From Patescibacteria group bacterium (GTDB taxonomy: Bacteria; Patescibacteriota; Minisyncoccia; Phycocordibacterales; UBA9973), in contig JAGWUB010000001.1 of the NCBI GenBank assembly GCA_028868715.1, positions 183,206 through 247,205 of the forward strand: a DNA stretch of 64,000 nucleotides. Direction: 5' to 3'. The notes below the pieces were generated by a model that worked only from the letters and a program-made list of their open reading frames with translations, was not told the DNA's origin and did no database searches. This document shows positions 1-64,000 of the stretch, one piece after another. Position 1 is the stretch's first letter, and the number at the start of each line of letters is the position of its first letter. The translations under genes and the position numbers were made by a program.

Positions 1-1
1 T

Positions 2-571
2 TCAATTGGGCCATCAGTCGGTCGTGAGCTTACTCGAAAAGCAATTTTGGCTATTATTTTAATTTCTCTGGCGATAATCCTTTTTATTGCTTTCGCTTTT
101 AGAAAAGTTTCCAAACAAGTTTCATCTTGGAAGTATGGAGTTATTGCTATAATTACCCTTTTACATGATGTGACTATACCGATCGGGCTATTCATCGTCC
201 TCTCTCACTTTTATGGAGCCGAATTGGACACTCTGTTTGTGGTGGCCGTGCTTACTATCCTCGGTCTTTCGGTTTCAGACACGATAGTTATCTTTGATCG
301 AATTAGAGAAAATTTAAGAAACCTACCAACAAACTCCGATGTGAATTTTAGTGAAATAGTTGGTAAAAGTTTAGAGCAATCTTATGTGCGTTCTATCTGT
401 ACATCCTTGACTGTCATTATTGTGCTACTTGTCTTGTTCTTTTTCGGCCCAGCGACTACAAAATATTTTGCTTTGATGTTGACGACCGGAATGTTCTTCG
501 GCACGTACTCTTCAATCTTCCTAGCTTCACCACTTTTGGTGTGGGTAGAAGAATGGCAAAAAAAGAGCTAG
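2..571 (+). CDS. secF: Protein-export membrane protein SecF, C-terminal part (5' end off-window)
   Basis: The reading frame is open from base 2. It contains the SecD/SecF C-terminal motif 'SVSDTIVIFDRIRENLRN' and several TM helices. The upstream frame translates as 'IGPSVGRELTRKAIL', which is typical of SecF. Confidence 0.7.
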   Translation, partial: SIGPSVGRELTRKAILAIILISLAIILFIAFAFRKVSKQVSSWKYGVIAIITLLHDVTIPIGLFIVLSHFYGAELDTLFVVAVLTILGLSVSDTIVIFDRIRENLRNLPTNSDVNFSEIVGKSLEQSYVRSICTSLTVIIVLLVLFFFGPATTKYFALMLTTGMFFGTYSSIFLASPLLVWVEEWQKKS

Positions 572-604
572 TATTTTTCACTTTTTTGTGGTACAATATA
601 ACAC

Positions 605-1153
605 ATGAAATACATTTTTATTATTTTAGGTGTCTTGGTTTTGTGGGTAGTCTTTATTTATAATAGTTTTGTTACGTTGGTTAATCGCACTAAGGAAGCT
701 TGGGCAGATATTGAAGTGCAATTAAAAAGGAGATATGATTTGATCCCAAATTTAGTAAACACTGTAAAAGGGTATGCCGCACATGAATCTAGTGCTTTTG
801 AAAATGTAACTAAGGCTCGAGCTATGGCTTTGGGTGCTTCGGGCGTAGCTGAAAAAGGGCAGGCAGAAAATATGCTAACTGGCGCGCTCAAATCCGTATT
901 TGCAATTGCTGAAGCTTATCCAGAATTAAAAGCTAACCAAAATTTTCTAGCTTTACAACAAGAGCTCTCTGATACAGAAAATAAAATTCAATCAGCTCGC
1001 AGGTTTTATAATGGCAATGTTCGTGATTTAAACATAAAAATGGAATCTTTTCCTGCAAACATTCTCGCAAGTATTTTTCATTTCTCTAAAATGGAATTCT
1101 TTGATCTCGCAGAAGGTGATGCTGCCCAAAATCCCGTAGCAGTAAAGTTTTAA
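605..1153 (+). CDS. lemA: LemA family protein
   Basis: N-terminal TM helix followed by a 'LVNRTKEAWADIEVQLKRRYDLIPNLV' LemA-type core. Length 182 aa. Confidence 0.8.
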   Translation: MKYIFIILGVLVLWVVFIYNSFVTLVNRTKEAWADIEVQLKRRYDLIPNLVNTVKGYAAHESSAFENVTKARAMALGASGVAEKGQAENMLTGALKSVFAIAEAYPELKANQNFLALQQELSDTENKIQSARRFYNGNVRDLNIKMESFPANILASIFHFSKMEFFDLAEGDAAQNPVAVKF

Positions 1154-2040
1154 TGGCTAGTTTATATACACAACAATCGAAAAATGTTACAAAAACTTGG
1201 TTGCTAATGACCGTGTTTTTTGTGGTTATTATTTTATTTGGTTGGTTCTTTAGCTTTTATTACGGCAATCCAAACATTCTATATTTCTTTGTTATCTTTA
1301 GCATTTTAATGAATATCTTTTCCTACTGGTTTTCAGATAAAATTGTACTCAAGCTCGCCGGCGCCAAAGAGGCCAAAAGGGAAGAGTACTTTGACCTATA
1401 TACCAGCGTAGAGAATCTTTCTATTACGGCTGGCCTGCCAATGCCAAAAGTTTACGTGGTGCAAGATGAGGCGCCAAATGCCTTTGCGACTGGGAGAGAT
1501 AAAAATCACGCAGTGGTTTGCGCCACTACTGGGCTCTTAGCAATTTTAGATAAAACAGAGCTAGAAGGTGTGCTGGCACACGAACTTTCCCATATTGGCA
1601 ATCGTGATATGTTGCTTTCCACTGTCGTCGTAGTTTTAGTTGGCTTTATTACTATCCTGGCGGATGTATTCACCCGCAGTTTATTTTTTGGTGGCAACTC
1701 GAGAGATAGAGAAAATAACGGGGGAGCTATATTAATGATTGTTGGAATTATTCTTTCAATTTTAGCGCCAATCTTTGCTATGCTTATCCAGCTCGCAATT
1801 TCTAGAAAGCGTGAATTTTTGGCGGATGCTTCTGGGGCACTACTTACTAGGTATCCAGAAGGACTCGCCAACGCGCTCAAAAAAATAGGACAGTACTCAC
1901 AACCAATGGTGCGTCAATCGACAGCGATTGCTCACCTTTATATTGCTGATCCCAAAGGATCAAATCTCGGTAAAAAAATCAGTGGCCTTTTTGCGACCCA
2001 TCCACCGATAGAGGAAAGAATCAAGGCTCTAATTGGTTAA
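1153..2040 (+). CDS. htpX: Zinc metalloprotease HtpX (M48 family)
   Basis: HEXXH motif 'AHELSHI', four TM segments and a C-terminal 'ATHPPIEERIKAL' signature. Confidence 0.85.
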   Translation: MASLYTQQSKNVTKTWLLMTVFFVVIILFGWFFSFYYGNPNILYFFVIFSILMNIFSYWFSDKIVLKLAGAKEAKREEYFDLYTSVENLSITAGLPMPKVYVVQDEAPNAFATGRDKNHAVVCATTGLLAILDKTELEGVLAHELSHIGNRDMLLSTVVVVLVGFITILADVFTRSLFFGGNSRDRENNGGAILMIVGIILSILAPIFAMLIQLAISRKREFLADASGALLTRYPEGLANALKKIGQYSQPMVRQSTAIAHLYIADPKGSNLGKKISGLFATHPPIEERIKALIG

Positions 2041-2077
2041 ATAGAAATTTTCTCCTTAGTTTGCTATACTTTCTCGT

Positions 2078-2350
2078 ATGGATATTAAAGACGTAGAGAA
2101 GCTGGCGGAGCTGGCGAGAATTGAGCTTTCTGCTCCCGAAAAAGAGTCAATGCTTCATGACATGAAGGGCATTTTGGACTATGTGAAAGTCATAGAATCA
2201 GTTGAAGTTGAGGATATATTGCCAGATTATAAATTACACAATGTATGGCGAGAAGATAAACATATACCAAGAGAATTCTCCCATGATTCTATAATAGAAC
2301 AATTTCCAGATTCGCAGGATGGATTTTTGAAAGTAAAAAAGATCTTATGA
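2078..2350 (+). CDS. gatC: Asp/Glu-tRNA amidotransferase subunit C
   Basis: Encodes 90 aa and sits immediately upstream of gatA with overlapping stop/start. The N-terminus is GatC-like. Confidence 0.75.
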   Translation: MDIKDVEKLAELARIELSAPEKESMLHDMKGILDYVKVIESVEVEDILPDYKLHNVWREDKHIPREFSHDSIIEQFPDSQDGFLKVKKIL

Positions 2351-3762
2351 TTGATTTAAAAAAGTTAACAATTGAAAAAGCGCACCAGAGTCTTTTAAAT
2401 GGAGAATTTACTTGCCGAGAACTGACAGCAGCGTATCTGGAAGCTATCGATAAAAAAAATCCTGAACTGAATGCTTACCTAGAAATTTTTAATGATGCTC
2501 TTCTGCAGGCCGATCTTGCCGATAAAAAATTTAAAGACAAAACTGCCACCCTGCTTACCGGCATACCTTTTGCTATTAAGGACAACATTTTAATACAAGG
2601 TAATATTGCTTCGGCTGGTTCAAAAATTTTAGAAAATTATAAGGCGAGCTATGATGCGACGGTTATCAAAGATTTAAAAAAAGCTGGAGTAGTATTTTTA
2701 GGGCGCACAAATATGGATGAATTCGCCATGGGTTCTTCTACTCAAACTTCTGCCTATGGAGTGACTCGTAACCCCATAGATACTTCTAGAGTCCCTGGAG
2801 GGTCCTCTGGTGGTTCTGCAGCGGCGCTAGCCGGAGATATTGCTTTGGCTGCTCTAGGGACTGAGACCTGTGGTTCGGTTCGTGAACCTTCAGCCTTTTG
2901 TGGATTAGTCGGATTAAAGCCTACCTATGGAGCAGTTTCTAGGCATGGAATAATTGCTATGGGGAATTCTCTTGATCAGGTTTCTCCATTTGGAAAAGAC
3001 GTGCGGGATACCGAAATAATTTTTGATCTCTTGTCTCGACACGATGAAGAAGATAGTACTTCAGTTCCGGAAGATTTGCGTAAGGTAACAAATAAAACAA
3101 ATTCTAAAAAGATCGGTGTGCCTTGGCATCTCTTCTCCGAGGGAGTGGATAAAGAAGTAGCAGAGAATTTTAAAGAGTCCATAGAAAAACTCAAAAAAGC
3201 TGGGTATGAAATAGTGGATATAGAAATTCCATATTCAAAATATTCCTTGGCAGCATACTATATAATAATGCCAGCAGAAGTTTCTACAAACCTAGCTCGC
3301 TTTGATGGAATTCGCTATGGCTTTAGTTCTCCAGGGAAGGATTTAATGGAAGTTTATAAAAGTAGTCGAGCCAAAGGTTTTGGCAAGGAGGCTCGCCGAC
3401 GTATCTTGCTCGGTACCTATGTACTTTCTCATGGATATTATGACGCCTATTACAACAAGGCTATAAAAGTAAGAGAAAAAATAAAAGCTGAAATTATGAC
3501 TGCCTTCCAAAATGTTGATTATATTCTTACCCCGACGGTGCCAATGACAGCATTTAAGCTGGGTGAAAAAATGGATAACCCGGTGTCTATGTATCTGTGC
3601 GATATATTTTCGGCTCCAGCCAATTTGTCTGGAGTGCCCTCTATTGCTCTGCCTTCAGGCCGGTCAACCGAAGGCCTACCTTTCTCGATCCAGTTTATGG
3701 CACCACATTTTCGTGAGGATCTGCTATTTGAGATTGGTAAAAAATTTGAGGAAATTCAATAA
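2347..3762 (+). CDS. gatA: Glutamyl-tRNA(Gln) amidotransferase subunit A
   Basis: Amidase signature 'GGSSGGSAAA' with the GatA catalytic core. Length 471 aa. Confidence 0.9.
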   Translation: MIDLKKLTIEKAHQSLLNGEFTCRELTAAYLEAIDKKNPELNAYLEIFNDALLQADLADKKFKDKTATLLTGIPFAIKDNILIQGNIASAGSKILENYKASYDATVIKDLKKAGVVFLGRTNMDEFAMGSSTQTSAYGVTRNPIDTSRVPGGSSGGSAAALAGDIALAALGTETCGSVREPSAFCGLVGLKPTYGAVSRHGIIAMGNSLDQVSPFGKDVRDTEIIFDLLSRHDEEDSTSVPEDLRKVTNKTNSKKIGVPWHLFSEGVDKEVAENFKESIEKLKKAGYEIVDIEIPYSKYSLAAYYIIMPAEVSTNLARFDGIRYGFSSPGKDLMEVYKSSRAKGFGKEARRRILLGTYVLSHGYYDAYYNKAIKVREKIKAEIMTAFQNVDYILTPTVPMTAFKLGEKMDNPVSMYLCDIFSAPANLSGVPSIALPSGRSTEGLPFSIQFMAPHFREDLLFEIGKKFEEIQ

Positions 3763-3799
3763 AACAAAGAGAAATAAAGCTGTGTTATACTAATAGAAC

Positions 3800-4447
3800 A
3801 TGAATCCACCACAAACGTTTGATCAAAATAATATACTCCAAGGTACATTTTTGGGTTCAAAATATTTCAATCCATTTTATTTATTTGATCAAGGATATTT
3901 ATTTTTTCAGAATCTCTATTATATTATCACTAGCAATCAAGTTAGAAATCTTTATTACTTTATTATTTTTTTGCTGGCAACATTTTTTCTAACATTGATT
4001 ATCTATTGCATAATTAGATTATTTGAAATCAGGAAAAAAGAGCAAGCGCACTTGGAGCATGAGATTGCGGAATATGCTCACCACAAAGCTGAACGTGAGA
4101 AAAAAATGCAGGCAGGGGAAGGGGGAGTGTCTGACAATCCTAGATGGATGGAGACTTTAAATTATCTTTTCTCAAATAATCCAAGTGACTGGAAGCTCGC
4201 CATTATGGAAGCTGATTCAATGCTTGATAGTTTATTGGACCAACTAGGGTTCAGAGGTGAGAATCTCGGCGAAAAATTAAAGTCGGCTACGCAAGATAAG
4301 TTTCGAAATTTAAGTGCCGCATGGGAAGTACACACGATAAGAAACAGAATAGCCCACGAAGGCCTATCTTATGAAATATCGCAACATGAAGCCAAGAGAG
4401 TGATTGCTCTGTATGAGAGAATCTTTCGAGATTATGGTTTTATTTAG
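3800..4447 (+). CDS. Hypothetical membrane-anchored protein with C-terminal HEPN-like Rx4H motif
   Basis: N-terminal TM segment. The C-terminal helical domain ends with 'TIRNRIAHEG', matching the R-x4-H HEPN pattern. Confidence 0.4.
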   Translation: MNPPQTFDQNNILQGTFLGSKYFNPFYLFDQGYLFFQNLYYIITSNQVRNLYYFIIFLLATFFLTLIIYCIIRLFEIRKKEQAHLEHEIAEYAHHKAEREKKMQAGEGGVSDNPRWMETLNYLFSNNPSDWKLAIMEADSMLDSLLDQLGFRGENLGEKLKSATQDKFRNLSAAWEVHTIRNRIAHEGLSYEISQHEAKRVIALYERIFRDYGFI

Positions 4448-4472
4448 TTACTTTGTTGCCAAGGGCAGACCA

Positions 4473-4506
4473 TAGAGCCGAATCGAACGGCCGTCTTAAG
4501 GTTATG
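4473..4506 (-). repeat. Tandem partial copy of the tRNA-Met 3' half (anticodon loop to T-arm)
   Basis: 31 nt of 4476..4506 is identical to the corresponding part of the adjacent tRNA. It lies 12 nt from the tRNA 3' end. Confidence 0.6.
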
Positions 4507-4514
4507 AATTATTG

Positions 4515-4585
4515 TTGCGGGAGGCCGAATCGAACGGCCGTCTTAAGGTTATGAGCCTTACGAGATACCTCTTCTCCATCCCGCT
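4515..4585 (-). tRNA. tRNA-Met (anticodon CAU); CCA not encoded
   Basis: Hand fold of the minus strand gives acceptor AGCGGGA/TCCCGCA with a 1:72 mismatch and D-stem GAGA/TCTC. The anticodon stem is TAAGG/CCTTA with loop CTCATAA. The T-arm is GGCCG-TTCGATT-CGGCC. Confidence 0.6.
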
Positions 4586-4645
4586 ACGTTAGGCGTATAT
4601 TACCTCAATTTTGATTAAAAATCAAGTTTAATATATAATTGCGTC

Positions 4646-4879
4646 ATGAGTATATTTATCTCAATTTTGATTATCGTTGCTTCGATTTGTTTGATCATAG
4701 TGTCTATCCTGTTAATCACAGTCCTACTGTATATTTTAGCTCTTATTTTTACCTTGAAAGGTATTTTAGAAAAAATGGAAAAAAATATTGGTTTTGCGAC
4801 TAAAACAGCCTTAAAAACTTTTTCTGAAATAAAAAATAGCCGAGCAGTCAGATTTCTTCTAAATAAGAAAAAGAAGTGA
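4646..4879 (+). CDS. Hypothetical small membrane protein
   Basis: 77-aa ORF that is hydrophobic at the N-terminus and lysine-rich at the C-terminus. It lies between two tRNA genes. Confidence 0.3.
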   Translation: MSIFISILIIVASICLIIVSILLITVLLYILALIFTLKGILEKMEKNIGFATKTALKTFSEIKNSRAVRFLLNKKKK

Positions 4880-4902
4880 ATAAATATTAAAACTATAAAT
4901 CT

Positions 4903-4991
4903 TGGCGGAGAGAGCGAGATTCGAACTCGCGGTCCTTTTAAGGGACGACAGTTTAGTAAACTGTTGGTTTAAGCCACTCACCCATCTCTCC
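4903..4991 (-). tRNA. Type II (Ser-like) tRNA with unusual anticodon loop TTACTAA (ACU); CCA encoded
   Basis: Minus strand reads GGAGAGA...GCGAG-TTCGAAT-CTCGC-TCTCTCC-G-CCA, with a long variable arm and G73 discriminator. The anticodon stem is ACAGT/ACTGT. Confidence 0.6.
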
Positions 4992-5009
4992 GTATCACTT
5001 GAAAGTATA

Positions 5010-5372
5010 TTAATTTTGCTTTTTTAGCAAGTCTCGTATTTCGATGAGCAATTTTTCTTGTCGGGTAAAATTTTGGACTTTATCGTCAACTTTACGAAAA
5101 GTATTTACAAATTTAACCAAGAGGAAAATACAGAAAGCAATAATAACAAAGTCGAGCGCGGCGCTAATAAAATTACCAATATTCAGCTGCCATAATTTAA
5201 GGTTACTAAATTCACTACCCTTCATAATCGGTTTTAGGGATGCGAGGACAATATCGTTTACAAATGAAGTGATAATTTTTTGAAAAGCCCCACCGATAAC
5301 AATACCGACAGCGAGGTCGATAACGTTGCCGTGCATTACAAACTCTTTAAATTCCTTAATAAAATTTTTCAT
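5010..5372 (-). CDS. mscL: Large-conductance mechanosensitive channel
   Basis: Encodes 120 aa with an 'IDLAVGIVIGGAF' TM1 and the MscL architecture. Confidence 0.85.
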   Translation of the reverse strand: MKNFIKEFKEFVMHGNVIDLAVGIVIGGAFQKIITSFVNDIVLASLKPIMKGSEFSNLKLWQLNIGNFISAALDFVIIAFCIFLLVKFVNTFRKVDDKVQNFTRQEKLLIEIRDLLKKQN

Positions 5373-5464
5373 AAGCCTATTTTAGCGTATTTTTATATTT
5401 TAGTCACTATCATGAAAAAACGCAGGAAATATGTTAAAGTAGTTAGGTTATTTAGGTAACAAAT

Positions 5465-5553
5465 GGAGCCGTGTCAGAGTGGTCTAACGTACCTCTTTGC
5501 TAAAGAGGCAGGGGCTTCAAAACCCCTCGACGGTTCGAATCCGTCCGGCTCCG
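5465..5553 (+). tRNA. tRNA-Ser (anticodon GCU)
   Basis: Acceptor GGAGCCG/CGGCTCC. Anticodon stem CCTCT/AGAGG with loop TTGCTAA. Long variable arm. T-arm GACGG-TTCGAAT-CCGTC and G73 discriminator. Confidence 0.75.
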
Positions 5554-5747
5554 CACCAGTTTTAGTCTTGAAAAAGCTCCATTTTTTTGTTATAATGGCG
5601 TTATGAACGCTAATAATAAAGATAATCAAGACGACGAGAATAGGACCAACAATCAAAACAATACTAGCGCCAATAACAAAAAAAACCCTAGTACTGGAAA
5701 TTACGAAGAAGAAGAGGAGGAGAAGGCTAAAACCGAAGAATAATTTT

Positions 5748-7196
5748 ATGTCAAAATTTACGAATAAAATACCAAAATTTTTAAAATCCAAGTGGGTGCT
5801 TGGAGCAATTGGGCTGGTCATCCTTGTTATCGGTACCTATTTTGTTTTTTTTCACAAAACTATCAAATATCAATTTATAACCGTAAATCAAGGATCTATT
5901 ACTGAATCAGTATCTCTAACAGGTAACACCACTCCTTCGCAAAGTGTGTCTTTGGCTTTTGGAAGTAGTGGAATTATCTCTAATATATATTCTTCACTTG
6001 GAAAACAAGTTCAAAAAGGACAAGTATTAGCCGAGCTTAATATGAAGGATTTAATGGCTCAATTACACAATGCCCAAGCAGGCCTTACAATCGCCAAACA
6101 AAATGCAAATACTACAGAAAGCAATCTTGTTAATATTACCGCTGAGCAAGATGCAATTGTTGCAAGTGCGCGACAAAGTTTATATGGTAATTTTGTCGCG
6201 GCGCTTTCTGGGAATGTATCTACCTCAAATGTCGCACCGACTATTTCTGGTTCGTATACTGGAACGGTTGATGGGTCATATATTGTTCAAGTTTATTCTT
6301 CAAATTCATCAAACGGTGGTTCACTTAGTTATTCTGGATTAGAGTCTGGCACTGCGTCACTCAGCACAAATACTGCAGTACCACTAGGCACTCATGGACT
6401 TTTTATAAGTTTCCCCACATCCGCCCCGATAGGTACTTACGTCAATACCACCTGGACAGTTAATGTTCCCAATACCAGCTGGAATGGATATGCATCTGCT
6501 TTAAAGAATTATCAAACTGCATTACAGACTCGGGATAAAGTTATCGCCACCGCACAAGCCAACATAGGCACGACTGATTCGTCTGTTGTGCAAGCACAAA
6601 TTGAGCAAGCCCAAGCTAGTGTTGAAAGCGTGCAAGCCAAAATACAAAATTCACAAATTATCGCACCTATTACTGGTACCATTACTCAATTTGATGCAAA
6701 AGTTGGACAGCTTGCCTCACCAAGTACACCACTTGTTTCGATTATATCCAATAATAATTATGAGATAGATGCTGGGGTCTCTGAAACCGATGTTGGGAAA
6801 ATTTTAGTTGGCAATAAGGCTACCATAACCCTCGATGCATTTCCAAATGAAACCTTTACCGGATCGGTATTTTATATAGCCCCAGCAGAAAGTAATGTTC
6901 AAGGAGTAGTAAATTATCAAACAAAAATTTCATTCGATAAACTGGACCCTAGATTAAAGAGTGGTCTTACTGCAAATATAAATATACAAACAAGGCATAA
7001 AGATAACATTTTAATCCTTCCTCAGTATGCTATTTTGCAAAATGATCAAGGTACATTTGTGGAAACACTTGAAAATAATAAAGTTAAACAAAACCCAGTA
7101 ACTTTAGGTATCTCAGATGAAAAGGGTAATGTGGAGGTCATCTCTGGGGTAACCAAAGGTGAACAAGTTTTAAATATTGGACTTAAGGTAAAATGA
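5748..7196 (+). CDS. Efflux transporter periplasmic adaptor (HlyD/MacA family) with internal S/T/N-rich insertion
   Basis: N-terminal TM followed by coiled-coil and beta-barrel regions. It is translationally coupled to the downstream ABC ATPase. An insert of about 95 aa lies at roughly 6225..6513. Confidence 0.7.
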   Translation: MSKFTNKIPKFLKSKWVLGAIGLVILVIGTYFVFFHKTIKYQFITVNQGSITESVSLTGNTTPSQSVSLAFGSSGIISNIYSSLGKQVQKGQVLAELNMKDLMAQLHNAQAGLTIAKQNANTTESNLVNITAEQDAIVASARQSLYGNFVAALSGNVSTSNVAPTISGSYTGTVDGSYIVQVYSSNSSNGGSLSYSGLESGTASLSTNTAVPLGTHGLFISFPTSAPIGTYVNTTWTVNVPNTSWNGYASALKNYQTALQTRDKVIATAQANIGTTDSSVVQAQIEQAQASVESVQAKIQNSQIIAPITGTITQFDAKVGQLASPSTPLVSIISNNNYEIDAGVSETDVGKILVGNKATITLDAFPNETFTGSVFYIAPAESNVQGVVNYQTKISFDKLDPRLKSGLTANINIQTRHKDNILILPQYAILQNDQGTFVETLENNKVKQNPVTLGISDEKGNVEVISGVTKGEQVLNIGLKVK

Positions 7197-7903
7197 TTGA
7201 GATCAATCATCTAACAAAAGAATATATTCTGGAGGAGGAAGTGCCGACCAAAGCTTTGCGTGGCGTAACTCTCTCAATTCAAAAAGGGGAATTTGTTTCC
7301 ATTATGGGTCCCTCTGGTTCTGGTAAATCGACACTTCTGCATATCATGAGTTTTTTAGATAGACCTACAGCAGGATCGTATAAATTCCAAGGGAAAAGCA
7401 TTGATGAGATGACTGACCAAGAACTGGCCCATGTTCGCAACTCAGACATGGGTTTTGTATTTCAATCATTCAATTTACTTTCTCGCTTAACGGTATATGA
7501 TAACGTAGAAATACCACTTCTGTATTCTAACGTTCCACCAACAAAACGTAAAAAACTTGTAGAAGACGCGATCAAGTCAGTGGGTCTCGAAGAAAAAACT
7601 TATATCGAGGCTGGCAAACTCTCTGGGGGACAGAAGCAACGCGTAGCTATTGCTCGAGCACTAGTGGTGGATCCTAATGTTATTTTTGCCGATGAACCTA
7701 CTGGAAACCTTGATTCACAATCAGGATTACAGGTTATGGAAATACTTGAATCACTTAATGCTAAGGGGCGTACAGTCATACTGGTTACTCACGAAACTCA
7801 AACTGCCGAATTTGCGAACCGCATAATTAAAATAAAAGATGGAGTGGTCGAAAGTGATAAAATAATTACGGCCAAACGTCAGCCTGCTGGCAATTTAAAA
7901 TAA
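7193..7903 (+). CDS. ABC transporter ATP-binding protein (MacB/LolD-like)
   Basis: Walker A 'GPSGSGKST', signature '[15 protein letters not shown]' and Walker B 'IFADEPT'. Confidence 0.9.
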
Positions 7904-7904
7904 T

Positions 7905-9155
7905 ATGCTTTTTAGAGATGCTTTTAAAACCTCAATCAGAAGTTTAACACATGGAAAAATGCGTTCTATTTTAACCATGCTAGGTGTTGTTATCGGTATA
8001 GCTTCAGTAATTATCCTTATGTCAATTGGACAATCAGCCCAAAATTTAATTTTGGGTCAAGTGCAAAGTATTGGCTCCAATCTCATTATCATCATGCCTG
8101 GGGCACCAAGTAATGGAAAATTCTCTGCTCCAGCTTCTGCCCAAGGAGTGGTTATTACTAGTTTACAAGAAAGAGATGTCGAAGCGTTAGGGCGAGAATC
8201 TTCCGTAGATGCCGCCGCTGCGCTGGTTAGTGGGCAAGCAGAAGTAGTTTATGGGAATAATAATAAAACAGTAAGCTACCAAGGGGTGAGTGCTAATATG
8301 TTTGCCGTGCGAAATTTAACGGTAGGCAAAGGTTTTATATTTTCAAAAGGGGATGTAGATTCTGTAAATCACGTGGCAGTTATTGGGCCTGATCTTGCCA
8401 CAACTCTTTTTGGTCCTGCCCTTAACCCAATTGATAAAATAATTAGAATGAAAAATGTATCTTTTAGAGTGATCGGAGTTCTTAGTAAGGGGGGTATTGG
8501 TGCCTTTGGTGTTGATCAAGGGAACATAGTGATCATTCCAATTACTGTTGCCCAAAAACAATTACTTGGATTTTCTTATTTAAATACTATTTTAGTTCAA
8601 GCAAATGCAAGTTATGATATTGATTTTGTTAAATCACGTATAACCTTTGCCTTACGCCAGAATCATGGGATAACTGATCCAAACAAAGATGATTTTAATA
8701 TACGAACTCAAGCTGATGTTCTGTCTATCTTAGGTAGTATTACTTCTATTCTTACGTTATTTTTGGCATCCATAGCCTCTATATCTCTTGTCGTTGGCGG
8801 TATTGGTATTATGAATATAATGCTCGTCTCTGTGACTGAGAGAACTAGGGAGATAGGACTCCGTAAGGCTGTCGGCGCGACAAATGGCGATATTATAAAA
8901 CAATTTCTTATTGAGTCTGTTTTATTAACTTTTATAGGTGGTTTTGTAGGTATCACTGTCGGCGCAGGAATTGTTGGTCTTGTTTACTTTGTTCTTACAA
9001 CTTTCTTTCCTTCTTTGGGTTGGGTTTTCGCTTTTCCTATTTCATCTGTGATTTTGGGGTTGATAGTTTCCGGTATAGCCGGAATCGCTTTTGGAATCTA
9101 TCCAGCCTATCAAGCTGGTAAGAAAAATCCGATTGATGCCCTACGCTATGAATAA
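7905..9155 (+). CDS. ABC transporter permease (MacB/FtsX family)
   Basis: N-terminal TM, a large periplasmic domain and a C-terminal FtsX-like four-TM bundle. Confidence 0.85.
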   Translation: MLFRDAFKTSIRSLTHGKMRSILTMLGVVIGIASVIILMSIGQSAQNLILGQVQSIGSNLIIIMPGAPSNGKFSAPASAQGVVITSLQERDVEALGRESSVDAAAALVSGQAEVVYGNNNKTVSYQGVSANMFAVRNLTVGKGFIFSKGDVDSVNHVAVIGPDLATTLFGPALNPIDKIIRMKNVSFRVIGVLSKGGIGAFGVDQGNIVIIPITVAQKQLLGFSYLNTILVQANASYDIDFVKSRITFALRQNHGITDPNKDDFNIRTQADVLSILGSITSILTLFLASIASISLVVGGIGIMNIMLVSVTERTREIGLRKAVGATNGDIIKQFLIESVLLTFIGGFVGITVGAGIVGLVYFVLTTFFPSLGWVFAFPISSVILGLIVSGIAGIAFGIYPAYQAGKKNPIDALRYE

Positions 9156-9199
9156 GTGTAGAATTTTAAGTCGTTGGTATTTTATGCTATAGTCTCTTT

Positions 9200-9688
9200 A
9201 TGACTTTTTTAGATAAAGTAAAACAGAAAATTTGGCATTTTATTTATAAATTTTTTCCAACGGTGCAGAAGTTTTTCCTTCGCTTTCACGAAAAAGGCCG
9301 ACAGCGGTATCATATTGGTTGGCTCACACCAGGTAAAACCCTAGAAGACTTAAAAAAACATTTACATAACGAGTGGGGATTTGGTAATCATTTCGTAGCT
9401 TGGCCAGATGAGGGGCAGGTTTTGAGCTGGAGAAAATTAGCAGATTTTCAAGATCAATATCATCTACGGGTTTTTAGTGATGGTGAAATTCGCGGGCACT
9501 ATGAATACACCCCCGAAGCACATCCAATAGAACATTTTGATGAAAAAGGAGAGAGCTTTCACAGAGAAGATTTTCTAAAATTTCTTGGAGAATTTGTCAC
9601 TGACAAAAAAACCCTGGGAACACATCTGACGATGGACCCCGAGGCTTATAATCCTAATTCCGAAATTGCTTTCGAAAACAAAAAATAA
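9200..9688 (+). CDS. Hypothetical protein
   Basis: 162-aa ORF with no recognisable motif. Confidence 0.4.
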   Translation: MTFLDKVKQKIWHFIYKFFPTVQKFFLRFHEKGRQRYHIGWLTPGKTLEDLKKHLHNEWGFGNHFVAWPDEGQVLSWRKLADFQDQYHLRVFSDGEIRGHYEYTPEAHPIEHFDEKGESFHREDFLKFLGEFVTDKKTLGTHLTMDPEAYNPNSEIAFENKK

Positions 9689-9691
9689 TTT

Positions 9692-10708
9692 ATGGACTTT
9701 TTTAACGATTTTGATAAATTTTCTGGGCTAGAGAAAAAATGGATAACTGCTTCATCTGAGCTTAAGGGCATAGATGGAAATAAAAAAAATATCAAAATTG
9801 AACTTATGGACGATGGCAACCCTCGAGCAGTGGCATTTTTTGATATTGATGGAACCTTGGCTCATCTAGGAGTAATACATGGCAAAGCTATAGCTAAACT
9901 TTTTCCAGACCAAGAACCTAAAGAATTAGAGCAAACTTATTATAAAGGTTTTAAACTGGGAAATTCTTTTCGAGAATTTGATCGTATGCGCGGAATCTAT
10001 ATTGACGGACATTTAGAATGGAAAGATCCTGAAGTTTACGTGAAAGATCGTTTTACTCCACATGCTGAAGAAATTGATCAACCCGGACATTCGGCACACA
10101 ATATTGCAGCAGCAATACTTGAAGAGTATGGAAAGGTTGCTGCACAAATATGCGATGAGTTATATCAAAAGAATCCAGAAGAATTTGAAAAATCAAACAT
10201 TGCTCCGATATTTAAGTTGGCACAAATGTATGCAAAACTTGGTATTCCTATGGTAGGATTTACCGCCAACGCTAAAGTATTTGTAGAAAAATTAGCGAAG
10301 TATTTAAAATTGTCAGATATATTTCTAGATATTGCCACAGATGAAACTATGGCTGGTGGTGGAAAAGAAATAGCAATACAGCATCTCATTAGTACATTAG
10401 AATCTAAAGATATTCCAATACCTGAAGGTAAAATGATATTTGTCGGTGATTCTCTGAGGGGAGATATTGGTACAAGTTTGACAGCTCGGGATAAAAATAA
10501 AGGAATTTTTGGGCAAGGAATTTTAGTCTTGAAAGACAAAAATGCATTGATTGAAATAGAGAAACAAATAAATGCTGACCCAAAATTAAGACACATTGTC
10601 GACAGCATTGATGTAAATGCCTTTGTAGTTGAAGATGTACCTCTTGATGAAAGAGGTAATCCCATGATGCTTTCCAGGTTTCGTAAAGATTTTTTAAAAA
10701 AATTATAA
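9692..10708 (+). CDS. HAD superfamily hydrolase
   Basis: HAD motif I 'FFDIDGTLAH' and a late 'FVGDSLRGDIG' motif, with a large cap insertion between them. Confidence 0.6.
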   Translation: MDFFNDFDKFSGLEKKWITASSELKGIDGNKKNIKIELMDDGNPRAVAFFDIDGTLAHLGVIHGKAIAKLFPDQEPKELEQTYYKGFKLGNSFREFDRMRGIYIDGHLEWKDPEVYVKDRFTPHAEEIDQPGHSAHNIAAAILEEYGKVAAQICDELYQKNPEEFEKSNIAPIFKLAQMYAKLGIPMVGFTANAKVFVEKLAKYLKLSDIFLDIATDETMAGGGKEIAIQHLISTLESKDIPIPEGKMIFVGDSLRGDIGTSLTARDKNKGIFGQGILVLKDKNALIEIEKQINADPKLRHIVDSIDVNAFVVEDVPLDERGNPMMLSRFRKDFLKKL

Positions 10709-10712
10709 TTTA

Positions 10713-11900
10713 TTACTTTATCTTTGACTCTGGCATTACTAAATCCCATAGCTTGGCGGCCACGTTTACTGGTTTTCCAAATAGGGGATAATGATGTAGG
10801 TCTATAAAAGGCAAACTGTTGCACTCAATTATTCCGCAATGTTGTTCTTCCTTCCAAGATTTAGTTATATCTTCAATTATAAAATCTACTCCGATAAGAG
10901 AATCATTTAAAAATCTACCGACATGCTCTAACATTTCTATGTTGTCAGGATGGGTGATGTTGGTGACTTCGGTGGTAGTTCCACCGCAACCGCGACTGGT
11001 TTTTTGCGAAAACGTAATCACTTTATCTTTTTCTGGCACATCTTCTAATTTTATATTTTGCCTTTTCAACTCTAGCTCTGCTTCATTGTCTATCATTATT
11101 TTGTGAAAGATTGGCCCGCTTCGCTCTGTTCTTTTATTTTCTTCCTCCAATAACTCTCGCAGGGTGTGTACTCCATCGCCGATTACTTCTGGTTGATCAC
11201 GTTTAACGACTGCAATTAATTTTCTATCTATTAATGTCCCCCTAAATAGACTTCCTCTAAGTTCTTCTTCAATGATCACCAGCGGAGAGATTTTCTTAGC
11301 TTTTTTAAATCCTAGAACTAATTCCTCCGGGGTATTTATATGTATCGTGGTGTGTCGACTTCTGGAGCCGAGGTTAGGCTTAGCGATGACTGGCTTGTTG
11401 ATACTATTAAAAATTTTTAAGGCTTTTGACTTGGTAAAAGCGACTCCGCCAGTGGCCACTGGTAATCCTTCCTTTTGAAATTTTTCTTTCATGATGCCTT
11501 TGTTGTCCATCCACACCAAGGCGGGCGAGATAGTTTTTTCTGATCTGGGCAAGCCATCAAAAATTATTCTTTTCCCCTTAAACTCTGCGACAAAAGCGTT
11601 ATCTATTGGACCAAAATGAAATTCATACATTTTTATCCCGCGTTTCTCGGCCTCCTCCCAGAAACATCTGGTGCGATAAGTATCACTTGCTTCTGGCTTG
11701 TATGAAAAATGCCCAAGCTTTAAAAAAACCATTAATTTGAAAAATGGTAGCGAAAACCAATCCGCTATTCGGTCGGCCGTATTTCCAAAAATATGTTCCA
11801 TTAAGTTAAAAAATGGTTCGTCTATCCAACCCAGCACTACAGAAGTATAGGCTACAAAATGATTTTCTTGCGCTGGTTCACAATCTTTACAATGTCGCAT
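10713..11900 (-). CDS. ATP-grasp domain protein (cyanophycin-synthetase/RimK-like fold)
   Basis: The C-terminal half has ATP-grasp-like beta-strand motifs ('VIAKPNLGSRS', 'GIIECNSLP'). Confidence 0.5.
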   Translation of the reverse strand: MRHCKDCEPAQENHFVAYTSVVLGWIDEPFFNLMEHIFGNTADRIADWFSLPFFKLMVFLKLGHFSYKPEASDTYRTRCFWEEAEKRGIKMYEFHFGPIDNAFVAEFKGKRIIFDGLPRSEKTISPALVWMDNKGIMKEKFQKEGLPVATGGVAFTKSKALKIFNSINKPVIAKPNLGSRSRHTTIHINTPEELVLGFKKAKKISPLVIIEEELRGSLFRGTLIDRKLIAVVKRDQPEVIGDGVHTLRELLEEENKRTERSGPIFHKIMIDNEAELELKRQNIKLEDVPEKDKVITFSQKTSRGCGGTTTEVTNITHPDNIEMLEHVGRFLNDSLIGVDFIIEDITKSWKEEQHCGIIECNSLPFIDLHHYPLFGKPVNVAAKLWDLVMPESKIK

Positions 11901-12537
11901 AAAATAATTTCCAGTCCTTTTTAAATATAAATTTACAAATATGAAAGATGGTATAAGTTATAAAGAAAGCAGCCGCCACGTCGATAGAATAATGAAGATG
12001 CCCCAGAAGTACAACAACTGCAAAAATAATAGAAAAACTTAGAAAGACGTAACGTAATGTCTTATCATCCCAAAACATTAGGGCCATAAGAAAAGGCAAA
12101 CCAGTGTGCCCTGAAAAGAAGAGATCATTCCCAGTAAAGATATTGTTTAGATATTTTCCAAAATACACCGTGCTGATAGCTACGTGGGGATAATATGGAC
12201 TGACATGTGTCAGAATAATAAAAAACGATCTAATTACCACAAAAACTGCAATGCTTTTTAAAGCAAAGGGAAAGTATCTAGGACGGACGACACCTATAAA
12301 AAGCATCACAAAACCCATAAAGATAGCACCGTATACAAATATAAGATCTACGTCATAGACTCGAGTGTTGGAAAGGATGATGTCAGTAACAGGCTCACTG
12401 GCTATACGCGTGGCGTAATTGATAGCAAAGTATTGTATAAAGATACTTATTCCGAGCAAAAAAACACCAGTCAAAAAAGAGATAATGAACTTTTTATCCT
12501 TAAAATAGATAGAATAACTTTTTTTCATTTTATCCAT
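11887..12537 (-). CDS. PAP2-family membrane phosphatase-like protein
   Basis: Polytopic membrane protein carrying the PAP2 motifs 'FSGHTG' and 'HYSIDV'. Confidence 0.5.
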   Translation of the reverse strand: MDKMKKSYSIYFKDKKFIISFLTGVFLLGISIFIQYFAINYATRIASEPVTDIILSNTRVYDVDLIFVYGAIFMGFVMLFIGVVRPRYFPFALKSIAVFVVIRSFFIILTHVSPYYPHVAISTVYFGKYLNNIFTGNDLFFSGHTGLPFLMALMFWDDKTLRYVFLSFSIIFAVVVLLGHLHYSIDVAAAFFITYTIFHICKFIFKKDWKLFYATL

Positions 12538-12568
12538 GGTATTATGTTATGATAACACAATATTTAAA

Positions 12569-13249
12569 ATGAATAAAATTTCTTGTATAATCTGCGCTTT
12601 CAATGAAGAACCGAGGATAGGGGCAGTCTTAAACGCCCTCAAGGAGCATCCGTTATTGGATGAAGTAATAGTTGTCGACGATGGATCAACTGACGGCACA
12701 AAAAAAATTATAGAACAAAATGAATGGATCAGACTAATTTCTCACCCAAAGAACTTGGGCAAAAGCGCCGCTATGTGTACGGGAATATTAAACTCCAAGA
12801 ATGACCTGCTATTGTTTTTAGATGCGGATTTAAAAGACATATCGGCCGAAGATGTGACCGCGCTAGCTATGCCAGTTTTAGAAAATAAAAGTGATGTAAG
12901 TATTAGTACTCGCAAAAACAGTTTGTTGATATATAAAATACTTGGGTTTGATTTTTTTTCTGGCGAGAGGATTATTTCCAAGAAATATTTAATTGATCAT
13001 ATAGAAGAAATAGGCAAACTTCCCGGTTATGCGATTGAAACCTATATTAATACCATAATTGTTGATAACAAATTGCGGGTTGCTATTGTGTATTTGAAAA
13101 ATGTTATCCATACGATGAAAGCGGAAAAAGTTGGACTGTGGAAGGGAATAAATTTAGAAATTAAAATGGCACTGGAATTAGTTAAATATAGTTCCTTGAT
13201 GGGAATTCTAAAACAGAATTATAAACTACTAAAGTTAAGAGTGGATTAA
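12569..13249 (+). CDS. Glycosyltransferase family 2 (polyprenol-phosphate sugar transferase-like)
   Basis: Contains 'ISCIICAFNEEPRI' and 'VVDDGSTDGT' (DxD context). The start was set at the internal Met at 12569. Confidence 0.75.
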   Translation: MNKISCIICAFNEEPRIGAVLNALKEHPLLDEVIVVDDGSTDGTKKIIEQNEWIRLISHPKNLGKSAAMCTGILNSKNDLLLFLDADLKDISAEDVTALAMPVLENKSDVSISTRKNSLLIYKILGFDFFSGERIISKKYLIDHIEEIGKLPGYAIETYINTIIVDNKLRVAIVYLKNVIHTMKAEKVGLWKGINLEIKMALELVKYSSLMGILKQNYKLLKLRVD

Positions 13250-14245
13250 ATTATCTATAAATTCTTGCGTCGAGACATCCCAAGAATATGTCAGAGCTTT
13301 TTTTCTGCCAGCTTCTCTTGAAAGTTTTAAACATTGCAATGCGGCAAATTCTAAATTTTTATCTAAAAATCCATCAACTCCATGAGAGATTACATCTCCT
13401 GGTCCGATGACATCGTGGGCAGCCACCGGCAGACCACAAGCCATAGCCTCAATAATAGTTAATCCAAAAGTATCAGTTTCAGATGGAAAAACGGCGACAT
13501 CACAAGAAGCCAGAATATCTACCAACTCTTGGCCCTTTTTATATCCAACGAATATTGCGCTATCTTTGTATTTTCTTTCTAAAGCATGGCGAAGTGGTCC
13601 GTCGCCAATGATAAGTTTGGTCCCAGGCAAGGAACACCTCAAAAACTCTTCAAGATTTTTTTCTATAGCTATACGACCAAGATAAACAAAAATAGGTCGT
13701 TGGTATGGCAGAGAAAAATTTCCGTTATTAGGCTTAAAGAGATCTGTGTCAACTCCGGCAGGCCAGATGGTAAGATTTTTTTTAAATCCTCTTTGCTCAA
13801 GTTTAGATTTTAAACTTTTAGTATGAATTATAGTTTTCTCACCACCATCATGAAACCACCTTAAGTATCGGTAAGAAGTATCAGCAAAAAACCCAATTCT
13901 AATTTCAATATATAAAGGCAAATCGGTACAGTAAGAAGTAGTAAACTTTAAGTTATTTTTTCTACAAGCATAGCGTGCCCAAAATCCCAAGACACTCTCA
14001 GTCATGATGTGAATGTAGTCAGGTTTTTCTTGCATGATAATAGATTCTACTTTTCGTTTTGTAAAAAAAGGTATGCGAACCTCTCTGTAAAATGGTAGAG
14101 GAAAAGTGGGGAAGAGACCAGGGTGGATTATAACGACTTCAAATCCCTTTTCTTTTAACCGAGGGATTAAATTATTTAAAATAGTTAAAACTCCACTGGC
14201 GACTTGTGGATACCAAGCATCAGTGACAATTAAGATTTTTTTCAT
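13235..14245 (-). CDS. Glycosyltransferase family 4 (GT-B fold)
   Basis: C-terminal 'FPSETDTFGLTIIEAMACGLPV' EX7E motif region. Confidence 0.8.
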   Translation of the reverse strand: MKKILIVTDAWYPQVASGVLTILNNLIPRLKEKGFEVVIIHPGLFPTFPLPFYREVRIPFFTKRKVESIIMQEKPDYIHIMTESVLGFWARYACRKNNLKFTTSYCTDLPLYIEIRIGFFADTSYRYLRWFHDGGEKTIIHTKSLKSKLEQRGFKKNLTIWPAGVDTDLFKPNNGNFSLPYQRPIFVYLGRIAIEKNLEEFLRCSLPGTKLIIGDGPLRHALERKYKDSAIFVGYKKGQELVDILASCDVAVFPSETDTFGLTIIEAMACGLPVAAHDVIGPGDVISHGVDGFLDKNLEFAALQCLKLSREAGRKKALTYSWDVSTQEFIDNLIHS

Positions 14246-14838
14246 ACAGTATCTTTAAATGCATTTTTCTTGATATAACTCTTAATGAAAAAATATCCAG
14301 CTATTAATATGACGGAGACCAACAACCAAACGTAAGAAAAATAATCTACATATTTAGTTGAAGTGGAAATAGTTTTTCCAAAGTAATAACCAATTGTCAT
14401 AAATAAAATAATTTTAGGGATGCTTCCTAGCATATTGTATTTCATAAACCTTAGATATTTTAATTTAACAATTCCGGCCACAAAAAGAATAAGGGAACCA
14501 ATCGGCTGAGTTTTACCGAATAATAAAATTCTGCCATCAAAGGTATGAAATTTTTCCGTTAGAGAACTTACCCTTGCTGGAGTCGCTCCGATATATTTTC
14601 CAAAATTTCTCACAAACCATTCTCCGGCATAACGGCCCAAGAGGTAATACATTGTGTCTCCGACAACGTCTCCCATCACTAGAACAAAAAAAACAATAAA
14701 AGCATTAAATATTTTCAAGGAGACTAAAAATCCAGAAATTAAAGATATCGTTGGCCCTTCCATAATAGCAACCGGAAAAACGATCCAGTAGCCGTAGTGG
14801 ATAAAAAGTTGGGTAATAGTTGCAAAGTCTGCAGTCAT
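14242..14838 (-). CDS. DedA/VTT-family membrane protein
   Basis: 'HYGYWIVFPVAIMEGPTISLISGFL' DedA core. Confidence 0.75.
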   Translation of the reverse strand: MTADFATITQLFIHYGYWIVFPVAIMEGPTISLISGFLVSLKIFNAFIVFFVLVMGDVVGDTMYYLLGRYAGEWFVRNFGKYIGATPARVSSLTEKFHTFDGRILLFGKTQPIGSLILFVAGIVKLKYLRFMKYNMLGSIPKIILFMTIGYYFGKTISTSTKYVDYFSYVWLLVSVILIAGYFFIKSYIKKNAFKDTV

Positions 14839-14839
14839 A

Positions 14840-15820
14840 TTAATTTTTTACTTCTGAATTTTTAATGGACCTTTGTTTATTTTCAAGGGCTGTCAACACT
14901 TTCTCGGCAGCGCTAGTATACTGTTCTGGTTTGGTATTCAGGTCACCATGACCTCCTTCTACTGAGTAAAATCCGTCAATAATTTCAGAAATTTGTAATT
15001 CTTCGGGATTGCCAGATTTTTTTTGTTCACTAATATTTTTTTGTACATCCTTCATCGGAAATACTTTATCATCCACCCCATGCACTATAGAAATTCCAAT
15101 CCCATGATTTTTAATTTCTCGAAGAAATTGATAAGTTTCCGATTTAGCTATATCATTGATTTCTTTTGTGCTTAAAATTGGAGTTTTAAGTACCCACTTC
15201 ATGAATTCCTTTGTACCCCATTCCACTTGCTCCTTACCGAGAGCAGAGACCAAACCTGCTTTTTCACGTTCTTTAAAAGTTTTACCTTCAGATATTCCAG
15301 TATTCAAAAACCTAATTCCAAGTAAGGCCGTATTTATTTCCTTGACTAGACCACCAGAGTCTACCAGAACAAGATTTTCAAATTTATCTGGATATAAATG
15401 CGCAGCTGCTAGGGTTACAATGCCACCCCTTGATTCTCCAATAACCGAAACTTTACCAACTCCCTTTTTTTCTAAAACTAAATTAATAGCATTTACTTGT
15501 TTTAAGATAGAATCTCGTAAATTTTCTGTTTTTGGGTTATCACTTTTCTGGTCAATTCCATGCGGACTCTTAACAGCAATTACTCTTCTGCCTTGCTTAA
15601 CTAATTCCAGTATATTTGTTTTCCTGCCCTCTGGGGAACCATCACCATATCCAGAAATAAACAATACAGGTGCACCTTGCTTTAGCTCTTTTGGCGCTAT
15701 ATCCAGAATTTCTATTTGCTCACCCGACACATTTAAAGTTTCTCTTTTTTTGAATTCTTCTTCAAACCATTGTTCAATAGTATTTTTTTCTGATTTTAGG
15801 CTATTGGGGAAAGTTTCCAT
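14840..15820 (-). CDS. Alpha/beta-fold hydrolase
   Basis: Nucleophile elbow 'GESRG' with a downstream His in 'HGVDDKVF'. Confidence 0.6.
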   Translation of the reverse strand: METFPNSLKSEKNTIEQWFEEEFKKRETLNVSGEQIEILDIAPKELKQGAPVLFISGYGDGSPEGRKTNILELVKQGRRVIAVKSPHGIDQKSDNPKTENLRDSILKQVNAINLVLEKKGVGKVSVIGESRGGIVTLAAAHLYPDKFENLVLVDSGGLVKEINTALLGIRFLNTGISEGKTFKEREKAGLVSALGKEQVEWGTKEFMKWVLKTPILSTKEINDIAKSETYQFLREIKNHGIGISIVHGVDDKVFPMKDVQKNISEQKKSGNPEELQISEIIDGFYSVEGGHGDLNTKPEQYTSAAEKVLTALENKQRSIKNSEVKN

Positions 15821-15848
15821 ATTGATATAAGTATACCAAAAATCAATT

Positions 15849-16520
15849 TTAATGCGCTACCGTAAAAGCGACAACTTTTCTCGCCCCAGCTTTCCTCAAA
15901 ACTCTTCGGGCTTCGGTCAATGTCGCTCCGGTGGTGAGAATATCATCTATTAAAATTATATTTTTCTTATCGATTACTTCAGGATTTTTTACAGCGAAAG
16001 ATCCGATGATGTTTTTCAAACGTTCCGACCTGTTCCTAATACGGGCTTGGTGTTCGGTATCCTTTGGTTTGATCAAAACACCTGTTTCCAATCCTAGATC
16101 TACGCCATGGCGTAGATTGTTTATTTTGATTAACTCTTTGGCTATCAATTCTGCTTGGTTGTATCCTCGTTCTTTGTATCGCTTCTTTGATAAAGGAATG
16201 GGGATCAAAATAGGGGAGCGAAAATTTTCCATAATACTTAATTCTGAAAGTTCTTCCAAAAGTTTACCGTATAGAACCTCAGCAAAAGTTTCAGCTAACT
16301 TTTTTTTGTTTTTATACTTCAGTAGCCACAGGGCTTTCTTTACTGGTGGATGGCGATAGTCAAATACAGGGAAAATCCACTTTGCGCTTTCACGTTCTGC
16401 TGGTGGAAATTCCGAAATACACGAGAGGCACACATAAGCCCCATTTTTACCACAAGCTACACAAGTCACAGGGAAAACTATATTCAGCAGTTTACTTATA
16501 ATGGTGTTTAAAAATGGCAT
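15849..16520 (-). CDS. comFC: ComF family phosphoribosyltransferase-domain protein
   Basis: N-terminal CxxC zinc finger ('CVACGKNGAYVCLSC') and a C-terminal PRTase motif 'IILIDDILTTGATL'. Confidence 0.75.
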   Translation of the reverse strand: MPFLNTIISKLLNIVFPVTCVACGKNGAYVCLSCISEFPPAERESAKWIFPVFDYRHPPVKKALWLLKYKNKKKLAETFAEVLYGKLLEELSELSIMENFRSPILIPIPLSKKRYKERGYNQAELIAKELIKINNLRHGVDLGLETGVLIKPKDTEHQARIRNRSERLKNIIGSFAVKNPEVIDKKNIILIDDILTTGATLTEARRVLRKAGARKVVAFTVAH

Positions 16521-16544
16521 TTATGCTATAATATTAGCACAAAA

Positions 16545-17675
16545 ATGGACAATCCTTTTTCAAACATCCTTGGGAATATAAGCAAGCTCGTGGCCGGCAC
16601 AAAGGATACCGCTGTAGGTATTGATATCGGTTCCTCCGCTATTAAAATAGTTGAAATAAAAAGAAAAGGGAGCAAGGCAGTGCTCGAAACATACGGAGCT
16701 ATAGCCCTTGCACCTTATGACAATCAGGACGCAGGACGTATTGCCAATCTTCCGGTTGAAAAAATCTCCGAAGCCCTGACAGAAGTTTTGAAACAATCTG
16801 CGGTAGTTACAAAAGATGCGGCTTTCTCTATTCCAATACAATCAAGTTTGATTTTTACCATTGATTTGCCTTCTACTATTAAAGAAGGTGAAATGTCCAA
16901 CATTGTCTCCACAGAAGCTCGGAAGTATATTCCAGTACCGATAGGGGAAGTGTCAGTCGATTATTTTATGCTACCTAAAAAAGAACCATCTTTTTTGGAT
17001 ATGAATAGTAGCATGCCACAATCTGCTGCCTCAAATGAAAAAATAAATGTTCTAGTTGTAGCTACTCAAAATGATGCAGTAGCTAAATACCGTTCTATTG
17101 TTTCGGGAGCTAACCTTAGCCCAGCTTTCTTTGAGATCGAAGTATTTTCTTCAATTAGAGCTAATTTTGAACATGAGCTTTCTCCTGTTTTGTTAATAGA
17201 TTTTGGTGCCTCACGTACCAAGCTTTCAGTTGTTGAATACGGTATGATTAAAAGTTATCACACTATAAACCGAGGCGGTGTAGATATTACTGACTCAATT
17301 TCCAAGTCTCTAAGCATCCCTTTTTCTGAAGCGGAGAAAATGAAGAAAGAATTCGGCCTTTTTGGCAATCCTACTGAAAAAAATCTAGCTGATATCATCA
17401 AAATCCACATTGACTATATCTTTTCTGAAACCAATAATGTATTATTAAGTTATGAAAAGCAGTATAATAGTATTATTAGCAAAGTAATATTTACTGGCGG
17501 TGGATCTCTCTTGAAAGGACTTACGGAAGTAGCAGCTAATAATTTTCGGGCAGAGATAGAAATTGGACATCCATTTTCTAAAATCAATGCTCCGGTGTTT
17601 TTAGAGAAAGTTTTAGAAACTATGGGGCCAGAGTTTGCAGTTGCACTAGGTTTGGCATTGCGAAAATTGCAATAA
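16545..17675 (+). CDS. pilM: Type IV pilus assembly protein PilM
   Basis: Actin-like fold with an N-terminal 'GIDIGSSAIKIVE'. Confidence 0.85.
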   Translation: MDNPFSNILGNISKLVAGTKDTAVGIDIGSSAIKIVEIKRKGSKAVLETYGAIALAPYDNQDAGRIANLPVEKISEALTEVLKQSAVVTKDAAFSIPIQSSLIFTIDLPSTIKEGEMSNIVSTEARKYIPVPIGEVSVDYFMLPKKEPSFLDMNSSMPQSAASNEKINVLVVATQNDAVAKYRSIVSGANLSPAFFEIEVFSSIRANFEHELSPVLLIDFGASRTKLSVVEYGMIKSYHTINRGGVDITDSISKSLSIPFSEAEKMKKEFGLFGNPTEKNLADIIKIHIDYIFSETNNVLLSYEKQYNSIISKVIFTGGGSLLKGLTEVAANNFRAEIEIGHPFSKINAPVFLEKVLETMGPEFAVALGLALRKLQ

Positions 17676-17697
17676 ATGAGATAATAAATAAATAAAT

Positions 17698-18333
17698 ATG
17701 GAACCAAATTTTCAAACATCCTTCATACCTAAAAAACCAATGGTAGAAGAGCACGTCCGCGCGCCACGACCAATTGGGCTGTTGACCATTATTTCTATAT
17801 TTATTTTATTTACTGTACTTTTGGCATCTGGCGCCCTTTATTTTTACAAGGGAATCATGACTAGAAATATTGAAGGCATGAAAGCAAATTTACATTTGGC
17901 TGAACAACGTTTTGAACCATCAAAAATCACGGAATTACAGAAACTAGATAAACGACTAGGTGCGGCTAATCAAGTTTTATCTAAGCACATTGCAATCACT
18001 CCTATTTTTCAAGCACTACAGGCTGTTACTATGAAAAGTGTTAGCTTCACTAATTTTAGTTATGATTTTGGGGAAGGAGCAAATAGCAAAATAAATATTA
18101 AAATGTCAGGAGTTACGTTAGGCTATAGCAATCTTGCCCTCCAGTCTGACCTCTTTGCTAAGAATAAAAATTTCATTAATCCAGTTTTTTCCAATCTGAC
18201 ACTTAACGATAAAGGCAATGTTGCCTTTGATTTAAATTTTTCGGTCGACCCTTCTTTTGTAGATTACAAAACCATGCTCTTAACAGAAAATCAAGACAAC
18301 GGCAATCCTCAGATTCCACAGCCGGGTACTTAA
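17698..18333 (+). CDS. pilN: Type IV pilus assembly protein PilN-like
   Basis: Single N-terminal TM and sits directly after pilM. Length 211 aa. Confidence 0.55.
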   Translation: MEPNFQTSFIPKKPMVEEHVRAPRPIGLLTIISIFILFTVLLASGALYFYKGIMTRNIEGMKANLHLAEQRFEPSKITELQKLDKRLGAANQVLSKHIAITPIFQALQAVTMKSVSFTNFSYDFGEGANSKINIKMSGVTLGYSNLALQSDLFAKNKNFINPVFSNLTLNDKGNVAFDLNFSVDPSFVDYKTMLLTENQDNGNPQIPQPGT

Positions 18334-18343
18334 ATAAATTTTT

Positions 18344-18940
18344 ATGATCAGATTCATTATGCCAATTATCTTTGTAGGAATTGCGATCACAGGTTTTTTT
18401 GTGTTCACCCAACCCCTGTATCAAGACATTGCCGCGCTTAGGGTAGATGCCGATTCTTACAATCAAGCGCTGGGTAATTCTAAGTCATTAGAAAATGAAC
18501 GAGATAAATTGACCTCCAAATACAACACCTTTAGTCAAAATGATTTAGATAGATTGCAAAAACTTTTACCAGACAACATTGATAATATTCGCTTGATTCT
18601 GGAAATAGAAAAAATAGCTGCACCTTACGGCATGGTCTTAAAAGATATAGTCTATACCGCTGACTCACAGGCAAATGCCACTCCTGCAGCAGCTACCGCA
18701 CAAGGTGGGGCAGCACTTACCACAACCACAGCAACAGATTTTAACACTTTGAATATGAGTTTTTCGGTAATGGGTACTTACAATAATTTTCTTAATTTCA
18801 CCAAAGACCTAGAGAGCAATCTTCGAATCGTGGATATATCTTCAGTTACATTTTCATCTGCTACAGTAGATATAAAAAACAACCCGACTGGAATTTATAA
18901 GTATGATTTTAAAATTAAAACTTACTGGCTAAAAAATTAA
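18344..18940 (+). CDS. pilO: Type IV pilus assembly protein PilO-like
   Basis: N-terminal TM followed by a coiled coil, in the pilMNO position. Confidence 0.5.
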   Translation: MIRFIMPIIFVGIAITGFFVFTQPLYQDIAALRVDADSYNQALGNSKSLENERDKLTSKYNTFSQNDLDRLQKLLPDNIDNIRLILEIEKIAAPYGMVLKDIVYTADSQANATPAAATAQGGAALTTTTATDFNTLNMSFSVMGTYNNFLNFTKDLESNLRIVDISSVTFSSATVDIKNNPTGIYKYDFKIKTYWLKN

Positions 18941-18941
18941 A

Positions 18942-19421
18942 ATGTTAAAACCAAAAAACATCATAATATTCGCAGTAGTTGGTATAGCCCTTGTTTTAAT
19001 TTATGTGTTTTTTATAAACAAGGCTCCAGAGCAAACTGGCTTGGTTTCAACCTCAAGCAACCCCGTAACATCTAGCACCCCTACTTCTGATGCCTCCAAC
19101 CCAAACTCCTTAGGTAGTAAAGATTTCCTAGCTGTTTTACTAAATGTCAAAACTATTAAATTAGACAATAGTATATTTTCCAATGTAGCTTTTAGTAGTT
19201 TGCATGATTCCAGTATCGTACTTACACCAGATGGAACTGAAGGCAGAATCAATCCATTTGCTCCGATAGGCTCTGATGCTGTTGTTACACCTATTAATAC
19301 TACAACAACCCCTAATCAAGCTACTCAAACCCCACCCACGACAACCCCAACGACACCAAAATCAACCAAAACAACGACGACTCCGTCTACGCCACCCTCA
19401 ACCGTAACTCCAACGAACTAA
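18942..19421 (+). CDS. Hypothetical pilus-locus membrane protein with Thr/Pro-rich tail (PilP-like by position)
   Basis: N-terminal TM and a C-terminal T/P-rich low-complexity region. Lies between pilO and pilB. Confidence 0.3.
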   Translation: MLKPKNIIIFAVVGIALVLIYVFFINKAPEQTGLVSTSSNPVTSSTPTSDASNPNSLGSKDFLAVLLNVKTIKLDNSIFSNVAFSSLHDSSIVLTPDGTEGRINPFAPIGSDAVVTPINTTTTPNQATQTPPTTTPTTPKSTKTTTTPSTPPSTVTPTN

Positions 19422-19427
19422 TTTAAT

Positions 19428-21185
19428 ATGAGTTTTCTAGAAGCATTAGTACAAAGAGGCGTAATTAACGAGAATCAAATAGGTGAAATAAAAATTCGCG
19501 CCAAAGAAAAATTCGACGGAGATATATCTCTGGCGCTAGTTGAGGCTGGAGTTAAGGAAGAAAAAATCCTGGAAGAAAAAGGAAAGTATTTAGGTATCCC
19601 AACCCAGAAAATAAATATTAAAGAAATGTCTTTTGACCTCCTCAAATATATTTCAGAAGACTCTGCTCGACACTATCACTTTGTGCCAATTGGACTCAAA
19701 GATGGAGTGCTTTCTGTGGGGGTTACTGACGGTGAAGATGTAAAGGCCATGGATGCGTTACAATTTATTTCTGCCAAGATAGGTATTCCATTTAAAGTTT
19801 TTCTTGTTTCCAGAAGTGACTATGAAAGTATTATGGAAAGCTACAAAGGTTTGACGACTCAAGTGGCTGAAGCGCTCGATACCTTGGACCAAGAGGAAAT
19901 GCTAGATACCAAGGGTTTAACAGAAGAAAATTTAAGTAAAGAAATAAAGAGTATTAAGCCTGGGGAAGAAACCAAAATAGTAGAAGATGCTCCAGTGATA
20001 AAAATTGTCGCGGTCATATTACGTAACGCCATAGAGGGAGGTGCTTCGGATATCCACATCGAGCATACTGGAGAAAAGGTAAAGGTACGTTTCCGTGTGG
20101 ACGGCGCCCTGCATACCTCTATATTGTTGCCTATAAATGTTTACAACGGAGTGGTGGCGCGAGTAAAAATTTTAGCTAAACTTCGCTTGGATGAAAAGAG
20201 AAAACCACAAGACGGATCTTTTAGCGCCATTATTGATTCACATAAAATTGATTTTCGTGTTTCCACCATGCCGGCTTATTATGGCGAGAAGGTGGTTATT
20301 AGAATTCTAGATCCCGGCAAAGGAGTTAAGACCCTAGAGGAATTGTATTTATCGCCTGCTAATTTAAAAATGATCAGAGAAGCCCTTGCCAAACCTTATG
20401 GCATGATTCTGATAACTGGACCAACTGGTTCTGGAAAATCCACTACCTTGTATTCAATGATGAATGAACTTGATAAAGAAGAAAATAATGTTATTTCACT
20501 TGAGGATCCAGTAGAGTACCACATGGCAGATGTTAGTCAGTCTCAAGTAATGCCCGAGATCGGGTATACGTTTGCAGTCGGTTTGCGTTCTATTGTTCGT
20601 CAGGACCCAGACATAATAATGGTAGGAGAAATTCGAGATAAAGAAACAGCTCAACTAGCTATCCAAGCGGCCCTGACGGGACACCTTGTTTTGTCCACAC
20701 TACATACCAACAATGCCATTGGGGCTATTCCGCGTCTGGTGGATATGGGTATTGATCCTTACCTTATTGCACCGACTCTGATCCTATCTATCGCTCAACG
20801 TCTAGCTTTGATGACTTGTGAAAATTCACGCAAACTTGTGCCCATGGATCCAAGTATTAAAATTCAAATTGATGAACTTACCAAAGATTTACCAGATGAA
20901 TTTAAAAAAGAAATTAAAGAGCTGGAAAATAAAAATGAAATGTATGACACTGTTCCGTCCGCGGAGTGCCCTTCAGGGACTCGGGGTCGGATGGCAGTTT
21001 TTGAAATGTTTACCGTAGATAAGGAAATGCAGGATGTCATACTTAAAAATCCGACGAACGATGCCATTTATAGCGTGGCTCGCAAGAAGGGTATGCTAAT
21101 GATGCGAGAAGACGCTATGTTGAAATCTTTAAAGGGCTTAATTCCTTACAAAGAAGTTTATAATTTTAGTAATGAGAGCGAGTAA
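19428..21185 (+). CDS. pilB: Type IV pilus assembly ATPase PilB (GspE family)
   Basis: Walker A 'GPTGSGKSTTL', Asp box, His box and a tetracysteine-like C-terminus. Confidence 0.9.
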   Translation: MSFLEALVQRGVINENQIGEIKIRAKEKFDGDISLALVEAGVKEEKILEEKGKYLGIPTQKINIKEMSFDLLKYISEDSARHYHFVPIGLKDGVLSVGVTDGEDVKAMDALQFISAKIGIPFKVFLVSRSDYESIMESYKGLTTQVAEALDTLDQEEMLDTKGLTEENLSKEIKSIKPGEETKIVEDAPVIKIVAVILRNAIEGGASDIHIEHTGEKVKVRFRVDGALHTSILLPINVYNGVVARVKILAKLRLDEKRKPQDGSFSAIIDSHKIDFRVSTMPAYYGEKVVIRILDPGKGVKTLEELYLSPANLKMIREALAKPYGMILITGPTGSGKSTTLYSMMNELDKEENNVISLEDPVEYHMADVSQSQVMPEIGYTFAVGLRSIVRQDPDIIMVGEIRDKETAQLAIQAALTGHLVLSTLHTNNAIGAIPRLVDMGIDPYLIAPTLILSIAQRLALMTCENSRKLVPMDPSIKIQIDELTKDLPDEFKKEIKELENKNEMYDTVPSAECPSGTRGRMAVFEMFTVDKEMQDVILKNPTNDAIYSVARKKGMLMMREDAMLKSLKGLIPYKEVYNFSNESE

Positions 21186-21258
21186 TTCCAGATAAATAAA
21201 AGTAGAGTTATCCACAGTTTGATCTATTACAAGTCATTTTAATAGTACAATTAACTAT

Positions 21259-21657
21259 ATGGAAGGGGACAAGAAGAAAATTTTAATAGTTGATGACGAT
21301 AACTTCCTTTTGGATATGTATGCTCTCAAGTTCAGTCAGAGCAATTTTGAAGTTTACACAGCCCCAGGTGGAAAAGAAGCGATAGATAAGCTCACTGGTG
21401 GTCTAGCCCCCGATGTTATTTTAATGGATATAATTATGCCTGAAATGGATGGTTTTGAGATGTTAGAAAAAATAAATAAAGATAACTTGTCCAAAAATTC
21501 TATAAAAATTATTTTATCCAACAAAAGTGAGCAAAAGGATGTCGACCGAGGCAACGAGCTGGGGGTATCTGGATATATTGTAAAAGCAAATTCTACTCCT
21601 AGAGAAGTAATTGAGCAGGTAAATAGTATTTTATCCCAAAAGGTTACTTCTGTGTAA
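21259..21657 (+). CDS. Response regulator receiver protein (CheY-like, stand-alone)
   Basis: 'ILIVDDD' followed by a phospho-acceptor Asp in 'DVILMDIIMPEMDG'. Confidence 0.8.
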   Translation: MEGDKKKILIVDDDNFLLDMYALKFSQSNFEVYTAPGGKEAIDKLTGGLAPDVILMDIIMPEMDGFEMLEKINKDNLSKNSIKIILSNKSEQKDVDRGNELGVSGYIVKANSTPREVIEQVNSILSQKVTSV

Positions 21658-21741
21658 TTTGAACCCCCTTAGAAATAGCATAAACGCCAAAGACGGGTTA
21701 TAATAGTTAGGTATTAATAATTAAAATAAATTTCTAACGGG

Positions 21742-22800
21742 ATGGATTATAAAAAAGTATTTGAAGAACTAGTTTTAACAGTTATCCGAGAAGGTGGATC
21801 TGATTTACATTTGGGCACAGGAAGAGTGCCAATTATTCGTGTTTCTGGTGAGTTGATATCTCTGGTAAAGCATTCAGTTCTTACTGCTGAAGATATGCTT
21901 GGAATTTTGAATGAAATTCTAGACAAAGCTAAAGTGGATCGATTTATCTCGGACCAAGAAATAGATTTTTCTTATGATTTTCGTGGGGAGGCGCGACTTC
22001 GAGGTAATGGCTTTTTCCAAAAAGGATTGATCAATGTTGTTTTTCGACTAGTTCCAAAAGTTAAAACTTTAAAAGAATTACATTTGCCACCTATTCTCGC
22101 AGAATTGACTCGCAAAAAACAAGGATTTTTCCTAGTTGTTGGGCCTGTCGGACAGGGTAAATCTACGACGCTGTCGGCAATGGTTAACCTTATAAACAAC
22201 GAACAAGCACGGCACATTGTAACGATTGAAGATCCGATTGAATATGTCTATGCTCAAAATAAATCTATCATCAATCAACGAGAGGTGGGCATCGATACTA
22301 GGGACCCTCACATGGCCCTCAAATCTGTCTTTCGCGAAGATGTGAATGTGATACTTATCGGCGAGATGCGTACACCAGAGACCATAGCCACAGCAGTTAC
22401 AGCTGCCGAGACTGGGCACCTTGTATTTTCAACCTTACATACCAACAATGCTGCTCAGACCATAGACAGAATTATTGATTCCTTCCCAGGCACTCAACAA
22501 GATCAGATTCGTGCTCAACTTTCCTCATCCTTGCTAGGTATTTTTTCTCAGAGATTAATTCCGAGGATTACTGGTGGACTTGTTCCTGCCTATGAACTAC
22601 TCTTGAACAACAATGCTGTCTCAAACTTAATCCGCGAAAAACGCACTCACGAAATAGACGTGGTGATAGAGACAGGCATGGAGTCTGGCATGGTGGACTT
22701 GAATCATTCCTTGATAGAGCTTGTTCGCGCTGGAGAGATTTCCATAGAAAATGCTCGGCAATATTCACTAAATCCAAAAGGACTAGAGCGAATGATTTAG
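21742..22800 (+). CDS. pilT: Twitching motility ATPase PilT
   Basis: Walker A 'GPVGQGKSTTL' and a PilT-type C-terminus. Confidence 0.9.
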   Translation: MDYKKVFEELVLTVIREGGSDLHLGTGRVPIIRVSGELISLVKHSVLTAEDMLGILNEILDKAKVDRFISDQEIDFSYDFRGEARLRGNGFFQKGLINVVFRLVPKVKTLKELHLPPILAELTRKKQGFFLVVGPVGQGKSTTLSAMVNLINNEQARHIVTIEDPIEYVYAQNKSIINQREVGIDTRDPHMALKSVFREDVNVILIGEMRTPETIATAVTAAETGHLVFSTLHTNNAAQTIDRIIDSFPGTQQDQIRAQLSSSLLGIFSQRLIPRITGGLVPAYELLLNNNAVSNLIREKRTHEIDVVIETGMESGMVDLNHSLIELVRAGEISIENARQYSLNPKGLERMI

Positions 22801-22819
22801 TAATTGCGAATTAAAAATT

Positions 22820-24028
22820 ATGTTATTTAACTATAAAGCAGTAGATCAAGGTGGAATCAACAAAGAGGGAGAGATTGATGCTCCTAATCGTGATTTGGCG
22901 ATAAGTGGTTTGCAACACCGAGGACTCGTGGTCATTTCCATAAAGAATGAGGATGAGAAAAAATCAATTTTTGAAATGTCTTTTTTTGACAAAGTATCAA
23001 ACAAAGATGTAGTCATTCTCTCTAGGCAAATTTCAACTTTATTTGAGGCTCAAGTTTCCGCTCTAAAGGCTTTTACTATGCTGGCAGCCAACTCTGAAAA
23101 GAAAACGCTAAGTCGCACTCTTACTCAAATAGGGGATGATCTCCAAGCAGGTGTCTCTATCTCTGGAGCACTTTCTCGCCACCCAGATGTATTTTCAGAT
23201 TTTTATATCAATATGGTCAAAGTCGGTGAGGAAACCGGAAAACTCAATCAAGTGTTTTTACATTTGGCCGATTATTTAGACCGTCAATATTCTCTTACCT
23301 CTAAAACTAGAAATGCGCTTATATATCCAGTGTTCGTTATTTTTACGTTTTTCGTGGTTATGACCCTTATGTTTACGATTGTTATCCCAAAACTTTCGTC
23401 AATTATTACGGACTCTGGTCAGCCAGTACCCTTTTTTACTCAAATAATTATAGGTATTTCTAATATATTTGTTCATTATGGTTTTCTGATTCTAATTTTC
23501 TTCGTATTTTTTGGTGTTTGGATCTGGCGACTTTCAGTTACTGAAAGAGGTAAAATTTACCTAGACAGTGTCCGTTTATCTATTCCAGGTGTGGGGAATT
23601 TGTATAAAAAATTATATCTTTCTAGAATAGCAGACAATATGGATACTATGCTTTCTTCAGGGGTGCCGATTCTGCGGGTGATAGAGATTACTTCTAAAGT
23701 TGTCGGTAGTCGTCTTTATAAAACACTCTTAGAAGAAGTATCCGATAATGTCAAAGCTGGTTTATCTATCTCGGCTGCCTTTGAAAAACATCCGGAACAA
23801 ATCCCAGGAATCATGGTGCAGATGATAAAGGTGGGAGAGGAGACAGGTTCATTAGGCTCTATTTTAAAAACTTTAGCTGAATTTTATAAGCGTGAGGTAG
23901 ATGGTGCGGTGGACACCTTGGTGGGCCTAATAGAGCCAGTTATGATCGTAGTTCTAGGACTAGGAGTAGGTATCCTTTTGGTATCTATCTTAATGCCTAT
24001 TTACAACATGGCTGGAAGTATTAGTTAG
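22820..24028 (+). CDS. pilC: Type IV pilus platform protein PilC (GspF family)
   Basis: Two GspF repeats, each followed by TM segments. Confidence 0.9.
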   Translation: MLFNYKAVDQGGINKEGEIDAPNRDLAISGLQHRGLVVISIKNEDEKKSIFEMSFFDKVSNKDVVILSRQISTLFEAQVSALKAFTMLAANSEKKTLSRTLTQIGDDLQAGVSISGALSRHPDVFSDFYINMVKVGEETGKLNQVFLHLADYLDRQYSLTSKTRNALIYPVFVIFTFFVVMTLMFTIVIPKLSSIITDSGQPVPFFTQIIIGISNIFVHYGFLILIFFVFFGVWIWRLSVTERGKIYLDSVRLSIPGVGNLYKKLYLSRIADNMDTMLSSGVPILRVIEITSKVVGSRLYKTLLEEVSDNVKAGLSISAAFEKHPEQIPGIMVQMIKVGEETGSLGSILKTLAEFYKREVDGAVDTLVGLIEPVMIVVLGLGVGILLVSILMPIYNMAGSIS

Positions 24029-24039
24029 GTAGGGTTGTG

Positions 24040-24352
24040 CCCCCACACCTATTGTTTTATAGCTTTAGGTCAATTAAAATATGTATTATTTATATATTTT
24101 AAAAAGTTTAAAGGATGAAAATTTATATATAGGTTCAACAAATGACCTAAAGCGAAGACTTTTAGAACATAATAAAGGTCTTTCTATGTCTACAAAATCT
24201 AGGAAACCATTTGAATTACGTTATTACGAAGCATATCATAAGGAGGTGGACGCTAGGCACAGAGAAGGTTCTCTTAAAAAAGATGGTCGTGCCTTAGGGC
24301 AATTAAAGAGACGAATTATTAAAAGTCTTCAATAAAACAATAGGTGTGGGGG
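24040..24352. mobile_element. GIY-YIG ORF bracketed by a perfect 21-bp inverted repeat (possible small mobile/homing cassette)
   Basis: 24040..24060 (cccccacacctattgttttat) is the exact reverse complement of 24332..24352. Confidence 0.5.
24081..24335 (+). CDS. GIY-YIG nuclease family protein
   Basis: 'YYLYILKS...LYIGSTNDLKRRLLEHN' GIY-YIG motif. Confidence 0.8.
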   Translation: MYYLYILKSLKDENLYIGSTNDLKRRLLEHNKGLSMSTKSRKPFELRYYEAYHKEVDARHREGSLKKDGRALGQLKRRIIKSLQ

Positions 24353-24389
24353 TGTGGATAACCCGTTTGCTTATATATTTGTGTTCCTA

Positions 24390-24398
24390 TGATATAAT
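24390..24398 (+). promoter_or_regulatory. Extended -10 promoter element (TGaTATAAT) upstream of pilin 1
   Basis: 'tgatataat' lies about 90 nt upstream of the pilin ATG. Confidence 0.4.
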
Positions 24399-24488
24399 AA
24401 GGGTATTAAAAAACAAGTCGATTATAAATTTATAAGTCATTATTAATAATTTCCGCCTAAGGCGGATCAGCCTAGGCTGAAAAATAGT

Positions 24489-24980
24489 ATGAAAAAAATT
24501 AATTTTAAAAGAGGTTTTACGTTGATTGAACTTTTGGTCGTTGTGGCTATCATTGGTATCTTGGCTTCAGTTGTGTTGGCATCGCTTAACACAGCTCGTT
24601 CAAAAGGTGCTGATGCTGCTGTTAAAGCAAACTTAGCAAACGCTCGTGCACAAGCTGCTCTATTTTATGATGCAAACAACAATTCATACATGGGTACTGT
24701 TGGTACTGCAAATGATGTATGTTTCAGCGGAGCTTTAGCTGGAGGAGTCACTGGTATTTATCCACTTGTTCTAGCTGCTGCTAGTGCTACAGGTGCAACA
24801 ATGGGTGCTGAAAATGCTTTGGAAACTACAACCACTGCTGTATGTGACCCAGCTGCTAGTACATGGGTGGCTCAAGCCCCTCTAAAGGCTACTGCCGGAA
24901 CCTATTGGTGTGTTGACAGTACAGGTACTTCCAAGCAAGAAGCTGCTGTATTGGCTGCAAACGCAACATCTTGTCCTTAA
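24489..24980 (+). CDS. pilA: Type IV pilin (prepilin)
   Basis: Class III signal 'KRGFTLIELLVVVAIIGILA' and a C-terminal Cys pair. Confidence 0.85.
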   Translation: MKKINFKRGFTLIELLVVVAIIGILASVVLASLNTARSKGADAAVKANLANARAQAALFYDANNNSYMGTVGTANDVCFSGALAGGVTGIYPLVLAAASATGATMGAENALETTTTAVCDPAASTWVAQAPLKATAGTYWCVDSTGTSKQEAAVLAANATSCP

Positions 24981-25002
24981 TCTAATACTTAGTTTTTCCT
25001 TA

Positions 25003-25040
25003 AAAAACCACCCCTGTTTATGAACAGGGGTGGTTTTTGT
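25003..25040 (+). terminator. Rho-independent terminator after pilin 1
   Basis: aaaaaccacccctg / caggggtggttttt hairpin followed by a T-run. Confidence 0.75.
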
Positions 25041-25089
25041 TTGTATAAGTGCATGGTATAATAAAGTGGATTATAAATTAATTCATTTT

Positions 25090-25575
25090 ATGAAAAGTCA
25101 AAAAATATTTAAAAGAGGTTTCACTTTAATCGAACTTTTGGTCGTTGTGGCTATCATTGGTATCTTGGCTTCAGTTGTGTTGGCATCGCTTAACAGCGCA
25201 AGAGCAAAGGGTACTGACGCGGCAATAAAAGGCACTCTTAGTAATTCACGTTCCCAAGCTGCATTATTTTACGATGATCATACTCAAGTATTTACCGGCG
25301 TATGCGATCCTGGCGGCGGCATTCATTCGATGATCTTAAGTGCTGCAGAAAAGCTTAACCAATCATCTCCATCTGTGGGGATAAACACTGATCCTTTTGT
25401 TTACGATTCTACTGGTGCTGTAGGAGCTGCAGTGTGTCATGATAGTGATACAGCATGGGCAGCCATTGTGTCTCTAAAGGCGCCAGCGACGCCTAGTGCT
25501 GGCTGGTGCGTAGATTCCACTGGAGCTTCTAGAGAAGCTACTTCTTTGGCCGCAAGCGCTACCGTTTGTCCATAG
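25090..25575 (+). CDS. Type IV pilin paralog 2
   Basis: 'MKSQKIFKRGFTLIELLVVVAIIGILA' signal. Shares an identical 65-nt stretch with pilin 1. Confidence 0.8.
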   Translation: MKSQKIFKRGFTLIELLVVVAIIGILASVVLASLNSARAKGTDAAIKGTLSNSRSQAALFYDDHTQVFTGVCDPGGGIHSMILSAAEKLNQSSPSVGINTDPFVYDSTGAVGAAVCHDSDTAWAAIVSLKAPATPSAGWCVDSTGASREATSLAASATVCP

Positions 25576-25601
25576 TTATTACTACTTTAATTATTTACCT
25601 T

Positions 25602-26081
25602 ATGAAAAAATTTGGTTTTAAAAGAGGTTTTACGTTGATTGAACTTTTGGTGGTCGTAGCTATTATCGGTGTTTTAGCTGCAGTTGTTTTAGCTACGTTA
25701 AATAGTGCTAGGAATAAAGGTGGCGATGCAGCAGTGAAAGCAAATTTAAAAAACGCAGTCACTCAAGGAGAAGTTATTTATAGTACTAGGACTGCGAATA
25801 CAAGTACATATACTGGCGCTTGCACTACTGGGGTTATCGCTGGTGAAACTGTAATAACCGGAGTTGGCGGATTAGTTTTAGCAGCGGCCAAAGCGAATGG
25901 TCTAGCTAGTTATACCACGAATGGTACCGGGACATTAGCAACTGCAACCTGTAATGATAGTGCTAGCGCTTGGGCAGCCGAAGTGCCACTTAAAGCTGTT
26001 AGTGGTATGTGGTGTTCGGACAGTACTGGAAAATCTAAGCAAGAAGCTGGCACAATTGGTGCTGGAACCGTTTGTGCTTAA
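25602..26081 (+). CDS. Type IV pilin paralog 3
   Basis: 'MKKFGFKRGFTLIELLVVVAIIGVLA' and a C-terminal 'WCSDSTGKSK...TVCA'. Confidence 0.8.
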   Translation: MKKFGFKRGFTLIELLVVVAIIGVLAAVVLATLNSARNKGGDAAVKANLKNAVTQGEVIYSTRTANTSTYTGACTTGVIAGETVITGVGGLVLAAAKANGLASYTTNGTGTLATATCNDSASAWAAEVPLKAVSGMWCSDSTGKSKQEAGTIGAGTVCA

Positions 26082-26096
26082 CTTGTATTAATAAAC

Positions 26097-26882
26097 ATGA
26101 CCCCAATTCTCACAATTGCTTTCTTTGTTCTCGGCCTGATTATTGGGAGTTTCTTAAATGTGGTAATTTACCGCATGAATACCGCACGGTCCCTCGGAGG
26201 GCGGAGTGCTTGTATGGTTTGCCAAAGCAAACTTGCCTGGTATGAACTCATTCCAGTGTTGAGCTTTGTGGGTTTAAGGGGTAGGTGCAAAAGTTGCAAA
26301 ACCAAAATCTCGTTTCAGTACCCACTAGTAGAATTTATTACCGGCCTAGTTTTTGCTACAATTTTTTTTAAATTTCAAAACATTCTTTTTTTAAATGTAA
26401 CTGCATTTTCGGTTTATTTTCTTTACTACGCTGTAATGTTTTCGTTGCTCTTGGTTGTTGTAGTCTATGATATTAGGCATAAAATAATTCCCGATATCCT
26501 AGCTCTTATCTTTGGCGCCCTAGCTTTTATTGGCCTATTTTTCTTTCCAAATTTTTCTTTTCATATTCCACCCCTTCTAGCATTCTTGTCTGGGGTATTT
26601 ATCGCCTTGCCATTTTATCTACTTTGGTTGGTGTCGCGTGGCAGGTGGATGGGGCTAGGGGATGCCAAGCTGGCTCTCGGTCTAGGCTGGTTTCTTGGCT
26701 TTTCTGTAGCGCTCTCAGCCCTAGTGCTCGCTTTCTGGATTGGGACTATAATAGGACTAGGCCTCATTTTCTTTTCAAAAGGATACGGCATGAAAAGTGA
26801 AATTCCTTTTGCTCCATATTTGGCGCTTGGGGCCTTTATCGCATTTATTTTTGAGTTAAATATTTTTCACATTTATTTTTAA
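26097..26882 (+). CDS. pilD: Prepilin peptidase PilD (A24 family)
   Basis: Tetracysteine motif 'CMVCQ...CKSCKTKI' followed by a polytopic membrane domain. Confidence 0.85.
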   Translation: MTPILTIAFFVLGLIIGSFLNVVIYRMNTARSLGGRSACMVCQSKLAWYELIPVLSFVGLRGRCKSCKTKISFQYPLVEFITGLVFATIFFKFQNILFLNVTAFSVYFLYYAVMFSLLLVVVVYDIRHKIIPDILALIFGALAFIGLFFFPNFSFHIPPLLAFLSGVFIALPFYLLWLVSRGRWMGLGDAKLALGLGWFLGFSVALSALVLAFWIGTIIGLGLIFFSKGYGMKSEIPFAPYLALGAFIAFIFELNIFHIYF

Positions 26883-27467
26883 ATGGCACAATCAAAAAAA
26901 ATTAAAAGAAATCGAGGGATGAGCTACGTAGAGCTGATTGTAGTTTTGAGTATTTTTGCTATTATGTCCGCCATTGTTAGTTTTAATTATGGAGCGTTTC
27001 AGGCTAAAGTAGATATAAAAAGTTTAGCGAGTGATATTGCCCTAAAGATTGTCGAAGCTCAGAAATCATCTTTGTCTGGATTGCAATCAACGAGTTTTGC
27101 AGGTTCACTCAAGCCTTCTTTTGGAGTGTACTTCGACACTTCTACCTCAAATCAATTTATTTATTTTGCAGATTTAAATAATAATAATGCATTTGATCCT
27201 ATCACGGAAACCCTGCAAACAATTGCTATTCCCAAAAATGACACTATCTCTAAAATAGAAAGTTGTGTAGGTGCTCGTGTTGTTTGTACTCAACTTCCCA
27301 GTCCCTTGGCTATAACCTTTTCCAGGCCTAGTTCCAATGCAGTATTATATTCTGGAGGTGTAATATTGGCAGGTGTTTCCTATGTTCAAATCACAATTGT
27401 TGCACCCAATGGGACTTCTAGTGCTTTAATAAAAATATATCCTTCAGGTAGGATACAAGTTAATTAG
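26883..27467 (+). CDS. Minor pilin / pseudopilin
   Basis: Prepilin-type N-terminus 'GMSYVELIVVLSIFAIM'. Confidence 0.6.
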   Translation: MAQSKKIKRNRGMSYVELIVVLSIFAIMSAIVSFNYGAFQAKVDIKSLASDIALKIVEAQKSSLSGLQSTSFAGSLKPSFGVYFDTSTSNQFIYFADLNNNNAFDPITETLQTIAIPKNDTISKIESCVGARVVCTQLPSPLAITFSRPSSNAVLYSGGVILAGVSYVQITIVAPNGTSSALIKIYPSGRIQVN

Positions 27468-27468
27468 A

Positions 27469-28080
27469 ATGAAAACAGAATTTTTAAAAATAAAAAATGG
27501 GTTTACGATTATAGAGACGATGATTGCAGTTTCTATTTTCATAATTGTTATTATGATTGGGATGAATACTCTCTTGAACGCTAACCTACTTCATCAAAAA
27601 TCTCAAAATATGCGCTCCATTTTAGATAGTATGAATTTCGCTATGGAAGATATGTCTAGAAATTTGAGAGTAGGGTATACATACGACTGTATTCCAACAA
27701 ATGGAACAATTCCCGATACTACCCCTCCCTATACCCCAATTCCAACCAGTGGGCAGAATTGTGGAGGAATAATATTTAAATCTACGGCAAATAACACACT
27801 TGCCACATGGGTTTACTATATAGCCACCAATCCAAATTATCCTAGTCAATATAGTATTTTTAAAATAGTTGATGGGTCAACTTCTGTTCAATTAACTCCA
27901 GACGAAGTCAACATTGACCCTTCTTCCAGCTTTACAGTGGTAGGCGCTGAGCCACCTAGTAGCGGTAATTATCAACAACCATTTGTGACTATTAAGTTAG
28001 TTGGTACCATAAAGTATCAGAACATTACAACACCTTTTTCGTTACAAACTTCAGTTTCTCAACGAACTATAGATATTTAA
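27469..28080 (+). CDS. Minor pilin / pseudopilin
   Basis: Prepilin-type N-terminus 'NGFTIIETMIAVSIF'. Confidence 0.6.
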   Translation: MKTEFLKIKNGFTIIETMIAVSIFIIVIMIGMNTLLNANLLHQKSQNMRSILDSMNFAMEDMSRNLRVGYTYDCIPTNGTIPDTTPPYTPIPTSGQNCGGIIFKSTANNTLATWVYYIATNPNYPSQYSIFKIVDGSTSVQLTPDEVNIDPSSSFTVVGAEPPSSGNYQQPFVTIKLVGTIKYQNITTPFSLQTSVSQRTIDI

Positions 28081-28083
28081 AAT

Positions 28084-28545
28084 ATGAAATTTTTATCCAC
28101 AAAACAAAATCATGGGTTTACTTTAGTAGAAACACTTGTCGGTATTTCAATATTTACTTTTTCGGTATTGGCAGTAATGTCTGTCTTGGCATCTGGTATT
28201 ACTGATACTAGCTATGCCAAGCAAAAAATGGTTGCTGGATATTTAGCACAGGAAGGCATCGAATATATTAGAAATCTACGAGATAACGATGTTTTATATA
28301 GCTCAGTACCGCCCAATAATAATTGGAATACTTTTAAAGCTAGATTTAATCCCACTACTCATTTTATAACCACAGACAATTCTCCCAGTATAGCTAATTT
28401 CCCAGGATTTACACGCACTCTTCAAATGACTCCAATTTCTGGCACTACTGACGAAGTGACAATTTTCTCAACCGTTACCTGGACGCAGGGCTCAGGGCAA
28501 CAAAGTGTAACTTTTGCAGAGAATTTATATAATTGGGTAGAGTAA
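28084..28545 (+). CDS. Minor pilin (PilV-like)
   Basis: Prepilin-type N-terminus 'HGFTLVETLVGISIF'. Confidence 0.6.
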   Translation: MKFLSTKQNHGFTLVETLVGISIFTFSVLAVMSVLASGITDTSYAKQKMVAGYLAQEGIEYIRNLRDNDVLYSSVPPNNNWNTFKARFNPTTHFITTDNSPSIANFPGFTRTLQMTPISGTTDEVTIFSTVTWTQGSGQQSVTFAENLYNWVE

Positions 28546-28546
28546 T

Positions 28547-29539
28547 ATGACAAAAATAATTAGAAAAATAAAAAAAGAGGATGGGTTTATGATACTGTTT
28601 GCAGTTACAGTTTCGGCCATACTCTTGTCTATCGCCCTAGGTATAGCCAACATAGCATTTAAGGAATTAAAATTTAATACTTCGGTAAAAGCTTCCAACG
28701 ACGCCTTCTTTTCTGCTGACACAGGAATTGAGTGTGCTCTTATAAACGACAAATCTACCAGCACCACCTTTACCAATGGAGGATCAGGAAGGCTAAATTG
28801 TTTAGGTGTAGGTATTCAGGCAACAGGAGCTTATCCAGCTTGGACGTTTACTATGTCTAGCCTTGGTTTCACTAATCAAGGCTGCTCTGTTGTGACTGTT
28901 ACAAAATCTACAAATGTAGATGGCACTATAGCCACAAAGATTGTTTCACTTGGTTACGACACCGGAGGAGGAGCTAGTAATGTGTGTCTTCCAACAGCAA
29001 GCAGTGTGGAACGTGAAATTAATACAAATTACAATAGTGGCTCTCCCACAGCACCGTCAGCTTTTAGTGGCATCACAAACATAAAAGTAACTGTAAATAA
29101 TGGATTACAGGGCTATAGTAGGATAGTTGAAGTAGAGGCTTGGGGAAGTGGTACTAATTATGCTCTAACCGGAACAGCTTCTTCATCTGGAGATTTCTCT
29201 TCAGGGTATCCGGTTAGTTCAATCATAAATGGAGATAGGAGGGGAGTTGGATGGGGCTCTGGTACCGGTGGCTGGAATGACAATACCTCTAATTCTTGGC
29301 CCGATACTGCTACAATTACTTTCTCTTCACCTAAAACCTTAAATGAGATAGATGTGTATACCTTAGCAGATGGTTTTCCTTTGGCTAGTGATCCTGGACC
29401 CTCAGACACATTTACCCTGTATGGAATTACAAATTTTAATGTTCAATATTCAAAAGACAATGGTCTTACCTGGGCTGACGTTCCAGGGAGCCCGGTTAGT
29501 TCTAATAATTTAATTTGGAAAAAATTTACCTTGCAATAA
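28547..29539 (+). CDS. Large minor pilin-like protein (PilX/tip-associated?)
   Basis: Hydrophobic N-terminus 'DGFMILFAVTVSAILLSIALG' followed by a 300-aa Gly/Ser/Thr-rich beta domain. Confidence 0.45.
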   Translation: MTKIIRKIKKEDGFMILFAVTVSAILLSIALGIANIAFKELKFNTSVKASNDAFFSADTGIECALINDKSTSTTFTNGGSGRLNCLGVGIQATGAYPAWTFTMSSLGFTNQGCSVVTVTKSTNVDGTIATKIVSLGYDTGGGASNVCLPTASSVEREINTNYNSGSPTAPSAFSGITNIKVTVNNGLQGYSRIVEVEAWGSGTNYALTGTASSSGDFSSGYPVSSIINGDRRGVGWGSGTGGWNDNTSNSWPDTATITFSSPKTLNEIDVYTLADGFPLASDPGPSDTFTLYGITNFNVQYSKDNGLTWADVPGSPVSSNNLIWKKFTLQ

Positions 29540-29579
29540 ATATTGATTTAAATCAATAAATAGTTCAGAATCTGTATAA

Positions 29580-31625
<2,046 letters not shown>

Positions 31626-31741
31626 CCTAGTATAAATTTTCCTAAAAAAGGAGTATAATTAGGGTATAAGGATAAATAATTATAGCCGATATTAAAGGTC
31701 GAATATTATAATATTATTTATTATCACTCTAACTAGAAAAT

Positions 31742-31996
31742 ATGAATAAAAACAAAATTGGGCTTGTTTTAGGTTCTTTTGCGGGGTTGTTTCACTTGGT
31801 TTGGGGCTTACTGATTGCTTTTGGAATGGCACAAGTTTTACTTGATTTTATATATAATTTGCATTCCTTAAACAATCCATTTGTGGTGATGCCGTTCAAT
31901 TTATTGCGCACACTAGGCTTGGTCATTTTCACCTTCATTATGGGCTATATCTTTGGTTATGTTTTTGCTTTTCTTTGGAATAAATTTCATAAATAA
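31742..31996 (+). CDS. Hypothetical small membrane protein
   Basis: 84 aa with two to three TM helices. Confidence 0.35.
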   Translation: MNKNKIGLVLGSFAGLFHLVWGLLIAFGMAQVLLDFIYNLHSLNNPFVVMPFNLLRTLGLVIFTFIMGYIFGYVFAFLWNKFHK

Positions 31997-31998
31997 TT

Positions 31999-32505
31999 AT
32001 GGCAACAAATAAACAAAAAATTGCAGCAAAAAAGAATATAAAAAAGGCGCAAGCTAAATGGAAAAGTATGACTCACAGGCAACATGCCTTAGCTCAACCA
32101 CAAGGCAGGATGCGCCAGAAGCCGGGTACGACTGGCAAGGGGAAGTTTTACCGCGTAGAAGTTCGCCCTAAAAGTGATTTCACTTCATTTCGTATTCAAG
32201 ACGTGGGAAAGAAGGGTGGACTAGAAAGACTTGCTGGGAGGCGTAGCAGTGGTAGCTGGGGAACCGTAGCGTGGTTAGTCAGCAAAAAAGATGCTCACGT
32301 TACCAAGGACAAGAAACTAGTAATTGACGACATAAAAGCCAAGAGTTTCTTAAAGCAAATTCGAGGCAAGATTAAGCACGTGAAAGGAGACATTTTTAAA
32401 GCGCATCCTCTTAAAAATATAGCTGAAAGCGCTAAACCAACTCCAAAGCAACGCAAAGCACAAAAAGCTAATATTAAAAAAGCACAGAAAGCTAGATGGA
32501 AATAA
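31999..32505 (+). CDS. Hypothetical basic protein with KKAQ(K)A...W termini
   Basis: 168 aa and lysine-rich, with a repeated 'IKKAQ.KW(K)' at both ends. Its GC is intermediate between host and element. Confidence 0.4.
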   Translation: MATNKQKIAAKKNIKKAQAKWKSMTHRQHALAQPQGRMRQKPGTTGKGKFYRVEVRPKSDFTSFRIQDVGKKGGLERLAGRRSSGSWGTVAWLVSKKDAHVTKDKKLVIDDIKAKSFLKQIRGKIKHVKGDIFKAHPLKNIAESAKPTPKQRKAQKANIKKAQKARWK

Positions 32506-32951
32506 ATTCTTTTTTAAAAAATGCGGAGTCTGGTGGACGATGTTAGAACCTATTGGCAGACCACTGCGGACAGGTTTTTCATCCCCAGACTGTCATTAGA
32601 GTCAGCACAGATAGTATAGTATTTTCTGGTCTATTCAGTACAGTCCTGTACTGGTACATACCTACCAACAGTAGCACCCGTGCAACTTTTGACATATACG
32701 TGTCATATCATTGTCAGGGTGTCTTTTTGGGTCAAAGACAGTGTGCTTACTATATCCTGTTATAGCTCGGCATAACCGAATCACCGATTTTACTACGAGA
32801 GTTATACAGAAGCATACAAAAGGGCGTACTCCCGTCTCTCTTGCCCTCAATTTTGTGAAAACTGGGAATGGGTGGTGGGTGTTTTCCTTTTGACTTTTGC
32901 GCGGGCGGCGGGGACACCCTCTCCAAGTTGAGCCTTTTTACCCGAAAACTT

Positions 32952-35546
32952 TTATGCCTGGCGAACTGCTATGTCTTTTATCTGCTGAATGTCGGTTTTG
33001 AGTTTGGCGATGTCTGGTGCTGCGTGCTGAACCATCTCATCGGATTGATTATGTGCCTCTATGTACCTGCTGAACTCTTCGTGTAGTTGTTTCGCTTTAT
33101 CCAGCTTTTCACGACTCAAGCTCGCGCGGGTAGCGTTGTGCATCTGAATCTGGTCAGACCAGCGCGTAATAACTCTGCCGAAGATTCTTTCTTCAACCGC
33201 TTTCTCGACCGCTCTACGTAACATCCCGTAGGTGCCTCTGATGCCGTCCGCTTGAGCTTCGCCAGTGAGAGTTTCAAGCTCAAGAACTTTTGCCTCAACT
33301 TTTTGAATGTAAGCATCGAACTTTACCGAACCAGGATAGTAGTTTTGTGTTACCACACCGACTCTGGCGGCTTCCGAATGAAGGTCGTGAAAGGCGGCTT
33401 TGGCTGGGTCAATGTTTCCGTCATTGTTTTCAACCTGGTCGTGAAGATAACTCGCAAACATCAAGTCGTGAGTGAAAACCACAATCTGCCGCGCTTCGGA
33501 TTCTTGTACGATTCTTTTTGCGATTCTCTCTTTTCTGTCGTGGTCAAAACTTGTAGCGGGGTCATCGAAAATCACTGGTGCGTGCTCGGTTTGCATTGAA
33601 AGCTCGGCAAAGAAATCCGAGAGGGCGACGGCTTTCTGTTCTCCCTCGCTCAAGAATTGGTCTATGCCGTCCAACCCTTCCATATTCTTTGCCCGCATCT
33701 GCGAGCCGTACTCTCCGCGAAACTCAAGATTGACTCCTGGCGCGTCGAGGTCTGCCGCTTCTTTTTGAAACTGTGCTTTGAACGAATCGGATACCAATTC
33801 ACGCCAGGCTTTCTTGCCCAGGTCGGTTGTCGGCTTCGTGTTGAGTTTGTTTGCCTGCAATGGAGATGCCTTTTCTATCCACCGCTCGATTGCGATGTAC
33901 TTCTCGACTTGTGGTCGGTGTTTTGAAAACTTTTGAATGTCTTGCAGCTCCGCTATTTCCTTATCGAGTGCCTGGGACTTTTTGAAAAGGTTGCGTTGCG
34001 ACTCTTCAAGGGTTTTTATGTCCGCTTCAACTTTAGCTCTCGCTTTGCGGATGCTGGAGATAATGCCAGAGGTTTTTACTGGTTGGAACTTCTGCGGCTT
34101 CTTGTTTTTCAAAGAAGATGCCACTTTTTGAGCCAAGCTGTCAGCCTCGGTCAATGCGGCGAATGCGGTAGCGACCGTTCGCTTCTGCAAAAACTTTTCA
34201 AAATCTTCCTGTCCGTATGGAAAGTCGTCTGCAAAGGAGGAGTTCTCCAAATCGTTCAGTGCCCCGTTGAGTTTCTCCTCAACATCTTCAATGTCGGATG
34301 TTTCTTCTTCTTGGAAAAGTTCTCGGTAAAGCTGAATGAGTTTCTGTGCTCCTTTCGAGAGTTTCTGCTGGCAGTATATGCAGCGGTCATCGTCTCCTGG
34401 GTATTCGTCGTGCTCGGCGATGCGGATGTAATCCTCTCCAGCATCAATAAACTTTTCCCACTCGTCCGATTCCTTTTCCGCTATGTCGTAATCCTCAAGA
34501 GTCTTGCCCTTCTTTACTGCTTGCTTCTTTTTGAGCTGGGCAAACTTTTTTACCAAGCCGAAATACACTCTGATGTTTTGAGCGGACAAGTCGGACTGTA
34601 CTTGCGCAAGGGCATCTTCCAACGCCTTGAGTTTTTGGTTTCGCGTTCGCAGAATCTCCGACTGTTGGTCGAGATTTTGTAGTCCTTTCCTTTCTTTTGT
34701 TTTATCCGTAAGAGCTTTTTGCGCTTTTGCATCCCAGGCTGGAAGTTTATTCAAATCATCCGATTTTGTACTTGCCGTTATTCCTGCAACAAACTTTCCG
34801 ATTGAAGTTTCCTCATTGAAAATGTCGTCAATCAAAGGCTTGTCGTTCGCGGTATTCCTGATGTCTTCCGCCAGACGTTCTTGCAGCCCCTGCATTGACG
34901 TTGAGAGAGCCTGGAACAGCTCGAAGCCGTAGGGCTGGTAGGAGAAGCCGAGACTTTTATTCAAATAGATTGGGATGCACTTTCCGTCGAAAACCGCCAT
35001 CTGGTCAAAGGGAGCAAGTCTGCTTTCGCCACTCCATTGGCAGACAGTATCGGTGGCACCATTCGCATATTGTATTTTCGCTTTGCAGCGATTTTGAGAT
35101 TTTGTGCTGTGGACATTTTGCCATACGTCTTCCTGCGTTCTTGAGCCAGCAACTCTTTTGAGTATTCGTACAAAACCAGACTTGCCGCTTCCGTTCTTGC
35201 CATACACGACCGTCAGCTTCGGATGAAATGGAATCGTCGCCCCACGTTCAAGCGCATTCACACCGCTTTCGTGCTGCAAACTTTTGAGCGCAAATCCGTT
35301 CGTAGCAGCGGTTCTTTGAGCGGGTACGATTGGCGCTGCTGGCTCTGCTTCTCCAGCTTTCTTTTCCTGCAACTTGTGAACGATTAGAAACTGCTTGTAG
35401 ATTTCGTCGAGGAACGCTTCATCTGGAATCGCACGCGACAACAAAACCCTTCCGATAAGGGACTTGAGCCATTCTTCGCCGCTCTGATTTGCCAGCTCTT
35501 GCAGGTAATCATCGGCTTTCAGTTTTTTGCTTGTTGTCATAGTCAT
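32952..35546 (-). CDS. Large ABC-type ATPase with coiled-coil CxxC zinc hook and extra C-terminal domain (RloC/PrrC-like anticodon-nuclease candidate)
   Basis: Walker A 'GKNGSGKS' near residue 117, a long coiled coil and 'DDDRCIYCQQ' at mid-protein. Signature 'LSEGEQ', Walker B 'VIFDDP' and H-loop 'FTHD'. A C-terminal domain of about 185 aa carries an R-x3-E...H pattern. Confidence 0.5.
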   Translation of the reverse strand: MTMTTSKKLKADDYLQELANQSGEEWLKSLIGRVLLSRAIPDEAFLDEIYKQFLIVHKLQEKKAGEAEPAAPIVPAQRTAATNGFALKSLQHESGVNALERGATIPFHPKLTVVYGKNGSGKSGFVRILKRVAGSRTQEDVWQNVHSTKSQNRCKAKIQYANGATDTVCQWSGESRLAPFDQMAVFDGKCIPIYLNKSLGFSYQPYGFELFQALSTSMQGLQERLAEDIRNTANDKPLIDDIFNEETSIGKFVAGITASTKSDDLNKLPAWDAKAQKALTDKTKERKGLQNLDQQSEILRTRNQKLKALEDALAQVQSDLSAQNIRVYFGLVKKFAQLKKKQAVKKGKTLEDYDIAEKESDEWEKFIDAGEDYIRIAEHDEYPGDDDRCIYCQQKLSKGAQKLIQLYRELFQEEETSDIEDVEEKLNGALNDLENSSFADDFPYGQEDFEKFLQKRTVATAFAALTEADSLAQKVASSLKNKKPQKFQPVKTSGIISSIRKARAKVEADIKTLEESQRNLFKKSQALDKEIAELQDIQKFSKHRPQVEKYIAIERWIEKASPLQANKLNTKPTTDLGKKAWRELVSDSFKAQFQKEAADLDAPGVNLEFRGEYGSQMRAKNMEGLDGIDQFLSEGEQKAVALSDFFAELSMQTEHAPVIFDDPATSFDHDRKERIAKRIVQESEARQIVVFTHDLMFASYLHDQVENNDGNIDPAKAAFHDLHSEAARVGVVTQNYYPGSVKFDAYIQKVEAKVLELETLTGEAQADGIRGTYGMLRRAVEKAVEERIFGRVITRWSDQIQMHNATRASLSREKLDKAKQLHEEFSRYIEAHNQSDEMVQHAAPDIAKLKTDIQQIKDIAVRQA

Positions 35547-35569
35547 TTTGTATCTTCATAGTCGGGATT

Positions 35570-35974
35570 CTACTTTATCAATCGGCTCACTTTGCTCGTA
35601 ACTTTTTCGGGGTGTTTTTTTATGAACGACCCCCAAAACCTTACCACTTTGTACCCTTGTTTCTTGAGTATCCTGTTTTGCTTTTTGTCCCGCTCAATGT
35701 TCGCAGCTATTTTCACTTTCCAAAACGGCGGCACTTTGCCGACCCAATGTTGAAAATCCTTCCCGTGCCAGAAGTCTCCATCCGCGAAAATGGCAATCTT
35801 ACTTTTTGGAAAAACAATGTCTGGTTTTCCAGGAAGATTCTTTACGTTTTTTCTGTATCGTTCCGTACCCCAAAACACTTTGATGCACTTCGTCAGATGC
35901 GCCTCAATGTCTGTCTTCGAGCTTTTGACTCGGGACATTATGTCGCTTCTTTTTGTTTTGGTGAAAATGTCCAT
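35570..35974 (-). CDS. vsr: Very short patch repair endonuclease
   Basis: 'RSDIMSRVKS', 'LPGKPDIVFP' and 'IFADGDFWHG' Vsr motifs. Confidence 0.85.
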   Translation of the reverse strand: MDIFTKTKRSDIMSRVKSSKTDIEAHLTKCIKVFWGTERYRKNVKNLPGKPDIVFPKSKIAIFADGDFWHGKDFQHWVGKVPPFWKVKIAANIERDKKQNRILKKQGYKVVRFWGSFIKKHPEKVTSKVSRLIK

Positions 35975-35980
35975 CGCGCA

Positions 35981-37060
35981 TCATTTTATGAACCTTATTT
36001 GAAGGGTTAGCTTGATAAAAAGAGAATCATTTTCCTGGTAGACTTTTCCGAATCCGTAACGAGTGGTGCTCGGCGTATCAAAGCGTGTGTTTTTGAACAG
36101 ATATGCCCTAAAAGCGTCCGCGTTGTATACGTGATAACAAACCATCTCCCCATCTTCGCGGACTATGATGTAACCGCCGTGCGCTCGCAAAAGACCGTCC
36201 CAGGCGGTATCGGGAACCATACCGAGAGCCACGTTGTGAAGAAGACTTTTTACTTTGAACTCATAGTCGGAGCGGTCGAGGTCGAAACTCAAAATGTTGG
36301 TTTCACCATTTCCGAGGTTTGCTATCAGTTCTGGCAAACCAGAACCTTTACCGAGATAAAAAGCCAGCAATAACTGCGCGACAATTTCTGGGAGAACCGT
36401 ATCAACGCGCCGAAGATTTCTGGTGAAAGTATCCGAGCTGATGCCATAGTATGAAAAACTGCCACCAGCGGCGACAATCGCGGAAAGTCTGTCTCTTACT
36501 TTCGAGCGGGTATCAATGGCGTTTATTTTCGCAATTTGTTCTTCGCTCAAACCTTCAATCTTGTAGACAAAGTTTGTAGCTGCGGAAGGATTCAGCAACG
36601 TAGACGCGGCACCCAGCATTGATTTGATACTGAAACCGACTTCTGGTTCGGTGCCAGTAACGTGGTCGTGAATCTTCAACGTGATGTCTTCTTTTCTGGC
36701 ATTGCCAGCATTCAATCGGGTAGCGTGGAAACGAGTCATCAAAGAATCCGCTACTGGAATCGAAAAAGTTGACTCGGCACCGTCTCTTATCGCTTGGAAA
36801 ACCTCTACAACTTTTGTTTTCAAATCGGAGCTATCAACGAGTGCTACTTCCGTACCAGCCTGGATGATTTTCACCTTGTTGTCTTCGACGAACTCATAAT
36901 CCATTCTGCCAGCCGCTTCCTCTCTGATGATTTTCAGCACAGGATAGAATATGTCCTGAATCTTCTGGAGATTTTCGTCAGCACCATTGAGCTGCTTTTC
37001 CGCAAGCAGTTTGATGAAAGTGTAGAACTCGCTCCATTCTCCTTTGTTTCCTTTTATCAT
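35981..37060 (-). CDS. Type II restriction endonuclease (partner of adjacent C5-MTase; HpaII-like family suspected)
   Basis: 359 aa. Its start overlaps the MTase stop by 4 bp (ATGA). It sits between a C5-MTase and vsr, and the family assignment comes from recall only. Confidence 0.45.
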   Translation of the reverse strand: MIKGNKGEWSEFYTFIKLLAEKQLNGADENLQKIQDIFYPVLKIIREEAAGRMDYEFVEDNKVKIIQAGTEVALVDSSDLKTKVVEVFQAIRDGAESTFSIPVADSLMTRFHATRLNAGNARKEDITLKIHDHVTGTEPEVGFSIKSMLGAASTLLNPSAATNFVYKIEGLSEEQIAKINAIDTRSKVRDRLSAIVAAGGSFSYYGISSDTFTRNLRRVDTVLPEIVAQLLLAFYLGKGSGLPELIANLGNGETNILSFDLDRSDYEFKVKSLLHNVALGMVPDTAWDGLLRAHGGYIIVREDGEMVCYHVYNADAFRAYLFKNTRFDTPSTTRYGFGKVYQENDSLFIKLTLQIRFIK

Positions 37061-37941
37061 AGTAGTTGAAGTGATTTTACTATCTGTGCGGCAGTCGCCT
37101 GAATGGCGGGAACCGCGACCGCGTTTCCAAGCTGTTTCATTGCCTGGACATCCGATACGGGAAAAACAAAACTGGCTGGGAAGCCCATCATCTTCCTGCC
37201 TTCTTTCGGAGAAAGTCTACGAACCTTTCCGTCCACCATATAGGCGTCCCAATTCCTTCTGTCTTTTATGTCCGAGCCTCTTCCTCCGACCCGCAGAGTG
37301 TATCCGATTGTTTTTTCAGCTTTCCCGCCGAATATGTCGGACATTGTTTTCGTCAACTTCACGGGCTTGGGGAACTCGAAGGGTGTGTTTTTATTCTTGA
37401 ATCCGACCATAAAAAGCCGTGCACGGTGCTGTGGCACACCGTGGTCGGAAGCTCGAACTATCTGGTAGTGAAATGAGTAATCCAAGTCTTCCTCAATGAT
37501 TCTTTTTATTGTTGCGAATGTTTTACCGTCATCGTGTTTGAAGAGATGACTCACGTTTTCCAGGAAAAAGGCATCGGGTTTTTTCTCTTTGATAATCCTT
37601 ACGATGTCGTGAAATAACGTACCCCTTGAATCGGCAAACCCTTTTTTGAATCCCGCATTGCTGAACGGTTGGCAAGGAAAACCAGCGGTTAGGATATGAA
37701 AATCGGGAATCTTCTTTGCATCCACTTTGGTTATGTCTCCTGCAAAGTTTCCGTTTTTGAAAATCTCTGGTTCCACTTTTTTGAAATTGGCTTCGTAAGT
37801 TTTCCGTGCGCGGTCATCCCATTCGCTCACGAAAACACACTGCCCGCCGAGGTTATGAAAAGCCAGATGAAAACCGCCTATTCCAGCGAATAGGTCTATG
37901 AAGGTGAACTTTGGTTTTGATTGTCTTTTTGTCATAGTCAT
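37057..37941 (-). CDS. dcm: DNA (cytosine-5)-methyltransferase
   Basis: Motif I 'FAGIGG', motif IV 'PCQPFS', 'ENV', and a late 'LGNAV' motif. Confidence 0.85.
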   Translation of the reverse strand: MTMTKRQSKPKFTFIDLFAGIGGFHLAFHNLGGQCVFVSEWDDRARKTYEANFKKVEPEIFKNGNFAGDITKVDAKKIPDFHILTAGFPCQPFSNAGFKKGFADSRGTLFHDIVRIIKEKKPDAFFLENVSHLFKHDDGKTFATIKRIIEEDLDYSFHYQIVRASDHGVPQHRARLFMVGFKNKNTPFEFPKPVKLTKTMSDIFGGKAEKTIGYTLRVGGRGSDIKDRRNWDAYMVDGKVRRLSPKEGRKMMGFPASFVFPVSDVQAMKQLGNAVAVPAIQATAAQIVKSLQLL

Positions 37942-37954
37942 TGTTTATGGAGAG

Positions 37955-38131
37955 TTACTTTTTCGGTTCGCTCCTACCGTGTTTCAAGAAGTCTTTTACG
38001 TCCTGGTCGGTAAAGCGCCACTTACCGCGCTTTGAACCCTTGAGCCAACCCTTTTGTAGATACCGAAACAGCGTTCTTTCTTTCACGCCGAGTATCTTCT
38101 CCAAGTCTTGCAGTGTGTAGGTTTTTATCAT
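37955..38131 (-). CDS. Small helix-turn-helix DNA-binding protein (excisionase/AlpA-type HTH_17; possible controller of the R-M operon)
   Basis: 58 aa reading 'MIKTYTLQDLEKILGVKERTLFRYLQKGWLKGSKRGKWRFTDQDVKDFLKHG'. Not in the ORF track because it is shorter than 60 aa. Confidence 0.55.
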   Translation of the reverse strand: MIKTYTLQDLEKILGVKERTLFRYLQKGWLKGSKRGKWRFTDQDVKDFLKHGRSEPKK

Positions 38132-38208
38132 AAAAGTTTTGACTTGATGATGTCTTTATTCTACACTGGAGGTAAGAATAAGGCAACTTTTGACAGGGTG
38201 CCTTATCA

Positions 38209-38871
38209 ATGACAATGATTATGAACGACAAACTCACAAAAGTTATCGGCTTGATTCAGGAGGGACTAAAATACAGCGATGCCGAAGACAATCGGGTATC
38301 GGAAGACGGCGTGCAAGATTACGGAATTGATAAGGTTGAGCTGTACGAGGATACGCTTCGCTCGGCAGGACTATCGAGAGAAGACATTTACGGAATCTTG
38401 AAGAATCTTCGGAATGATGGAGTAATAAAACTCCAGCAGGTATTTTACGCTCCAGAACGAACACCCTCAAACTACGAGAATAGACCGAGATACAAAGTTC
38501 CAGCCGACGATGAGTACAAATTGCCAGTCTATGTTTTGCATATCAACCGAGAGAAATTGCAGCCCTCAAACTCAAACGAACCCTTCTCCTTTGACGCAGA
38601 GACTGGGCTGCTGCACTTTCAAGGTAAAACGTGCGAGTTGCCCCTCAAGCAATTTGAATACTACGTAATCAAGGCTTTGACTGCTCAACCAATCGGTAAG
38701 CACGTAGAGGAAGCAGACATCGAAGAGATAATTGATGCGCTCGGAGCGGACGGCAGCAAGTCGAGGGTCTATGACACGCGCCGCCGCATCAACAAACGAG
38801 TGAAAGAAGAATTGGGTATTGAAAACTTGGTTGGTTATTCAAACTCAACTTATTGGATAAACCAACCTTGA
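38209..38871 (+). CDS. Hypothetical protein with C-terminal OmpR/PhoB-type winged-helix
   Basis: C-terminal '...SRVYDTRRRINKRVKEELGIENLVGYSNSTYWIN'. Confidence 0.4.
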   Translation: MTMIMNDKLTKVIGLIQEGLKYSDAEDNRVSEDGVQDYGIDKVELYEDTLRSAGLSREDIYGILKNLRNDGVIKLQQVFYAPERTPSNYENRPRYKVPADDEYKLPVYVLHINREKLQPSNSNEPFSFDAETGLLHFQGKTCELPLKQFEYYVIKALTAQPIGKHVEEADIEEIIDALGADGSKSRVYDTRRRINKRVKEELGIENLVGYSNSTYWINQP

Positions 38872-38961
38872 GTAAAATCCGACTCGGAATGAGTCGGTAA
38901 GTTTCCATAGTCATAGGAATAGGCTTGAAGAAAGCCTGTTTTTATTTTGGCTTGAAAAGTT

Positions 38962-39216
38962 ATGACGATGACTGGAAACAATACAAGTGATTCGTTCCGC
39001 ACCGCAGACCTCTCACTGGTCGCGGCACTTTGCGTTTCTGGTTTTGTCGTAGAAGAGATGGAGAGAGTAAGTCCTACTCGGTCGGTCTTCATCTTCCAAA
39101 GCTCCGCCGAGCTGCACGAAACAGAGAAACGTTACTGGCGGGGAGATTTACGAATTGAGCCGCAAGCCTTCTTCAACCAACTCAAAATCTTGAAGGCGCG
39201 CATCTACGAGCGATGA
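38962..39216 (+). CDS. Small hypothetical protein (DUF5659-like pattern)
   Basis: 84 aa with a 'FRTADLSLVAALCVSGF...IFQSSAEL' pattern, recognised from recall only. Confidence 0.35.
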   Translation: MTMTGNNTSDSFRTADLSLVAALCVSGFVVEEMERVSPTRSVFIFQSSAELHETEKRYWRGDLRIEPQAFFNQLKILKARIYER

Positions 39217-39369
39217 TTTCCGAACAAGCAATAAAGGATTTCAAAGCCATCTGGAAAAAACAGTTTGGCGAAGAGATTTCGGATGAAAAAGCAACCGAAG
39301 AGGCTTTGAACTTTTTGCGCTTTCTCGACATCATCTATCGCCCTGTTCGTAAACAATGGGTCGAAGACT

Positions 39370-40311
39370 ATGACAATGGAACACATCGGCGACAACCTAA
39401 AAAAGTATAGTTTTGAGCAACCTGCGTCCCGACCGCAGGAAAGTTCAAAAAAGGAACCTGCAAAGGAGCCTTTTATTCCTTTTCCGCGTTTTCTGGTGGA
39501 GCATTACCGTAACCACCTCATAACCTATCGTGAGCTTGAGCTACATAACTGGATGCGACTTCACGCCAATATGTTCGGCATTGCGAGCGTAAATGTGCAC
39601 GCGATGCTTGATGATTTGCCGCACTTCAAAAGCGTTGACCGCATCACAAAAGTATTGAGGTCGCTGCGCCGCAAGAAGTACATACACTACCAGGAGCGAA
39701 AGGGACGCCGAGGTACATTCGAGGTGCGATTTGACCATTGGCTGCTAAAAGGCGGCAAAGTTCAGACTCTCGATAGATACTTTGAGCAGGAGAAAGTCCG
39801 AGGTGAAAGCGGAACCAAAGCCACAGGTGCAGCGGAAGCAACACCGTCTTTTAGTGGTCAAAGTCCGAGGTTGAACGAGCAGGAACACCCCGTAAATACG
39901 GGGGCAAACTCTTTTATGAACAACCGCTTTGTCCGAGGTGATAAGAACGATAATAAGATTGAAACAAAAGAAATAAAGACATCTTCGTCGTCGAGCACTT
40001 TTAGGGGGGAAGCAAAAGGAAGCAGAGTGGCAACTCGCGACTTTGTGCCACAATCCGACGCCGAAGAACGATGCAAACGAATCGCGATTGAAGTCGGCGA
40101 CGAGTACATCAATTTTATTTTGAGCAAGTTGAAACACAAGGACGGCGGCATTGAAGTTATTGAGAATGCGTTTCAAGCCTACCAAGATGTTTTGCGAATC
40201 GCCGAAGAGAAGGGCGACATTGAACCGATAAAAAACCTTCCCGCCTTTTTCAATAGGTGCGTCAAAGACGCCATAGAGGAAAACCAGATGAAAAAGTCTG
40301 GCAGATGGTAA
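39370..40311 (+). CDS. Hypothetical protein (possible winged-helix replication/DNA-binding protein)
   Basis: 313 aa with an N-terminal wH-like segment 'ITYRELELHNWMRLHANMFGIASV'. Confidence 0.35.
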   Translation: MTMEHIGDNLKKYSFEQPASRPQESSKKEPAKEPFIPFPRFLVEHYRNHLITYRELELHNWMRLHANMFGIASVNVHAMLDDLPHFKSVDRITKVLRSLRRKKYIHYQERKGRRGTFEVRFDHWLLKGGKVQTLDRYFEQEKVRGESGTKATGAAEATPSFSGQSPRLNEQEHPVNTGANSFMNNRFVRGDKNDNKIETKEIKTSSSSSTFRGEAKGSRVATRDFVPQSDAEERCKRIAIEVGDEYINFILSKLKHKDGGIEVIENAFQAYQDVLRIAEEKGDIEPIKNLPAFFNRCVKDAIEENQMKKSGRW

Positions 40312-40315
40312 CGAT

Positions 40316-41167
40316 ATGGAACTAAAGGCAATCAATCCGACTATACACACTTACCCCCTTGTCAGGTTATTACAGGGTGCTATAATGACTATGCGTCCTA
40401 CAAGTTTGAATATGTGCACAGGGTATTTGCCTTTTTATGGCTCCAATTGCGGGCTGAAAGGGGCGACTACCTCTCCACAATTGGTTGCCTTGTGCAATTC
40501 AATCTTGTGGGACGCAGAGCTCTGGTCGTCCCTTTTTGATTTTAGTGGGACGGTCAGAGAAAGAATGACTATGTCCCACTTATTGAATAAAGTTATCAAG
40601 TTTTTCAAAGAGAGCTATTCTCCGAAGTTGAGAAGAGTTCTCTTTGGGATTCTTATTTTAGGATTGGCAGGAATCTGGTTTGTTGGCAGCTATCAGCACT
40701 CAACGATTGACTCACGCATTGCAGAACGTAAAACGCAGATTGGGCAAGAACGTGAACGAAAAGAAATCGGAGCGCAACAATACTACGACGATTGCCTGCA
40801 AAGAGAATCAACAAAACCGAAAGGACAATTTTATTTCTCTCCCTGCTTCCATCCAACACTTCTGCCGCTTGAGACGGAATACCAGTACGACAAACAACTT
40901 CGCGGACTTGGAGATTTGAAAAACAATCTTGAGTCGGGATTCTTCTACTTCGTTTTTCTCCTATGTCTTGCCGCACTCACCATCGCCATACCAGTAGTGC
41001 GATTACTCTGGCTTCTGGGTAAACTTTCGTGGAGTAAAAGCAAAATAGCAACAGCCTCATTGCGTTCGGAGTCAGCGCAGATGTCGAGTTTCCAGAAATA
41101 CTCACTCGTCTTGTCGGCACTCATTTTGATTGCGCTCATAACGATGATTTTGATTTTGCTTACATAA
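40316..41167 (+). CDS. Hypothetical membrane protein (true start possibly internal Met ~40568)
   Basis: TM helices near residues 105-125 and 225-245 and at the C-terminus. Two internal MTM starts. Confidence 0.3.
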   Translation: MELKAINPTIHTYPLVRLLQGAIMTMRPTSLNMCTGYLPFYGSNCGLKGATTSPQLVALCNSILWDAELWSSLFDFSGTVRERMTMSHLLNKVIKFFKESYSPKLRRVLFGILILGLAGIWFVGSYQHSTIDSRIAERKTQIGQERERKEIGAQQYYDDCLQRESTKPKGQFYFSPCFHPTLLPLETEYQYDKQLRGLGDLKNNLESGFFYFVFLLCLAALTIAIPVVRLLWLLGKLSWSKSKIATASLRSESAQMSSFQKYSLVLSALILIALITMILILLT

Positions 41168-41278
41168 AACTATGAAAAAACAAACTGCAAAAACCAAATC
41201 AAAGAAAAAGCCGCGCAAGGATAAGAGTGCGGAGATTCAAGTCGTCTTCTTTGCGAAGCATCCCAAGAATCCAAAACT

Positions 41279-43039
41279 ATGAACAGAGCATCTGAACAAT
41301 CACGAATAAAGTTCATCGCTTACAGCCGAAAAAGCACGGAGAGCGAAGACCGCCAGGTGCTCTCTTTGAATGACCAGAAGCGCGAACTTGAAGACGTACA
41401 GGCAAAAGAGAAGCTGCACGTTGTTGAGAAGTATCTCGGAGACAAGATAGGAGAAAGCCAGTCAGCCTATAAGCGCGGCAGACCTATTTTCGGGCACGTA
41501 ATGGAGCAAATAGAGGCTGGCAAAGCCAATGGTTTGCTTGTGTGGCATCCGAACCGCCTTGCACGCAATGCTTTTGATGGTGGTTGGATTATCACGGCAA
41601 TGGACGAAGGAAAGTTGCTGGAGATACGAACTCCGCAGAAGACCTACCATCACGACAATTCCGATGATAAGTTTTTCCTTCAACTTGAGTTCGGAATGGC
41701 AAAGAAGTCATCCGACGACAACAGCACTGCCGTAAAGCGCGGACTGAAAACAAAAGTCGGGATGGGTTGGTATCCGTCATACGCCCCACTCGGCTATCTC
41801 AACACCAAAGACAAAGACCTCAAAGGCAGCAATCATATTCAGATTGACCCAGAACGCTATCAAATTGTTCGTAAGATGTGGGACTTGATGCTCACGGGCA
41901 GATACACACCTCCAGAGATTTTGAGAATGGCAAACAAGCAGTGGAAGTTGAAGACGCGGACATCAAAGAAACGCCCTCTGCCTAAAGAAATGGCACGCAG
42001 TCATATCTATCGCATTTTCACCAACCCGTTTTACTGTGGATGGTTTGAATATGGCAAGCCAGTTCTTCAAGAAGACGGTACGCGACGTAAGCCGTGGTAC
42101 AAAGGCATTCACCAGCCGATGATAACGGTGGAAGAGTACGACCTCGTACAGAAACTTCTCAAAGAGAAAGGACGACCGCGCCCGAAGCGTCATCGTTTCG
42201 CTTTCACTGGTTTGATGCGCTGCGGCAACTGTGGTGCGATGATAACAGCGGAAGAGAAGATAAAGAAACAAAAGAACGGCAACGTGCATCATTACGTTTA
42301 CTATCGCTGCACGAAACGCAAGGATGAAAATTGTCCAGAGAAAACCGTCGAGCTGAAAGAATTGTCCAATCAGATTGATGATGTAATAAAAACAATTACC
42401 GTTTCGGAAGATTTCAAAGACTGGGGACTCCAGTATCTCCACGAAGTCCGCAAGGAAGAAGCAAAGACTCACGAAGCGGTGCAGAGAAGTAAGCAGAACG
42501 ATTCGCTGCGCATCACAAAGCAACTCGACAGCCTGGTGCTCAAGTACGCATCACCAGAGAATGCCAGTGGCGAGATTATCAGCGACATTGAGTTCCAGGG
42601 CTTGAAGAAGCGGTTGCTCGATGAAAAAGCAAGAATCACTAACGAGCTGCAAGAGCAGCACAAGGTGTTTGAGGACTGGCTGGATATGAGCGAGCGCACC
42701 TTCAATTTCGCACGCTACGCGGGTCTGTGGTTCGCCCAGGGCGATATGGAAACGAAGAGAGCCGTATTTGCCTGTCTCGGTTCGCACCTGGTTATTAGCA
42801 GCCAAAAACTCAACGTGCAGCTACGCAAGCCGTTCACTATGGTGTTCAAGAAGCTCGCGGAAGCGGAGAAGGAACTTGCCCAGGTTAGAACCTCTCTTGA
42901 ACCACAAAAAGCAGAAAACGCCCTCATAAAACAAAACAATCTTGCACTTGTCGTGCAAAATTGTTCAAACTGGCGGAGGCGGAGAGATTCGAACTCTCGA
43001 TACCTTTCGGTATGCCACCTTTCCAAGGTGGTGGAATAA
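41279..43039 (+). CDS. Large serine recombinase (integrase)
   Basis: N-terminal 'IAYSRKSTESEDRQVLSLNDQ', a recombinase domain, a Zn ribbon 'CGNCGAM...C' and a C-terminal coiled coil. The last ~23 codons read through the antisense of tRNA-Ser. Confidence 0.8.
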   Translation: MNRASEQSRIKFIAYSRKSTESEDRQVLSLNDQKRELEDVQAKEKLHVVEKYLGDKIGESQSAYKRGRPIFGHVMEQIEAGKANGLLVWHPNRLARNAFDGGWIITAMDEGKLLEIRTPQKTYHHDNSDDKFFLQLEFGMAKKSSDDNSTAVKRGLKTKVGMGWYPSYAPLGYLNTKDKDLKGSNHIQIDPERYQIVRKMWDLMLTGRYTPPEILRMANKQWKLKTRTSKKRPLPKEMARSHIYRIFTNPFYCGWFEYGKPVLQEDGTRRKPWYKGIHQPMITVEEYDLVQKLLKEKGRPRPKRHRFAFTGLMRCGNCGAMITAEEKIKKQKNGNVHHYVYYRCTKRKDENCPEKTVELKELSNQIDDVIKTITVSEDFKDWGLQYLHEVRKEEAKTHEAVQRSKQNDSLRITKQLDSLVLKYASPENASGEIISDIEFQGLKKRLLDEKARITNELQEQHKVFEDWLDMSERTFNFARYAGLWFAQGDMETKRAVFACLGSHLVISSQKLNVQLRKPFTMVFKKLAEAEKELAQVRTSLEPQKAENALIKQNNLALVVQNCSNWRRRRDSNSRYLSVCHLSKVVE

Positions 43040-43058
43040 ACCGCTATCCGACGCCTCC
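42971..43058 (-). tRNA. tRNA-Ser (anticodon GGA), CCA encoded
   Basis: Acceptor GGAGGCG/CGCCTCC. Anticodon arm CCACC-TTGGAAA-GGTGG. Variable arm ATACC-GAAA-GGTAT. T-arm GAGAG-TTCGAAT-CTCTC. Confidence 0.8.
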
Positions 43059-43129
43059 AGTAAACTCCTGCTTATAATCTACATCATTTTAAGTAAAAAG
43101 AAAGTTTTATGCTATGATGATGTATCGTT

Positions 43130-43885
43130 ATGAAAAATATTTTTGTTATAAATAAAAAAGAAGGGGAAACTCCGCTTGAAGCCCTAGATAAGTTTAAAAA
43201 AAAGAATCAAAAGTACAACAACACAAAGATGACCTACGCTGGGCGACTTGATCCAATGGCGAGCGGCCTTTTACTTGTCTTGGCTGGCGAGGAAACAAAA
43301 AATAAAGAAAAATACCTCTCTTTAGACAAAGAATATGAATTTGAAGTTCTCTTTAGCTTTGCAACTGACACCTTTGATATTTTAGGGAAAGTCGTCTCTT
43401 CGGATAATTCTGCTGGAAAAGATCTAACAGAGGTGGAATTTAAGAAAAGTATTAAAAATAATTTAAAATATTTCACGGGAAAGTTTATACAGCAATATCC
43501 TATCTATTCTTCAAAGACAGTAAAAGGCAAACAACTTTTTGAATATGCTCGTGCAGGTTTAAACGTTGAGGTACCGAGTAGGTCCGTGTATGTGAAATCT
43601 TTGAAATTAATTAAACTACGCAATATTTCCAGTCGGAAGCTTTTAGCTAATGTTGAAAAAAGAATTTTAAAAGTTAATGGTGATTTTCGGCAAAAAGAAA
43701 TTTTAACTATCTGGAACAAATATTTAAATGTTGGCACGCACGACTATACAATTGCCAGTTTTAAAATTAAATGTAGTAGTGGCACCTATGTGCGGGGGAT
43801 AGCTGACAACTTAGGAAAAAGGATTGGTATTCCCGCCCTAGCATTTTCAATCAAAAGAACAAAAATTGGTAAGTGGAGTAAATAG
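43130..43885 (+). CDS. truB: tRNA pseudouridine synthase (TruB family)
   Basis: 'YAGRLDPMASGLLLVLAGEETK...LG..TDT.D..G' TruB catalytic motif. Confidence 0.65.
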   Translation: MKNIFVINKKEGETPLEALDKFKKKNQKYNNTKMTYAGRLDPMASGLLLVLAGEETKNKEKYLSLDKEYEFEVLFSFATDTFDILGKVVSSDNSAGKDLTEVEFKKSIKNNLKYFTGKFIQQYPIYSSKTVKGKQLFEYARAGLNVEVPSRSVYVKSLKLIKLRNISSRKLLANVEKRILKVNGDFRQKEILTIWNKYLNVGTHDYTIASFKIKCSSGTYVRGIADNLGKRIGIPALAFSIKRTKIGKWSK

Positions 43886-43902
43886 TATTCGAGTGTTAAA
43901 AT

Positions 43903-46881
43903 ATGGCTATGGCTAAGGAGGATATATTTGAAGAGGACTATAAAAAGTTAAATAAAGCCCAAAAAGAAGCCGTAGACACCATAGATGGGCCGGTAATGGT
44001 GGTAGCCGGCCCTGGTACTGGTAAAACGCAAATATTGGCCCTACGCATAGCAAATATACTAAAAAAGACCGATTACGGCTCTAGTAGTATTCTATGTCTG
44101 ACATTTACCAATTCTGCCGCTTTGGCAATGCGAGAAAGGCTACGTAAATATATTGGCGCAGAGGTTTCAAAAGTTAAGGTGGCGACTTTTCATAGTTTCG
44201 GGTTGGAAATGTTAGAAAAATATTATGCAGTTATAGGATTAGACGTAGAGCCAAAATTAATGGATGAAAAAGACACCATAACTCTCTGTGACGAAATTTT
44301 GCATCAAAATGATTGGGAGCATATTCGTCCTCGAGCAGATGCTTCGAGGTATTTCCACGATTTAAAAAGTTTGATTTCATTACTAAAACGAGAACGTTTA
44401 ACCCCAGACAAGTTTGAGAATGAAATAAAAAAAGAAATAAAAAATATTGAACAGGATCCCGCAAATATTTCTTCTCGAGGAGAAAGTAAAGGTAAACTGA
44501 AAAAGGAAGTAGAGAAAAAAATAGAAGGACTTTATCGAACTCTGGAGGCCGTAAAATTCTATAGTTTATATGAAGATGCTAAGCAGGAAAGAAATTTGTT
44601 TGATTACGATGATATTTTAGAATCCTTAAATAAAATAGTAGAAGAGTCCGATGAAGCCAATAGTTATATCAAAGAAAACTTTCTGTATGTATTAATAGAC
44701 GAACACCAAGATAGTAGTGGAGTGCAAAATGAATTTCTTTCCAAGGTTTGGAAAGGCTCGGAGGCACCGAATATTTTTGTAGTTGGAGATGATCGGCAAC
44801 TCATTTATGGTTTCGGTGGAGCCTCCCTAGAGTATTTTGATAATTTCAAAAGCACTTTTGGTAAAGCAAAATTAATTACTCTCACTGAAAATTATCGCTC
44901 CACCCAAAATATTTTGGATTCATCTCATAATTTGCTTCAAAGTACGCTTACCAAAGGTAAGCTGACGAGTAACCATAAAGAAAACCACGCTCTTCGTTTA
45001 ATCGAAGCATATTATCCAAGAGATGAGATAATTTTTTCAGCGCTGGAGATAAAGGATAAAATTAAACGTGGTCAGGATCCAAATGACATGGCAATCTTAG
45101 TCCCCAAAAATCGACAAGTGCGAAGTGCGGTTACAATATTAAAAACTATGGGCGTGCCTGTGGCCGGTGGAGAGTCTACAAATTTCTTTGAATCCAAAGA
45201 AGCGATTTCACTACTGCGAGTTCTAAAAATTATTGCAAACCCAAATGATGGTGTGGCACTAGCCAATTCTTTTTTTGACCCACTTTCGGGAATTTCTCCA
45301 ATCAAAGCGCACGAATTTTTACGAGATCAAAAAATGCGAGAATTCTCATTACTAAATATCAAAGAAGAGAAAAATAATTTATTTGAGAATAGTAGTGAAA
45401 TAAATGTGTGGCTCGGGAAACTAAAATTATGGTTGGAATTTTCGTCAGAATCTCTATATACTTTTATCCAAAAAGTTGGCACTGAATTTTTACTTGATAC
45501 TGCCAATAATCACGATGATTTAATTGTGCGTATTGAAGTTGTTCGTACGATACTTCACCTAGTCTTAATGCAGACAAATAAAAATTTAAAGCCAAATTTA
45601 GTTGAATTCTTAAATTTTTTAGACAGAGTTGAACAATATGGTGAAAATATACCACTTGCCATTTTTGCTCCTAACGATGGTGTGAAAGTTCTTACTTTAC
45701 ATGGATCCAAGGGCCTAGAATTTGATTATGTATGGATAGCCCACATGGACGAACGCTCTTTTTCTAGCGGGAAGGTAGGAGGGTTTTCTTTACCTGAATC
45801 CGTAAAAGTAAAAGTCGAAGTTCGTGATGAAGAGGTTTTGAAACGGCAATTATATGTTGCCATTACTCGCGCCAAAAGGTTTTGCACCATCTCCTATGCG
45901 ATCAATTCGTATGCAGGTAGGGATCAACAGCTTGCAAATATTGTGGCGGATATTGGAGACAGTTTTGAAAAACAAAATGCCGATGAAACAGAAAAAATTA
46001 TTTTAAAGAACAACGAGCTTGCTTATGTGGAAAATAAGCAGGAAGTGAATAAACATACAAACTTAAGTGACGTCATAAAGTTAGTTAAACAAGATTATGA
46101 AAACCGTAAGGTTTCCGTGTCTCTCTTGAACAACTTTTTCGAGTGTCCTTGGAAGTGGTATTTTAGAAATTTACTTCAACTGCCGGAACCAAAATCTGAA
46201 AGCTTGGAATTTGGTAATATTGTGCACGGTTCTATCGATCAAGTTTTAAAACTTACCAAAAAACCAAGTGAACAGGATTTGCATAAGATAATTTTACAAC
46301 AAGTTCAAAAATCTGGTTATGGTAACAATCGGAAGCAAAAAGAATTACTTGATTTAGCTTTTAAAATTGTCTCCAAGTGGGCAAACGAAAGACTTCCTGA
46401 AATAAGTAAAAATAGAGAAAACGAGCAAAGTGTTTCGGTCATCGATGATAATTTTCCACACCTAAATATTTACGGGAAAATAGACTTAATAGAACACTTA
46501 GATGTACAGCATATTCGAGTGACGGATTTTAAAACAGGTGGAGTTAGGAAAAAGTCTGAAATAGAAAAAATTGATGAGGAAGGGAGATTGAGCAATTACA
46601 TGCGCCAGCTAGCAATGTATTCATATTTGATCAAACAAAGCCCAAAGTGGAAAGTGGAAGTTAGTGAATCTAGGCTTGAGTTTGTGGAGGCGAAAAATAA
46701 GGCAGAGATTTTCTACAATACTATAATAAAAAATGAACAAATAAATTTAGTTGTGAAAGATATCAAAGATTATGATCAATTAGTGAAAACAGGCGAGTGG
46801 ATAGATAGGCCCTGCAACTACAATTCCTATGGTAAAAACACCGAGTGCGAATATTGCAAACTAGCTGGAATCTATAAATAA
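43903..46881 (+). CDS. UvrD/PcrA-family helicase fused to C-terminal PD-(D/E)xK Cas4/AddB-like nuclease
   Basis: Walker A 'VAGPGTGKTQ', helicase motifs, and a C-terminal 'CPWKWYFRN' and 'C..C...C' cysteine cluster. Confidence 0.75.
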   Translation: MAMAKEDIFEEDYKKLNKAQKEAVDTIDGPVMVVAGPGTGKTQILALRIANILKKTDYGSSSILCLTFTNSAALAMRERLRKYIGAEVSKVKVATFHSFGLEMLEKYYAVIGLDVEPKLMDEKDTITLCDEILHQNDWEHIRPRADASRYFHDLKSLISLLKRERLTPDKFENEIKKEIKNIEQDPANISSRGESKGKLKKEVEKKIEGLYRTLEAVKFYSLYEDAKQERNLFDYDDILESLNKIVEESDEANSYIKENFLYVLIDEHQDSSGVQNEFLSKVWKGSEAPNIFVVGDDRQLIYGFGGASLEYFDNFKSTFGKAKLITLTENYRSTQNILDSSHNLLQSTLTKGKLTSNHKENHALRLIEAYYPRDEIIFSALEIKDKIKRGQDPNDMAILVPKNRQVRSAVTILKTMGVPVAGGESTNFFESKEAISLLRVLKIIANPNDGVALANSFFDPLSGISPIKAHEFLRDQKMREFSLLNIKEEKNNLFENSSEINVWLGKLKLWLEFSSESLYTFIQKVGTEFLLDTANNHDDLIVRIEVVRTILHLVLMQTNKNLKPNLVEFLNFLDRVEQYGENIPLAIFAPNDGVKVLTLHGSKGLEFDYVWIAHMDERSFSSGKVGGFSLPESVKVKVEVRDEEVLKRQLYVAITRAKRFCTISYAINSYAGRDQQLANIVADIGDSFEKQNADETEKIILKNNELAYVENKQEVNKHTNLSDVIKLVKQDYENRKVSVSLLNNFFECPWKWYFRNLLQLPEPKSESLEFGNIVHGSIDQVLKLTKKPSEQDLHKIILQQVQKSGYGNNRKQKELLDLAFKIVSKWANERLPEISKNRENEQSVSVIDDNFPHLNIYGKIDLIEHLDVQHIRVTDFKTGGVRKKSEIEKIDEEGRLSNYMRQLAMYSYLIKQSPKWKVEVSESRLEFVEAKNKAEIFYNTIIKNEQINLVVKDIKDYDQLVKTGEWIDRPCNYNSYGKNTECEYCKLAGIYK

Positions 46882-47049
46882 ACTAAAAAAGATATCTTGG
46901 ACCGTTGTCTAGCCAGCCCAGATAGTAGCCAATGATGGCAAAAACTATTGTTAAAATAATGAAAATTATATAAGTTTTTTTCATCCTTAAATTCTATCAC
47001 AGTATTCTTTTTGCTTGAAATTTGGTTCCATTGTCGTTAAGATGAGCTT

Positions 47050-47976
47050 ATGGTTGAAGAACAGTATCAAATAATTCTTTTTTATAAATATGTGCATTTA
47101 GATGATCCGGAGGCTGTAAAGCTTTGGCAGAAAGAGCTGTGTACTAAGCTTGGCTTAAAGGGGAGATGCATCATTGCGTCTGAGGGAATTAATGCCACAT
47201 TTGAAGGTACAAAGGAAAATATCAAAGAATACGTAAAGGAGCTAGAAAAAGACAAACGTTTTCAAGGTATTCATTTTAAACTGAGCGCGGGAACTGGAAA
47301 TGCTTTTCCAAAACTTTCTGTAAAAGTCCGTAAAGAAATAGTATCACTCCATTTGGGGGTTTGTGACATAGATCCAAATCAAATCACCGGCATTCATTTA
47401 AAGCCAGAGGAGCTCCACAAGTGGATACAAGAAAAAAAAGAATTTTATATTGTAGATATGAGGAATGCCTACGAGCATAAGGTGGGGCATTTTGAAAATT
47501 CTATCCTTCCGCCCATAGAGAATTTTCGTGATCTGCCAAAAGTTGTGGAGCAAATTGCTCATTTGAAAAATAAAACCGTGCTAACTGTTTGTACTGGAGG
47601 AGTACGTTGTGAAAAAGCTTCTGGATTTTTAATTACGGAAGGATTTACGGATGTATATCAACTAGATGGGGGAATAGTCAGCTATATGGAGAAATATCCA
47701 AATGAAAATTTTCAAGGAAAACTTTATGTTTTTGACGGGAGAGTTTCAATGGGGTTCTACACCGATGACAAGAAACATAAAGTAGTGGGTAAGTGCGATG
47801 TCTGTCTAGCGCCATCAGAGAATTTTGTAAACTGCTCAAATCCAGTATGTCATAGGCACTTTATAAGTTGCGAGAATTGCTTGGCCAAAAATGAAGGTAA
47901 GGCGCTTTGCCCAGGTGGATGTGTTCTTTCTCGTCATGGTAGAAAGATTAGTCCACTTGAGGTAAATTTGATATGA
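47050..47976 (+). CDS. trhO: Rhodanese-domain tRNA U34 hydroxylase-like protein (TrhO/YceA family)
   Basis: Active-site cysteine in 'VCTGGVRCEKASGFL' and a C-terminal Cys-rich tail. Confidence 0.7.
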   Translation: MVEEQYQIILFYKYVHLDDPEAVKLWQKELCTKLGLKGRCIIASEGINATFEGTKENIKEYVKELEKDKRFQGIHFKLSAGTGNAFPKLSVKVRKEIVSLHLGVCDIDPNQITGIHLKPEELHKWIQEKKEFYIVDMRNAYEHKVGHFENSILPPIENFRDLPKVVEQIAHLKNKTVLTVCTGGVRCEKASGFLITEGFTDVYQLDGGIVSYMEKYPNENFQGKLYVFDGRVSMGFYTDDKKHKVVGKCDVCLAPSENFVNCSNPVCHRHFISCENCLAKNEGKALCPGGCVLSRHGRKISPLEVNLI

Positions 47977-48010
47977 TTACTAAAGATTATTAGTCTAATT
48001 AATTTTATAT

Positions 48011-48283
48011 ATGCCGATCATAGATATACATGGTAAAAAAGTGAGTATTCCAGAAGGAAGTGATTCTGCAAAACATGCGGCGCACTTCTTGGAAAAGAAC
48101 CCTGAAAACGCTAAAGCTTTTTTTGATGAGGCCAAACTCAATGTTTATACTGGCAGTAAAACTGGGTTAACCCATTTTACCACCAATAAACCTGGCGGAT
48201 ATCACGGAGCTACTGAGTTTACGCTGATTCACACTGGTCATGACCAGTACGAACTCAGAAAGAGAGAACACCATATTTTTTAA
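48011..48283 (+). CDS. Hypothetical protein
   Basis: 90-aa ORF. Confidence 0.3.
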   Translation: MPIIDIHGKKVSIPEGSDSAKHAAHFLEKNPENAKAFFDEAKLNVYTGSKTGLTHFTTNKPGGYHGATEFTLIHTGHDQYELRKREHHIF

Positions 48284-48288
48284 ATTGC

Positions 48289-49419
48289 TTAACGGATAGT
48301 TGCTCCGAAAATTTTTGCTGTTTCAGTCTCCAATTTTTTATGGACTTCATCTATCTCTTTTCCAGTGAGTGTCTTTTCCAGTGAGCGATAGGTGATTCTA
48401 TAGGCATAACTTACTTTTCCCTCACCAAATTTTTCAACGTTCTCATATTTATCCAAGAGTTCTACTTCTTCTATAATTCCAGGTGCCAATTCTCGGACAA
48501 AATCAAAATAATCATTTGGAACAAAATCTGTTTTGACTACAAAAGAAATATCTCTAACTATTGGAGGGTATTTACTAACTTCTTTAAATTTATTTCCAAG
48601 CTTCAGTTGTTTTTTAACGCGATCATCTTCGGACCAAAGTAATCGAATGTCTGGTAGCTGCATGCTGGCAATAGCTAAGCGCTCGAGCCCAAAACCAAAA
48701 GCCCAACCATGATAGCCCTCTAGCCCTAAATTTGATAAGACGCTTTTACGTACCATTCCACAGCCCAACATTTCAACCCATCTACCATTAATTTCTGCCT
48801 CCATTTCAAAACTAGGATCTGTATAAGGGAAGTTGTGGTCATAAAAACGAAAATTTATATTGCCAAAAATACTTGTGGCTATTTCCGAAAGAGTATTTTT
48901 TAAGTCCTCGGGGGTAATTGTTTTTTTATCATCTGGAGCTATCAGCCATCCACCAAACTGATGGAAAACATTCATGTGGTGACGATCAATTTCGTCTTTA
49001 CGGTAAACCTTACCATAACAAATAGCTCCAAGGGTTTCTTTATTTTCAATTCTCTTTTTTATATCTGGATGATTTAAGTAATAGTACCAAAAGACTGTGT
49101 CATGAGTTCGTAAAACATTTCCTTCATCTACATAATAAGTGTCGGATTTACTACGAGCTGGGTGTCCTTCGGGCATATTAAACAAATCAAACATAATATT
49201 TACCGGAATAATTTCTGGAATTTTTATATCATCAAAATCTTTAAGGCTCGGAACCTTTTTTGCTTTCTTTACAATTTCTTCGAGTGGGCTCCCAGAGGTT
49301 CGGGACAAATCCGGCATGGATAAATAGCGTTTTAAGCGGAGTGAGTATATATCCTGTTTTGAATCCAAGTCCCTTTTTAATGATTCTTCTTCGGGAGAAG
49401 TTACAATATAGTTTGACAT
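48289..49419 (-). CDS. pheS: Phenylalanine--tRNA ligase alpha subunit
   Basis: 'FNMPEGHPARSKSDTYYV' motif and class II motifs 2/3 ('GWAFGFGLERL'). Confidence 0.75.
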   Translation of the reverse strand: MSNYIVTSPEEESLKRDLDSKQDIYSLRLKRYLSMPDLSRTSGSPLEEIVKKAKKVPSLKDFDDIKIPEIIPVNIMFDLFNMPEGHPARSKSDTYYVDEGNVLRTHDTVFWYYYLNHPDIKKRIENKETLGAICYGKVYRKDEIDRHHMNVFHQFGGWLIAPDDKKTITPEDLKNTLSEIATSIFGNINFRFYDHNFPYTDPSFEMEAEINGRWVEMLGCGMVRKSVLSNLGLEGYHGWAFGFGLERLAIASMQLPDIRLLWSEDDRVKKQLKLGNKFKEVSKYPPIVRDISFVVKTDFVPNDYFDFVRELAPGIIEEVELLDKYENVEKFGEGKVSYAYRITYRSLEKTLTGKEIDEVHKKLETETAKIFGATIR

Positions 49420-49599
49420 TTCTTTAGTTTAGGGAAAAATAGCTCAAAAGTAAAGCTTGGCAAGTTAAACCAAAAATGATATACTCTCAACGTGAATCAA
49501 GGTAAACATTCAAATAAAAATTCTGCATGTTTTAGCAAATATATTTGCCCTTCAACTTTTAGAAGGCTGATATTTGCGCTGTAAAAAATTTTAAAAAAC

Positions 49600-49640
49600 T
49601 TACAACCTAAATACCAGTCTTCTAAAAAAGACTGGTATTT
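49600..49640 (+). terminator. Hairpin with T-run upstream of small ORF (terminator/attenuator-like)
   Basis: aataccagtcttc-taaaaaa-gactggtatt followed by ttgttcttt. Confidence 0.4.
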
Positions 49641-49652
49641 TGTTCTTTAGGA

Positions 49653-49826
49653 GAAAAAAACTATGTGTGACATGTATCATGTGGAGGATAATGATTTTCC
49701 TTCAAAGGAAATTGTTCTTTCAGCGGCCGAAAAAGAAGAAGCCGAAATCGAGCTCAAATCTGGTAATAACATACTAGAAAAAGACATAACTCCAAACAAT
49801 CGGGGTGACGCCTGGGGTACACCCTG
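49653..49826 (+). CDS. Small acidic protein (57 aa), own SD and terminator
   Basis: SD 'aggag' 8 nt upstream. Protein reads 'MCDMYHVEDNDFPSKEIVLSAAEKEEAEIELKSGNNILEKDITPNNRGDAWGTPWIL'. Confidence 0.35.
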
Positions 49827-49850
49827 GATTCTATAAAGTGCGGATAAAAA

Positions 49851-49890
49851 TCAAAAAATCAGGGGTTGAGTGTTATATAACACCAACCCC
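49851..49890 (+). terminator. Rho-independent terminator
   Basis: aggggttg...caacccc hairpin followed by attttttatt. Confidence 0.65.
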
Positions 49891-49971
49891 ATTTTTTATT
49901 CCATTTTGCTTAAAAAACCCTTAAAATACAAGGTAAAATTTACTAGCATCTATAATATATTTCTGCTATAA

Positions 49972-52065
<2,094 letters not shown>

Positions 52066-52068
52066 AAA

Positions 52069-53319
52069 TTATTTTTTATTTTTTATTTCCTCCAAAAGTT
52101 TTTTGAGAAGGTCTTCTTTGGGCATCTGACCAAGTTGACCGTTGTCACGAGATTCTAGAGTTATTTTTCCGGCTTCTATTTCCTTATCACCAATTACTAT
52201 CCAGTAAGGCATTTTGTTATGTTTGGCATCGCGAACTTTGGTGCCGAGATTTTCATCTTTATCATCTAACTCGGCACGAATATTATTTTCTCGAAGCATT
52301 TCATAAACCTCACGGGCATATTCGTTGTGATTTGTGCGTACAGGGATGACTTTTACTTGCACCGGTGAGAGCCAAAGAGGGAAGGCGCCTTCATATTTTT
52401 CTATAAGGAAGGCCATACTACGTTCAATAGCCCCGATAGATGAACGGTGTACCACGAAAGCAAGATGCGTTTCACCATCTTCACCAATATAATTTAAATT
52501 AAATTTACCAGGCATACAAAAGTCATATTGAACAGTGAAGGCTGTGTCTTCTTTACCATTTGCATTTTTCATTTGTATATCTATCTTTGGTCCGTAAAAA
52601 GCTGCTTCATCTTTTGCTTCTTCAAATTTACTTCCTCTTTTCTGCATCAATTTTCGAAGTAGGTCTTCGCTTTTTTCCCAAGCTTCATCATTTTTAAAGT
52701 ATTTTTCAGTATTATTTCTGTCTCCGAGAGAAAGGCGATATCTATAATCAGTATCAAGTTTTAACCCAAAGACAGAAGTAGCATATTCGATGAGGTCAAG
52801 AGCTTTACCTATTTCTTCTACTGCTTGTTCTTCGGTGGCGCAGATTATATGTGCGTCTGACAGACAGAAAGTTCTCACTCTTTGTAGGCCCATAAGCTCA
52901 CCAGATTGCTCATAACGATAAAGTTGAGCAAGCTCGGCTATGCGCATAGGTAGTTCTCTGTAACTATGTGGCTTTGAAAGGTAAAGTTCAAAGTGGTGTG
53001 GACATGTCATAGGACGTAGCATAAACTCTTCGTCATCTATTACGATAGGCGCGTACATCGAATCTTTATAATGGGGATAGTGTCCAGACTTTTTGTAAAG
53101 ATCTAACTTGGCAATATCGGGAGTGCGAACGTGTAAGTATCCTCGTTTTATTTCTTCGTCTACAATAAAACGTTCAAGTTCTCGACGTACTGTCGCCCCC
53201 TTAGGTAACCATAATGGTAATCCTTTACCCACCACGTCACTAAAGGTGAATAGCTCCATTTCTCTACCTATCTTCTTATGATCTCGGCTTTTTTCGCCGT
53301 CTTGTTCATTTTTGTCCAT
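52069..53319 (-). CDS. thrS: Threonine--tRNA ligase, catalytic core plus anticodon-binding domain only (no N-terminal TGS/editing domains)
   Basis: 'RPMTCPHH', 'RVRTFCLSDAHIIC' and 'WLSPVQVKVIPV'. Only 416 aa. Confidence 0.7.
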   Translation of the reverse strand: MDKNEQDGEKSRDHKKIGREMELFTFSDVVGKGLPLWLPKGATVRRELERFIVDEEIKRGYLHVRTPDIAKLDLYKKSGHYPHYKDSMYAPIVIDDEEFMLRPMTCPHHFELYLSKPHSYRELPMRIAELAQLYRYEQSGELMGLQRVRTFCLSDAHIICATEEQAVEEIGKALDLIEYATSVFGLKLDTDYRYRLSLGDRNNTEKYFKNDEAWEKSEDLLRKLMQKRGSKFEEAKDEAAFYGPKIDIQMKNANGKEDTAFTVQYDFCMPGKFNLNYIGEDGETHLAFVVHRSSIGAIERSMAFLIEKYEGAFPLWLSPVQVKVIPVRTNHNEYAREVYEMLRENNIRAELDDKDENLGTKVRDAKHNKMPYWIVIGDKEIEAGKITLESRDNGQLGQMPKEDLLKKLLEEIKNKK

Positions 53320-53399
53320 AAGGTCAATAATATCACATTTTTATTTTTTTTCACTCTTTATTTTGCTTTTCATCCATAATATGTTAAGCTAAGCACATT

Positions 53400-53630
53400 A
53401 TGGTAGTACGAATGAGACATACAAAATCGCATACGAAAAACCGACGTTCTCATCACGCATTGAAGAGCACGAGTTTTACTAAGTGCGAAAATTGCAAGGC
53501 CTTAAAGCGACGTCACACCGTGTGTTCGGCGTGTGGATTTTACCGAGGCAAGAAGGTTTTAGATTTGGTTAAAAAATTAGAAAAGAAACAAAAAAAAGCC
53601 AAAGCAAAGAAAGCAGAAGCAAATAAGTAG
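53400..53630 (+). CDS. rpmF: 50S ribosomal protein L32 with Lys-rich C-terminal extension
   Basis: 'HTKNRRSHHAL...CENCKALKRRHTVCSACGFY'. Confidence 0.8.
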   Translation: MVVRMRHTKSHTKNRRSHHALKSTSFTKCENCKALKRRHTVCSACGFYRGKKVLDLVKKLEKKQKKAKAKKAEANK

Positions 53631-53697
53631 TATTAGGCCCTGGGCCTTAGGCTTTAAATATTTTAAAACCTAAAACCTAAAGCCTAACGTCAAAAAA

Positions 53698-54633
53698 ATG
53701 GCAAATAGGCACCTTTCAAGATCAATAGTACTTCAAACGCTTTTTGAGTGGGATTTCCTTCCTGCCGATAAAAAAGATAATAGTTCCGCTAATGGTGAGA
53801 TAATCGAAGCGCTAAAAAGAAACCTAAAAGAATTCGCTCCAGGACTGGAGGATGATAATTTTGTGCTTGCGCTCATAAGTGAAGTCTTAAAAAATCACGT
53901 AGTTATTGACGAGATTATAGAAAAGGCGGCGCCAGATTGGCCACTGGACAAGATTTCCATCGTTGATAGAAATATTTTGAGAATTGGCCTCTATGAGCTT
54001 CTTTTTGGCGACAGGACTCAAGTACCTCCGAAGGTGGCGATCAATGAAGCCATAGAATTAGCCAAAACCTTCGGCGGAGAAAACTCCAGTAAGTTCGTCA
54101 ATGGCGTACTCGGTGCGGTTTATAAAGAAATAGGCGAACCTGGTAAGGAGCAGAAAAGTAAAATTACTAAAAACAAAAAGTCAGATGAGCCAGTAGACAT
54201 TAGTAAATTAGACATCGAAAGATTGGGTGGGGCACTAGTTTACTCAAAAAATGGTAACGAAATACTTCTCGCTTTCGTGCATGATGTTTTCGGGTATTGG
54301 ACTTTGTCAAAAGGCAAGATCAAGGAAGGTGAGGACGTAGAAGATGGTACTAAGAGAGCAATTAAGAAAGAAATAGGCCTTGATATCGTAATAGAAGAGA
54401 AGTTGGGAGAAAATGAATATGTTGCGACACATCCGTCCAACGGCAAGAGTTTGAAAAAGGTAACTTATTTTTTGGGTAGGAGTGAATACAAGGAGCTAGA
54501 GCTTGAGAAGTCAGGTGGCCTAGATGGAGCGAGATGGTTTGCGCTTTCAGCTATTGCCGAGCTTCGCATTTATAGCGACATTATCCCAATTATTGAAAAG
54601 GCGATCAAAATTATTAGTTCAGAGAATAAATAA
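53698..54633 (+). CDS. nusB: NusB-NUDIX hydrolase fusion protein
   Basis: The N-terminal 150 aa are NusB ('VAINEAIELAKTFGGENSSKFVNGVLG'). The C-terminal 140 aa carry a Nudix box 'GKIKEGEDVEDGTKRAIKKEIGLDI'. Confidence 0.75.
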   Translation: MANRHLSRSIVLQTLFEWDFLPADKKDNSSANGEIIEALKRNLKEFAPGLEDDNFVLALISEVLKNHVVIDEIIEKAAPDWPLDKISIVDRNILRIGLYELLFGDRTQVPPKVAINEAIELAKTFGGENSSKFVNGVLGAVYKEIGEPGKEQKSKITKNKKSDEPVDISKLDIERLGGALVYSKNGNEILLAFVHDVFGYWTLSKGKIKEGEDVEDGTKRAIKKEIGLDIVIEEKLGENEYVATHPSNGKSLKKVTYFLGRSEYKELELEKSGGLDGARWFALSAIAELRIYSDIIPIIEKAIKIISSENK

Positions 54634-54637
54634 TAAT

Positions 54638-55333
54638 ATGATAAATTTTCCAGAATTTGAAGAAAAAACAAAAATATTTTTTAAAGATAAAAACTTGCTC
54701 AAGCAAGCTTTTACGCACCGTTCGTATATAAATGAAAATATTGGAACAGCACTTTCGCACAATGAGCGACTAGAATTTTTAGGAGACGCAGTGCTGGAGT
54801 TGATTGTGACAGATTTTCTTTATAAAAAATATCCAAAGTACGCCGAGGGCGAGTTGACCGCGGTACGTTCAGCTCTAGTAAATGCGATCATCATCTCTGA
54901 AGTAGCTAGCAAGGCCGGCATGAATGATTATTTACTATTGTCTCGCGGAGAGGCTAAAGATCATGGTAAGGCACGACAATATATCTTAGCCAATACTTAT
55001 GAAGCTTACATCGGAGCTCTATATCTAGATCAAGGCTATGATGTGGTGGCTAAATTTTTAAGTGAAAATCTTTTACCAAAAACAGATGAGATAGTAAACA
55101 AAAAACTTTGGCGCGATGCCAAAAGTTTAGTTCAGGAAAAGGCACAAGAATTCATCCAAACTACACCCCAATACAAAGTTTTAAGCGAATCAGGGCCCGA
55201 TCATGACAAGCACTTTACTGTAGGGATTTTCTTTGGATCTGAATTAATAGCTCAAGGTAGTGGTAAGTCCAAACAAGAAGGAGAGGTTGCAGCCGCTCAA
55301 GCAGCATTAAAAATAAAAAATTGGCTAGACTAA
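54638..55333 (+). CDS. rnc: Ribonuclease III
   Basis: 'ERLEFLGDAVLELIV' and a C-terminal dsRBD. The start was set at the Met at 54638. Confidence 0.85.
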   Translation: MINFPEFEEKTKIFFKDKNLLKQAFTHRSYINENIGTALSHNERLEFLGDAVLELIVTDFLYKKYPKYAEGELTAVRSALVNAIIISEVASKAGMNDYLLLSRGEAKDHGKARQYILANTYEAYIGALYLDQGYDVVAKFLSENLLPKTDEIVNKKLWRDAKSLVQEKAQEFIQTTPQYKVLSESGPDHDKHFTVGIFFGSELIAQGSGKSKQEGEVAAAQAALKIKNWLD

Positions 55334-55348
55334 GATAATTACGAAAAT

Positions 55349-57481
55349 ATGAGACTCAAAACTTTAGAAATAAATGGCTTTAAATCTTTTGCACAAAAAA
55401 GTGTTTTAGAGTTTGAGAGTCCAATTATTTGTATCGTTGGTCCGAACGGCTCTGGAAAATCAAACGTGGTTGAAGCCTTTCGTTATGTATTGGGAGAGCA
55501 GTCCATGAAATCCATGCGTGGAAAGTCTGGCCTAGACCTTATTTTCAAAGGGTCAAAAAACTTATCCAAAGGAACTCGTGCTGCCGTAACAGTTTATTTT
55601 AATAATGCTGATAAGGTTTTTAAATTCACCAATGATACAGGAGAAGAGGTAGATTTAAATTACGATATTATTAGCATCTCTAGACAAGTTTTTCCTGATG
55701 GTTTAAATAAATATATTTTAAATGGTTCCGATGTTCGATTGAAAGATATTCACAATCTTTTAGCCTCAGTCAACATTGGCTCAAGTGGACACCACATTAT
55801 TTCACAAGGTGAAGCGGACAGAATTTTAAATGCAAATCCAAAAGAGAGGCGGGCGATGGTGGAAGACGCGCTTGGTCTTAAAATTTATCAATACAAAATA
55901 AAAGAATCCGAGAGAAAACTAGAACGCACAAATGAAAACATGAAGGAAGTTTCCTTGCTTCGCCGAGAGAATGCGCCACACCTAAATTTTTTAAGGAAAC
56001 AAGTAGAGAAATTTGAAAAAGGTAAAGTAATGCAAGGTGAGTTGGCGGCACTTTATCGAGAATACCTAAAAAAAGAATCTATATATCTAGACGAGGAGAA
56101 AGATAATTTATCTAAAGAAAGACATCAAATTGAAGTTGAACTAAAGAGCGTTAACACTAAAATATCTGAAGCTGAAGACTCTAAAAAAGAAAGTATAAAA
56201 ATTGCTGAACTACGAACTGTGGAGCAAAAGTTGAATGAAATTCGTAGAATGAAGGGCGAGTTAGATAGAAAGCTTGGCAGAATTGAGGGTATATTGGAAT
56301 CAAAAGAAAATAAAGAGAAGCTTTCTGGACGTTGTCCTATGTGCGGTAGTGTCATCAAAGAAGTGGATGAAGAGCAAAAAGAAAAAATACACAATGAAGA
56401 AAAAGAATTAGAGGAGTTAAAAAATTCACAAACGAGGACTATCGCAGAAATAAAAACATTAGAAGGAGAAGAAAAAGAAGGCAACGAAAAAGCTGAAAGC
56501 TTGAAAAAGGAAATAAATAGAGAGATGGAGGCACTGCGGGATCAAGAGCGAGAAAAGTTTACCTATAAGGTTAAACAACAAGAGCTCACTTCTCACTTGG
56601 AGCTTTTGGCAGTTAAACAAGAAAACCTAGGACGAAGCATGGAGGCATTTCAAAACGAAATCAAAGAAGGTATCGCCCTTATCGGGCAAGAGATTTTGGG
56701 CTACAAGGATGTCTTAGTGGAAGGTAGAGAGGATAGAGCCATCCAGGAAGAGACTAGAAGAAAAATTGAGCGAATTAAAATAAAACTAGAAGACGTGGGC
56801 CTCTCCGGCGGAGCCGAAATAATGAAAGAGTTTAATGAAGTCTCGGAGAGGGATAATTTCTTGGCCAAGGAAATGGAAGATTTAACCAAGAGTATCGAAT
56901 CGCTCCAAAAACTTATCGCCGACTTGAAGGAAAAAATTGATATAGAGTTCCAAGAGGGTGTTAAAAAAATTAATGTAGAGTTTCAACAATTCTTCTCACT
57001 GATGTTTGGTGGGGGAACTGGATCTCTGTCTATCGTTACCCCTAAGCCAAGAAAAAGAAAAGCTGATGAAGAGTTGGATGAAGACGAAGAGATTGAAGAT
57101 TTTGAAGATGAAGATACAGTGCCGGAGCAGGGAATAGAGATAAATGTTTCTCTGCCACATAAAAAAGTTAAAGAACTGCAAGCACTCTCTGGTGGAGAGA
57201 GGTCGCTGACTTCTATTGCTATACTCTTTGCTATGTCACAGGTGAATCCGCCACCATTTCTAGTATTGGATGAGACGGATGCTGCGCTCGATGAATCAAA
57301 CTCTAGGAAATATGGTGATATGTTAGAGAAACTTTCTAAACATTCTCAGCTTATCGTGGTCACTCACAATCGTGAGACAATGTCTCGCGCTGGAGTACTA
57401 TATGGCATCACTGTCGGCGCCGACGGCGCCTCCAAGCTCCTCTCTGTCAAATTTGAAGAAGCCACCCAAATTGCGAAATAA
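55349..57481 (+). CDS. smc: SMC-family chromosome segregation ATPase, short form with CxxC zinc hook in place of hinge
   Basis: SMC head 'MRLKTLEINGFKSF...GPNGSGKSN...RYVLGEQSMKSMRG' and C-terminal 'LSGGERSLTSIAILFAMSQVNPPPFLVLDETDAALD'. 'CPMCG' lies at mid-coil. Length 710 aa. Confidence 0.8.
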   Translation: MRLKTLEINGFKSFAQKSVLEFESPIICIVGPNGSGKSNVVEAFRYVLGEQSMKSMRGKSGLDLIFKGSKNLSKGTRAAVTVYFNNADKVFKFTNDTGEEVDLNYDIISISRQVFPDGLNKYILNGSDVRLKDIHNLLASVNIGSSGHHIISQGEADRILNANPKERRAMVEDALGLKIYQYKIKESERKLERTNENMKEVSLLRRENAPHLNFLRKQVEKFEKGKVMQGELAALYREYLKKESIYLDEEKDNLSKERHQIEVELKSVNTKISEAEDSKKESIKIAELRTVEQKLNEIRRMKGELDRKLGRIEGILESKENKEKLSGRCPMCGSVIKEVDEEQKEKIHNEEKELEELKNSQTRTIAEIKTLEGEEKEGNEKAESLKKEINREMEALRDQEREKFTYKVKQQELTSHLELLAVKQENLGRSMEAFQNEIKEGIALIGQEILGYKDVLVEGREDRAIQEETRRKIERIKIKLEDVGLSGGAEIMKEFNEVSERDNFLAKEMEDLTKSIESLQKLIADLKEKIDIEFQEGVKKINVEFQQFFSLMFGGGTGSLSIVTPKPRKRKADEELDEDEEIEDFEDEDTVPEQGIEINVSLPHKKVKELQALSGGERSLTSIAILFAMSQVNPPPFLVLDETDAALDESNSRKYGDMLEKLSKHSQLIVVTHNRETMSRAGVLYGITVGADGASKLLSVKFEEATQIAK

Positions 57482-57484
57482 GAT

Positions 57485-59434
57485 TTACACTAAAACGTAA
57501 TCAATTGTTTTTCGTTCTAAGTCAACACCACGGACTTTTATTTTAACGCGATCACCGAGACGGTATCGCTTTTTTCGTTTTTGCCCGACGAGCTCCAATT
57601 TCTTTTCATTAAAAACATAAAAATCATCTTTCATATCGCGCACGCGTACTAGTCCTTCACATTTGGTTTCCACTTCTTCCACATACAACCCCCATTCGGT
57701 GATGCCGGCAATTACGCCCTCAAATTTTTCTCCCGCACGCTTGCTCATGTATTCCACTTGTTTATATTTAATCGAAGATCGTTCGGCATCGGTCGCGCGC
57801 TTCTCTTGTTCGGATGCGATTCTAGCCATCTTTTCATAAGCATAAATATTTTCTTTTTTGATTTTCTTATGAGATAGAAAATCCTGCAGCAGTCGGTGAA
57901 CGATGATGTCTGGATAACGCCTGATCGGGGAAGTAAAGTGAGTATAATAAGGGAAGGCGAGCCCATAGTGACCAATATTTTTTGTGGAGTAAATGGCTTT
58001 GGCCATAGATTTTATTACCGCGCGATTAACCGCATCTGCCTCTGGTTTTCCAGCCAAACTCTCCAGTAACCTGTTTATTTCATGGGTTGGGATGACTCCA
58101 TCTACGAGCGATATTTTATATCCTAAATTTCTCAAAAAGAATGCCAAGTCGGTCATTTTTTCTTTAGTTGGTAAATCATGCACCCGGTAGATAGATATCT
58201 CTTTGTTTTTGGAGGTCTTAGTATCTCCAGAGATTAATTTTGCCACTTTTTTATTAGCTAAGAGCATAAACTCTTCTATCAGTCTATTTGAGTTACCACG
58301 TTCTTTTTTTATTATATCAATGGGAACTCCATACATGTTGAGTACAAATTTAACTTCTTCCTGCTCCAATGATATGGCACCTTCTTTAAATCTTTCCTTG
58401 GTAAGTTTTTTTGCTAGGTCATTTAAAATAGATAATTCTCTATGGAGTGGCGCCTTGGAATTTTTAATGGATTCTTCTGCTTCTTCATAGGTAAATCTTT
58501 TTTGAGAATGTATCACGGTGCGTCCAAACCATTCACTTTTTACCTTCGCATTTTTGTCTATAATAAAAACAGCACTCATGGTCAGACGATCCTTGTTTGG
58601 CACTAAACTGCACAAATCATTGGAAAGAATTTCTGGGAGCATGGGTATGGTTCTATCTACTAGATAAACCGAGGTCCCGCGTTCACTAGCTTCTTTATCC
58701 AAAACACTACCGACTTTTACATAATATGAAACATCTGCAATATGAATACCGATTTCATACTCTACGTCTTTTCCATTTTTTATTTCCTTAAACGATAGGG
58801 CATCATCAAAATCCTTGGCGTCACTTGGATCAATGGTAAAGGTGAGAGTTTTTCTAAAATCACGACGGTCGACATAGTCTGTTTCCTTGATACCTCGCAC
58901 TTTTATTTCTCTTGCTTCAGCCTCCACTTTTTTTGGAAGTTCTGAATCAAAACCTTTTTCCATGGCGATGGATAACATCTCGGCATTATTGTCTCCAGGG
59001 TTACCTAAAATTTTAACCACTTCTCCGGTCGGAGCTTTGCGAGCATCTTTCCATGAAATTATTTGCACAAAAACTTTTTGCCCAGTCTTGGCACCATTTA
59101 AATTTTCCTTTGGTATTAAAATATCCGTATACATTTTTGTATCGTCTGGCTTTAAAAAAATCATGCTGTCCTGCTGTTCCAGCACTCCAGCAAAGCTCAT
59201 CTTTGCCCGCGAGATTATTTTTGAAACTTCGGCAGTCTGACGCCCGCGCCCCTTTGGGTGGTAAATGATTTCTACTGTATCTCCATGCAGGGCAGTGTTT
59301 AAATGCTTAGAATCAATTTCTGGGTCCTTTAGTTTACTTTTATCCTCACCAATAGCCACATAGCCCGTACCCTTGGAGGATATGGATATAATGCCTTGAG
59401 CCCTATTGGTTTTTTTGGGCGGTTGGTGTTTCAC
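57485..59434 (-). CDS. rnr: Ribonuclease R / RNase II family exoribonuclease
   Basis: Cold-shock/OB domains, an RNB catalytic domain and a C-terminal S1 domain. Confidence 0.85.
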   Translation of the reverse strand: MKHQPPKKTNRAQGIISISSKGTGYVAIGEDKSKLKDPEIDSKHLNTALHGDTVEIIYHPKGRGRQTAEVSKIISRAKMSFAGVLEQQDSMIFLKPDDTKMYTDILIPKENLNGAKTGQKVFVQIISWKDARKAPTGEVVKILGNPGDNNAEMLSIAMEKGFDSELPKKVEAEAREIKVRGIKETDYVDRRDFRKTLTFTIDPSDAKDFDDALSFKEIKNGKDVEYEIGIHIADVSYYVKVGSVLDKEASERGTSVYLVDRTIPMLPEILSNDLCSLVPNKDRLTMSAVFIIDKNAKVKSEWFGRTVIHSQKRFTYEEAEESIKNSKAPLHRELSILNDLAKKLTKERFKEGAISLEQEEVKFVLNMYGVPIDIIKKERGNSNRLIEEFMLLANKKVAKLISGDTKTSKNKEISIYRVHDLPTKEKMTDLAFFLRNLGYKISLVDGVIPTHEINRLLESLAGKPEADAVNRAVIKSMAKAIYSTKNIGHYGLAFPYYTHFTSPIRRYPDIIVHRLLQDFLSHKKIKKENIYAYEKMARIASEQEKRATDAERSSIKYKQVEYMSKRAGEKFEGVIAGITEWGLYVEEVETKCEGLVRVRDMKDDFYVFNEKKLELVGQKRKKRYRLGDRVKIKVRGVDLERKTIDYVLV

Positions 59435-59520
59435 TCTTTAAATATAACACATAATTAGGCCATAAATCTTATTTGACAACAAGTTTTTAATGTGTTAGAC
59501 TGCCAAAAGGAGGTAGTACC

Positions 59521-59700
59521 ATGGCAAAGTTTGTTGGCCCTAATAAAGGGCTTTATGACGGCCGGCAAGAGCTGGTCGAGTATTCTCAGCCGAAAGGTTG
59601 GGACAAAAACACGACTTCGTCACTCACAGTGACGTTAGCCATTATGTTTGGAATAGGGCTAACCCTGTTCCTTGTTTTTAGGTGGTATTTTTCGAAATAA
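59521..59700 (+). CDS. Small membrane protein (59 aa)
   Basis: Strong SD 'aaaggagg' and a C-terminal TM helix. Confidence 0.3.
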   Translation: MAKFVGPNKGLYDGRQELVEYSQPKGWDKNTTSSLTVTLAIMFGIGLTLFLVFRWYFSK

Positions 59701-60013
59701 GGAAAATACCTAGGAGGTTATTTATGCCCGAACATGAACGGGAGGACATAATGTTCCTCCCAGACGACGAGCACCAAGTTGCCGATAAGCACTTATCCGA
59801 AGCTGAAGTTCAGCACCGGTTTAAACTTATTAGGAATGTTCTTCTATTCGTTTTAGTTGCCAGTGGGATCTGGTATATATGGTTACACGGCTTACCCTGA
59901 TTAAAATGGATAAGCCGAAAAATATCAGCGCCGTCGCGAGACATCTCCGACGGCGCTATTTTGTTTTTATGACGCCAATTTGCCTTTTTAGTAAATTATG
60001 TTAAGCTCTATTT

Positions 60014-60322
60014 ATGTTAAAAATAAGACTTCAGAGAATAGGCAGAAAGAATGATCCGGCTTTTCGGGTGGTTTTGACTGATTCCAAGAACAGCACCAAG
60101 AGCGGAAAATTTTTAGAAATACTCGGTAGTTACAATCCCAAGCTCGGGGTCAAAACTCTCAGCGCCGAACGCATAAAATATTGGATGGGGAACGGAGCTC
60201 AATGCTCTGATACCATGCACAATTTCTTAGTTCACGACAAAATTGTTGAAGGTAAAAAGAAAAATGTATTACCAAAGAAAAAGCCAACGATGAAAAGGAA
60301 AGAGTTGAAAGCCAAGAAATAA
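60014..60322 (+). CDS. rpsP: 30S ribosomal protein S16
   Basis: 'MLKIRLQRIGRKNDPAFRVV'. Confidence 0.9.
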   Translation: MLKIRLQRIGRKNDPAFRVVLTDSKNSTKSGKFLEILGSYNPKLGVKTLSAERIKYWMGNGAQCSDTMHNFLVHDKIVEGKKKNVLPKKKPTMKRKELKAKK

Positions 60323-60395
60323 TTCGCTATACTTACAGCAAGCAGTTACCTAGTCGCAATACTGCACGATTAAAAGATTAATATATTTTAACAAT

Positions 60396-60752
60396 ATGGA
60401 AGAAGCAGACAAGATATTTCTAGAATACGTAGTCAAGGCACTGGTTGACAATCCGAACGATGTAAAGATCGATAGAACCGTCGATGAAATGGGTGTACTA
60501 ATCAGTCTTACAGTAAACCCTGCAGATATGGGTAAAATAATCGGAAGAATGGGAAACACCGCCAAAGCTATTCGTACACTACTTAGAATTATTGGCATGA
60601 AAAACAATGCTCGCGTAAACCTAAAGATAAATGAACCAGAAGGAAGTGTCAGGCCAGAAGCTACACACTCAGCTCCACCTGCAGGTCACGGAAGCACACC
60701 TAGCTCATTCAAGACAGTCGACGAAGCAATGGATGATTTGAAAGGAATATAG
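60396..60752 (+). CDS. KH-domain RNA-binding protein (YlqC-like)
   Basis: KH 'GKIIGRMGNTAKAIRTLL'. Follows rpsP. Confidence 0.7.
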   Translation: MEEADKIFLEYVVKALVDNPNDVKIDRTVDEMGVLISLTVNPADMGKIIGRMGNTAKAIRTLLRIIGMKNNARVNLKINEPEGSVRPEATHSAPPAGHGSTPSSFKTVDEAMDDLKGI

Positions 60753-60770
60753 AAAGAATTAAAGAAACAA

Positions 60771-60800
60771 AAAACACCTTAGAAATAAGGTGTTTTTTTG
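60771..60800 (+). terminator. Rho-independent terminator
   Basis: aaaacacctta-gaaa-taaggtgttttttt. Confidence 0.7.
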
Positions 60801-60884
60801 ACAATTAATAGTAGTGGTGCTAGTCTGTATTTGGTTAGGTTATTTGTTTTTAACTTTTAAGTTTTAAGATGGATAGGAGACAAT

Positions 60885-61046
60885 ATGAAAATTCCGTATT
60901 CGTTTTACTTTGTTGGGTATCCAGTACCGATGAGCAAAGAGGAGGCCCTAAAGTTTCGGACTTCCTTTCGGAGAGATAAGGCTTTCTCAGCAGCTCTCAT
61001 CTTCTTGGGTATCATAGTTGCCCTCATGAGGGCACTACTTAACTAA
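60885..61046 (+). CDS. Small membrane protein (53 aa)
   Basis: SD 'ggagac' and a C-terminal TM helix. Flanked by terminators. Confidence 0.3.
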   Translation: MKIPYSFYFVGYPVPMSKEEALKFRTSFRRDKAFSAALIFLGIIVALMRALLN

Positions 61047-61072
61047 GTTTTGTGACCACATAACTATACAAA

Positions 61073-61112
61073 TAGCCGGCGACTTCATGTACGCCGGCTA
61101 TCTCTATTTTTA
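61073..61112 (+). terminator. Rho-independent terminator
   Basis: atagccggcg...cgccggctat followed by ctctattttt. Confidence 0.65.
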
Positions 61113-61141
61113 ATAGGTAAAATTTATGCTATAAATAATTT

Positions 61142-61783
61142 ATGCGTTTTCATATCATTACAATTTTTCCAGAGATGTTTGACTCTTATTTAAAAGAGTC
61201 TATTTTGGGACGGGCGATAAAGGATAAAAAAATATCTATCAAGTTTTACAATCCGATGGATTTTTGTAAACCTAAAGAGCGAGTAGATGCCAGACCCTAC
61301 GGTGGGGGTCCGGGAATGGTGCTACGCCCAGAATTTTTCTTAAAGGCATTTTCAAAGATAAGAATCAAAGACAAGAAGAAAACTAAAATAATTTTATTTT
61401 CTACATCTGGCAAAAAATTTACGACAAGTTATGCAAAGACGGCTGCCAAAAAATACACCGACATTATTTTAATCTCCGGTCGCTATGAAGGCATAGATGC
61501 CCGTGTGCAAAAAATTCTAAAAGCTGAAGAAATTTCAATCGGGGATTATGTGCTGACTGGTGGTGAGCTTCCAGCCATGATTTTGATCGATTCCATTTCT
61601 CGCCAAGTCAAAGGTGTTCTGGGTAAATACGAATCCTTAGAGGAAGAAAGAGTCTCAACTAGTGAAGTCTATACGCGACCAGAAATTTTGAAATACAAGG
61701 GAAAAAGCTATAAAGTTCCAAAAGTTTTACTATCTGGTAATCACAAACTTATTGAAAATTGGAAAAATAAAAGTAAAAAATAA
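61142..61783 (+). CDS. trmD: tRNA (guanine37-N1)-methyltransferase
   Basis: 'MRFHIITIFPEMF' and 'ISIGDYVLTGGELPAMILIDSISR'. Confidence 0.9.
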   Translation: MRFHIITIFPEMFDSYLKESILGRAIKDKKISIKFYNPMDFCKPKERVDARPYGGGPGMVLRPEFFLKAFSKIRIKDKKKTKIILFSTSGKKFTTSYAKTAAKKYTDIILISGRYEGIDARVQKILKAEEISIGDYVLTGGELPAMILIDSISRQVKGVLGKYESLEEERVSTSEVYTRPEILKYKGKSYKVPKVLLSGNHKLIENWKNKSKK

Positions 61784-61846
61784 AAAAAGCGGGATATGGA
61801 ATCAATGATATTCCATAATACCCGCCTTAAATTCTGCAAATTGATT

Positions 61847-62269
61847 TTAAAACTCAAAATCAAAAGGGAATGGCAGTAGCTCTTTGATTTGGAAGATTTT
61901 TATCTTACCAAATACATCTCCACAATATATCGGAACACTCCAAATACCATTGCAAAACTGCCAAATGTGCTGAAGACAGTTGCCACACGGAGTACCTCCA
62001 TCTTTAGTAACGATAGTCACAGCAGTAATGCATTTGCCTTGTGGCATTGAGGCCAACATTGCACTGATGGCACCGTATTCTCCATGACTACCTGTATACG
62101 CCGCGTTTTCGACGTTCACACCTTGGTGAAGATTGCCGTGTTCGTCTTTTATTACGGCACCAACTTTATAGCCTGAGTAGGGGGCGTAAGCTTGCGACAT
62201 GATTTTTTTCGCAAGCTTATACATTTCGTCAGGATCTTTTTCTAAATCCATTACATGAATTTCTAACAT
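61847..62269 (-). CDS. cdd: Cytidine deaminase-like zinc enzyme
   Basis: 'HGEYGAISAM' (H[AC]E) and 'PCGNCLQ'. Confidence 0.65.
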   Translation of the reverse strand: MLEIHVMDLEKDPDEMYKLAKKIMSQAYAPYSGYKVGAVIKDEHGNLHQGVNVENAAYTGSHGEYGAISAMLASMPQGKCITAVTIVTKDGGTPCGNCLQHIWQFCNGIWSVPIYCGDVFGKIKIFQIKELLPFPFDFEF

Positions 62270-62524
62270 TGCAGTCTCCTTTTTGATTTAAACAATTTAA
62301 AGGCTGGCCACAAGGTGCCCAGCAATCTTACAAAGAGCTTTAAGATCTATTGACACCCTACATAAAAATCAGTTAAATTGCAAGCAAAAAAAAATAATAA
62401 TCCACAAGGAAAATTTGACTTTTTTCTGTGTATGAGTATACTATAGTAGATTCATTGATTGAGTTTTGGATGCAATCTCCTTATTAATTAAGTAAACAAA
62501 GGCTGTAAAAGCTTTTTTTGTATT

Positions 62525-64000
62525 ATGCATACTCAATCAAGCAAATCCTCATTGCCAAAAAAGTATTTTTCTAGGTATAAAAAGCCCCTAGTACCGTTTC
62601 CAGATTTAATTGAAGCTCAAGTAAAGAGTTTTAAGTGGTTGGTGGAGACCGGTATTGGCGAGGTATTTAAGGAGTTTTCTCCTATCAACGACTATTCCAG
62701 TAAAAAATTCCAACTGGATTTTTCTTCATTTTCACTCGAAGAATGCAAATACGACGAAAGCTACGCTAAAATAAATAAACTTTCATACAATGGAACCCTT
62801 AAGGCTCGCGTAAAATTAACGAATAAAATTTTGGGCACAGTGAAGGAACAGGAAATTTTCATGTCGGAAATTCCACTGATGACCACGCACGGAACTTTTA
62901 TTATAAATGGAGTGGAGCGTGTCATCGTGCCACAGTTGGCTCGAAGTTTTGGTGTTTTCTTTACCGGTTCTGAAACTAAAGGAAATAAATACTTTGGCGC
63001 TAAAATTATTCCAGCTCGTGGAGTTTGGATAGAAATAGAGTCAGAAGCTGATGGTGCAATTTATGTAAGAATAGATAAAAAAAGAAAATTCCCAGCTACC
63101 TCTCTTTTACGTGTCCTAGGATACGAAACCAATGAAATGATTTTAAAGGCATTTGGTGGCGACTCAGCTACCGAAGAAGCTCTAAAGGCTTGCTTTGCCA
63201 AAGACACAGCCAAGACCTTAAGTGAAGCTTATGTTGAAATTTATAAACGTCTTCGCGATGGAGACATGGCGACAGCTGACAATGCCAAGGAATTCATTAA
63301 CTCATTATTCACTAAAGAGCGCTACGACCTTTCTCCAGTTGGCCGTTTTAGATTCAATCAACGTTTCTCTAAGGGAATGGATGAAAAAGAAATGGCTCGC
63401 CGAACTATCTCCAAGGAAGATTTAGTAACGGTAATAAACAATATTATTGTCTTAAACAATACACCTGGAGCTTACAGTGACGATATAGATCACTTGGGCC
63501 AGAGACGTGTACGCTTTGTCGGAGAAATACTTCAGCAAAAAGTTCGTACCGGTATGATGCAAATCAAGAGAAATATTCAGGACCGAATGTCTATCATTGA
63601 CGTCGATACCGCAATGCCAATAGCTATCATAAATCAACGTCCACTCCAAGCTCGTATTAAAGAATTTTTCACTACCAACCAGCTTTCACAATTTATGGCA
63701 CAAGAAAATGTGCTTAATGAAATGGAGCATTTGCGTACCTTGTCAGCGCTTGGGCCCGGTGGACTTACCCGTGAACGTGCCGGACTAGAAGTTCGTGACG
63801 TACATCCAAGTCACTACGGCCGAGTTTGTCCGATTCACACACCTGAAGGTCCAAACATTGGTCTTATTTTACACCTTTCTACTTATGCAAAAATTAATGA
63901 ATTTGGAATTATTGAAACTCCTTATATCAAAGTAAAAAAGGGGATGATCACTGGAGAAGTTCAATATTTAAATGCGCTAGAAGAAGAAAAATACAACATT
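62525..64000 (+). CDS. rpoB: DNA-directed RNA polymerase subunit beta (5' part; continues beyond window)
   Basis: 'GTFIINGVERVIVPQLARSFGVFF', 'HLGQRRVRFVGE' and 'GPGGLTRERAGLEVRDVHPSHYGRVCPIHTPEGPNIGLI'. The frame stays open to the window end. Confidence 0.9.
   Translation, partial: MHTQSSKSSLPKKYFSRYKKPLVPFPDLIEAQVKSFKWLVETGIGEVFKEFSPINDYSSKKFQLDFSSFSLEECKYDESYAKINKLSYNGTLKARVKLTNKILGTVKEQEIFMSEIPLMTTHGTFIINGVERVIVPQLARSFGVFFTGSETKGNKYFGAKIIPARGVWIEIESEADGAIYVRIDKKRKFPATSLLRVLGYETNEMILKAFGGDSATEEALKACFAKDTAKTLSEAYVEIYKRLRDGDMATADNAKEFINSLFTKERYDLSPVGRFRFNQRFSKGMDEKEMARRTISKEDLVTVINNIIVLNNTPGAYSDDIDHLGQRRVRFVGEILQQKVRTGMMQIKRNIQDRMSIIDVDTAMPIAIINQRPLQARIKEFFTTNQLSQFMAQENVLNEMEHLRTLSALGPGGLTRERAGLEVRDVHPSHYGRVCPIHTPEGPNIGLILHLSTYAKINEFGIIETPYIKVKKGMITGEVQYLNALEEEKYNI

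Follow-up and report, generated by a model that had tools for sequence, protein, structure and literature searches.

NusB is a core, near-universal factor of rRNA transcription and 30S biogenesis. It is classically a single-domain protein of about 140 aa, and in Escherichia coli its gene lies in the context ribE-nusB-thiL. A precedent for the joining of a NusB-type N-terminal domain to an RNA-acting catalytic domain is RsmB/Sun, the 16S rRNA m5C967 methyltransferase, although the partner in RsmB is a SAM methyltransferase and its NusB-like domain is a paralog, not the NusB of the cell. Degenerate Nudix domains joined to nucleic-acid-targeting domains are found in the transcription control proteins NrtR and AraR, two repressors in which the fusion partner is a DNA-binding wHTH domain. 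Where a Nudix domain of a multidomain protein is non-catalytic, its typical ligands are small molecules or partner domains (PMC5389931). Among standalone Nudix enzymes, the 134-aa aq_158 of Aquifex aeolicus ('Omnivore RNA pyrophosphatase' / Ap4A hydrolase, PDB 3I7U/3I7V) is a broad deprotecting enzyme, which takes triphosphates as well as NAD, FAD, Np4 and m7G caps off RNA 5' ends (PMC13145063).

In the present study, we analyzed a gene that joins these two protein families, found in a 64-kb stretch of DNA (hereafter, the window). A protein identical to its product (P0001) is present in NCBI, where it is annotated as NusB only. The NusB-Nudix fusion was found to be undescribed in the literature searched, including that on NusB in Patescibacteria, and a survey of the Nudix clan leaves NusB unmentioned (PMC5389931).

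The fused gene and its distribution

As the first-pass annotation had read it, the gene encodes a NusB domain followed by a Nudix domain (Table 1): Pfam NusB (PF01029) matches residues 7-143 with E = 1e-35 (123.4 bits; gathering threshold, 23.1) and Pfam NUDIX (PF00293) matches residues 179-297 with E = 2.5e-10 (40.9 bits; gathering threshold, 21.1). Residues 1-145 are a bona fide NusB domain. The score against the nusB equivalog model TIGR01951 (NCBIfam) is 124.3 bits, above the cutoff of 88.35; solved NusB structures in the PDB are matched by the N-terminal part with E-values down to 2.6e-19; and helices are predicted by AF2 over residues 4-145 (block-mean pLDDT, 71-94), as in the all-helical NusB fold. 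Within this part, the N-terminal 20 residues and the region 109-144 are nearly invariant. The likeness to NusB of E. coli, Thermotoga, Aquifex and M. tuberculosis thus lies in the N-terminal 145 residues. However, the matched solved NusB chains are single-domain proteins of 139-156 aa, whereas the protein of the window adds a C-terminal extension of 165 residues, made up of the linker and the Nudix fold. The NusB part also matches models of RsmB. No second NusB or Nudix gene was found within the 64-kb window, and the gene is the putative NusB of the lineage, that is, the factor predicted from its sequence to pair with S10/NusE on boxA of the pre-rRNA leader when the antitermination/chaperone complex of rRNA is built. 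No rRNA operon or boxA was found in the window; its RNA genes found were three tRNAs.

The AF2 model (pTM 0.52) shows two folded domains and a disordered linker between them, with pLDDT below 50 for residues 146-164. The linker had been described as basic; this is true of a Lys-rich patch, KEQKSKITKNKK, but not of the acidic stretch that follows, and across the family K/R (25%) and D/E (23%) are nearly balanced in it. Its first residues, GEPGK, are invariant in close homologs. The NusB domain is better conserved than any other part of the protein: averaged over 80 species, identity to the query is 72% in this domain and 56% in the Nudix domain.

Table 1. Positions in the window of the fused gene, its parts and its two neighbours
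Feature	Position	Strand	Basis or remark
rpmF (ribosomal protein L32)	53400..53630	+	Pfam Ribosomal_L32p, E = 3.3e-16; conserved upstream gene of the cluster
nusB::Nudix-like fusion ORF, 311 aa	53698..54633	+	Both Pfam domains found; coordinates include the stop codon
NusB domain, residues 1-145, all-helical	53698..54132	+	PF01029, TIGR01951, PDB matches, AF2
Flexible linker, residues 146-171	54133..54210	+	Conserved GEPGK, then Lys-rich patch, then acidic stretch; AF2, composition
Nudix-fold domain, residues 172-309, aq_158 / ApnA-hydrolase type	54211..54624	+	PF00293, Foldseek, family profile
Degenerate Nudix box, residues 206-228, GKIKEGEDVEDGTKRAIKKEIGL	54313..54381	+	Sequence; alignments to aq_158, Ndx1 and Dcp2; family statistics
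A221 in place of the RE glutamate	54358-54360	+	
K224 in place of the first EE glutamate (E225 kept)	54367-54369 (K224 codon)	+	
G274 within invariant G-G-L-D	54517..54519	+	Site of an additional catalytic Glu in Dcp2 (E198), aq_158 and canonical standalone relatives
rnc (RNase III)	54638..55333	+	Pfam Ribonucleas_3_3, E = 1e-36, plus dsrm

The fusion is a real gene, conserved in a large CPR/Paceibacteria clade of ultra-small bacteria, and the earlier statement that it differs from the standard nusB of bacteria is borne out. Both domains are present in all of the 120 best homolog clusters, and one continuous ORF runs through both of them in 80 of the 80 GTDB species-representative genomes inspected (Paceibacteria/Parcubacteria). 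Among the best 150 representatives at 50% identity, 61 have the fusion, 37 of them at full length, and fused representatives extend down to about 28% identity in the Nudix part. The first-pass annotation had named a frameshift or sequencing error joining two genes as what would undo its reading. Such an error, as well as mis-assembly, is ruled out, because NCBI, JGI, ENA and Logan supply hundreds of independent assemblies with the same continuous ORF; we found nothing in support of an artefact and consider it virtually excluded.

Genuine split pairs of nusB and nudix genes were not found among the related loci, and the apparent splits could be explained case by case. P0124 is a fragment at a contig edge that is followed by rnc. 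P0139/L085 has the operon too, interrupted by one in-frame TAA where the invariant Tyr142 codon would be, and its assembly is highly fragmented. Both were rejected as split forms. P0150 is a truly standalone Nudix protein on a contig of 695 bp with no gene context. P0147 is a canonical Nudix protein in a phage or mobile-element setting, and P0163 lies on a contig of 993 bp with no gene context.

The gene order rpmF-nusB::nudix-rnc, with rpmF immediately upstream and rnc immediately downstream, was observed in 78 of 80 related loci. The fusion thus adjoins rnc, unlike the nusB context of E. coli. The rnc gene starts 4 nt past the stop codon of nusB::nudix, and the two genes are probably co-transcribed. 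No convincing plus-strand promoter or terminator was found between them, and a scan for promoters and terminators around the fusion gene gave background levels, with just a weak hairpin after rpmF.

The Nudix box and its evolution

The Nudix domain belongs to the aq_158 / ApnA-hydrolase subgroup on the basis of sequence, profile and structure matches. By Foldseek, its top match is 3i7u (aq_158; TM 0.87, rmsd 2.6 Å), and the family profile matches the same structure with E = 1.2e-21 over the whole domain; the next profile matches are CT771, Ndx1, NUDT2-type Ap4A hydrolases and Dcp2. The earlier suggestion of a Nudix enzyme acting on nucleotide caps or alarmones therefore pointed to the right neighbourhood, although the copy in the window is not a complete Nudix enzyme. 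NrtR (3gz8) and AraR (5dd4/5bs6) are also among the structural and sequence neighbours, but they match much more weakly than the ApnA hydrolases, and their partner domain binds DNA, whereas here the Nudix domain is joined to an elongation factor that binds RNA. Of the NCBIfam families, RppH is matched by the most members (23 of 38), but every score is far below the cutoff; membership of RppH was rejected at 20.8-22.4 bits against an equivalog cutoff of 118 (PRK00714). The two have the Nudix fold in common and could, in concept, play comparable roles at RNA 5' ends.

aq_158, the best match by all three approaches, and the protein of the window have in common the W-x-x-x-K-G loop, E212, R220, E225 and the overall fold. 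However, in aq_158 the R-E-V-W-E-E box is complete and a Glu (SEQRES index 97) occupies the site equivalent to G274, whereas A221, K224 and G274 stand at these sites in the window protein, which is furthermore fused to NusB. The Nudix box of Dcp2, the eukaryotic mRNA decapping enzyme, is strikingly similar to GKIKEGEDVEDGTKRAIKKEIGLD of the window protein. The layout of Dcp2, a helical N-terminal domain and a Nudix domain, is also alike, without homology of the helical domains being implied; Foldseek aligned about 250-270 columns with Dcp2, but poorly (rmsd about 15 Å). Dcp2 has the box glutamates E149, E152 and E153 as well as E198, and only the equivalent of E153 is kept in the window protein.

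The box reads G206-x5-E212-x7-R220-A221-I222-K223-K224-E225-I226-G227-L228 against the consensus GX5EX7REUXEEXGU, and in the alignments R-A-I-K-K-E stands opposite R-E-V-W-E-E of aq_158 and Ndx1 and R-E-V-K-E-E of Dcp2. Two of the three glutamates of REUXEE are therefore missing, with Ala in place of the Glu of RE and Lys in place of the first one of EE, so that the 'complete Nudix box' of the first-pass annotation is refuted. The additional catalytic Glu, which precedes the last core strand, is missing as well, since E198 of Dcp2 and the Glu of aq_158 both align to G274. The change of RE to RA is the same as in the catalytically dead RppH-E53A (PMC6061791); the window protein thus natively bears the equivalent of a dead mutation. 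The remaining glutamate, E225, corresponds to the site of the killing mutation E50Q of Ndx1 (by the 1vc9 alignment) and, by SEQRES index, also to that of the aq_158 mutant E51A (PMC13145063).

These replacements are not peculiar to the window. Position 274 is Gly in all of the 80 species representatives, whereas canonical standalone relatives have E at this site (E-[IV] motif) and R-E..E-E in 16 of 22 cases. In the fused proteins, R-E..E-E was found in 7 of 37 diverse representatives of 50% clusters, and these 37 mostly have G at 274. The earlier note had also held that its reading would fail if the box residues were not conserved in orthologs, and this proved to be partly so: all three glutamates are present in only 18 of 120 close homologs, and the box is canonical in 36 of 80 species representatives (about 45%). 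In the clade of the window itself (at least 68% identity), 4 of 17 species have all three glutamates, compared with 32 of 63 more distant species, among which REIKEE is the plurality state. On 237 sequences, changes between E and non-E states numbered at least 27 for position 221 and at least 35 for position 224, but 6 for 225; in variability, position 221 ranks at the 72nd percentile of the Nudix domain.

The strongly constrained residues of the domain are D196, F198, W201-T202, K205-G206, E225, Y241, Y257, W280 and Y292, and the least variable sites include E225, G274, W201, T202, K205, W280 and Y292. The signature W-T-x-x-K-G, common to ApnA hydrolases and Dcp2, is kept. The retention of binding residues is read by analogy of sequence, and several of the conserved aromatics may simply be core residues.

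The catalytic acids would thus have been lost in many lineages while the fold and other residues remain constrained, and therefore the domain would have a conserved function independent of classical Nudix catalysis. Because it lacks two of the three core catalytic glutamates, the copy in the window more likely binds than cuts, as judged from its sequence, and it fits the pattern of a degenerate box in a multidomain protein, as in NrtR, AraR or DBC1-like usage. Residual or non-canonical catalysis may nevertheless be possible in the window protein, because E225 is retained and nearly invariant. Furthermore, some members of the family may be true enzymes, because about 45% of the inspected species keep the canonical box, and the function of the family could still be catalytic.

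Possible roles of the appended domain

The explanation that we favour, to which we assign a probability of about 0.45, is that the C-terminal domain is a tethered 5'-end/nucleotide-binding module on NusB, which may be derived from an RNA pyrophosphohydrolase and for which catalysis would be dispensable in this lineage. A flexible linker of about 25 residues permanently tethers NusB to the Nudix fold, which is of the aq_158 / ApnA-hydrolase type. In the ancestor, the appended domain was probably a working pyrophosphohydrolase, because REIKEE is the plurality state in more distant species and RNA 5' ends are deprotected by the closest characterised homolog. Metal-binding and catalytic acids would then have been lost in many lineages, especially in the clade of the window (A221, K224, G274), and the domain of the window protein would most likely have become a module that binds a nucleoside-oligophosphate group. 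The likeliest ligand would be found on the nascent pre-rRNA leader near boxA, namely its 5'-triphosphate or a non-canonical cap. The bound 5' end of the leader might be held or marked in the NusB/S10-boxA complex during the processing of the leader-trailer helix by RNase III, the product of the adjoining gene, and hydrolysis by the window protein would be absent or very slow.

A more far-reaching form of this idea, which we regard as rather doubtful, is that the antitermination complex of Paceibacteria has a built-in reader/eraser of 5' ends. The module would capture a 5'-triphosphate or a non-canonical (NAD / Np4N) cap beside boxA; lineages with an intact box would make a 5'-monophosphate, and those with a dead box would clamp the 5' end. 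In the latter case, the leader would be closed into the complex bound to RNAP and the status of its 5' end would be coupled to RNase III processing. If true, this would be a new co-transcriptional surveillance of 5' ends, mid-way from enzyme to pseudoenzyme.

One alternative to a binding module is a tethered enzyme that is still active, in which NusB brings a working pyrophosphohydrolase to the boxA-bound leader and a 5'-ppp end or non-canonical cap is converted to 5'-p. The substrate would be the nascent pre-rRNA or other boxA transcripts, and catalysis would use E225 together with non-canonical acids (for example, D276) or a residue supplied in trans. This is unlikely, though a serious candidate. 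aq_158, the closest homolog, performs exactly such chemistry, RppH is the NCBIfam family most often matched (at scores far below its cutoff), and the near-invariance of E225 and the canonical boxes in about 45% of species representatives are as expected for an enzyme. Moreover, MERS1, the mitochondrial RNA 5' pyrophosphohydrolase of Trypanosoma brucei, has an RE-to-RT box and becomes active once its partner activates it, possibly with a Glu in trans (PMC6913127); this enzyme of RNA 5' ends with a degenerate RE position is a mechanistic precedent, with no specific kinship to the window protein implied. However, A221 reproduces the dead RppH variant, K224 places a positive charge at an expected metal-ligand site, and G274 removes the alternative general base. 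Positions 221 and 224 also evolve at least as fast as average sites of the domain, unlike those of true Nudix hydrolases and canonical standalone relatives.

The pocket might instead bind a free small molecule, such as Ap4A, ADP-ribose, NAD-derived metabolites or (p)ppGpp, and the ligand would tune the NusB/boxA complex, hence the rRNA output, to the nucleotide or stress state, as in NrtR and AraR. The presence of these two regulators among the neighbours, the W-T-x-x-K-G signature and the frequency of small-molecule binding by non-catalytic Nudix domains of multidomain regulators (PMC5389931) speak for such a sensor. We consider it improbable, as NrtR and AraR match much more weakly than the ApnA hydrolases, and with no fixed interdomain contact in the AF2 model (pTM 0.52, disordered linker) an allosteric path to NusB is not evident. 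There is a similarly small chance that the domain is a structural subunit, a protein-protein scaffold in the antitermination complex (for example, a stand-in for SuhB) for which the nucleotide pocket is irrelevant. SuhB, an enzyme-fold protein, works in the rrnTAC independently of its IMPase activity (PMC4807359), and so is a mechanistic precedent for an enzyme fold that serves a NusB-dependent complex without enzymatic activity, again with no specific kinship implied. A scaffold would also agree with the dispensable catalytic residues on a conserved fold, and some RNase E-type proteins carry tandem degenerate Nudix-like domains in their C-terminal region. However, E225 and the K-G of the substrate-binding loop rank among the most conserved residues, as one would sooner expect of a pocket that has been retained than of a new protein interface. 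Fusion of neighbouring genes is common in reduced genomes, and the catalytic residues are decaying; a nusB gene and a housekeeping Nudix gene that happened to be neighbours might thus have been fused, with the Nudix part slowly decaying and having no role linked to NusB. This is very improbable, since all of the 80 species have an intact domain with many near-invariant residues, the joined form persists to about 28% identity, no genuine split form was found, and the GEPGK start of the linker is invariant in close homologs.

A whole class of CPR bacteria has NusB joined to a Nudix domain and conserved beside RNase III. If the domain binds or acts on the 5' end of pre-rRNA, it would be a new tie between the assembly of the antitermination complex and RNA 5'-end chemistry, and organisms with minimal genomes would have an extra type of rrnTAC subunit. 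The family is a natural series from canonical to degenerate boxes on one conserved scaffold and suits the study of the change from an enzyme to a binding module. The organisms are uncultured, yet the hypotheses are approachable with recombinant proteins. As for the tandem degenerate domains of the RNase E-type proteins, they are related to the Nudix-like domain described here and represent an independent reuse of the fold; the C-terminal region of RNase E is a scaffold in E. coli.

A widespread fusion of NusB and a Nudix domain

The first-pass annotation had described a NusB domain joined to a C-terminal Nudix hydrolase, and we found this fusion to be genuine. Of the best clusters at 90% identity, 120/120 contained both Pfam domains, at lengths of 300-343 aa and identities of 73-100%; they were drawn from NCBI, JGI, ENA and Logan assemblies. 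The open reading frame was confirmed (see table); its product exceeded the cutoff of the NCBIfam nusB equivalog TIGR01951 (124.3 bits against 88.35), and in a PDB sequence search its N-terminal half matched NusB structures (best E 2.6e-19) and its C-terminal half Nudix enzymes. The AlphaFold2 model, made with 53 homologs as input, had a mean pLDDT of 81 but a pTM of only 0.52, and thus no fixed interdomain packing.

Features of the fusion gene and its surroundings
Feature	Window position (strand)	Residues or length	Basis
PheRS	48289-49419 (-)	375 aa	
ThrRS	52069-53319 (-)	416 aa	
rpmF (L32)	upstream of nusB::Nudix		
rpmF-nusB intergenic region	53631-53697		
GC-rich hairpin GGGCCTTAGGCTT and T-rich tail	53642-53654		
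nusB::Nudix	53698-54633 (+)	311 aa	
NusB domain		7-143	Pfam, E = 1e-35
NUDIX domain		179-297	Pfam, E = 2.5e-10, 40.9 bits (gathering score 21.1)
Helical domain		helices across 4-145	AlphaFold2
Disordered linker		146-164	AlphaFold2, pLDDT < 50
Alpha/beta/alpha domain		172-309	AlphaFold2
rnc (RNase III)	begins 4 nt past nusB::Nudix stop		
Short smc (SMC family)	55349-57481 (+), after rnc	710 aa	
RNase R-type RNB gene	nearby, opposite strand		

When one genome per GTDB species was scanned, at least 597 relatives were confirmed, not every one of which is necessarily a fusion, since one of the two search patterns lay within NusB. The best 80 of them span query residues 1 to ~303-311, and in each of these inspected species loci (80/80) the reading frame was continuous through the Nudix domain. 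Their records are labelled Nomurabacteria, Paceibacterota/Paceibacteria, Zambryskibacteria, Lloydbacteria, Niyogibacteria, Parcubacteria group or Minisyncoccia. When the Nudix part alone was compared exhaustively with 1.84 billion 50%-identity representatives using HMMER, 788 matches were obtained (E <= 1e-3); among the best 150, NusB was also present in 61, of which 37 were full length, with Nudix-domain identity as low as ~28%. Because the fusion is kept down to this identity, it is old and stable. An identical protein exists in NCBI, named just 'transcription antitermination factor NusB', and no description of the fusion was found in the literature searched. The architecture is real, widespread and uncharacterised, and the databases hold its sequences and Pfam domains under the plain NusB name.

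Apparent standalone close relatives proved to be artefacts and not true split genes. One was a contig-edge fragment with rnc next downstream. Another (L085 542-1459, GCA_013565675.1) belonged to the same rpmF-nusB::nudix-rnc operon, where one in-frame TAA takes the place of the invariant Tyr142 codon, so that gene callers give separate NusB and Nudix genes; this TAA is probably a sequencing error or marks a recent pseudogene. A standalone Nudix relative with the canonical R-E..E-E box (P0147, L083 4001-4453) was found amid phage or mobile-element genes, namely an integrase, a DNA methylase and a Phage_rep_O-like gene. Many fusion-bearing species-representative MAGs (L075 among them) go under the label 'uncultured Candidatus Saccharibacteria', and one under 'Flavobacteriaceae bacterium'; with a Paceibacteria-type gene, these labels are probably generic or wrong, or the bins contaminated.

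Both rpmF directly upstream and rnc directly downstream were found in 78/80 related loci, and consensus scans gave no convincing plus-strand promoter or terminator inside the cluster. The intergenic region before nusB contains repeated 'cctaaa'-like units as well as the short hairpin, and the terminator-like call at this hairpin was no better than background. The 64-kb window has no second NusB gene, no other Nudix gene and no rRNA operon. The adjoining RNase III gene fits known biology, as rnc mutations suppress defects of Nus factors (PMC4807359).

The catalytic residues and their variation

The Nudix box had been called complete. However, read against GX5EX7REUXEEXGU it is G206-x5-E212-x7-R220-A221-I-K-K224-E225-I-G227-L228, in which A221 and K224 replace glutamates. 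With HMMER, R-A-I-K-K-E aligned to R-E-V-W-E-E in Aquifex aq_158 (3i7u) and Thermus Ndx1, and to R-E-V-K-E-E in yeast Dcp2. Furthermore, G274 aligned to the Dcp2 general base E198, a column located by the E198Q entry 4kg4 (which differs from 2jvb exactly there), and to the Glu at SEQRES index 97 of aq_158; position 274 is E-[IV] in more distant canonical standalone relatives and a nearly fixed G-G-L-D in the fused family. Thus, of the four acidic residues on which the nearest enzymes rely, E225 alone is kept in the window protein. The RE-to-RA change equals RppH-E53A, a standard catalytically dead mutation (PMC6061791). E225 corresponds to the site of the inactivating E50Q mutation of Ndx1, as the 1vc9 alignment shows, and, by SEQRES index, to the site of E51A in aq_158 (PMC13145063). 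Judged from these residues, the domain is likely to be inactive, but not certainly, because E225 is kept and a degenerate RE position is rescuable by a partner in MERS1 (PMC6913127).

Among the 120 close homologs, positions 221/224/225 were most often A-K-E, as in the window (63), with E-K-E and E-E-E, the latter having all three box glutamates, in 18 each. R-E..E-E was present in 7/37 diverse full-length fused representatives and in 16/22 full-length standalone relatives. All three glutamates or R-E..E-E were found in 36 of the 80 species representatives: 4/17 in the window's own clade (>= 68% identity) and 32/63 in more distant species, where REIKEE is the plurality state; G274 was present in all 80. 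A neighbour-joining tree was built from 237 fused sequences, and under parsimony it requires 27 or more changes between E and non-E at position 221 and 35 or more at 224; for 225 and 274 the numbers are only 6 and 5. A ranking on an independent UPGMA topology placed 221 and 224 at the 72nd and 47th percentiles of variability within the domain, E225 at the 6th and G274 at the 8th, the least variable sites being D196, F198, W201, T202, K205, W280 and Y292. In a diverse alignment of 38 sequences, Y292 was invariant and G178, D196, W201, T202, K205, Y257 and W280 were at least 90% conserved. Our results show that the window copy lacks part of the catalytic set and that constraint on this set is relaxed family-wide. 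Since 221 and 224 change while these other sites vary little, the domain is under clear purifying selection, yet not at the classical catalytic glutamates, a pattern characteristic of a fold kept for binding or structure once catalysis was dispensable.

Possible roles of the tethered domain

The top Foldseek match in the PDB was aq_158 (TM 0.87 normalised to target, rmsd 2.6 A, 26% identity), followed by MutT1/Rv2985, DR1025, NrtR, Dcp2, Ndx1, CT771 and NUDT2-type Ap4A hydrolases. A profile built from 38 diverse C-terminal domains matched aq_158 over its whole length (E = 1.2e-21), well ahead of CT771 (3e-16), Ndx1 (1e-13), NUDT2-type and C. elegans Ap4A hydrolases (~1e-12) and Dcp2 (~3e-10). 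No curated NCBIfam Nudix family was reached; RppH models were matched by 23/38 members at ~20-40 bits, against cutoffs of ~118. Long annotated as an Ap4A hydrolase, aq_158 was reported in 2026 to clear RNA 5' ends of triphosphates, diphosphates and caps (m7G, NAD, FAD, Np4 and sugar) (PMC13145063). The window protein is a clade-wide conserved NusB to which a Nudix fold of the aq_158 type is tethered, and it is encoded in an rpmF-nusB::nudix-rnc cluster. The earlier suggestion of an enzyme acting on caps or alarmones at the transcription complex therefore pointed to roughly the right neighbourhood of functions, but hydrolysis by this copy is disfavoured by its incomplete box.

With that box, the most likely mechanism shifts from hydrolysis to binding. 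It is probable that an ancestor of the group had an active pyrophosphohydrolase joined to NusB, and that in many lineages catalysis later became dispensable while nucleoside-oligophosphate binding, or a structural role, was kept; non-catalytic Nudix domains in multidomain proteins are well documented (PMC5389931). We favour, at a probability of about 0.45, a module binding the RNA 5' end (ppp or cap), because NusB/S10 sits on boxA in the pre-rRNA 5' leader, where a Nudix domain tethered by ~25 flexible residues would be in a good position to encounter the leader 5' terminus. If true, a co-transcriptional 5'-end reader/eraser model would raise the interest of NusB::Nudix. That the tethered domain is still an active enzyme, for which the retained E225 and the MERS1 precedent speak, seems unlikely given the dead-type change at A221. 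Less probable again is a structural scaffold resembling SuhB, an enzyme fold that works in the Nus complex without need of its activity (PMC4807359); we give the same credence to a small-molecule sensor, and a functionally uncoupled fusion is very improbable.

Related domains and other genes in the window

In three RNase E/G-type proteins from separate metagenomic contigs (P0244, at L086 5001-8225, P0271 and P0272; mutual identity 46%), the C-terminal region contains two to three Nudix-like domains in tandem, which match the HMM of the fused family. These proteins also have S1, RNase_E_G and thioredoxin-like domains, the plain proteins most closely related to them are alphaproteobacterial RNase E, and their Nudix boxes are thoroughly degenerate (R-T-V-K-G-E, Q-A-L-K-N-E, Q-T-L-K-N-D). 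They may be taken as side evidence for non-catalytic reuse of this subfamily on RNA machinery. Other architectures were HATPase_c, STAS-like DUF4325, cold-shock domain, NusB and Nudix (P0247, 855 aa); an unannotated N-terminal region of ~300 aa followed by NusB and Nudix (P0175, 577 aa); and Sigma70_r4, DnaA_C HTH and Nudix (P0226, 379 aa).

The window PheRS has a class II core (tRNA-synt_2d) fused directly to an FDX-ACB anticodon-binding domain, an architecture that resembles the monomeric mitochondrial-type enzyme and not the usual bacterial alpha2-beta2 form. In the short ThrRS, the catalytic core and anticodon-binding domains alone were detected; a typical bacterial ThrRS has N-terminal TGS and editing domains as well, and these appear to be absent. 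Canonical SMC is ~1,200 aa, and in the much shorter window protein the SMC_N head is split across residues 3-695; in many of the related genomes, this query matches two consecutive ORFs.

What the first reader, a model, noticed from the sequence alone, without database searches (positions are those of the whole stretch)
55349..57481. SMC with a Rad50-like CxxC zinc hook replacing the hinge domain
Head motifs are unmistakably SMC (GFKSF, GPNGSGKSN, LSGGERSLTSIA, VLDETDAALD). The protein is only 710 aa. Its coiled coil is interrupted at the centre by 'GRCPMCGS' (~56330..56350) instead of a ~150-aa hinge. This is a hybrid SMC-head/Rad50-hook architecture in the canonical rnc-smc position. It implies zinc-mediated dimerisation of a minimal condensin.
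Basis: partly seen in the sequence, partly recalled or inferred. Interest (0 to 1): 0.6.

Follow-up and report, generated by a model that had tools for sequence, protein, structure and literature searches.

The report
Half-length bacterial SMC with zinc hook
This gene is the chromosome-organising SMC ATPase of an ultra-small (CPR/Patescibacteria) bacterium, with half-length arms and, in place of the usual hinge, a conserved Rad50-like CPxCG "zinc hook", so nature has repeated a hinge-to-hook swap that was previously only engineered in the laboratory.

Summary
ORF 55349..57481(+) encodes a 710-aa protein with intact SMC ATPase motifs. It has only three cysteines. Two of them form CPMC (aa 329-332, nt 56333-56344) at the turn of an antiparallel coiled coil, and there is no hinge.

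The head is SMC-type: SMC model 499 bits against Rad50 62, RecN 47, SbcC 36 and LmuB 99. The gene sits in the conserved nusB-rnc-smc-rnr-rpsP locus.

[quoted passage not shown] The motif G[KR]CPxCGxE[IL] is invariant in 120 of 120 close homologues from independent assemblies.

- This belongs to a large Patescibacteria family of 690-780-aa "mini-SMCs" that all lack the canonical hinge.
- Most members carry a Cys-free two-helix cap at the apex. Several clades, including this one, carry a CxxC hook instead.
- The nearest non-hook orthologue is 69% identical and occupies the same locus. Hook clades do not group together, so the apex module has been exchanged more than once.

Zinc binding, dimerisation and ScpAB partners remain untested. 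I found no paper describing this. I rate it a new variant of a known kind, of moderate to high interest to SMC specialists.

The parts
55349..57481 (+). smc gene: 710-aa mini-SMC with a zinc-hook apex (stop codon 57479-57481)
   Evidence: ORF. SMC_N 1.4e-55. TIGR02168 499.5 bits. B. subtilis Smc head 5xg3 3.8e-75. A 100% identical NCBI entry is named 'AAA family ATPase [Patescibacteria group bacterium]'.
55349..55879 (+). N-terminal half of the ABC ATPase head (aa 1-177). It includes Walker A GPNGSGKS (aa 31-38, nt 55439-55462), R57 and the Q-loop Q153.
   Evidence: Alignment to the B. subtilis Smc head. Invariant columns. Beta-strand/helix pattern in the AF2 model.
55880..56323 (+). Ascending coiled-coil arm (aa 178-325; helices 178-276 and 283-325 with a short break)
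   Evidence: AF2 secondary structure, pLDDT mostly 75-95. The head-proximal 'neck' (aa 172-223) is nearly invariant in the family.
56324..56374 (+). Apex loop (aa 326-342) carrying the hook motif SGRCPMCGSVI. CPMC is aa 329-332, nt 56333-56344.
   Evidence: conservation. (only significant PDB hits are the Pfu Rad50 hooks 1L8D and 6ZFF). (PF04423 is the Pfam family matched by most hook segments, 17 of 27). (the loop lies between the two arm helices; pLDDT is low in the monomer model).
56375..56899 (+). Descending coiled-coil arm (aa 343-517; helices 343-454, 463-483 and 488 onwards, with a joint-like break at 455-487)
   Evidence: AF2 model. The top Foldseek hit is 5XEI, an Smc head with coiled coil and joint.
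56900..57478 (+). C-terminal half of the head (aa 518-710). It includes the signature LSGGE (aa 613-617, nt 57185-57199), Walker B FLVLDE with catalytic E642 (aa 637-642, nt 57257-57274), the D-loop DAALD and the H-loop H673.
   Evidence: (invariant columns).
57044..57118 (+). Acidic, predicted-disordered insertion in the C-terminal head (aa 566-590). B. subtilis Smc lacks it and its length varies in the family.
   Evidence: This stretch is left unaligned, falls in a gapped variable block, and has pLDDT 53-56.
54638..55333 (+). rnc (RNase III), immediately upstream and probably co-transcribed
   Evidence: Pfam Ribonucleas_3_3, Ribonuclease_3 and dsrm. The same adjacency occurs in relatives.
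53698..54633 (+). nusB-NUDIX fusion gene, part of the conserved rpmF-nusB-rnc-smc block
   Evidence: Also present in L082 and L089.
57485..59434 (-). rnr (RNase R), convergent downstream neighbour. It marks the end of the smc transcription unit.
   Evidence: Pfam RNB, CSD2 and S1. Conserved nearby in relatives.

Best explanation
This is the organism's orthologous chromosomal SMC, the motor of bacterial condensin, in a minimised form.

Shown:
- The ABC ATPase head is complete and SMC-type.
- The antiparallel coiled-coil arms are roughly 155-185 aa long, about half the 344 aa of B. subtilis Smc. That gives an estimated ~22-25 nm.
- There is no hinge domain.
- A strictly conserved G[KR]CPxCGxE[IL] motif lies exactly at the coiled-coil turn.

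Inferred:
- Two protomers each contribute their two cysteines to bind one Zn2+ tetrahedrally, as in the Rad50 zinc hook. This would form the constitutive apex dimer that the hinge normally provides.
- The ATP-driven head engagement and disengagement cycle then works as in Smc-ScpAB to entrap and translocate on DNA.
- Because the protein has only one other cysteine, four-cysteine coordination requires two chains.

The engineered B. subtilis Smc carrying the P. furiosus Rad50 hook supports normal growth (PMC5344682). This architecture is therefore known to be compatible with condensin function.

The protein belongs to a Patescibacteria-wide mini-SMC family. In this family the apex module is either a Cys-free two-helix cap (the majority) or a CxxC hook (several clades).
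For: SMC identity:
- TIGR02168 SMC_prok_B scores 499.5 bits. Rad50 models score <=62, RecN 47, ASRP 44 and SbcC 36.
- The best PDB sequence hits are Smc heads (5xg3, 3.8e-75). The Foldseek top 25 are Smc, condensin or cohesin heads, and Rad50 first appears at rank 26.
- All catalytic motifs are invariant, including Walker B E642.
- Orthology by synteny: rpmF-nusB-rnc-smc-...-rnr-rpsP-KH-trmD is conserved in hook-type and non-hook relatives.

No hinge.

Hook:
- CPxCG is invariant in 120 of 120 close homologues.
- The middle region alone hits only 1L8D (E 1.7e-4).
- A profile of the hook segments hits 1L8D (6.7e-5) and 6ZFF (5.6e-4) as the top two.
- PF04423 Rad50_zn_hook is the Pfam family matched by most hook segments, 17 of 27.
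- Control: mutating both Cys to Ser lowers the 1L8D score from 24.8 to 16.2 bits, so the flanks also contribute.
- Control: the non-hook orthologue gives no such hit.
- Only three cysteines are present in the protein.

It is not an assembly artefact. More than 160 distinct hook-type sequences were seen from NCBI, JGI, ENA and Logan assemblies.

Arm length is near the minor natural mode of 163 aa and is about 344 - 2x91 aa, following the periodicity reported in PMC5344682.
Against: - No experiment or multimer model shows zinc binding or dimerisation.
- The AF2 monomer model has pLDDT below 50 at the hook.
- The Pfam Rad50_zn_hook matches are all below the gathering threshold (best E 0.0021), and the window's own segment did not match.
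- The similarity to 1L8D is modest (about 25 bits) and lies in compositionally biased coiled coil.
- ScpA and ScpB were not found in the 64-kb window or in the +/-6-10-kb flanks of relatives. The rest of the genome could not be searched, so a kleisin-containing holocomplex is assumed rather than shown.
- The protein falls below the TIGR02168 cut-off of 567.
Confidence: 0.75

Rival explanations
1. It is the SMC orthologue, but the CxxC is not an intermolecular zinc hook. It might be a structural turn, a redox-sensitive disulfide, or a site that binds a partner protein or metal in another way. Dimerisation would then rely on arm-arm and head contacts only.
For: Zinc binding is untested. The AF2 monomer is unconfident at the apex. 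Pfam PF04423 is not reached at its threshold. Close orthologues manage without any cysteine at the apex (P0121 has 0 Cys), so the apex chemistry is evidently not fixed.
Against: The motif matches the Rad50 hook at most positions: G-K/R-C-P-x-C-G-x-E-L/I against Pfu GKCPVCGREL. The only significant PDB hits are Rad50 hooks. The motif is invariant across more than 120 sequences while the flanks drift. A bare CxxC at the tip of a coiled coil is the architecture described for the hooks of Rad50, SbcC and RloC and proposed for ClsN and LmuB (PMC2610378, PMC9389158, PMC10586767).
Confidence: 0.12
2. It is a kleisin-independent SMC-like protein that bridges or compacts DNA by itself or with unknown partners, as proposed for RecN or archaeal ClsN. 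It would not be the motor of a Smc-ScpAB loop-extruding ring.
For: No ScpA or ScpB was detected in the window or in any fetched flank. The arms are short. Archaeal ClsN and other ASRPs are SMC-related proteins with a zinc-hook motif, and ClsN helps set up chromosome compartments in Sulfolobus (PMC9389158).
Against: scpAB is normally not linked to smc, so absence from about 10% of a genome says little. The head-proximal neck, where the kleisin N-domain binds in canonical Smc (PDB 3ZGX), is the most conserved part of the arm and aligns well to B. subtilis Smc. The head is far closer to SMC than to RecN or ASRP.
Confidence: 0.12
3. It is a Rad50/SbcC-type repair ATPase, or a Lamassu LmuB-type defence ATPase (~650 aa, short coils, CPxCG hook), mis-read as SMC.
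For: Size, arm length and the CPxCG motif resemble the published description of LmuB (PMC10586767). The PADLOC LmuB model scores 98.7 bits over the full length.
Against: The SMC model scores 499.5 bits against 98.7 for LmuB, <=62 for Rad50 and 36 for SbcC. The Walker B glutamate is intact, whereas LmuB usually has Gln (PMC10586767). There is no Mre11/SbcD, LmuA or LmuC neighbour. The gene lies in a conserved housekeeping block between rnc and rnr/rpsP in every relative examined. A non-hook orthologue that is 69% identical occupies the same locus.
Confidence: 0.02
4. It is an assembly or annotation artefact, or a decaying gene: an internal deletion of a normal smc in one MAG.
For: The window comes from a metagenome-assembled genome. 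NCBI names the protein only 'AAA family ATPase'.
Against: Hundreds of independent assemblies give the same 690-780-aa architecture. The reading frame is intact, all catalytic residues are invariant, and the AF2 model is confident overall at 87.6.
Confidence: 0.01

Closest known systems
Bacterial Smc of the Smc-ScpAB condensin (B. subtilis Smc; TIGR02168; PDB 5XG3, 3ZGX, 5XEI)
   Same: The head sequence and fold, all ATPase motifs including R57 and E642, the conserved neck and joint, the antiparallel coiled coil, and the position of the gene directly downstream of rnc.
   Different: There is no ~150-170-aa hinge (PF06470). The arms are about half as long (~155-185 aa against 344). The protein is 710 aa against 1186 and scores below the TIGR02168 cut-off. 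It has an acidic loop inserted in the C-terminal head. ScpAB partners have not been located.
Rad50/SbcC zinc hook (P. furiosus Rad50, PDB 1L8D and 6ZFF; Pfam PF04423)
   Same: A CxxC at the tip of an antiparallel coiled coil, with motif-level identity G-K/R-C-P-x-C-G-x-E-L/I. These are the only significant PDB matches of the apex.
   Different: The head is not Rad50-type (<=62 bits against cut-offs of 700-1087). There is no Mre11/SbcD partner nearby. PF04423 is matched only below its threshold.
Engineered B. subtilis Smc(Zh) chimera, with the hinge replaced by the Pfu Rad50 zinc hook (Burmann et al. 2017, PMC5344682), and the reciprocal Rad50-MukB/BsSMC hinge chimeras (Tatebe et al. 2020, PMC6969161)
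   Same: The same domain logic: an SMC head and arms plus a Rad50-type hook. The chimera supported normal growth, and shortened arms were functional only in certain length windows.
   Different: This protein is natural, conserved across many lineages, and combines the hook with arms shorter than any functional B. subtilis construct described in the passages I read (functional windows 253-267, 321-373 and 407-435 aa).
Archaea-specific SMC-related proteins (ASRP: ClsN/coalescin, Sph1/2; PMC9389158; NF045487)
   Same: SMC-superfamily proteins with a zinc-hook motif, and in the case of ClsN a role in chromosome organisation.
   Different: ASRPs form a separate clade distinct from SMC. Here the ASRP model scores 43.7 bits against 499.5 for SMC. 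This protein is bacterial and sits in the smc locus.
Lamassu LmuB (PMC10586767)
   Same: About 650-700 aa, coiled coils of about 20 nm, and a CPxCG hook in many members.
   Different: LmuB is Rad50-like, usually has a Walker B E-to-Q substitution, and is encoded with LmuA and LmuC effectors. None of these apply here.
'Hinge-less' SMC variants of marine Actinobacteria (PMC12153180, 2025)
   Same: SMC-clade heads with coiled coils and no hinge, found in metagenomes.
   Different: The authors state explicitly that those lack the CXXC motif. This protein is from a different phylum. I did not test relatedness to that family.

Membership tests
Bacterial SMC (Smc of Smc-ScpAB) | Split ABC ATPase head with Walker A, Q-loop, signature LSGG, Walker B DE, D-loop and H-loop | tested here: met
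   GPNGSGKS 31-38, Q153, LSGGE 613-617, FLVLDE 637-642, DAALD and H673 are all invariant in alignments of 25 to 150 sequences.
Bacterial SMC (Smc of Smc-ScpAB) | Head closer to SMC than to any other SMC-superfamily branch | tested here: met
   TIGR02168 499.5 bits and TIGR02169 293, against Rad50 <=62, RecN 47, ASRP 44, RecF 40 and SbcC 36. Top PDB hits are Smc heads.
Bacterial SMC (Smc of Smc-ScpAB) | Curated whole-protein cut-off of the equivalog model TIGR02168 (567.35 bits) | tested here: not met
   499.5 bits. The hinge and half of the arm positions in the model have no counterpart in this protein.
Bacterial SMC (Smc of Smc-ScpAB) | Central hinge dimerisation domain (Pfam SMC_hinge PF06470) | tested here: not met
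   No PF06470 hit at E<=1. No hinge structure is hit by the middle 280 aa at E<=10. The AF2 model has only a 17-residue loop between the arm helices.
Bacterial SMC (Smc of Smc-ScpAB) | Long intramolecular antiparallel coiled coil linking head and dimerisation module | tested here: met
   AF2 helices 178-325 and 343-553 fold back on each other. The length is about half the canonical value.
Bacterial SMC (Smc of Smc-ScpAB) | Kleisin ScpA and KITE ScpB partners encoded in the genome | tested here: inconclusive
   Not found among the 50 window ORFs scanned with Pfam, by a motif search, by phmmer with recalled B. subtilis ScpA/ScpB sequences against 2836 ORFs of the window and all fetched loci (the ScpA probe detected a ScpA in a non-CPR locus; the ScpB probe had no confirmed positive), or in the flanks of relatives.
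Bacterial SMC (Smc of Smc-ScpAB) | Orthologous genomic position (smc directly downstream of rnc, as in B. subtilis rnc-smc-ftsY; the B. subtilis order is from my own knowledge) | tested here: met
   rnc ends 15 nt upstream. The nusB-rnc-smc ... rnr-rpsP-KH-trmD order is shared with hook-type and non-hook relatives.
Rad50/SbcC | CxxC zinc-hook motif at the apex of the coiled coil | tested here: met
   CPMC 329-332 lies in the apex loop. It is conserved. 1L8D and 6ZFF are the top PDB hits.
Rad50/SbcC | Zn2+ coordinated by four cysteines from two chains | not testable with these tools
   Only monomer prediction was available. Indirect support: the protein has just three cysteines and no conserved histidine nearby.
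Rad50/SbcC | Rad50/SbcC-type head (curated models NF041034, NF003034, TIGR00618) | tested here: not met
   61.8, 56.4 and 35.7 bits against cut-offs of 1000, 700 and 478.5.
Rad50/SbcC | Linked Mre11/SbcD nuclease gene | tested here: not met
   The neighbours are nusB, rnc, rnr and rpsP. No nuclease partner is seen in the flanks of relatives.
Pfam Rad50_zn_hook (PF04423) | Score above the Pfam gathering threshold | tested here: inconclusive
   The window's own segment gives no hit at E<=10. Of 27 family hook segments, 17 match at E<=10, with a best E of 0.0021. No other Pfam family is matched by as many segments, but every match is sub-threshold.
Lamassu LmuB | Best match to LmuB models, a Walker B E-to-Q substitution, and an operon with LmuA/LmuC | tested here: not met
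   LmuB 98.7 bits against SMC 499.5. E642 is invariant. The neighbours are housekeeping genes.
RecN | TIGR00634 equivalog (cut-off 407.85) | tested here: not met
   47 bits, covering the C-terminal head only.
Archaeal ASRP / ClsN | NF045487 equivalog (cut-off 300) | tested here: not met
   43.7 bits.

The most novel reading that the evidence does not exclude
In Patescibacteria the SMC apex is an evolutionarily exchangeable cassette. A whole radiation runs its chromosomes with half-length SMCs that have no hinge. Within that radiation a Rad50-like zinc hook has replaced, or been replaced by, a Cys-free two-helix cap at least twice. This would be a natural replicate of the hinge-swap experiments. 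It would imply that neither the hinge fold nor its DNA-binding surfaces are needed for the core SMC mechanism, and that an arm of about 160 aa is a functional length class. The most radical version is that these mini-SMCs work without ScpAB.
Probability: 0.45. Interest if true: 0.75.

Novelty: new variant of a known kind. Interest (0 to 1): 0.62.

Why it matters
How much of an SMC complex is needed for DNA entrapment and loop extrusion is an open question, and so is whether the hinge does more than hold two arms together.

Laboratory chimeras showed that a Rad50 hook can substitute for the B. subtilis hinge (PMC5344682). The reverse swap also works in yeast Rad50 (PMC6969161). This locus shows that evolution has made the same substitution in a true smc orthologue, together with arms about two superhelical periods shorter than usual, and has kept it across many lineages.

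It offers three things:
- A compact 710-aa SMC that should be tractable for structural and single-molecule work.
- Matched natural pairs, hook against helical cap at 69% identity, for testing what the apex contributes.
- A reason why annotation pipelines call these proteins only 'AAA family ATPase'.

Tried and rejected
- Pfam on the window's own hook segment (70 aa and 280 aa) gave no Rad50_zn_hook hit. Only scanning the family members did.
- ScpA/ScpB search, all negative or uninformative: Pfam on 50 window ORFs; a motif search; phmmer with recalled B. subtilis ScpA/ScpB sequences against all fetched loci; and Pfam on unannotated ORFs next to smc in relatives. In one search the ScpA probe found a ScpA in an Anaerolineaceae locus, but the one marginal CPR hit turned out to be EF-Ts.
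- Walking beyond the window with the look-up of encoding contigs on edge genes returned only short Logan contigs or nothing.
- Literature searches for a natural SMC with a zinc hook, or for SMC or ScpB in Patescibacteria, found no description.
- Considered and rejected: SbcC/Rad50, RecN, ASRP, LmuB, JetC and an assembly artefact (see the rival explanations and the membership test).
Full report
**1. The observation**

The ORF 55349..57481 (+) is real and encodes 710 aa. The quoted head motifs are all present: GFKSF at aa 10-14, GPNGSGKSN at 31-39, LSGGERSLTSIA at 613-624 and VLDETDAALD at 639-648. 'GRCPMCGS' is aa 327-334 (nt 56327-56350), and the CPMC is nt 56333-56344.

The protein has only three cysteines (28, 329, 332). 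Pfam gives one SMC_N match spanning residues 3-695 (1.4e-55) and no SMC_hinge.

An AlphaFold2 model built on a 150-sequence alignment has mean pLDDT 87.6 and pTM 0.67. It shows a split head, an ascending arm (helices 178-276 and 283-325), a 17-residue loop (326-342) holding the CxxC, and a descending arm (343-454, 463-483, 488-553). A ~150-aa hinge has nowhere to fit. The middle 280 residues hit no hinge structure in the PDB even at E<=10.

**2. What kind of ATPase it is**

- NCBIfam scores: bacterial SMC equivalog TIGR02168 499.5 bits (below its 567 cut-off, because the hinge and half of the arms are missing), archaeal-type SMC 293, Rad50 models <=62, RecN 47, ASRP 44 and SbcC 36.
- The best PDB sequence hits are B. 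subtilis, Geobacillus, Thermotoga and Pyrococcus Smc heads, down to 3.8e-75.
- The Foldseek top 25 are Smc, condensin or cohesin heads. The best is 5XEI (Smc head plus coiled coil and joint), and Rad50 first appears at rank 26.
- PADLOC gives LmuB 98.7 bits and JetC about 30.
- All catalytic residues, including the Walker B glutamate E642 and R57, are invariant across the family.
- The gene follows rnc by 15 nt and lies in the block gyrB / thrS-like / rpmF / nusB-NUDIX / rnc / smc / rnr / rpsP / KH / trmD. The same block surrounds a Vogelbacteria hook-type homologue, a Nomurabacteria-like hook homologue, the closest non-hook homologue and a more distant short SMC.

This is therefore the orthologous chromosomal smc. 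It is not an SbcC, RecN, LmuB or Wadjet gene.

**3. Whether the CxxC is a hook**

(a) Conservation. C329, P330, C332 and G333 are invariant in 25 sequences at 72-85% identity, although the surrounding coiled coil varies. All 120 closest database clusters have the motif. The consensus is V-K-[ILV]-S-G-[RK]-C-P-x-C-G-x-E-[IL].

(b) Similarity.
[quoted passage not shown] It aligns SGRCPMCGS with KGKCPVCGR.
- A profile of 27 hook segments returns 1L8D (6.7e-5) and 6ZFF (5.6e-4), both Pfu Rad50 hooks, as the two best hits.
- When the 27 segments are scanned individually, Pfam Rad50_zn_hook is the family matched by most of them (17 of 27, best E 0.0021). Every match is below the gathering threshold, and the window's own segment did not match.

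(c) Controls. Changing both Cys to Ser lowers the 1L8D score from 24.8 to 16.2 bits, so the flanks contribute as well as the cysteines. The equivalent region of the closest non-hook orthologue gives no Rad50 hit.

(d) Logic. With only one other cysteine in the protein and no conserved histidine nearby, a four-ligand zinc site needs two chains.

I conclude that an intermolecular Rad50-type zinc hook is the best-supported reading. Metal binding and dimerisation remain inferences.

**4.

An exhaustive HMMER search of 1.84 billion cluster representatives gave 10,232 hits at E<=1e-30. The best 150 are all 445-782 aa, and most are 700-780. None has a hinge Pfam domain among those that carry annotations.

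Only 6 of these 150 representatives have a central CxxC. The others have a Cys-free apex that is 35-55 aa longer. P0121 is 69% identical to the window protein, has 750 aa and no cysteine, and occupies the same locus. AF2 predicts two short helices for its apex (337-355 and 360-378), forming a 63-residue cap between the same two arm helices.

The arms are homologous up to RKLGRIEG on one side and ELKNSQ on the other. The difference therefore looks like a cassette: a 17-residue hook loop against a 63-residue helical cap.

A second search seeded with the Vogelbacteria hook protein found 39 further hook-type clusters with a different consensus (C-x-[YA]-C-G-Q). All but one are 689-726 aa (the exception is 771), while the 79 non-hook relatives are 732-782 aa.

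Source names place the family in Patescibacteria: Nomurabacteria, Vogelbacteria, Taylorbacteria, Paceibacterota, Parcubacteria, Uhrbacteria, Azambacteria, Minisyncoccia and MAGs labelled Saccharibacteria.

**5. Evolution of the apex**

I built an NJ tree with my own script from 576 non-apex columns of 293 sequences, with 100 bootstraps.
- The window's hook clade groups with the non-hook P0121 in 100% of replicates.
- All hooks are never monophyletic (0 of 100).
- In the base tree the hooks form about five clades interspersed with cap-type sequences.

NJ on identity-based distances is crude and the deep nodes are unreliable. Even so, the CPxCG[SNK]E hooks and the CxxCGQ hooks differ in motif, in spacing from the conserved LGRxEG motif and in tree position. 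At least two independent hook/cap exchanges are likely. Because cap-type sequences dominate and surround the hook clades, the hook is more probably derived. This is inference.

**6. Likely mechanism**

Shown: a complete, conserved SMC ATPase; a conserved neck and joint; arms of about 155 aa (N-terminal) and 175-185 aa (C-terminal), depending on how the boundaries are mapped from the B. subtilis alignment; and a hook motif at the tip.

Inferred: two chains join through one Zn2+ at the tip. The arms align into a rod roughly half the length of the ~47-49 nm B. subtilis arm (PMC5344682, PMC5526789). ATP-driven head engagement opens and closes the compartment as in Smc-ScpAB.

Precedent: B. subtilis Smc with the Pfu Rad50 hook in place of the hinge grows normally. 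Arm length is constrained to windows spaced about 91-99 aa apart. Natural prokaryotic Smc arms show modes at 238, 341 and 515 aa and minor ones at 163 and 423 aa (PMC5344682). The arm here, with a mean of roughly 165-170 aa, lies near the 163-aa minor mode and near 344 - 2x91. That fits the periodicity rule, but my estimate is approximate.

The idea that short arms and a minimal apex are an adaptation to very small cells and streamlined genomes is speculation.

**7. What remains open**

ScpA and ScpB were not found in the window or in any fetched flank. scpAB is not normally linked to smc, and I could not read the rest of the genome, so this is uninformative. No multimer prediction or metal test was possible.

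**8. Comparison with what is known**

Zinc hooks are described or proposed in Rad50/SbcC, in RloC (PMC2610378), in archaeal ASRP/ClsN (PMC9389158) and in Lamassu LmuB (PMC10586767). All of these are SMC-like proteins outside the SMC clade. 'Hinge-less' SMCs were reported in 2025 from marine Actinobacteria, explicitly without CXXC (PMC12153180). Hinge/hook interchangeability has been shown only with engineered chimeras (PMC5344682, PMC6969161).

Eight full-text searches found no report of a natural bacterial SMC orthologue with a zinc hook, or of the Patescibacteria mini-SMC family. The library is not complete, so prior description cannot be excluded.

**9. Verdict**

This is a new variant of a known kind. 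Interest is about 0.6. It would not overturn the SMC field, but it is a natural, widespread and compact test case for a question SMC specialists actively work on.

Noticed in passing
window 32000-43100 (ORF 32952..35546, - strand): A GC-rich island (GC 0.46 against about 0.37 elsewhere) carries a second coiled-coil ABC ATPase of 864 aa with its own central CxxC ('DDRCIYCQQKL', aa 389-392). It matches the PADLOC candidate defence family PDC-S06 over its full length (428 bits) and Pfam AAA_13. It resembles the zinc-hook ATPase of RloC. Its C-I-Y-C-x-Q motif is similar to the 'CxYCGQ' hooks of the second SMC hook clade.
   Followed up: partly
window 35570..37941 (- strand) and 41279..43039 (+): The same island holds a Vsr mismatch endonuclease, an HpaII-type restriction enzyme, a C5 cytosine methylase and a large serine recombinase. 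It looks like a mobile restriction-modification and defence island.
   Followed up: partly
window 53698..54633 (+): NusB is fused to a NUDIX hydrolase domain. The same fusion sits upstream of rnc-smc in Vogelbacteria and Nomurabacteria-like relatives (L082, L089).
   Followed up: partly
window 48289..49419 (-): A single-chain PheRS-like gene of 376 aa combines the class II core (tRNA-synt_2d) with an FDX-ACB anticodon-binding domain. From my own knowledge this architecture is typical of mitochondrial PheRS. It is also present in relatives (L083, L089).
   Followed up: no
window 52069..53319 (-): A class II aaRS (core plus HGTP anticodon domain, probably ThrRS) is only 416 aa. It lacks the N-terminal tRNA_SAD/editing region that the 584-585-aa orthologues of related genomes retain (L083, L089).
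   Followed up: no
window 57044..57118 (aa 566-590 of the SMC): A highly acidic, predicted-disordered loop is inserted in the C-terminal head. It is absent from B. subtilis Smc and its length is very variable across the family.
   Followed up: partly
window ~16500-29600: A type IV pilus / pseudopilin cluster: a PilO-like protein, six N-methylation-motif pilins and a prepilin peptidase.
   Followed up: partly
window 43903..46881 (+): A 992-aa UvrD-type helicase is fused to a PD-(D/E)XK nuclease (AddA/AdnB-like). It is conserved at the same position relative to smc in the P0121 genome (L083).
   Followed up: no
loci L027, L029, L038, L040, L053, L071 (genome contigs): Intermediate-length SMC homologues (810-987 aa) occur in MAGs labelled Gammaproteobacteria, Clostridium, Muribaculaceae and Bacilli. 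They are shorter than canonical SMC and have no central CxxC. I did not examine their apex architecture.
   Followed up: no
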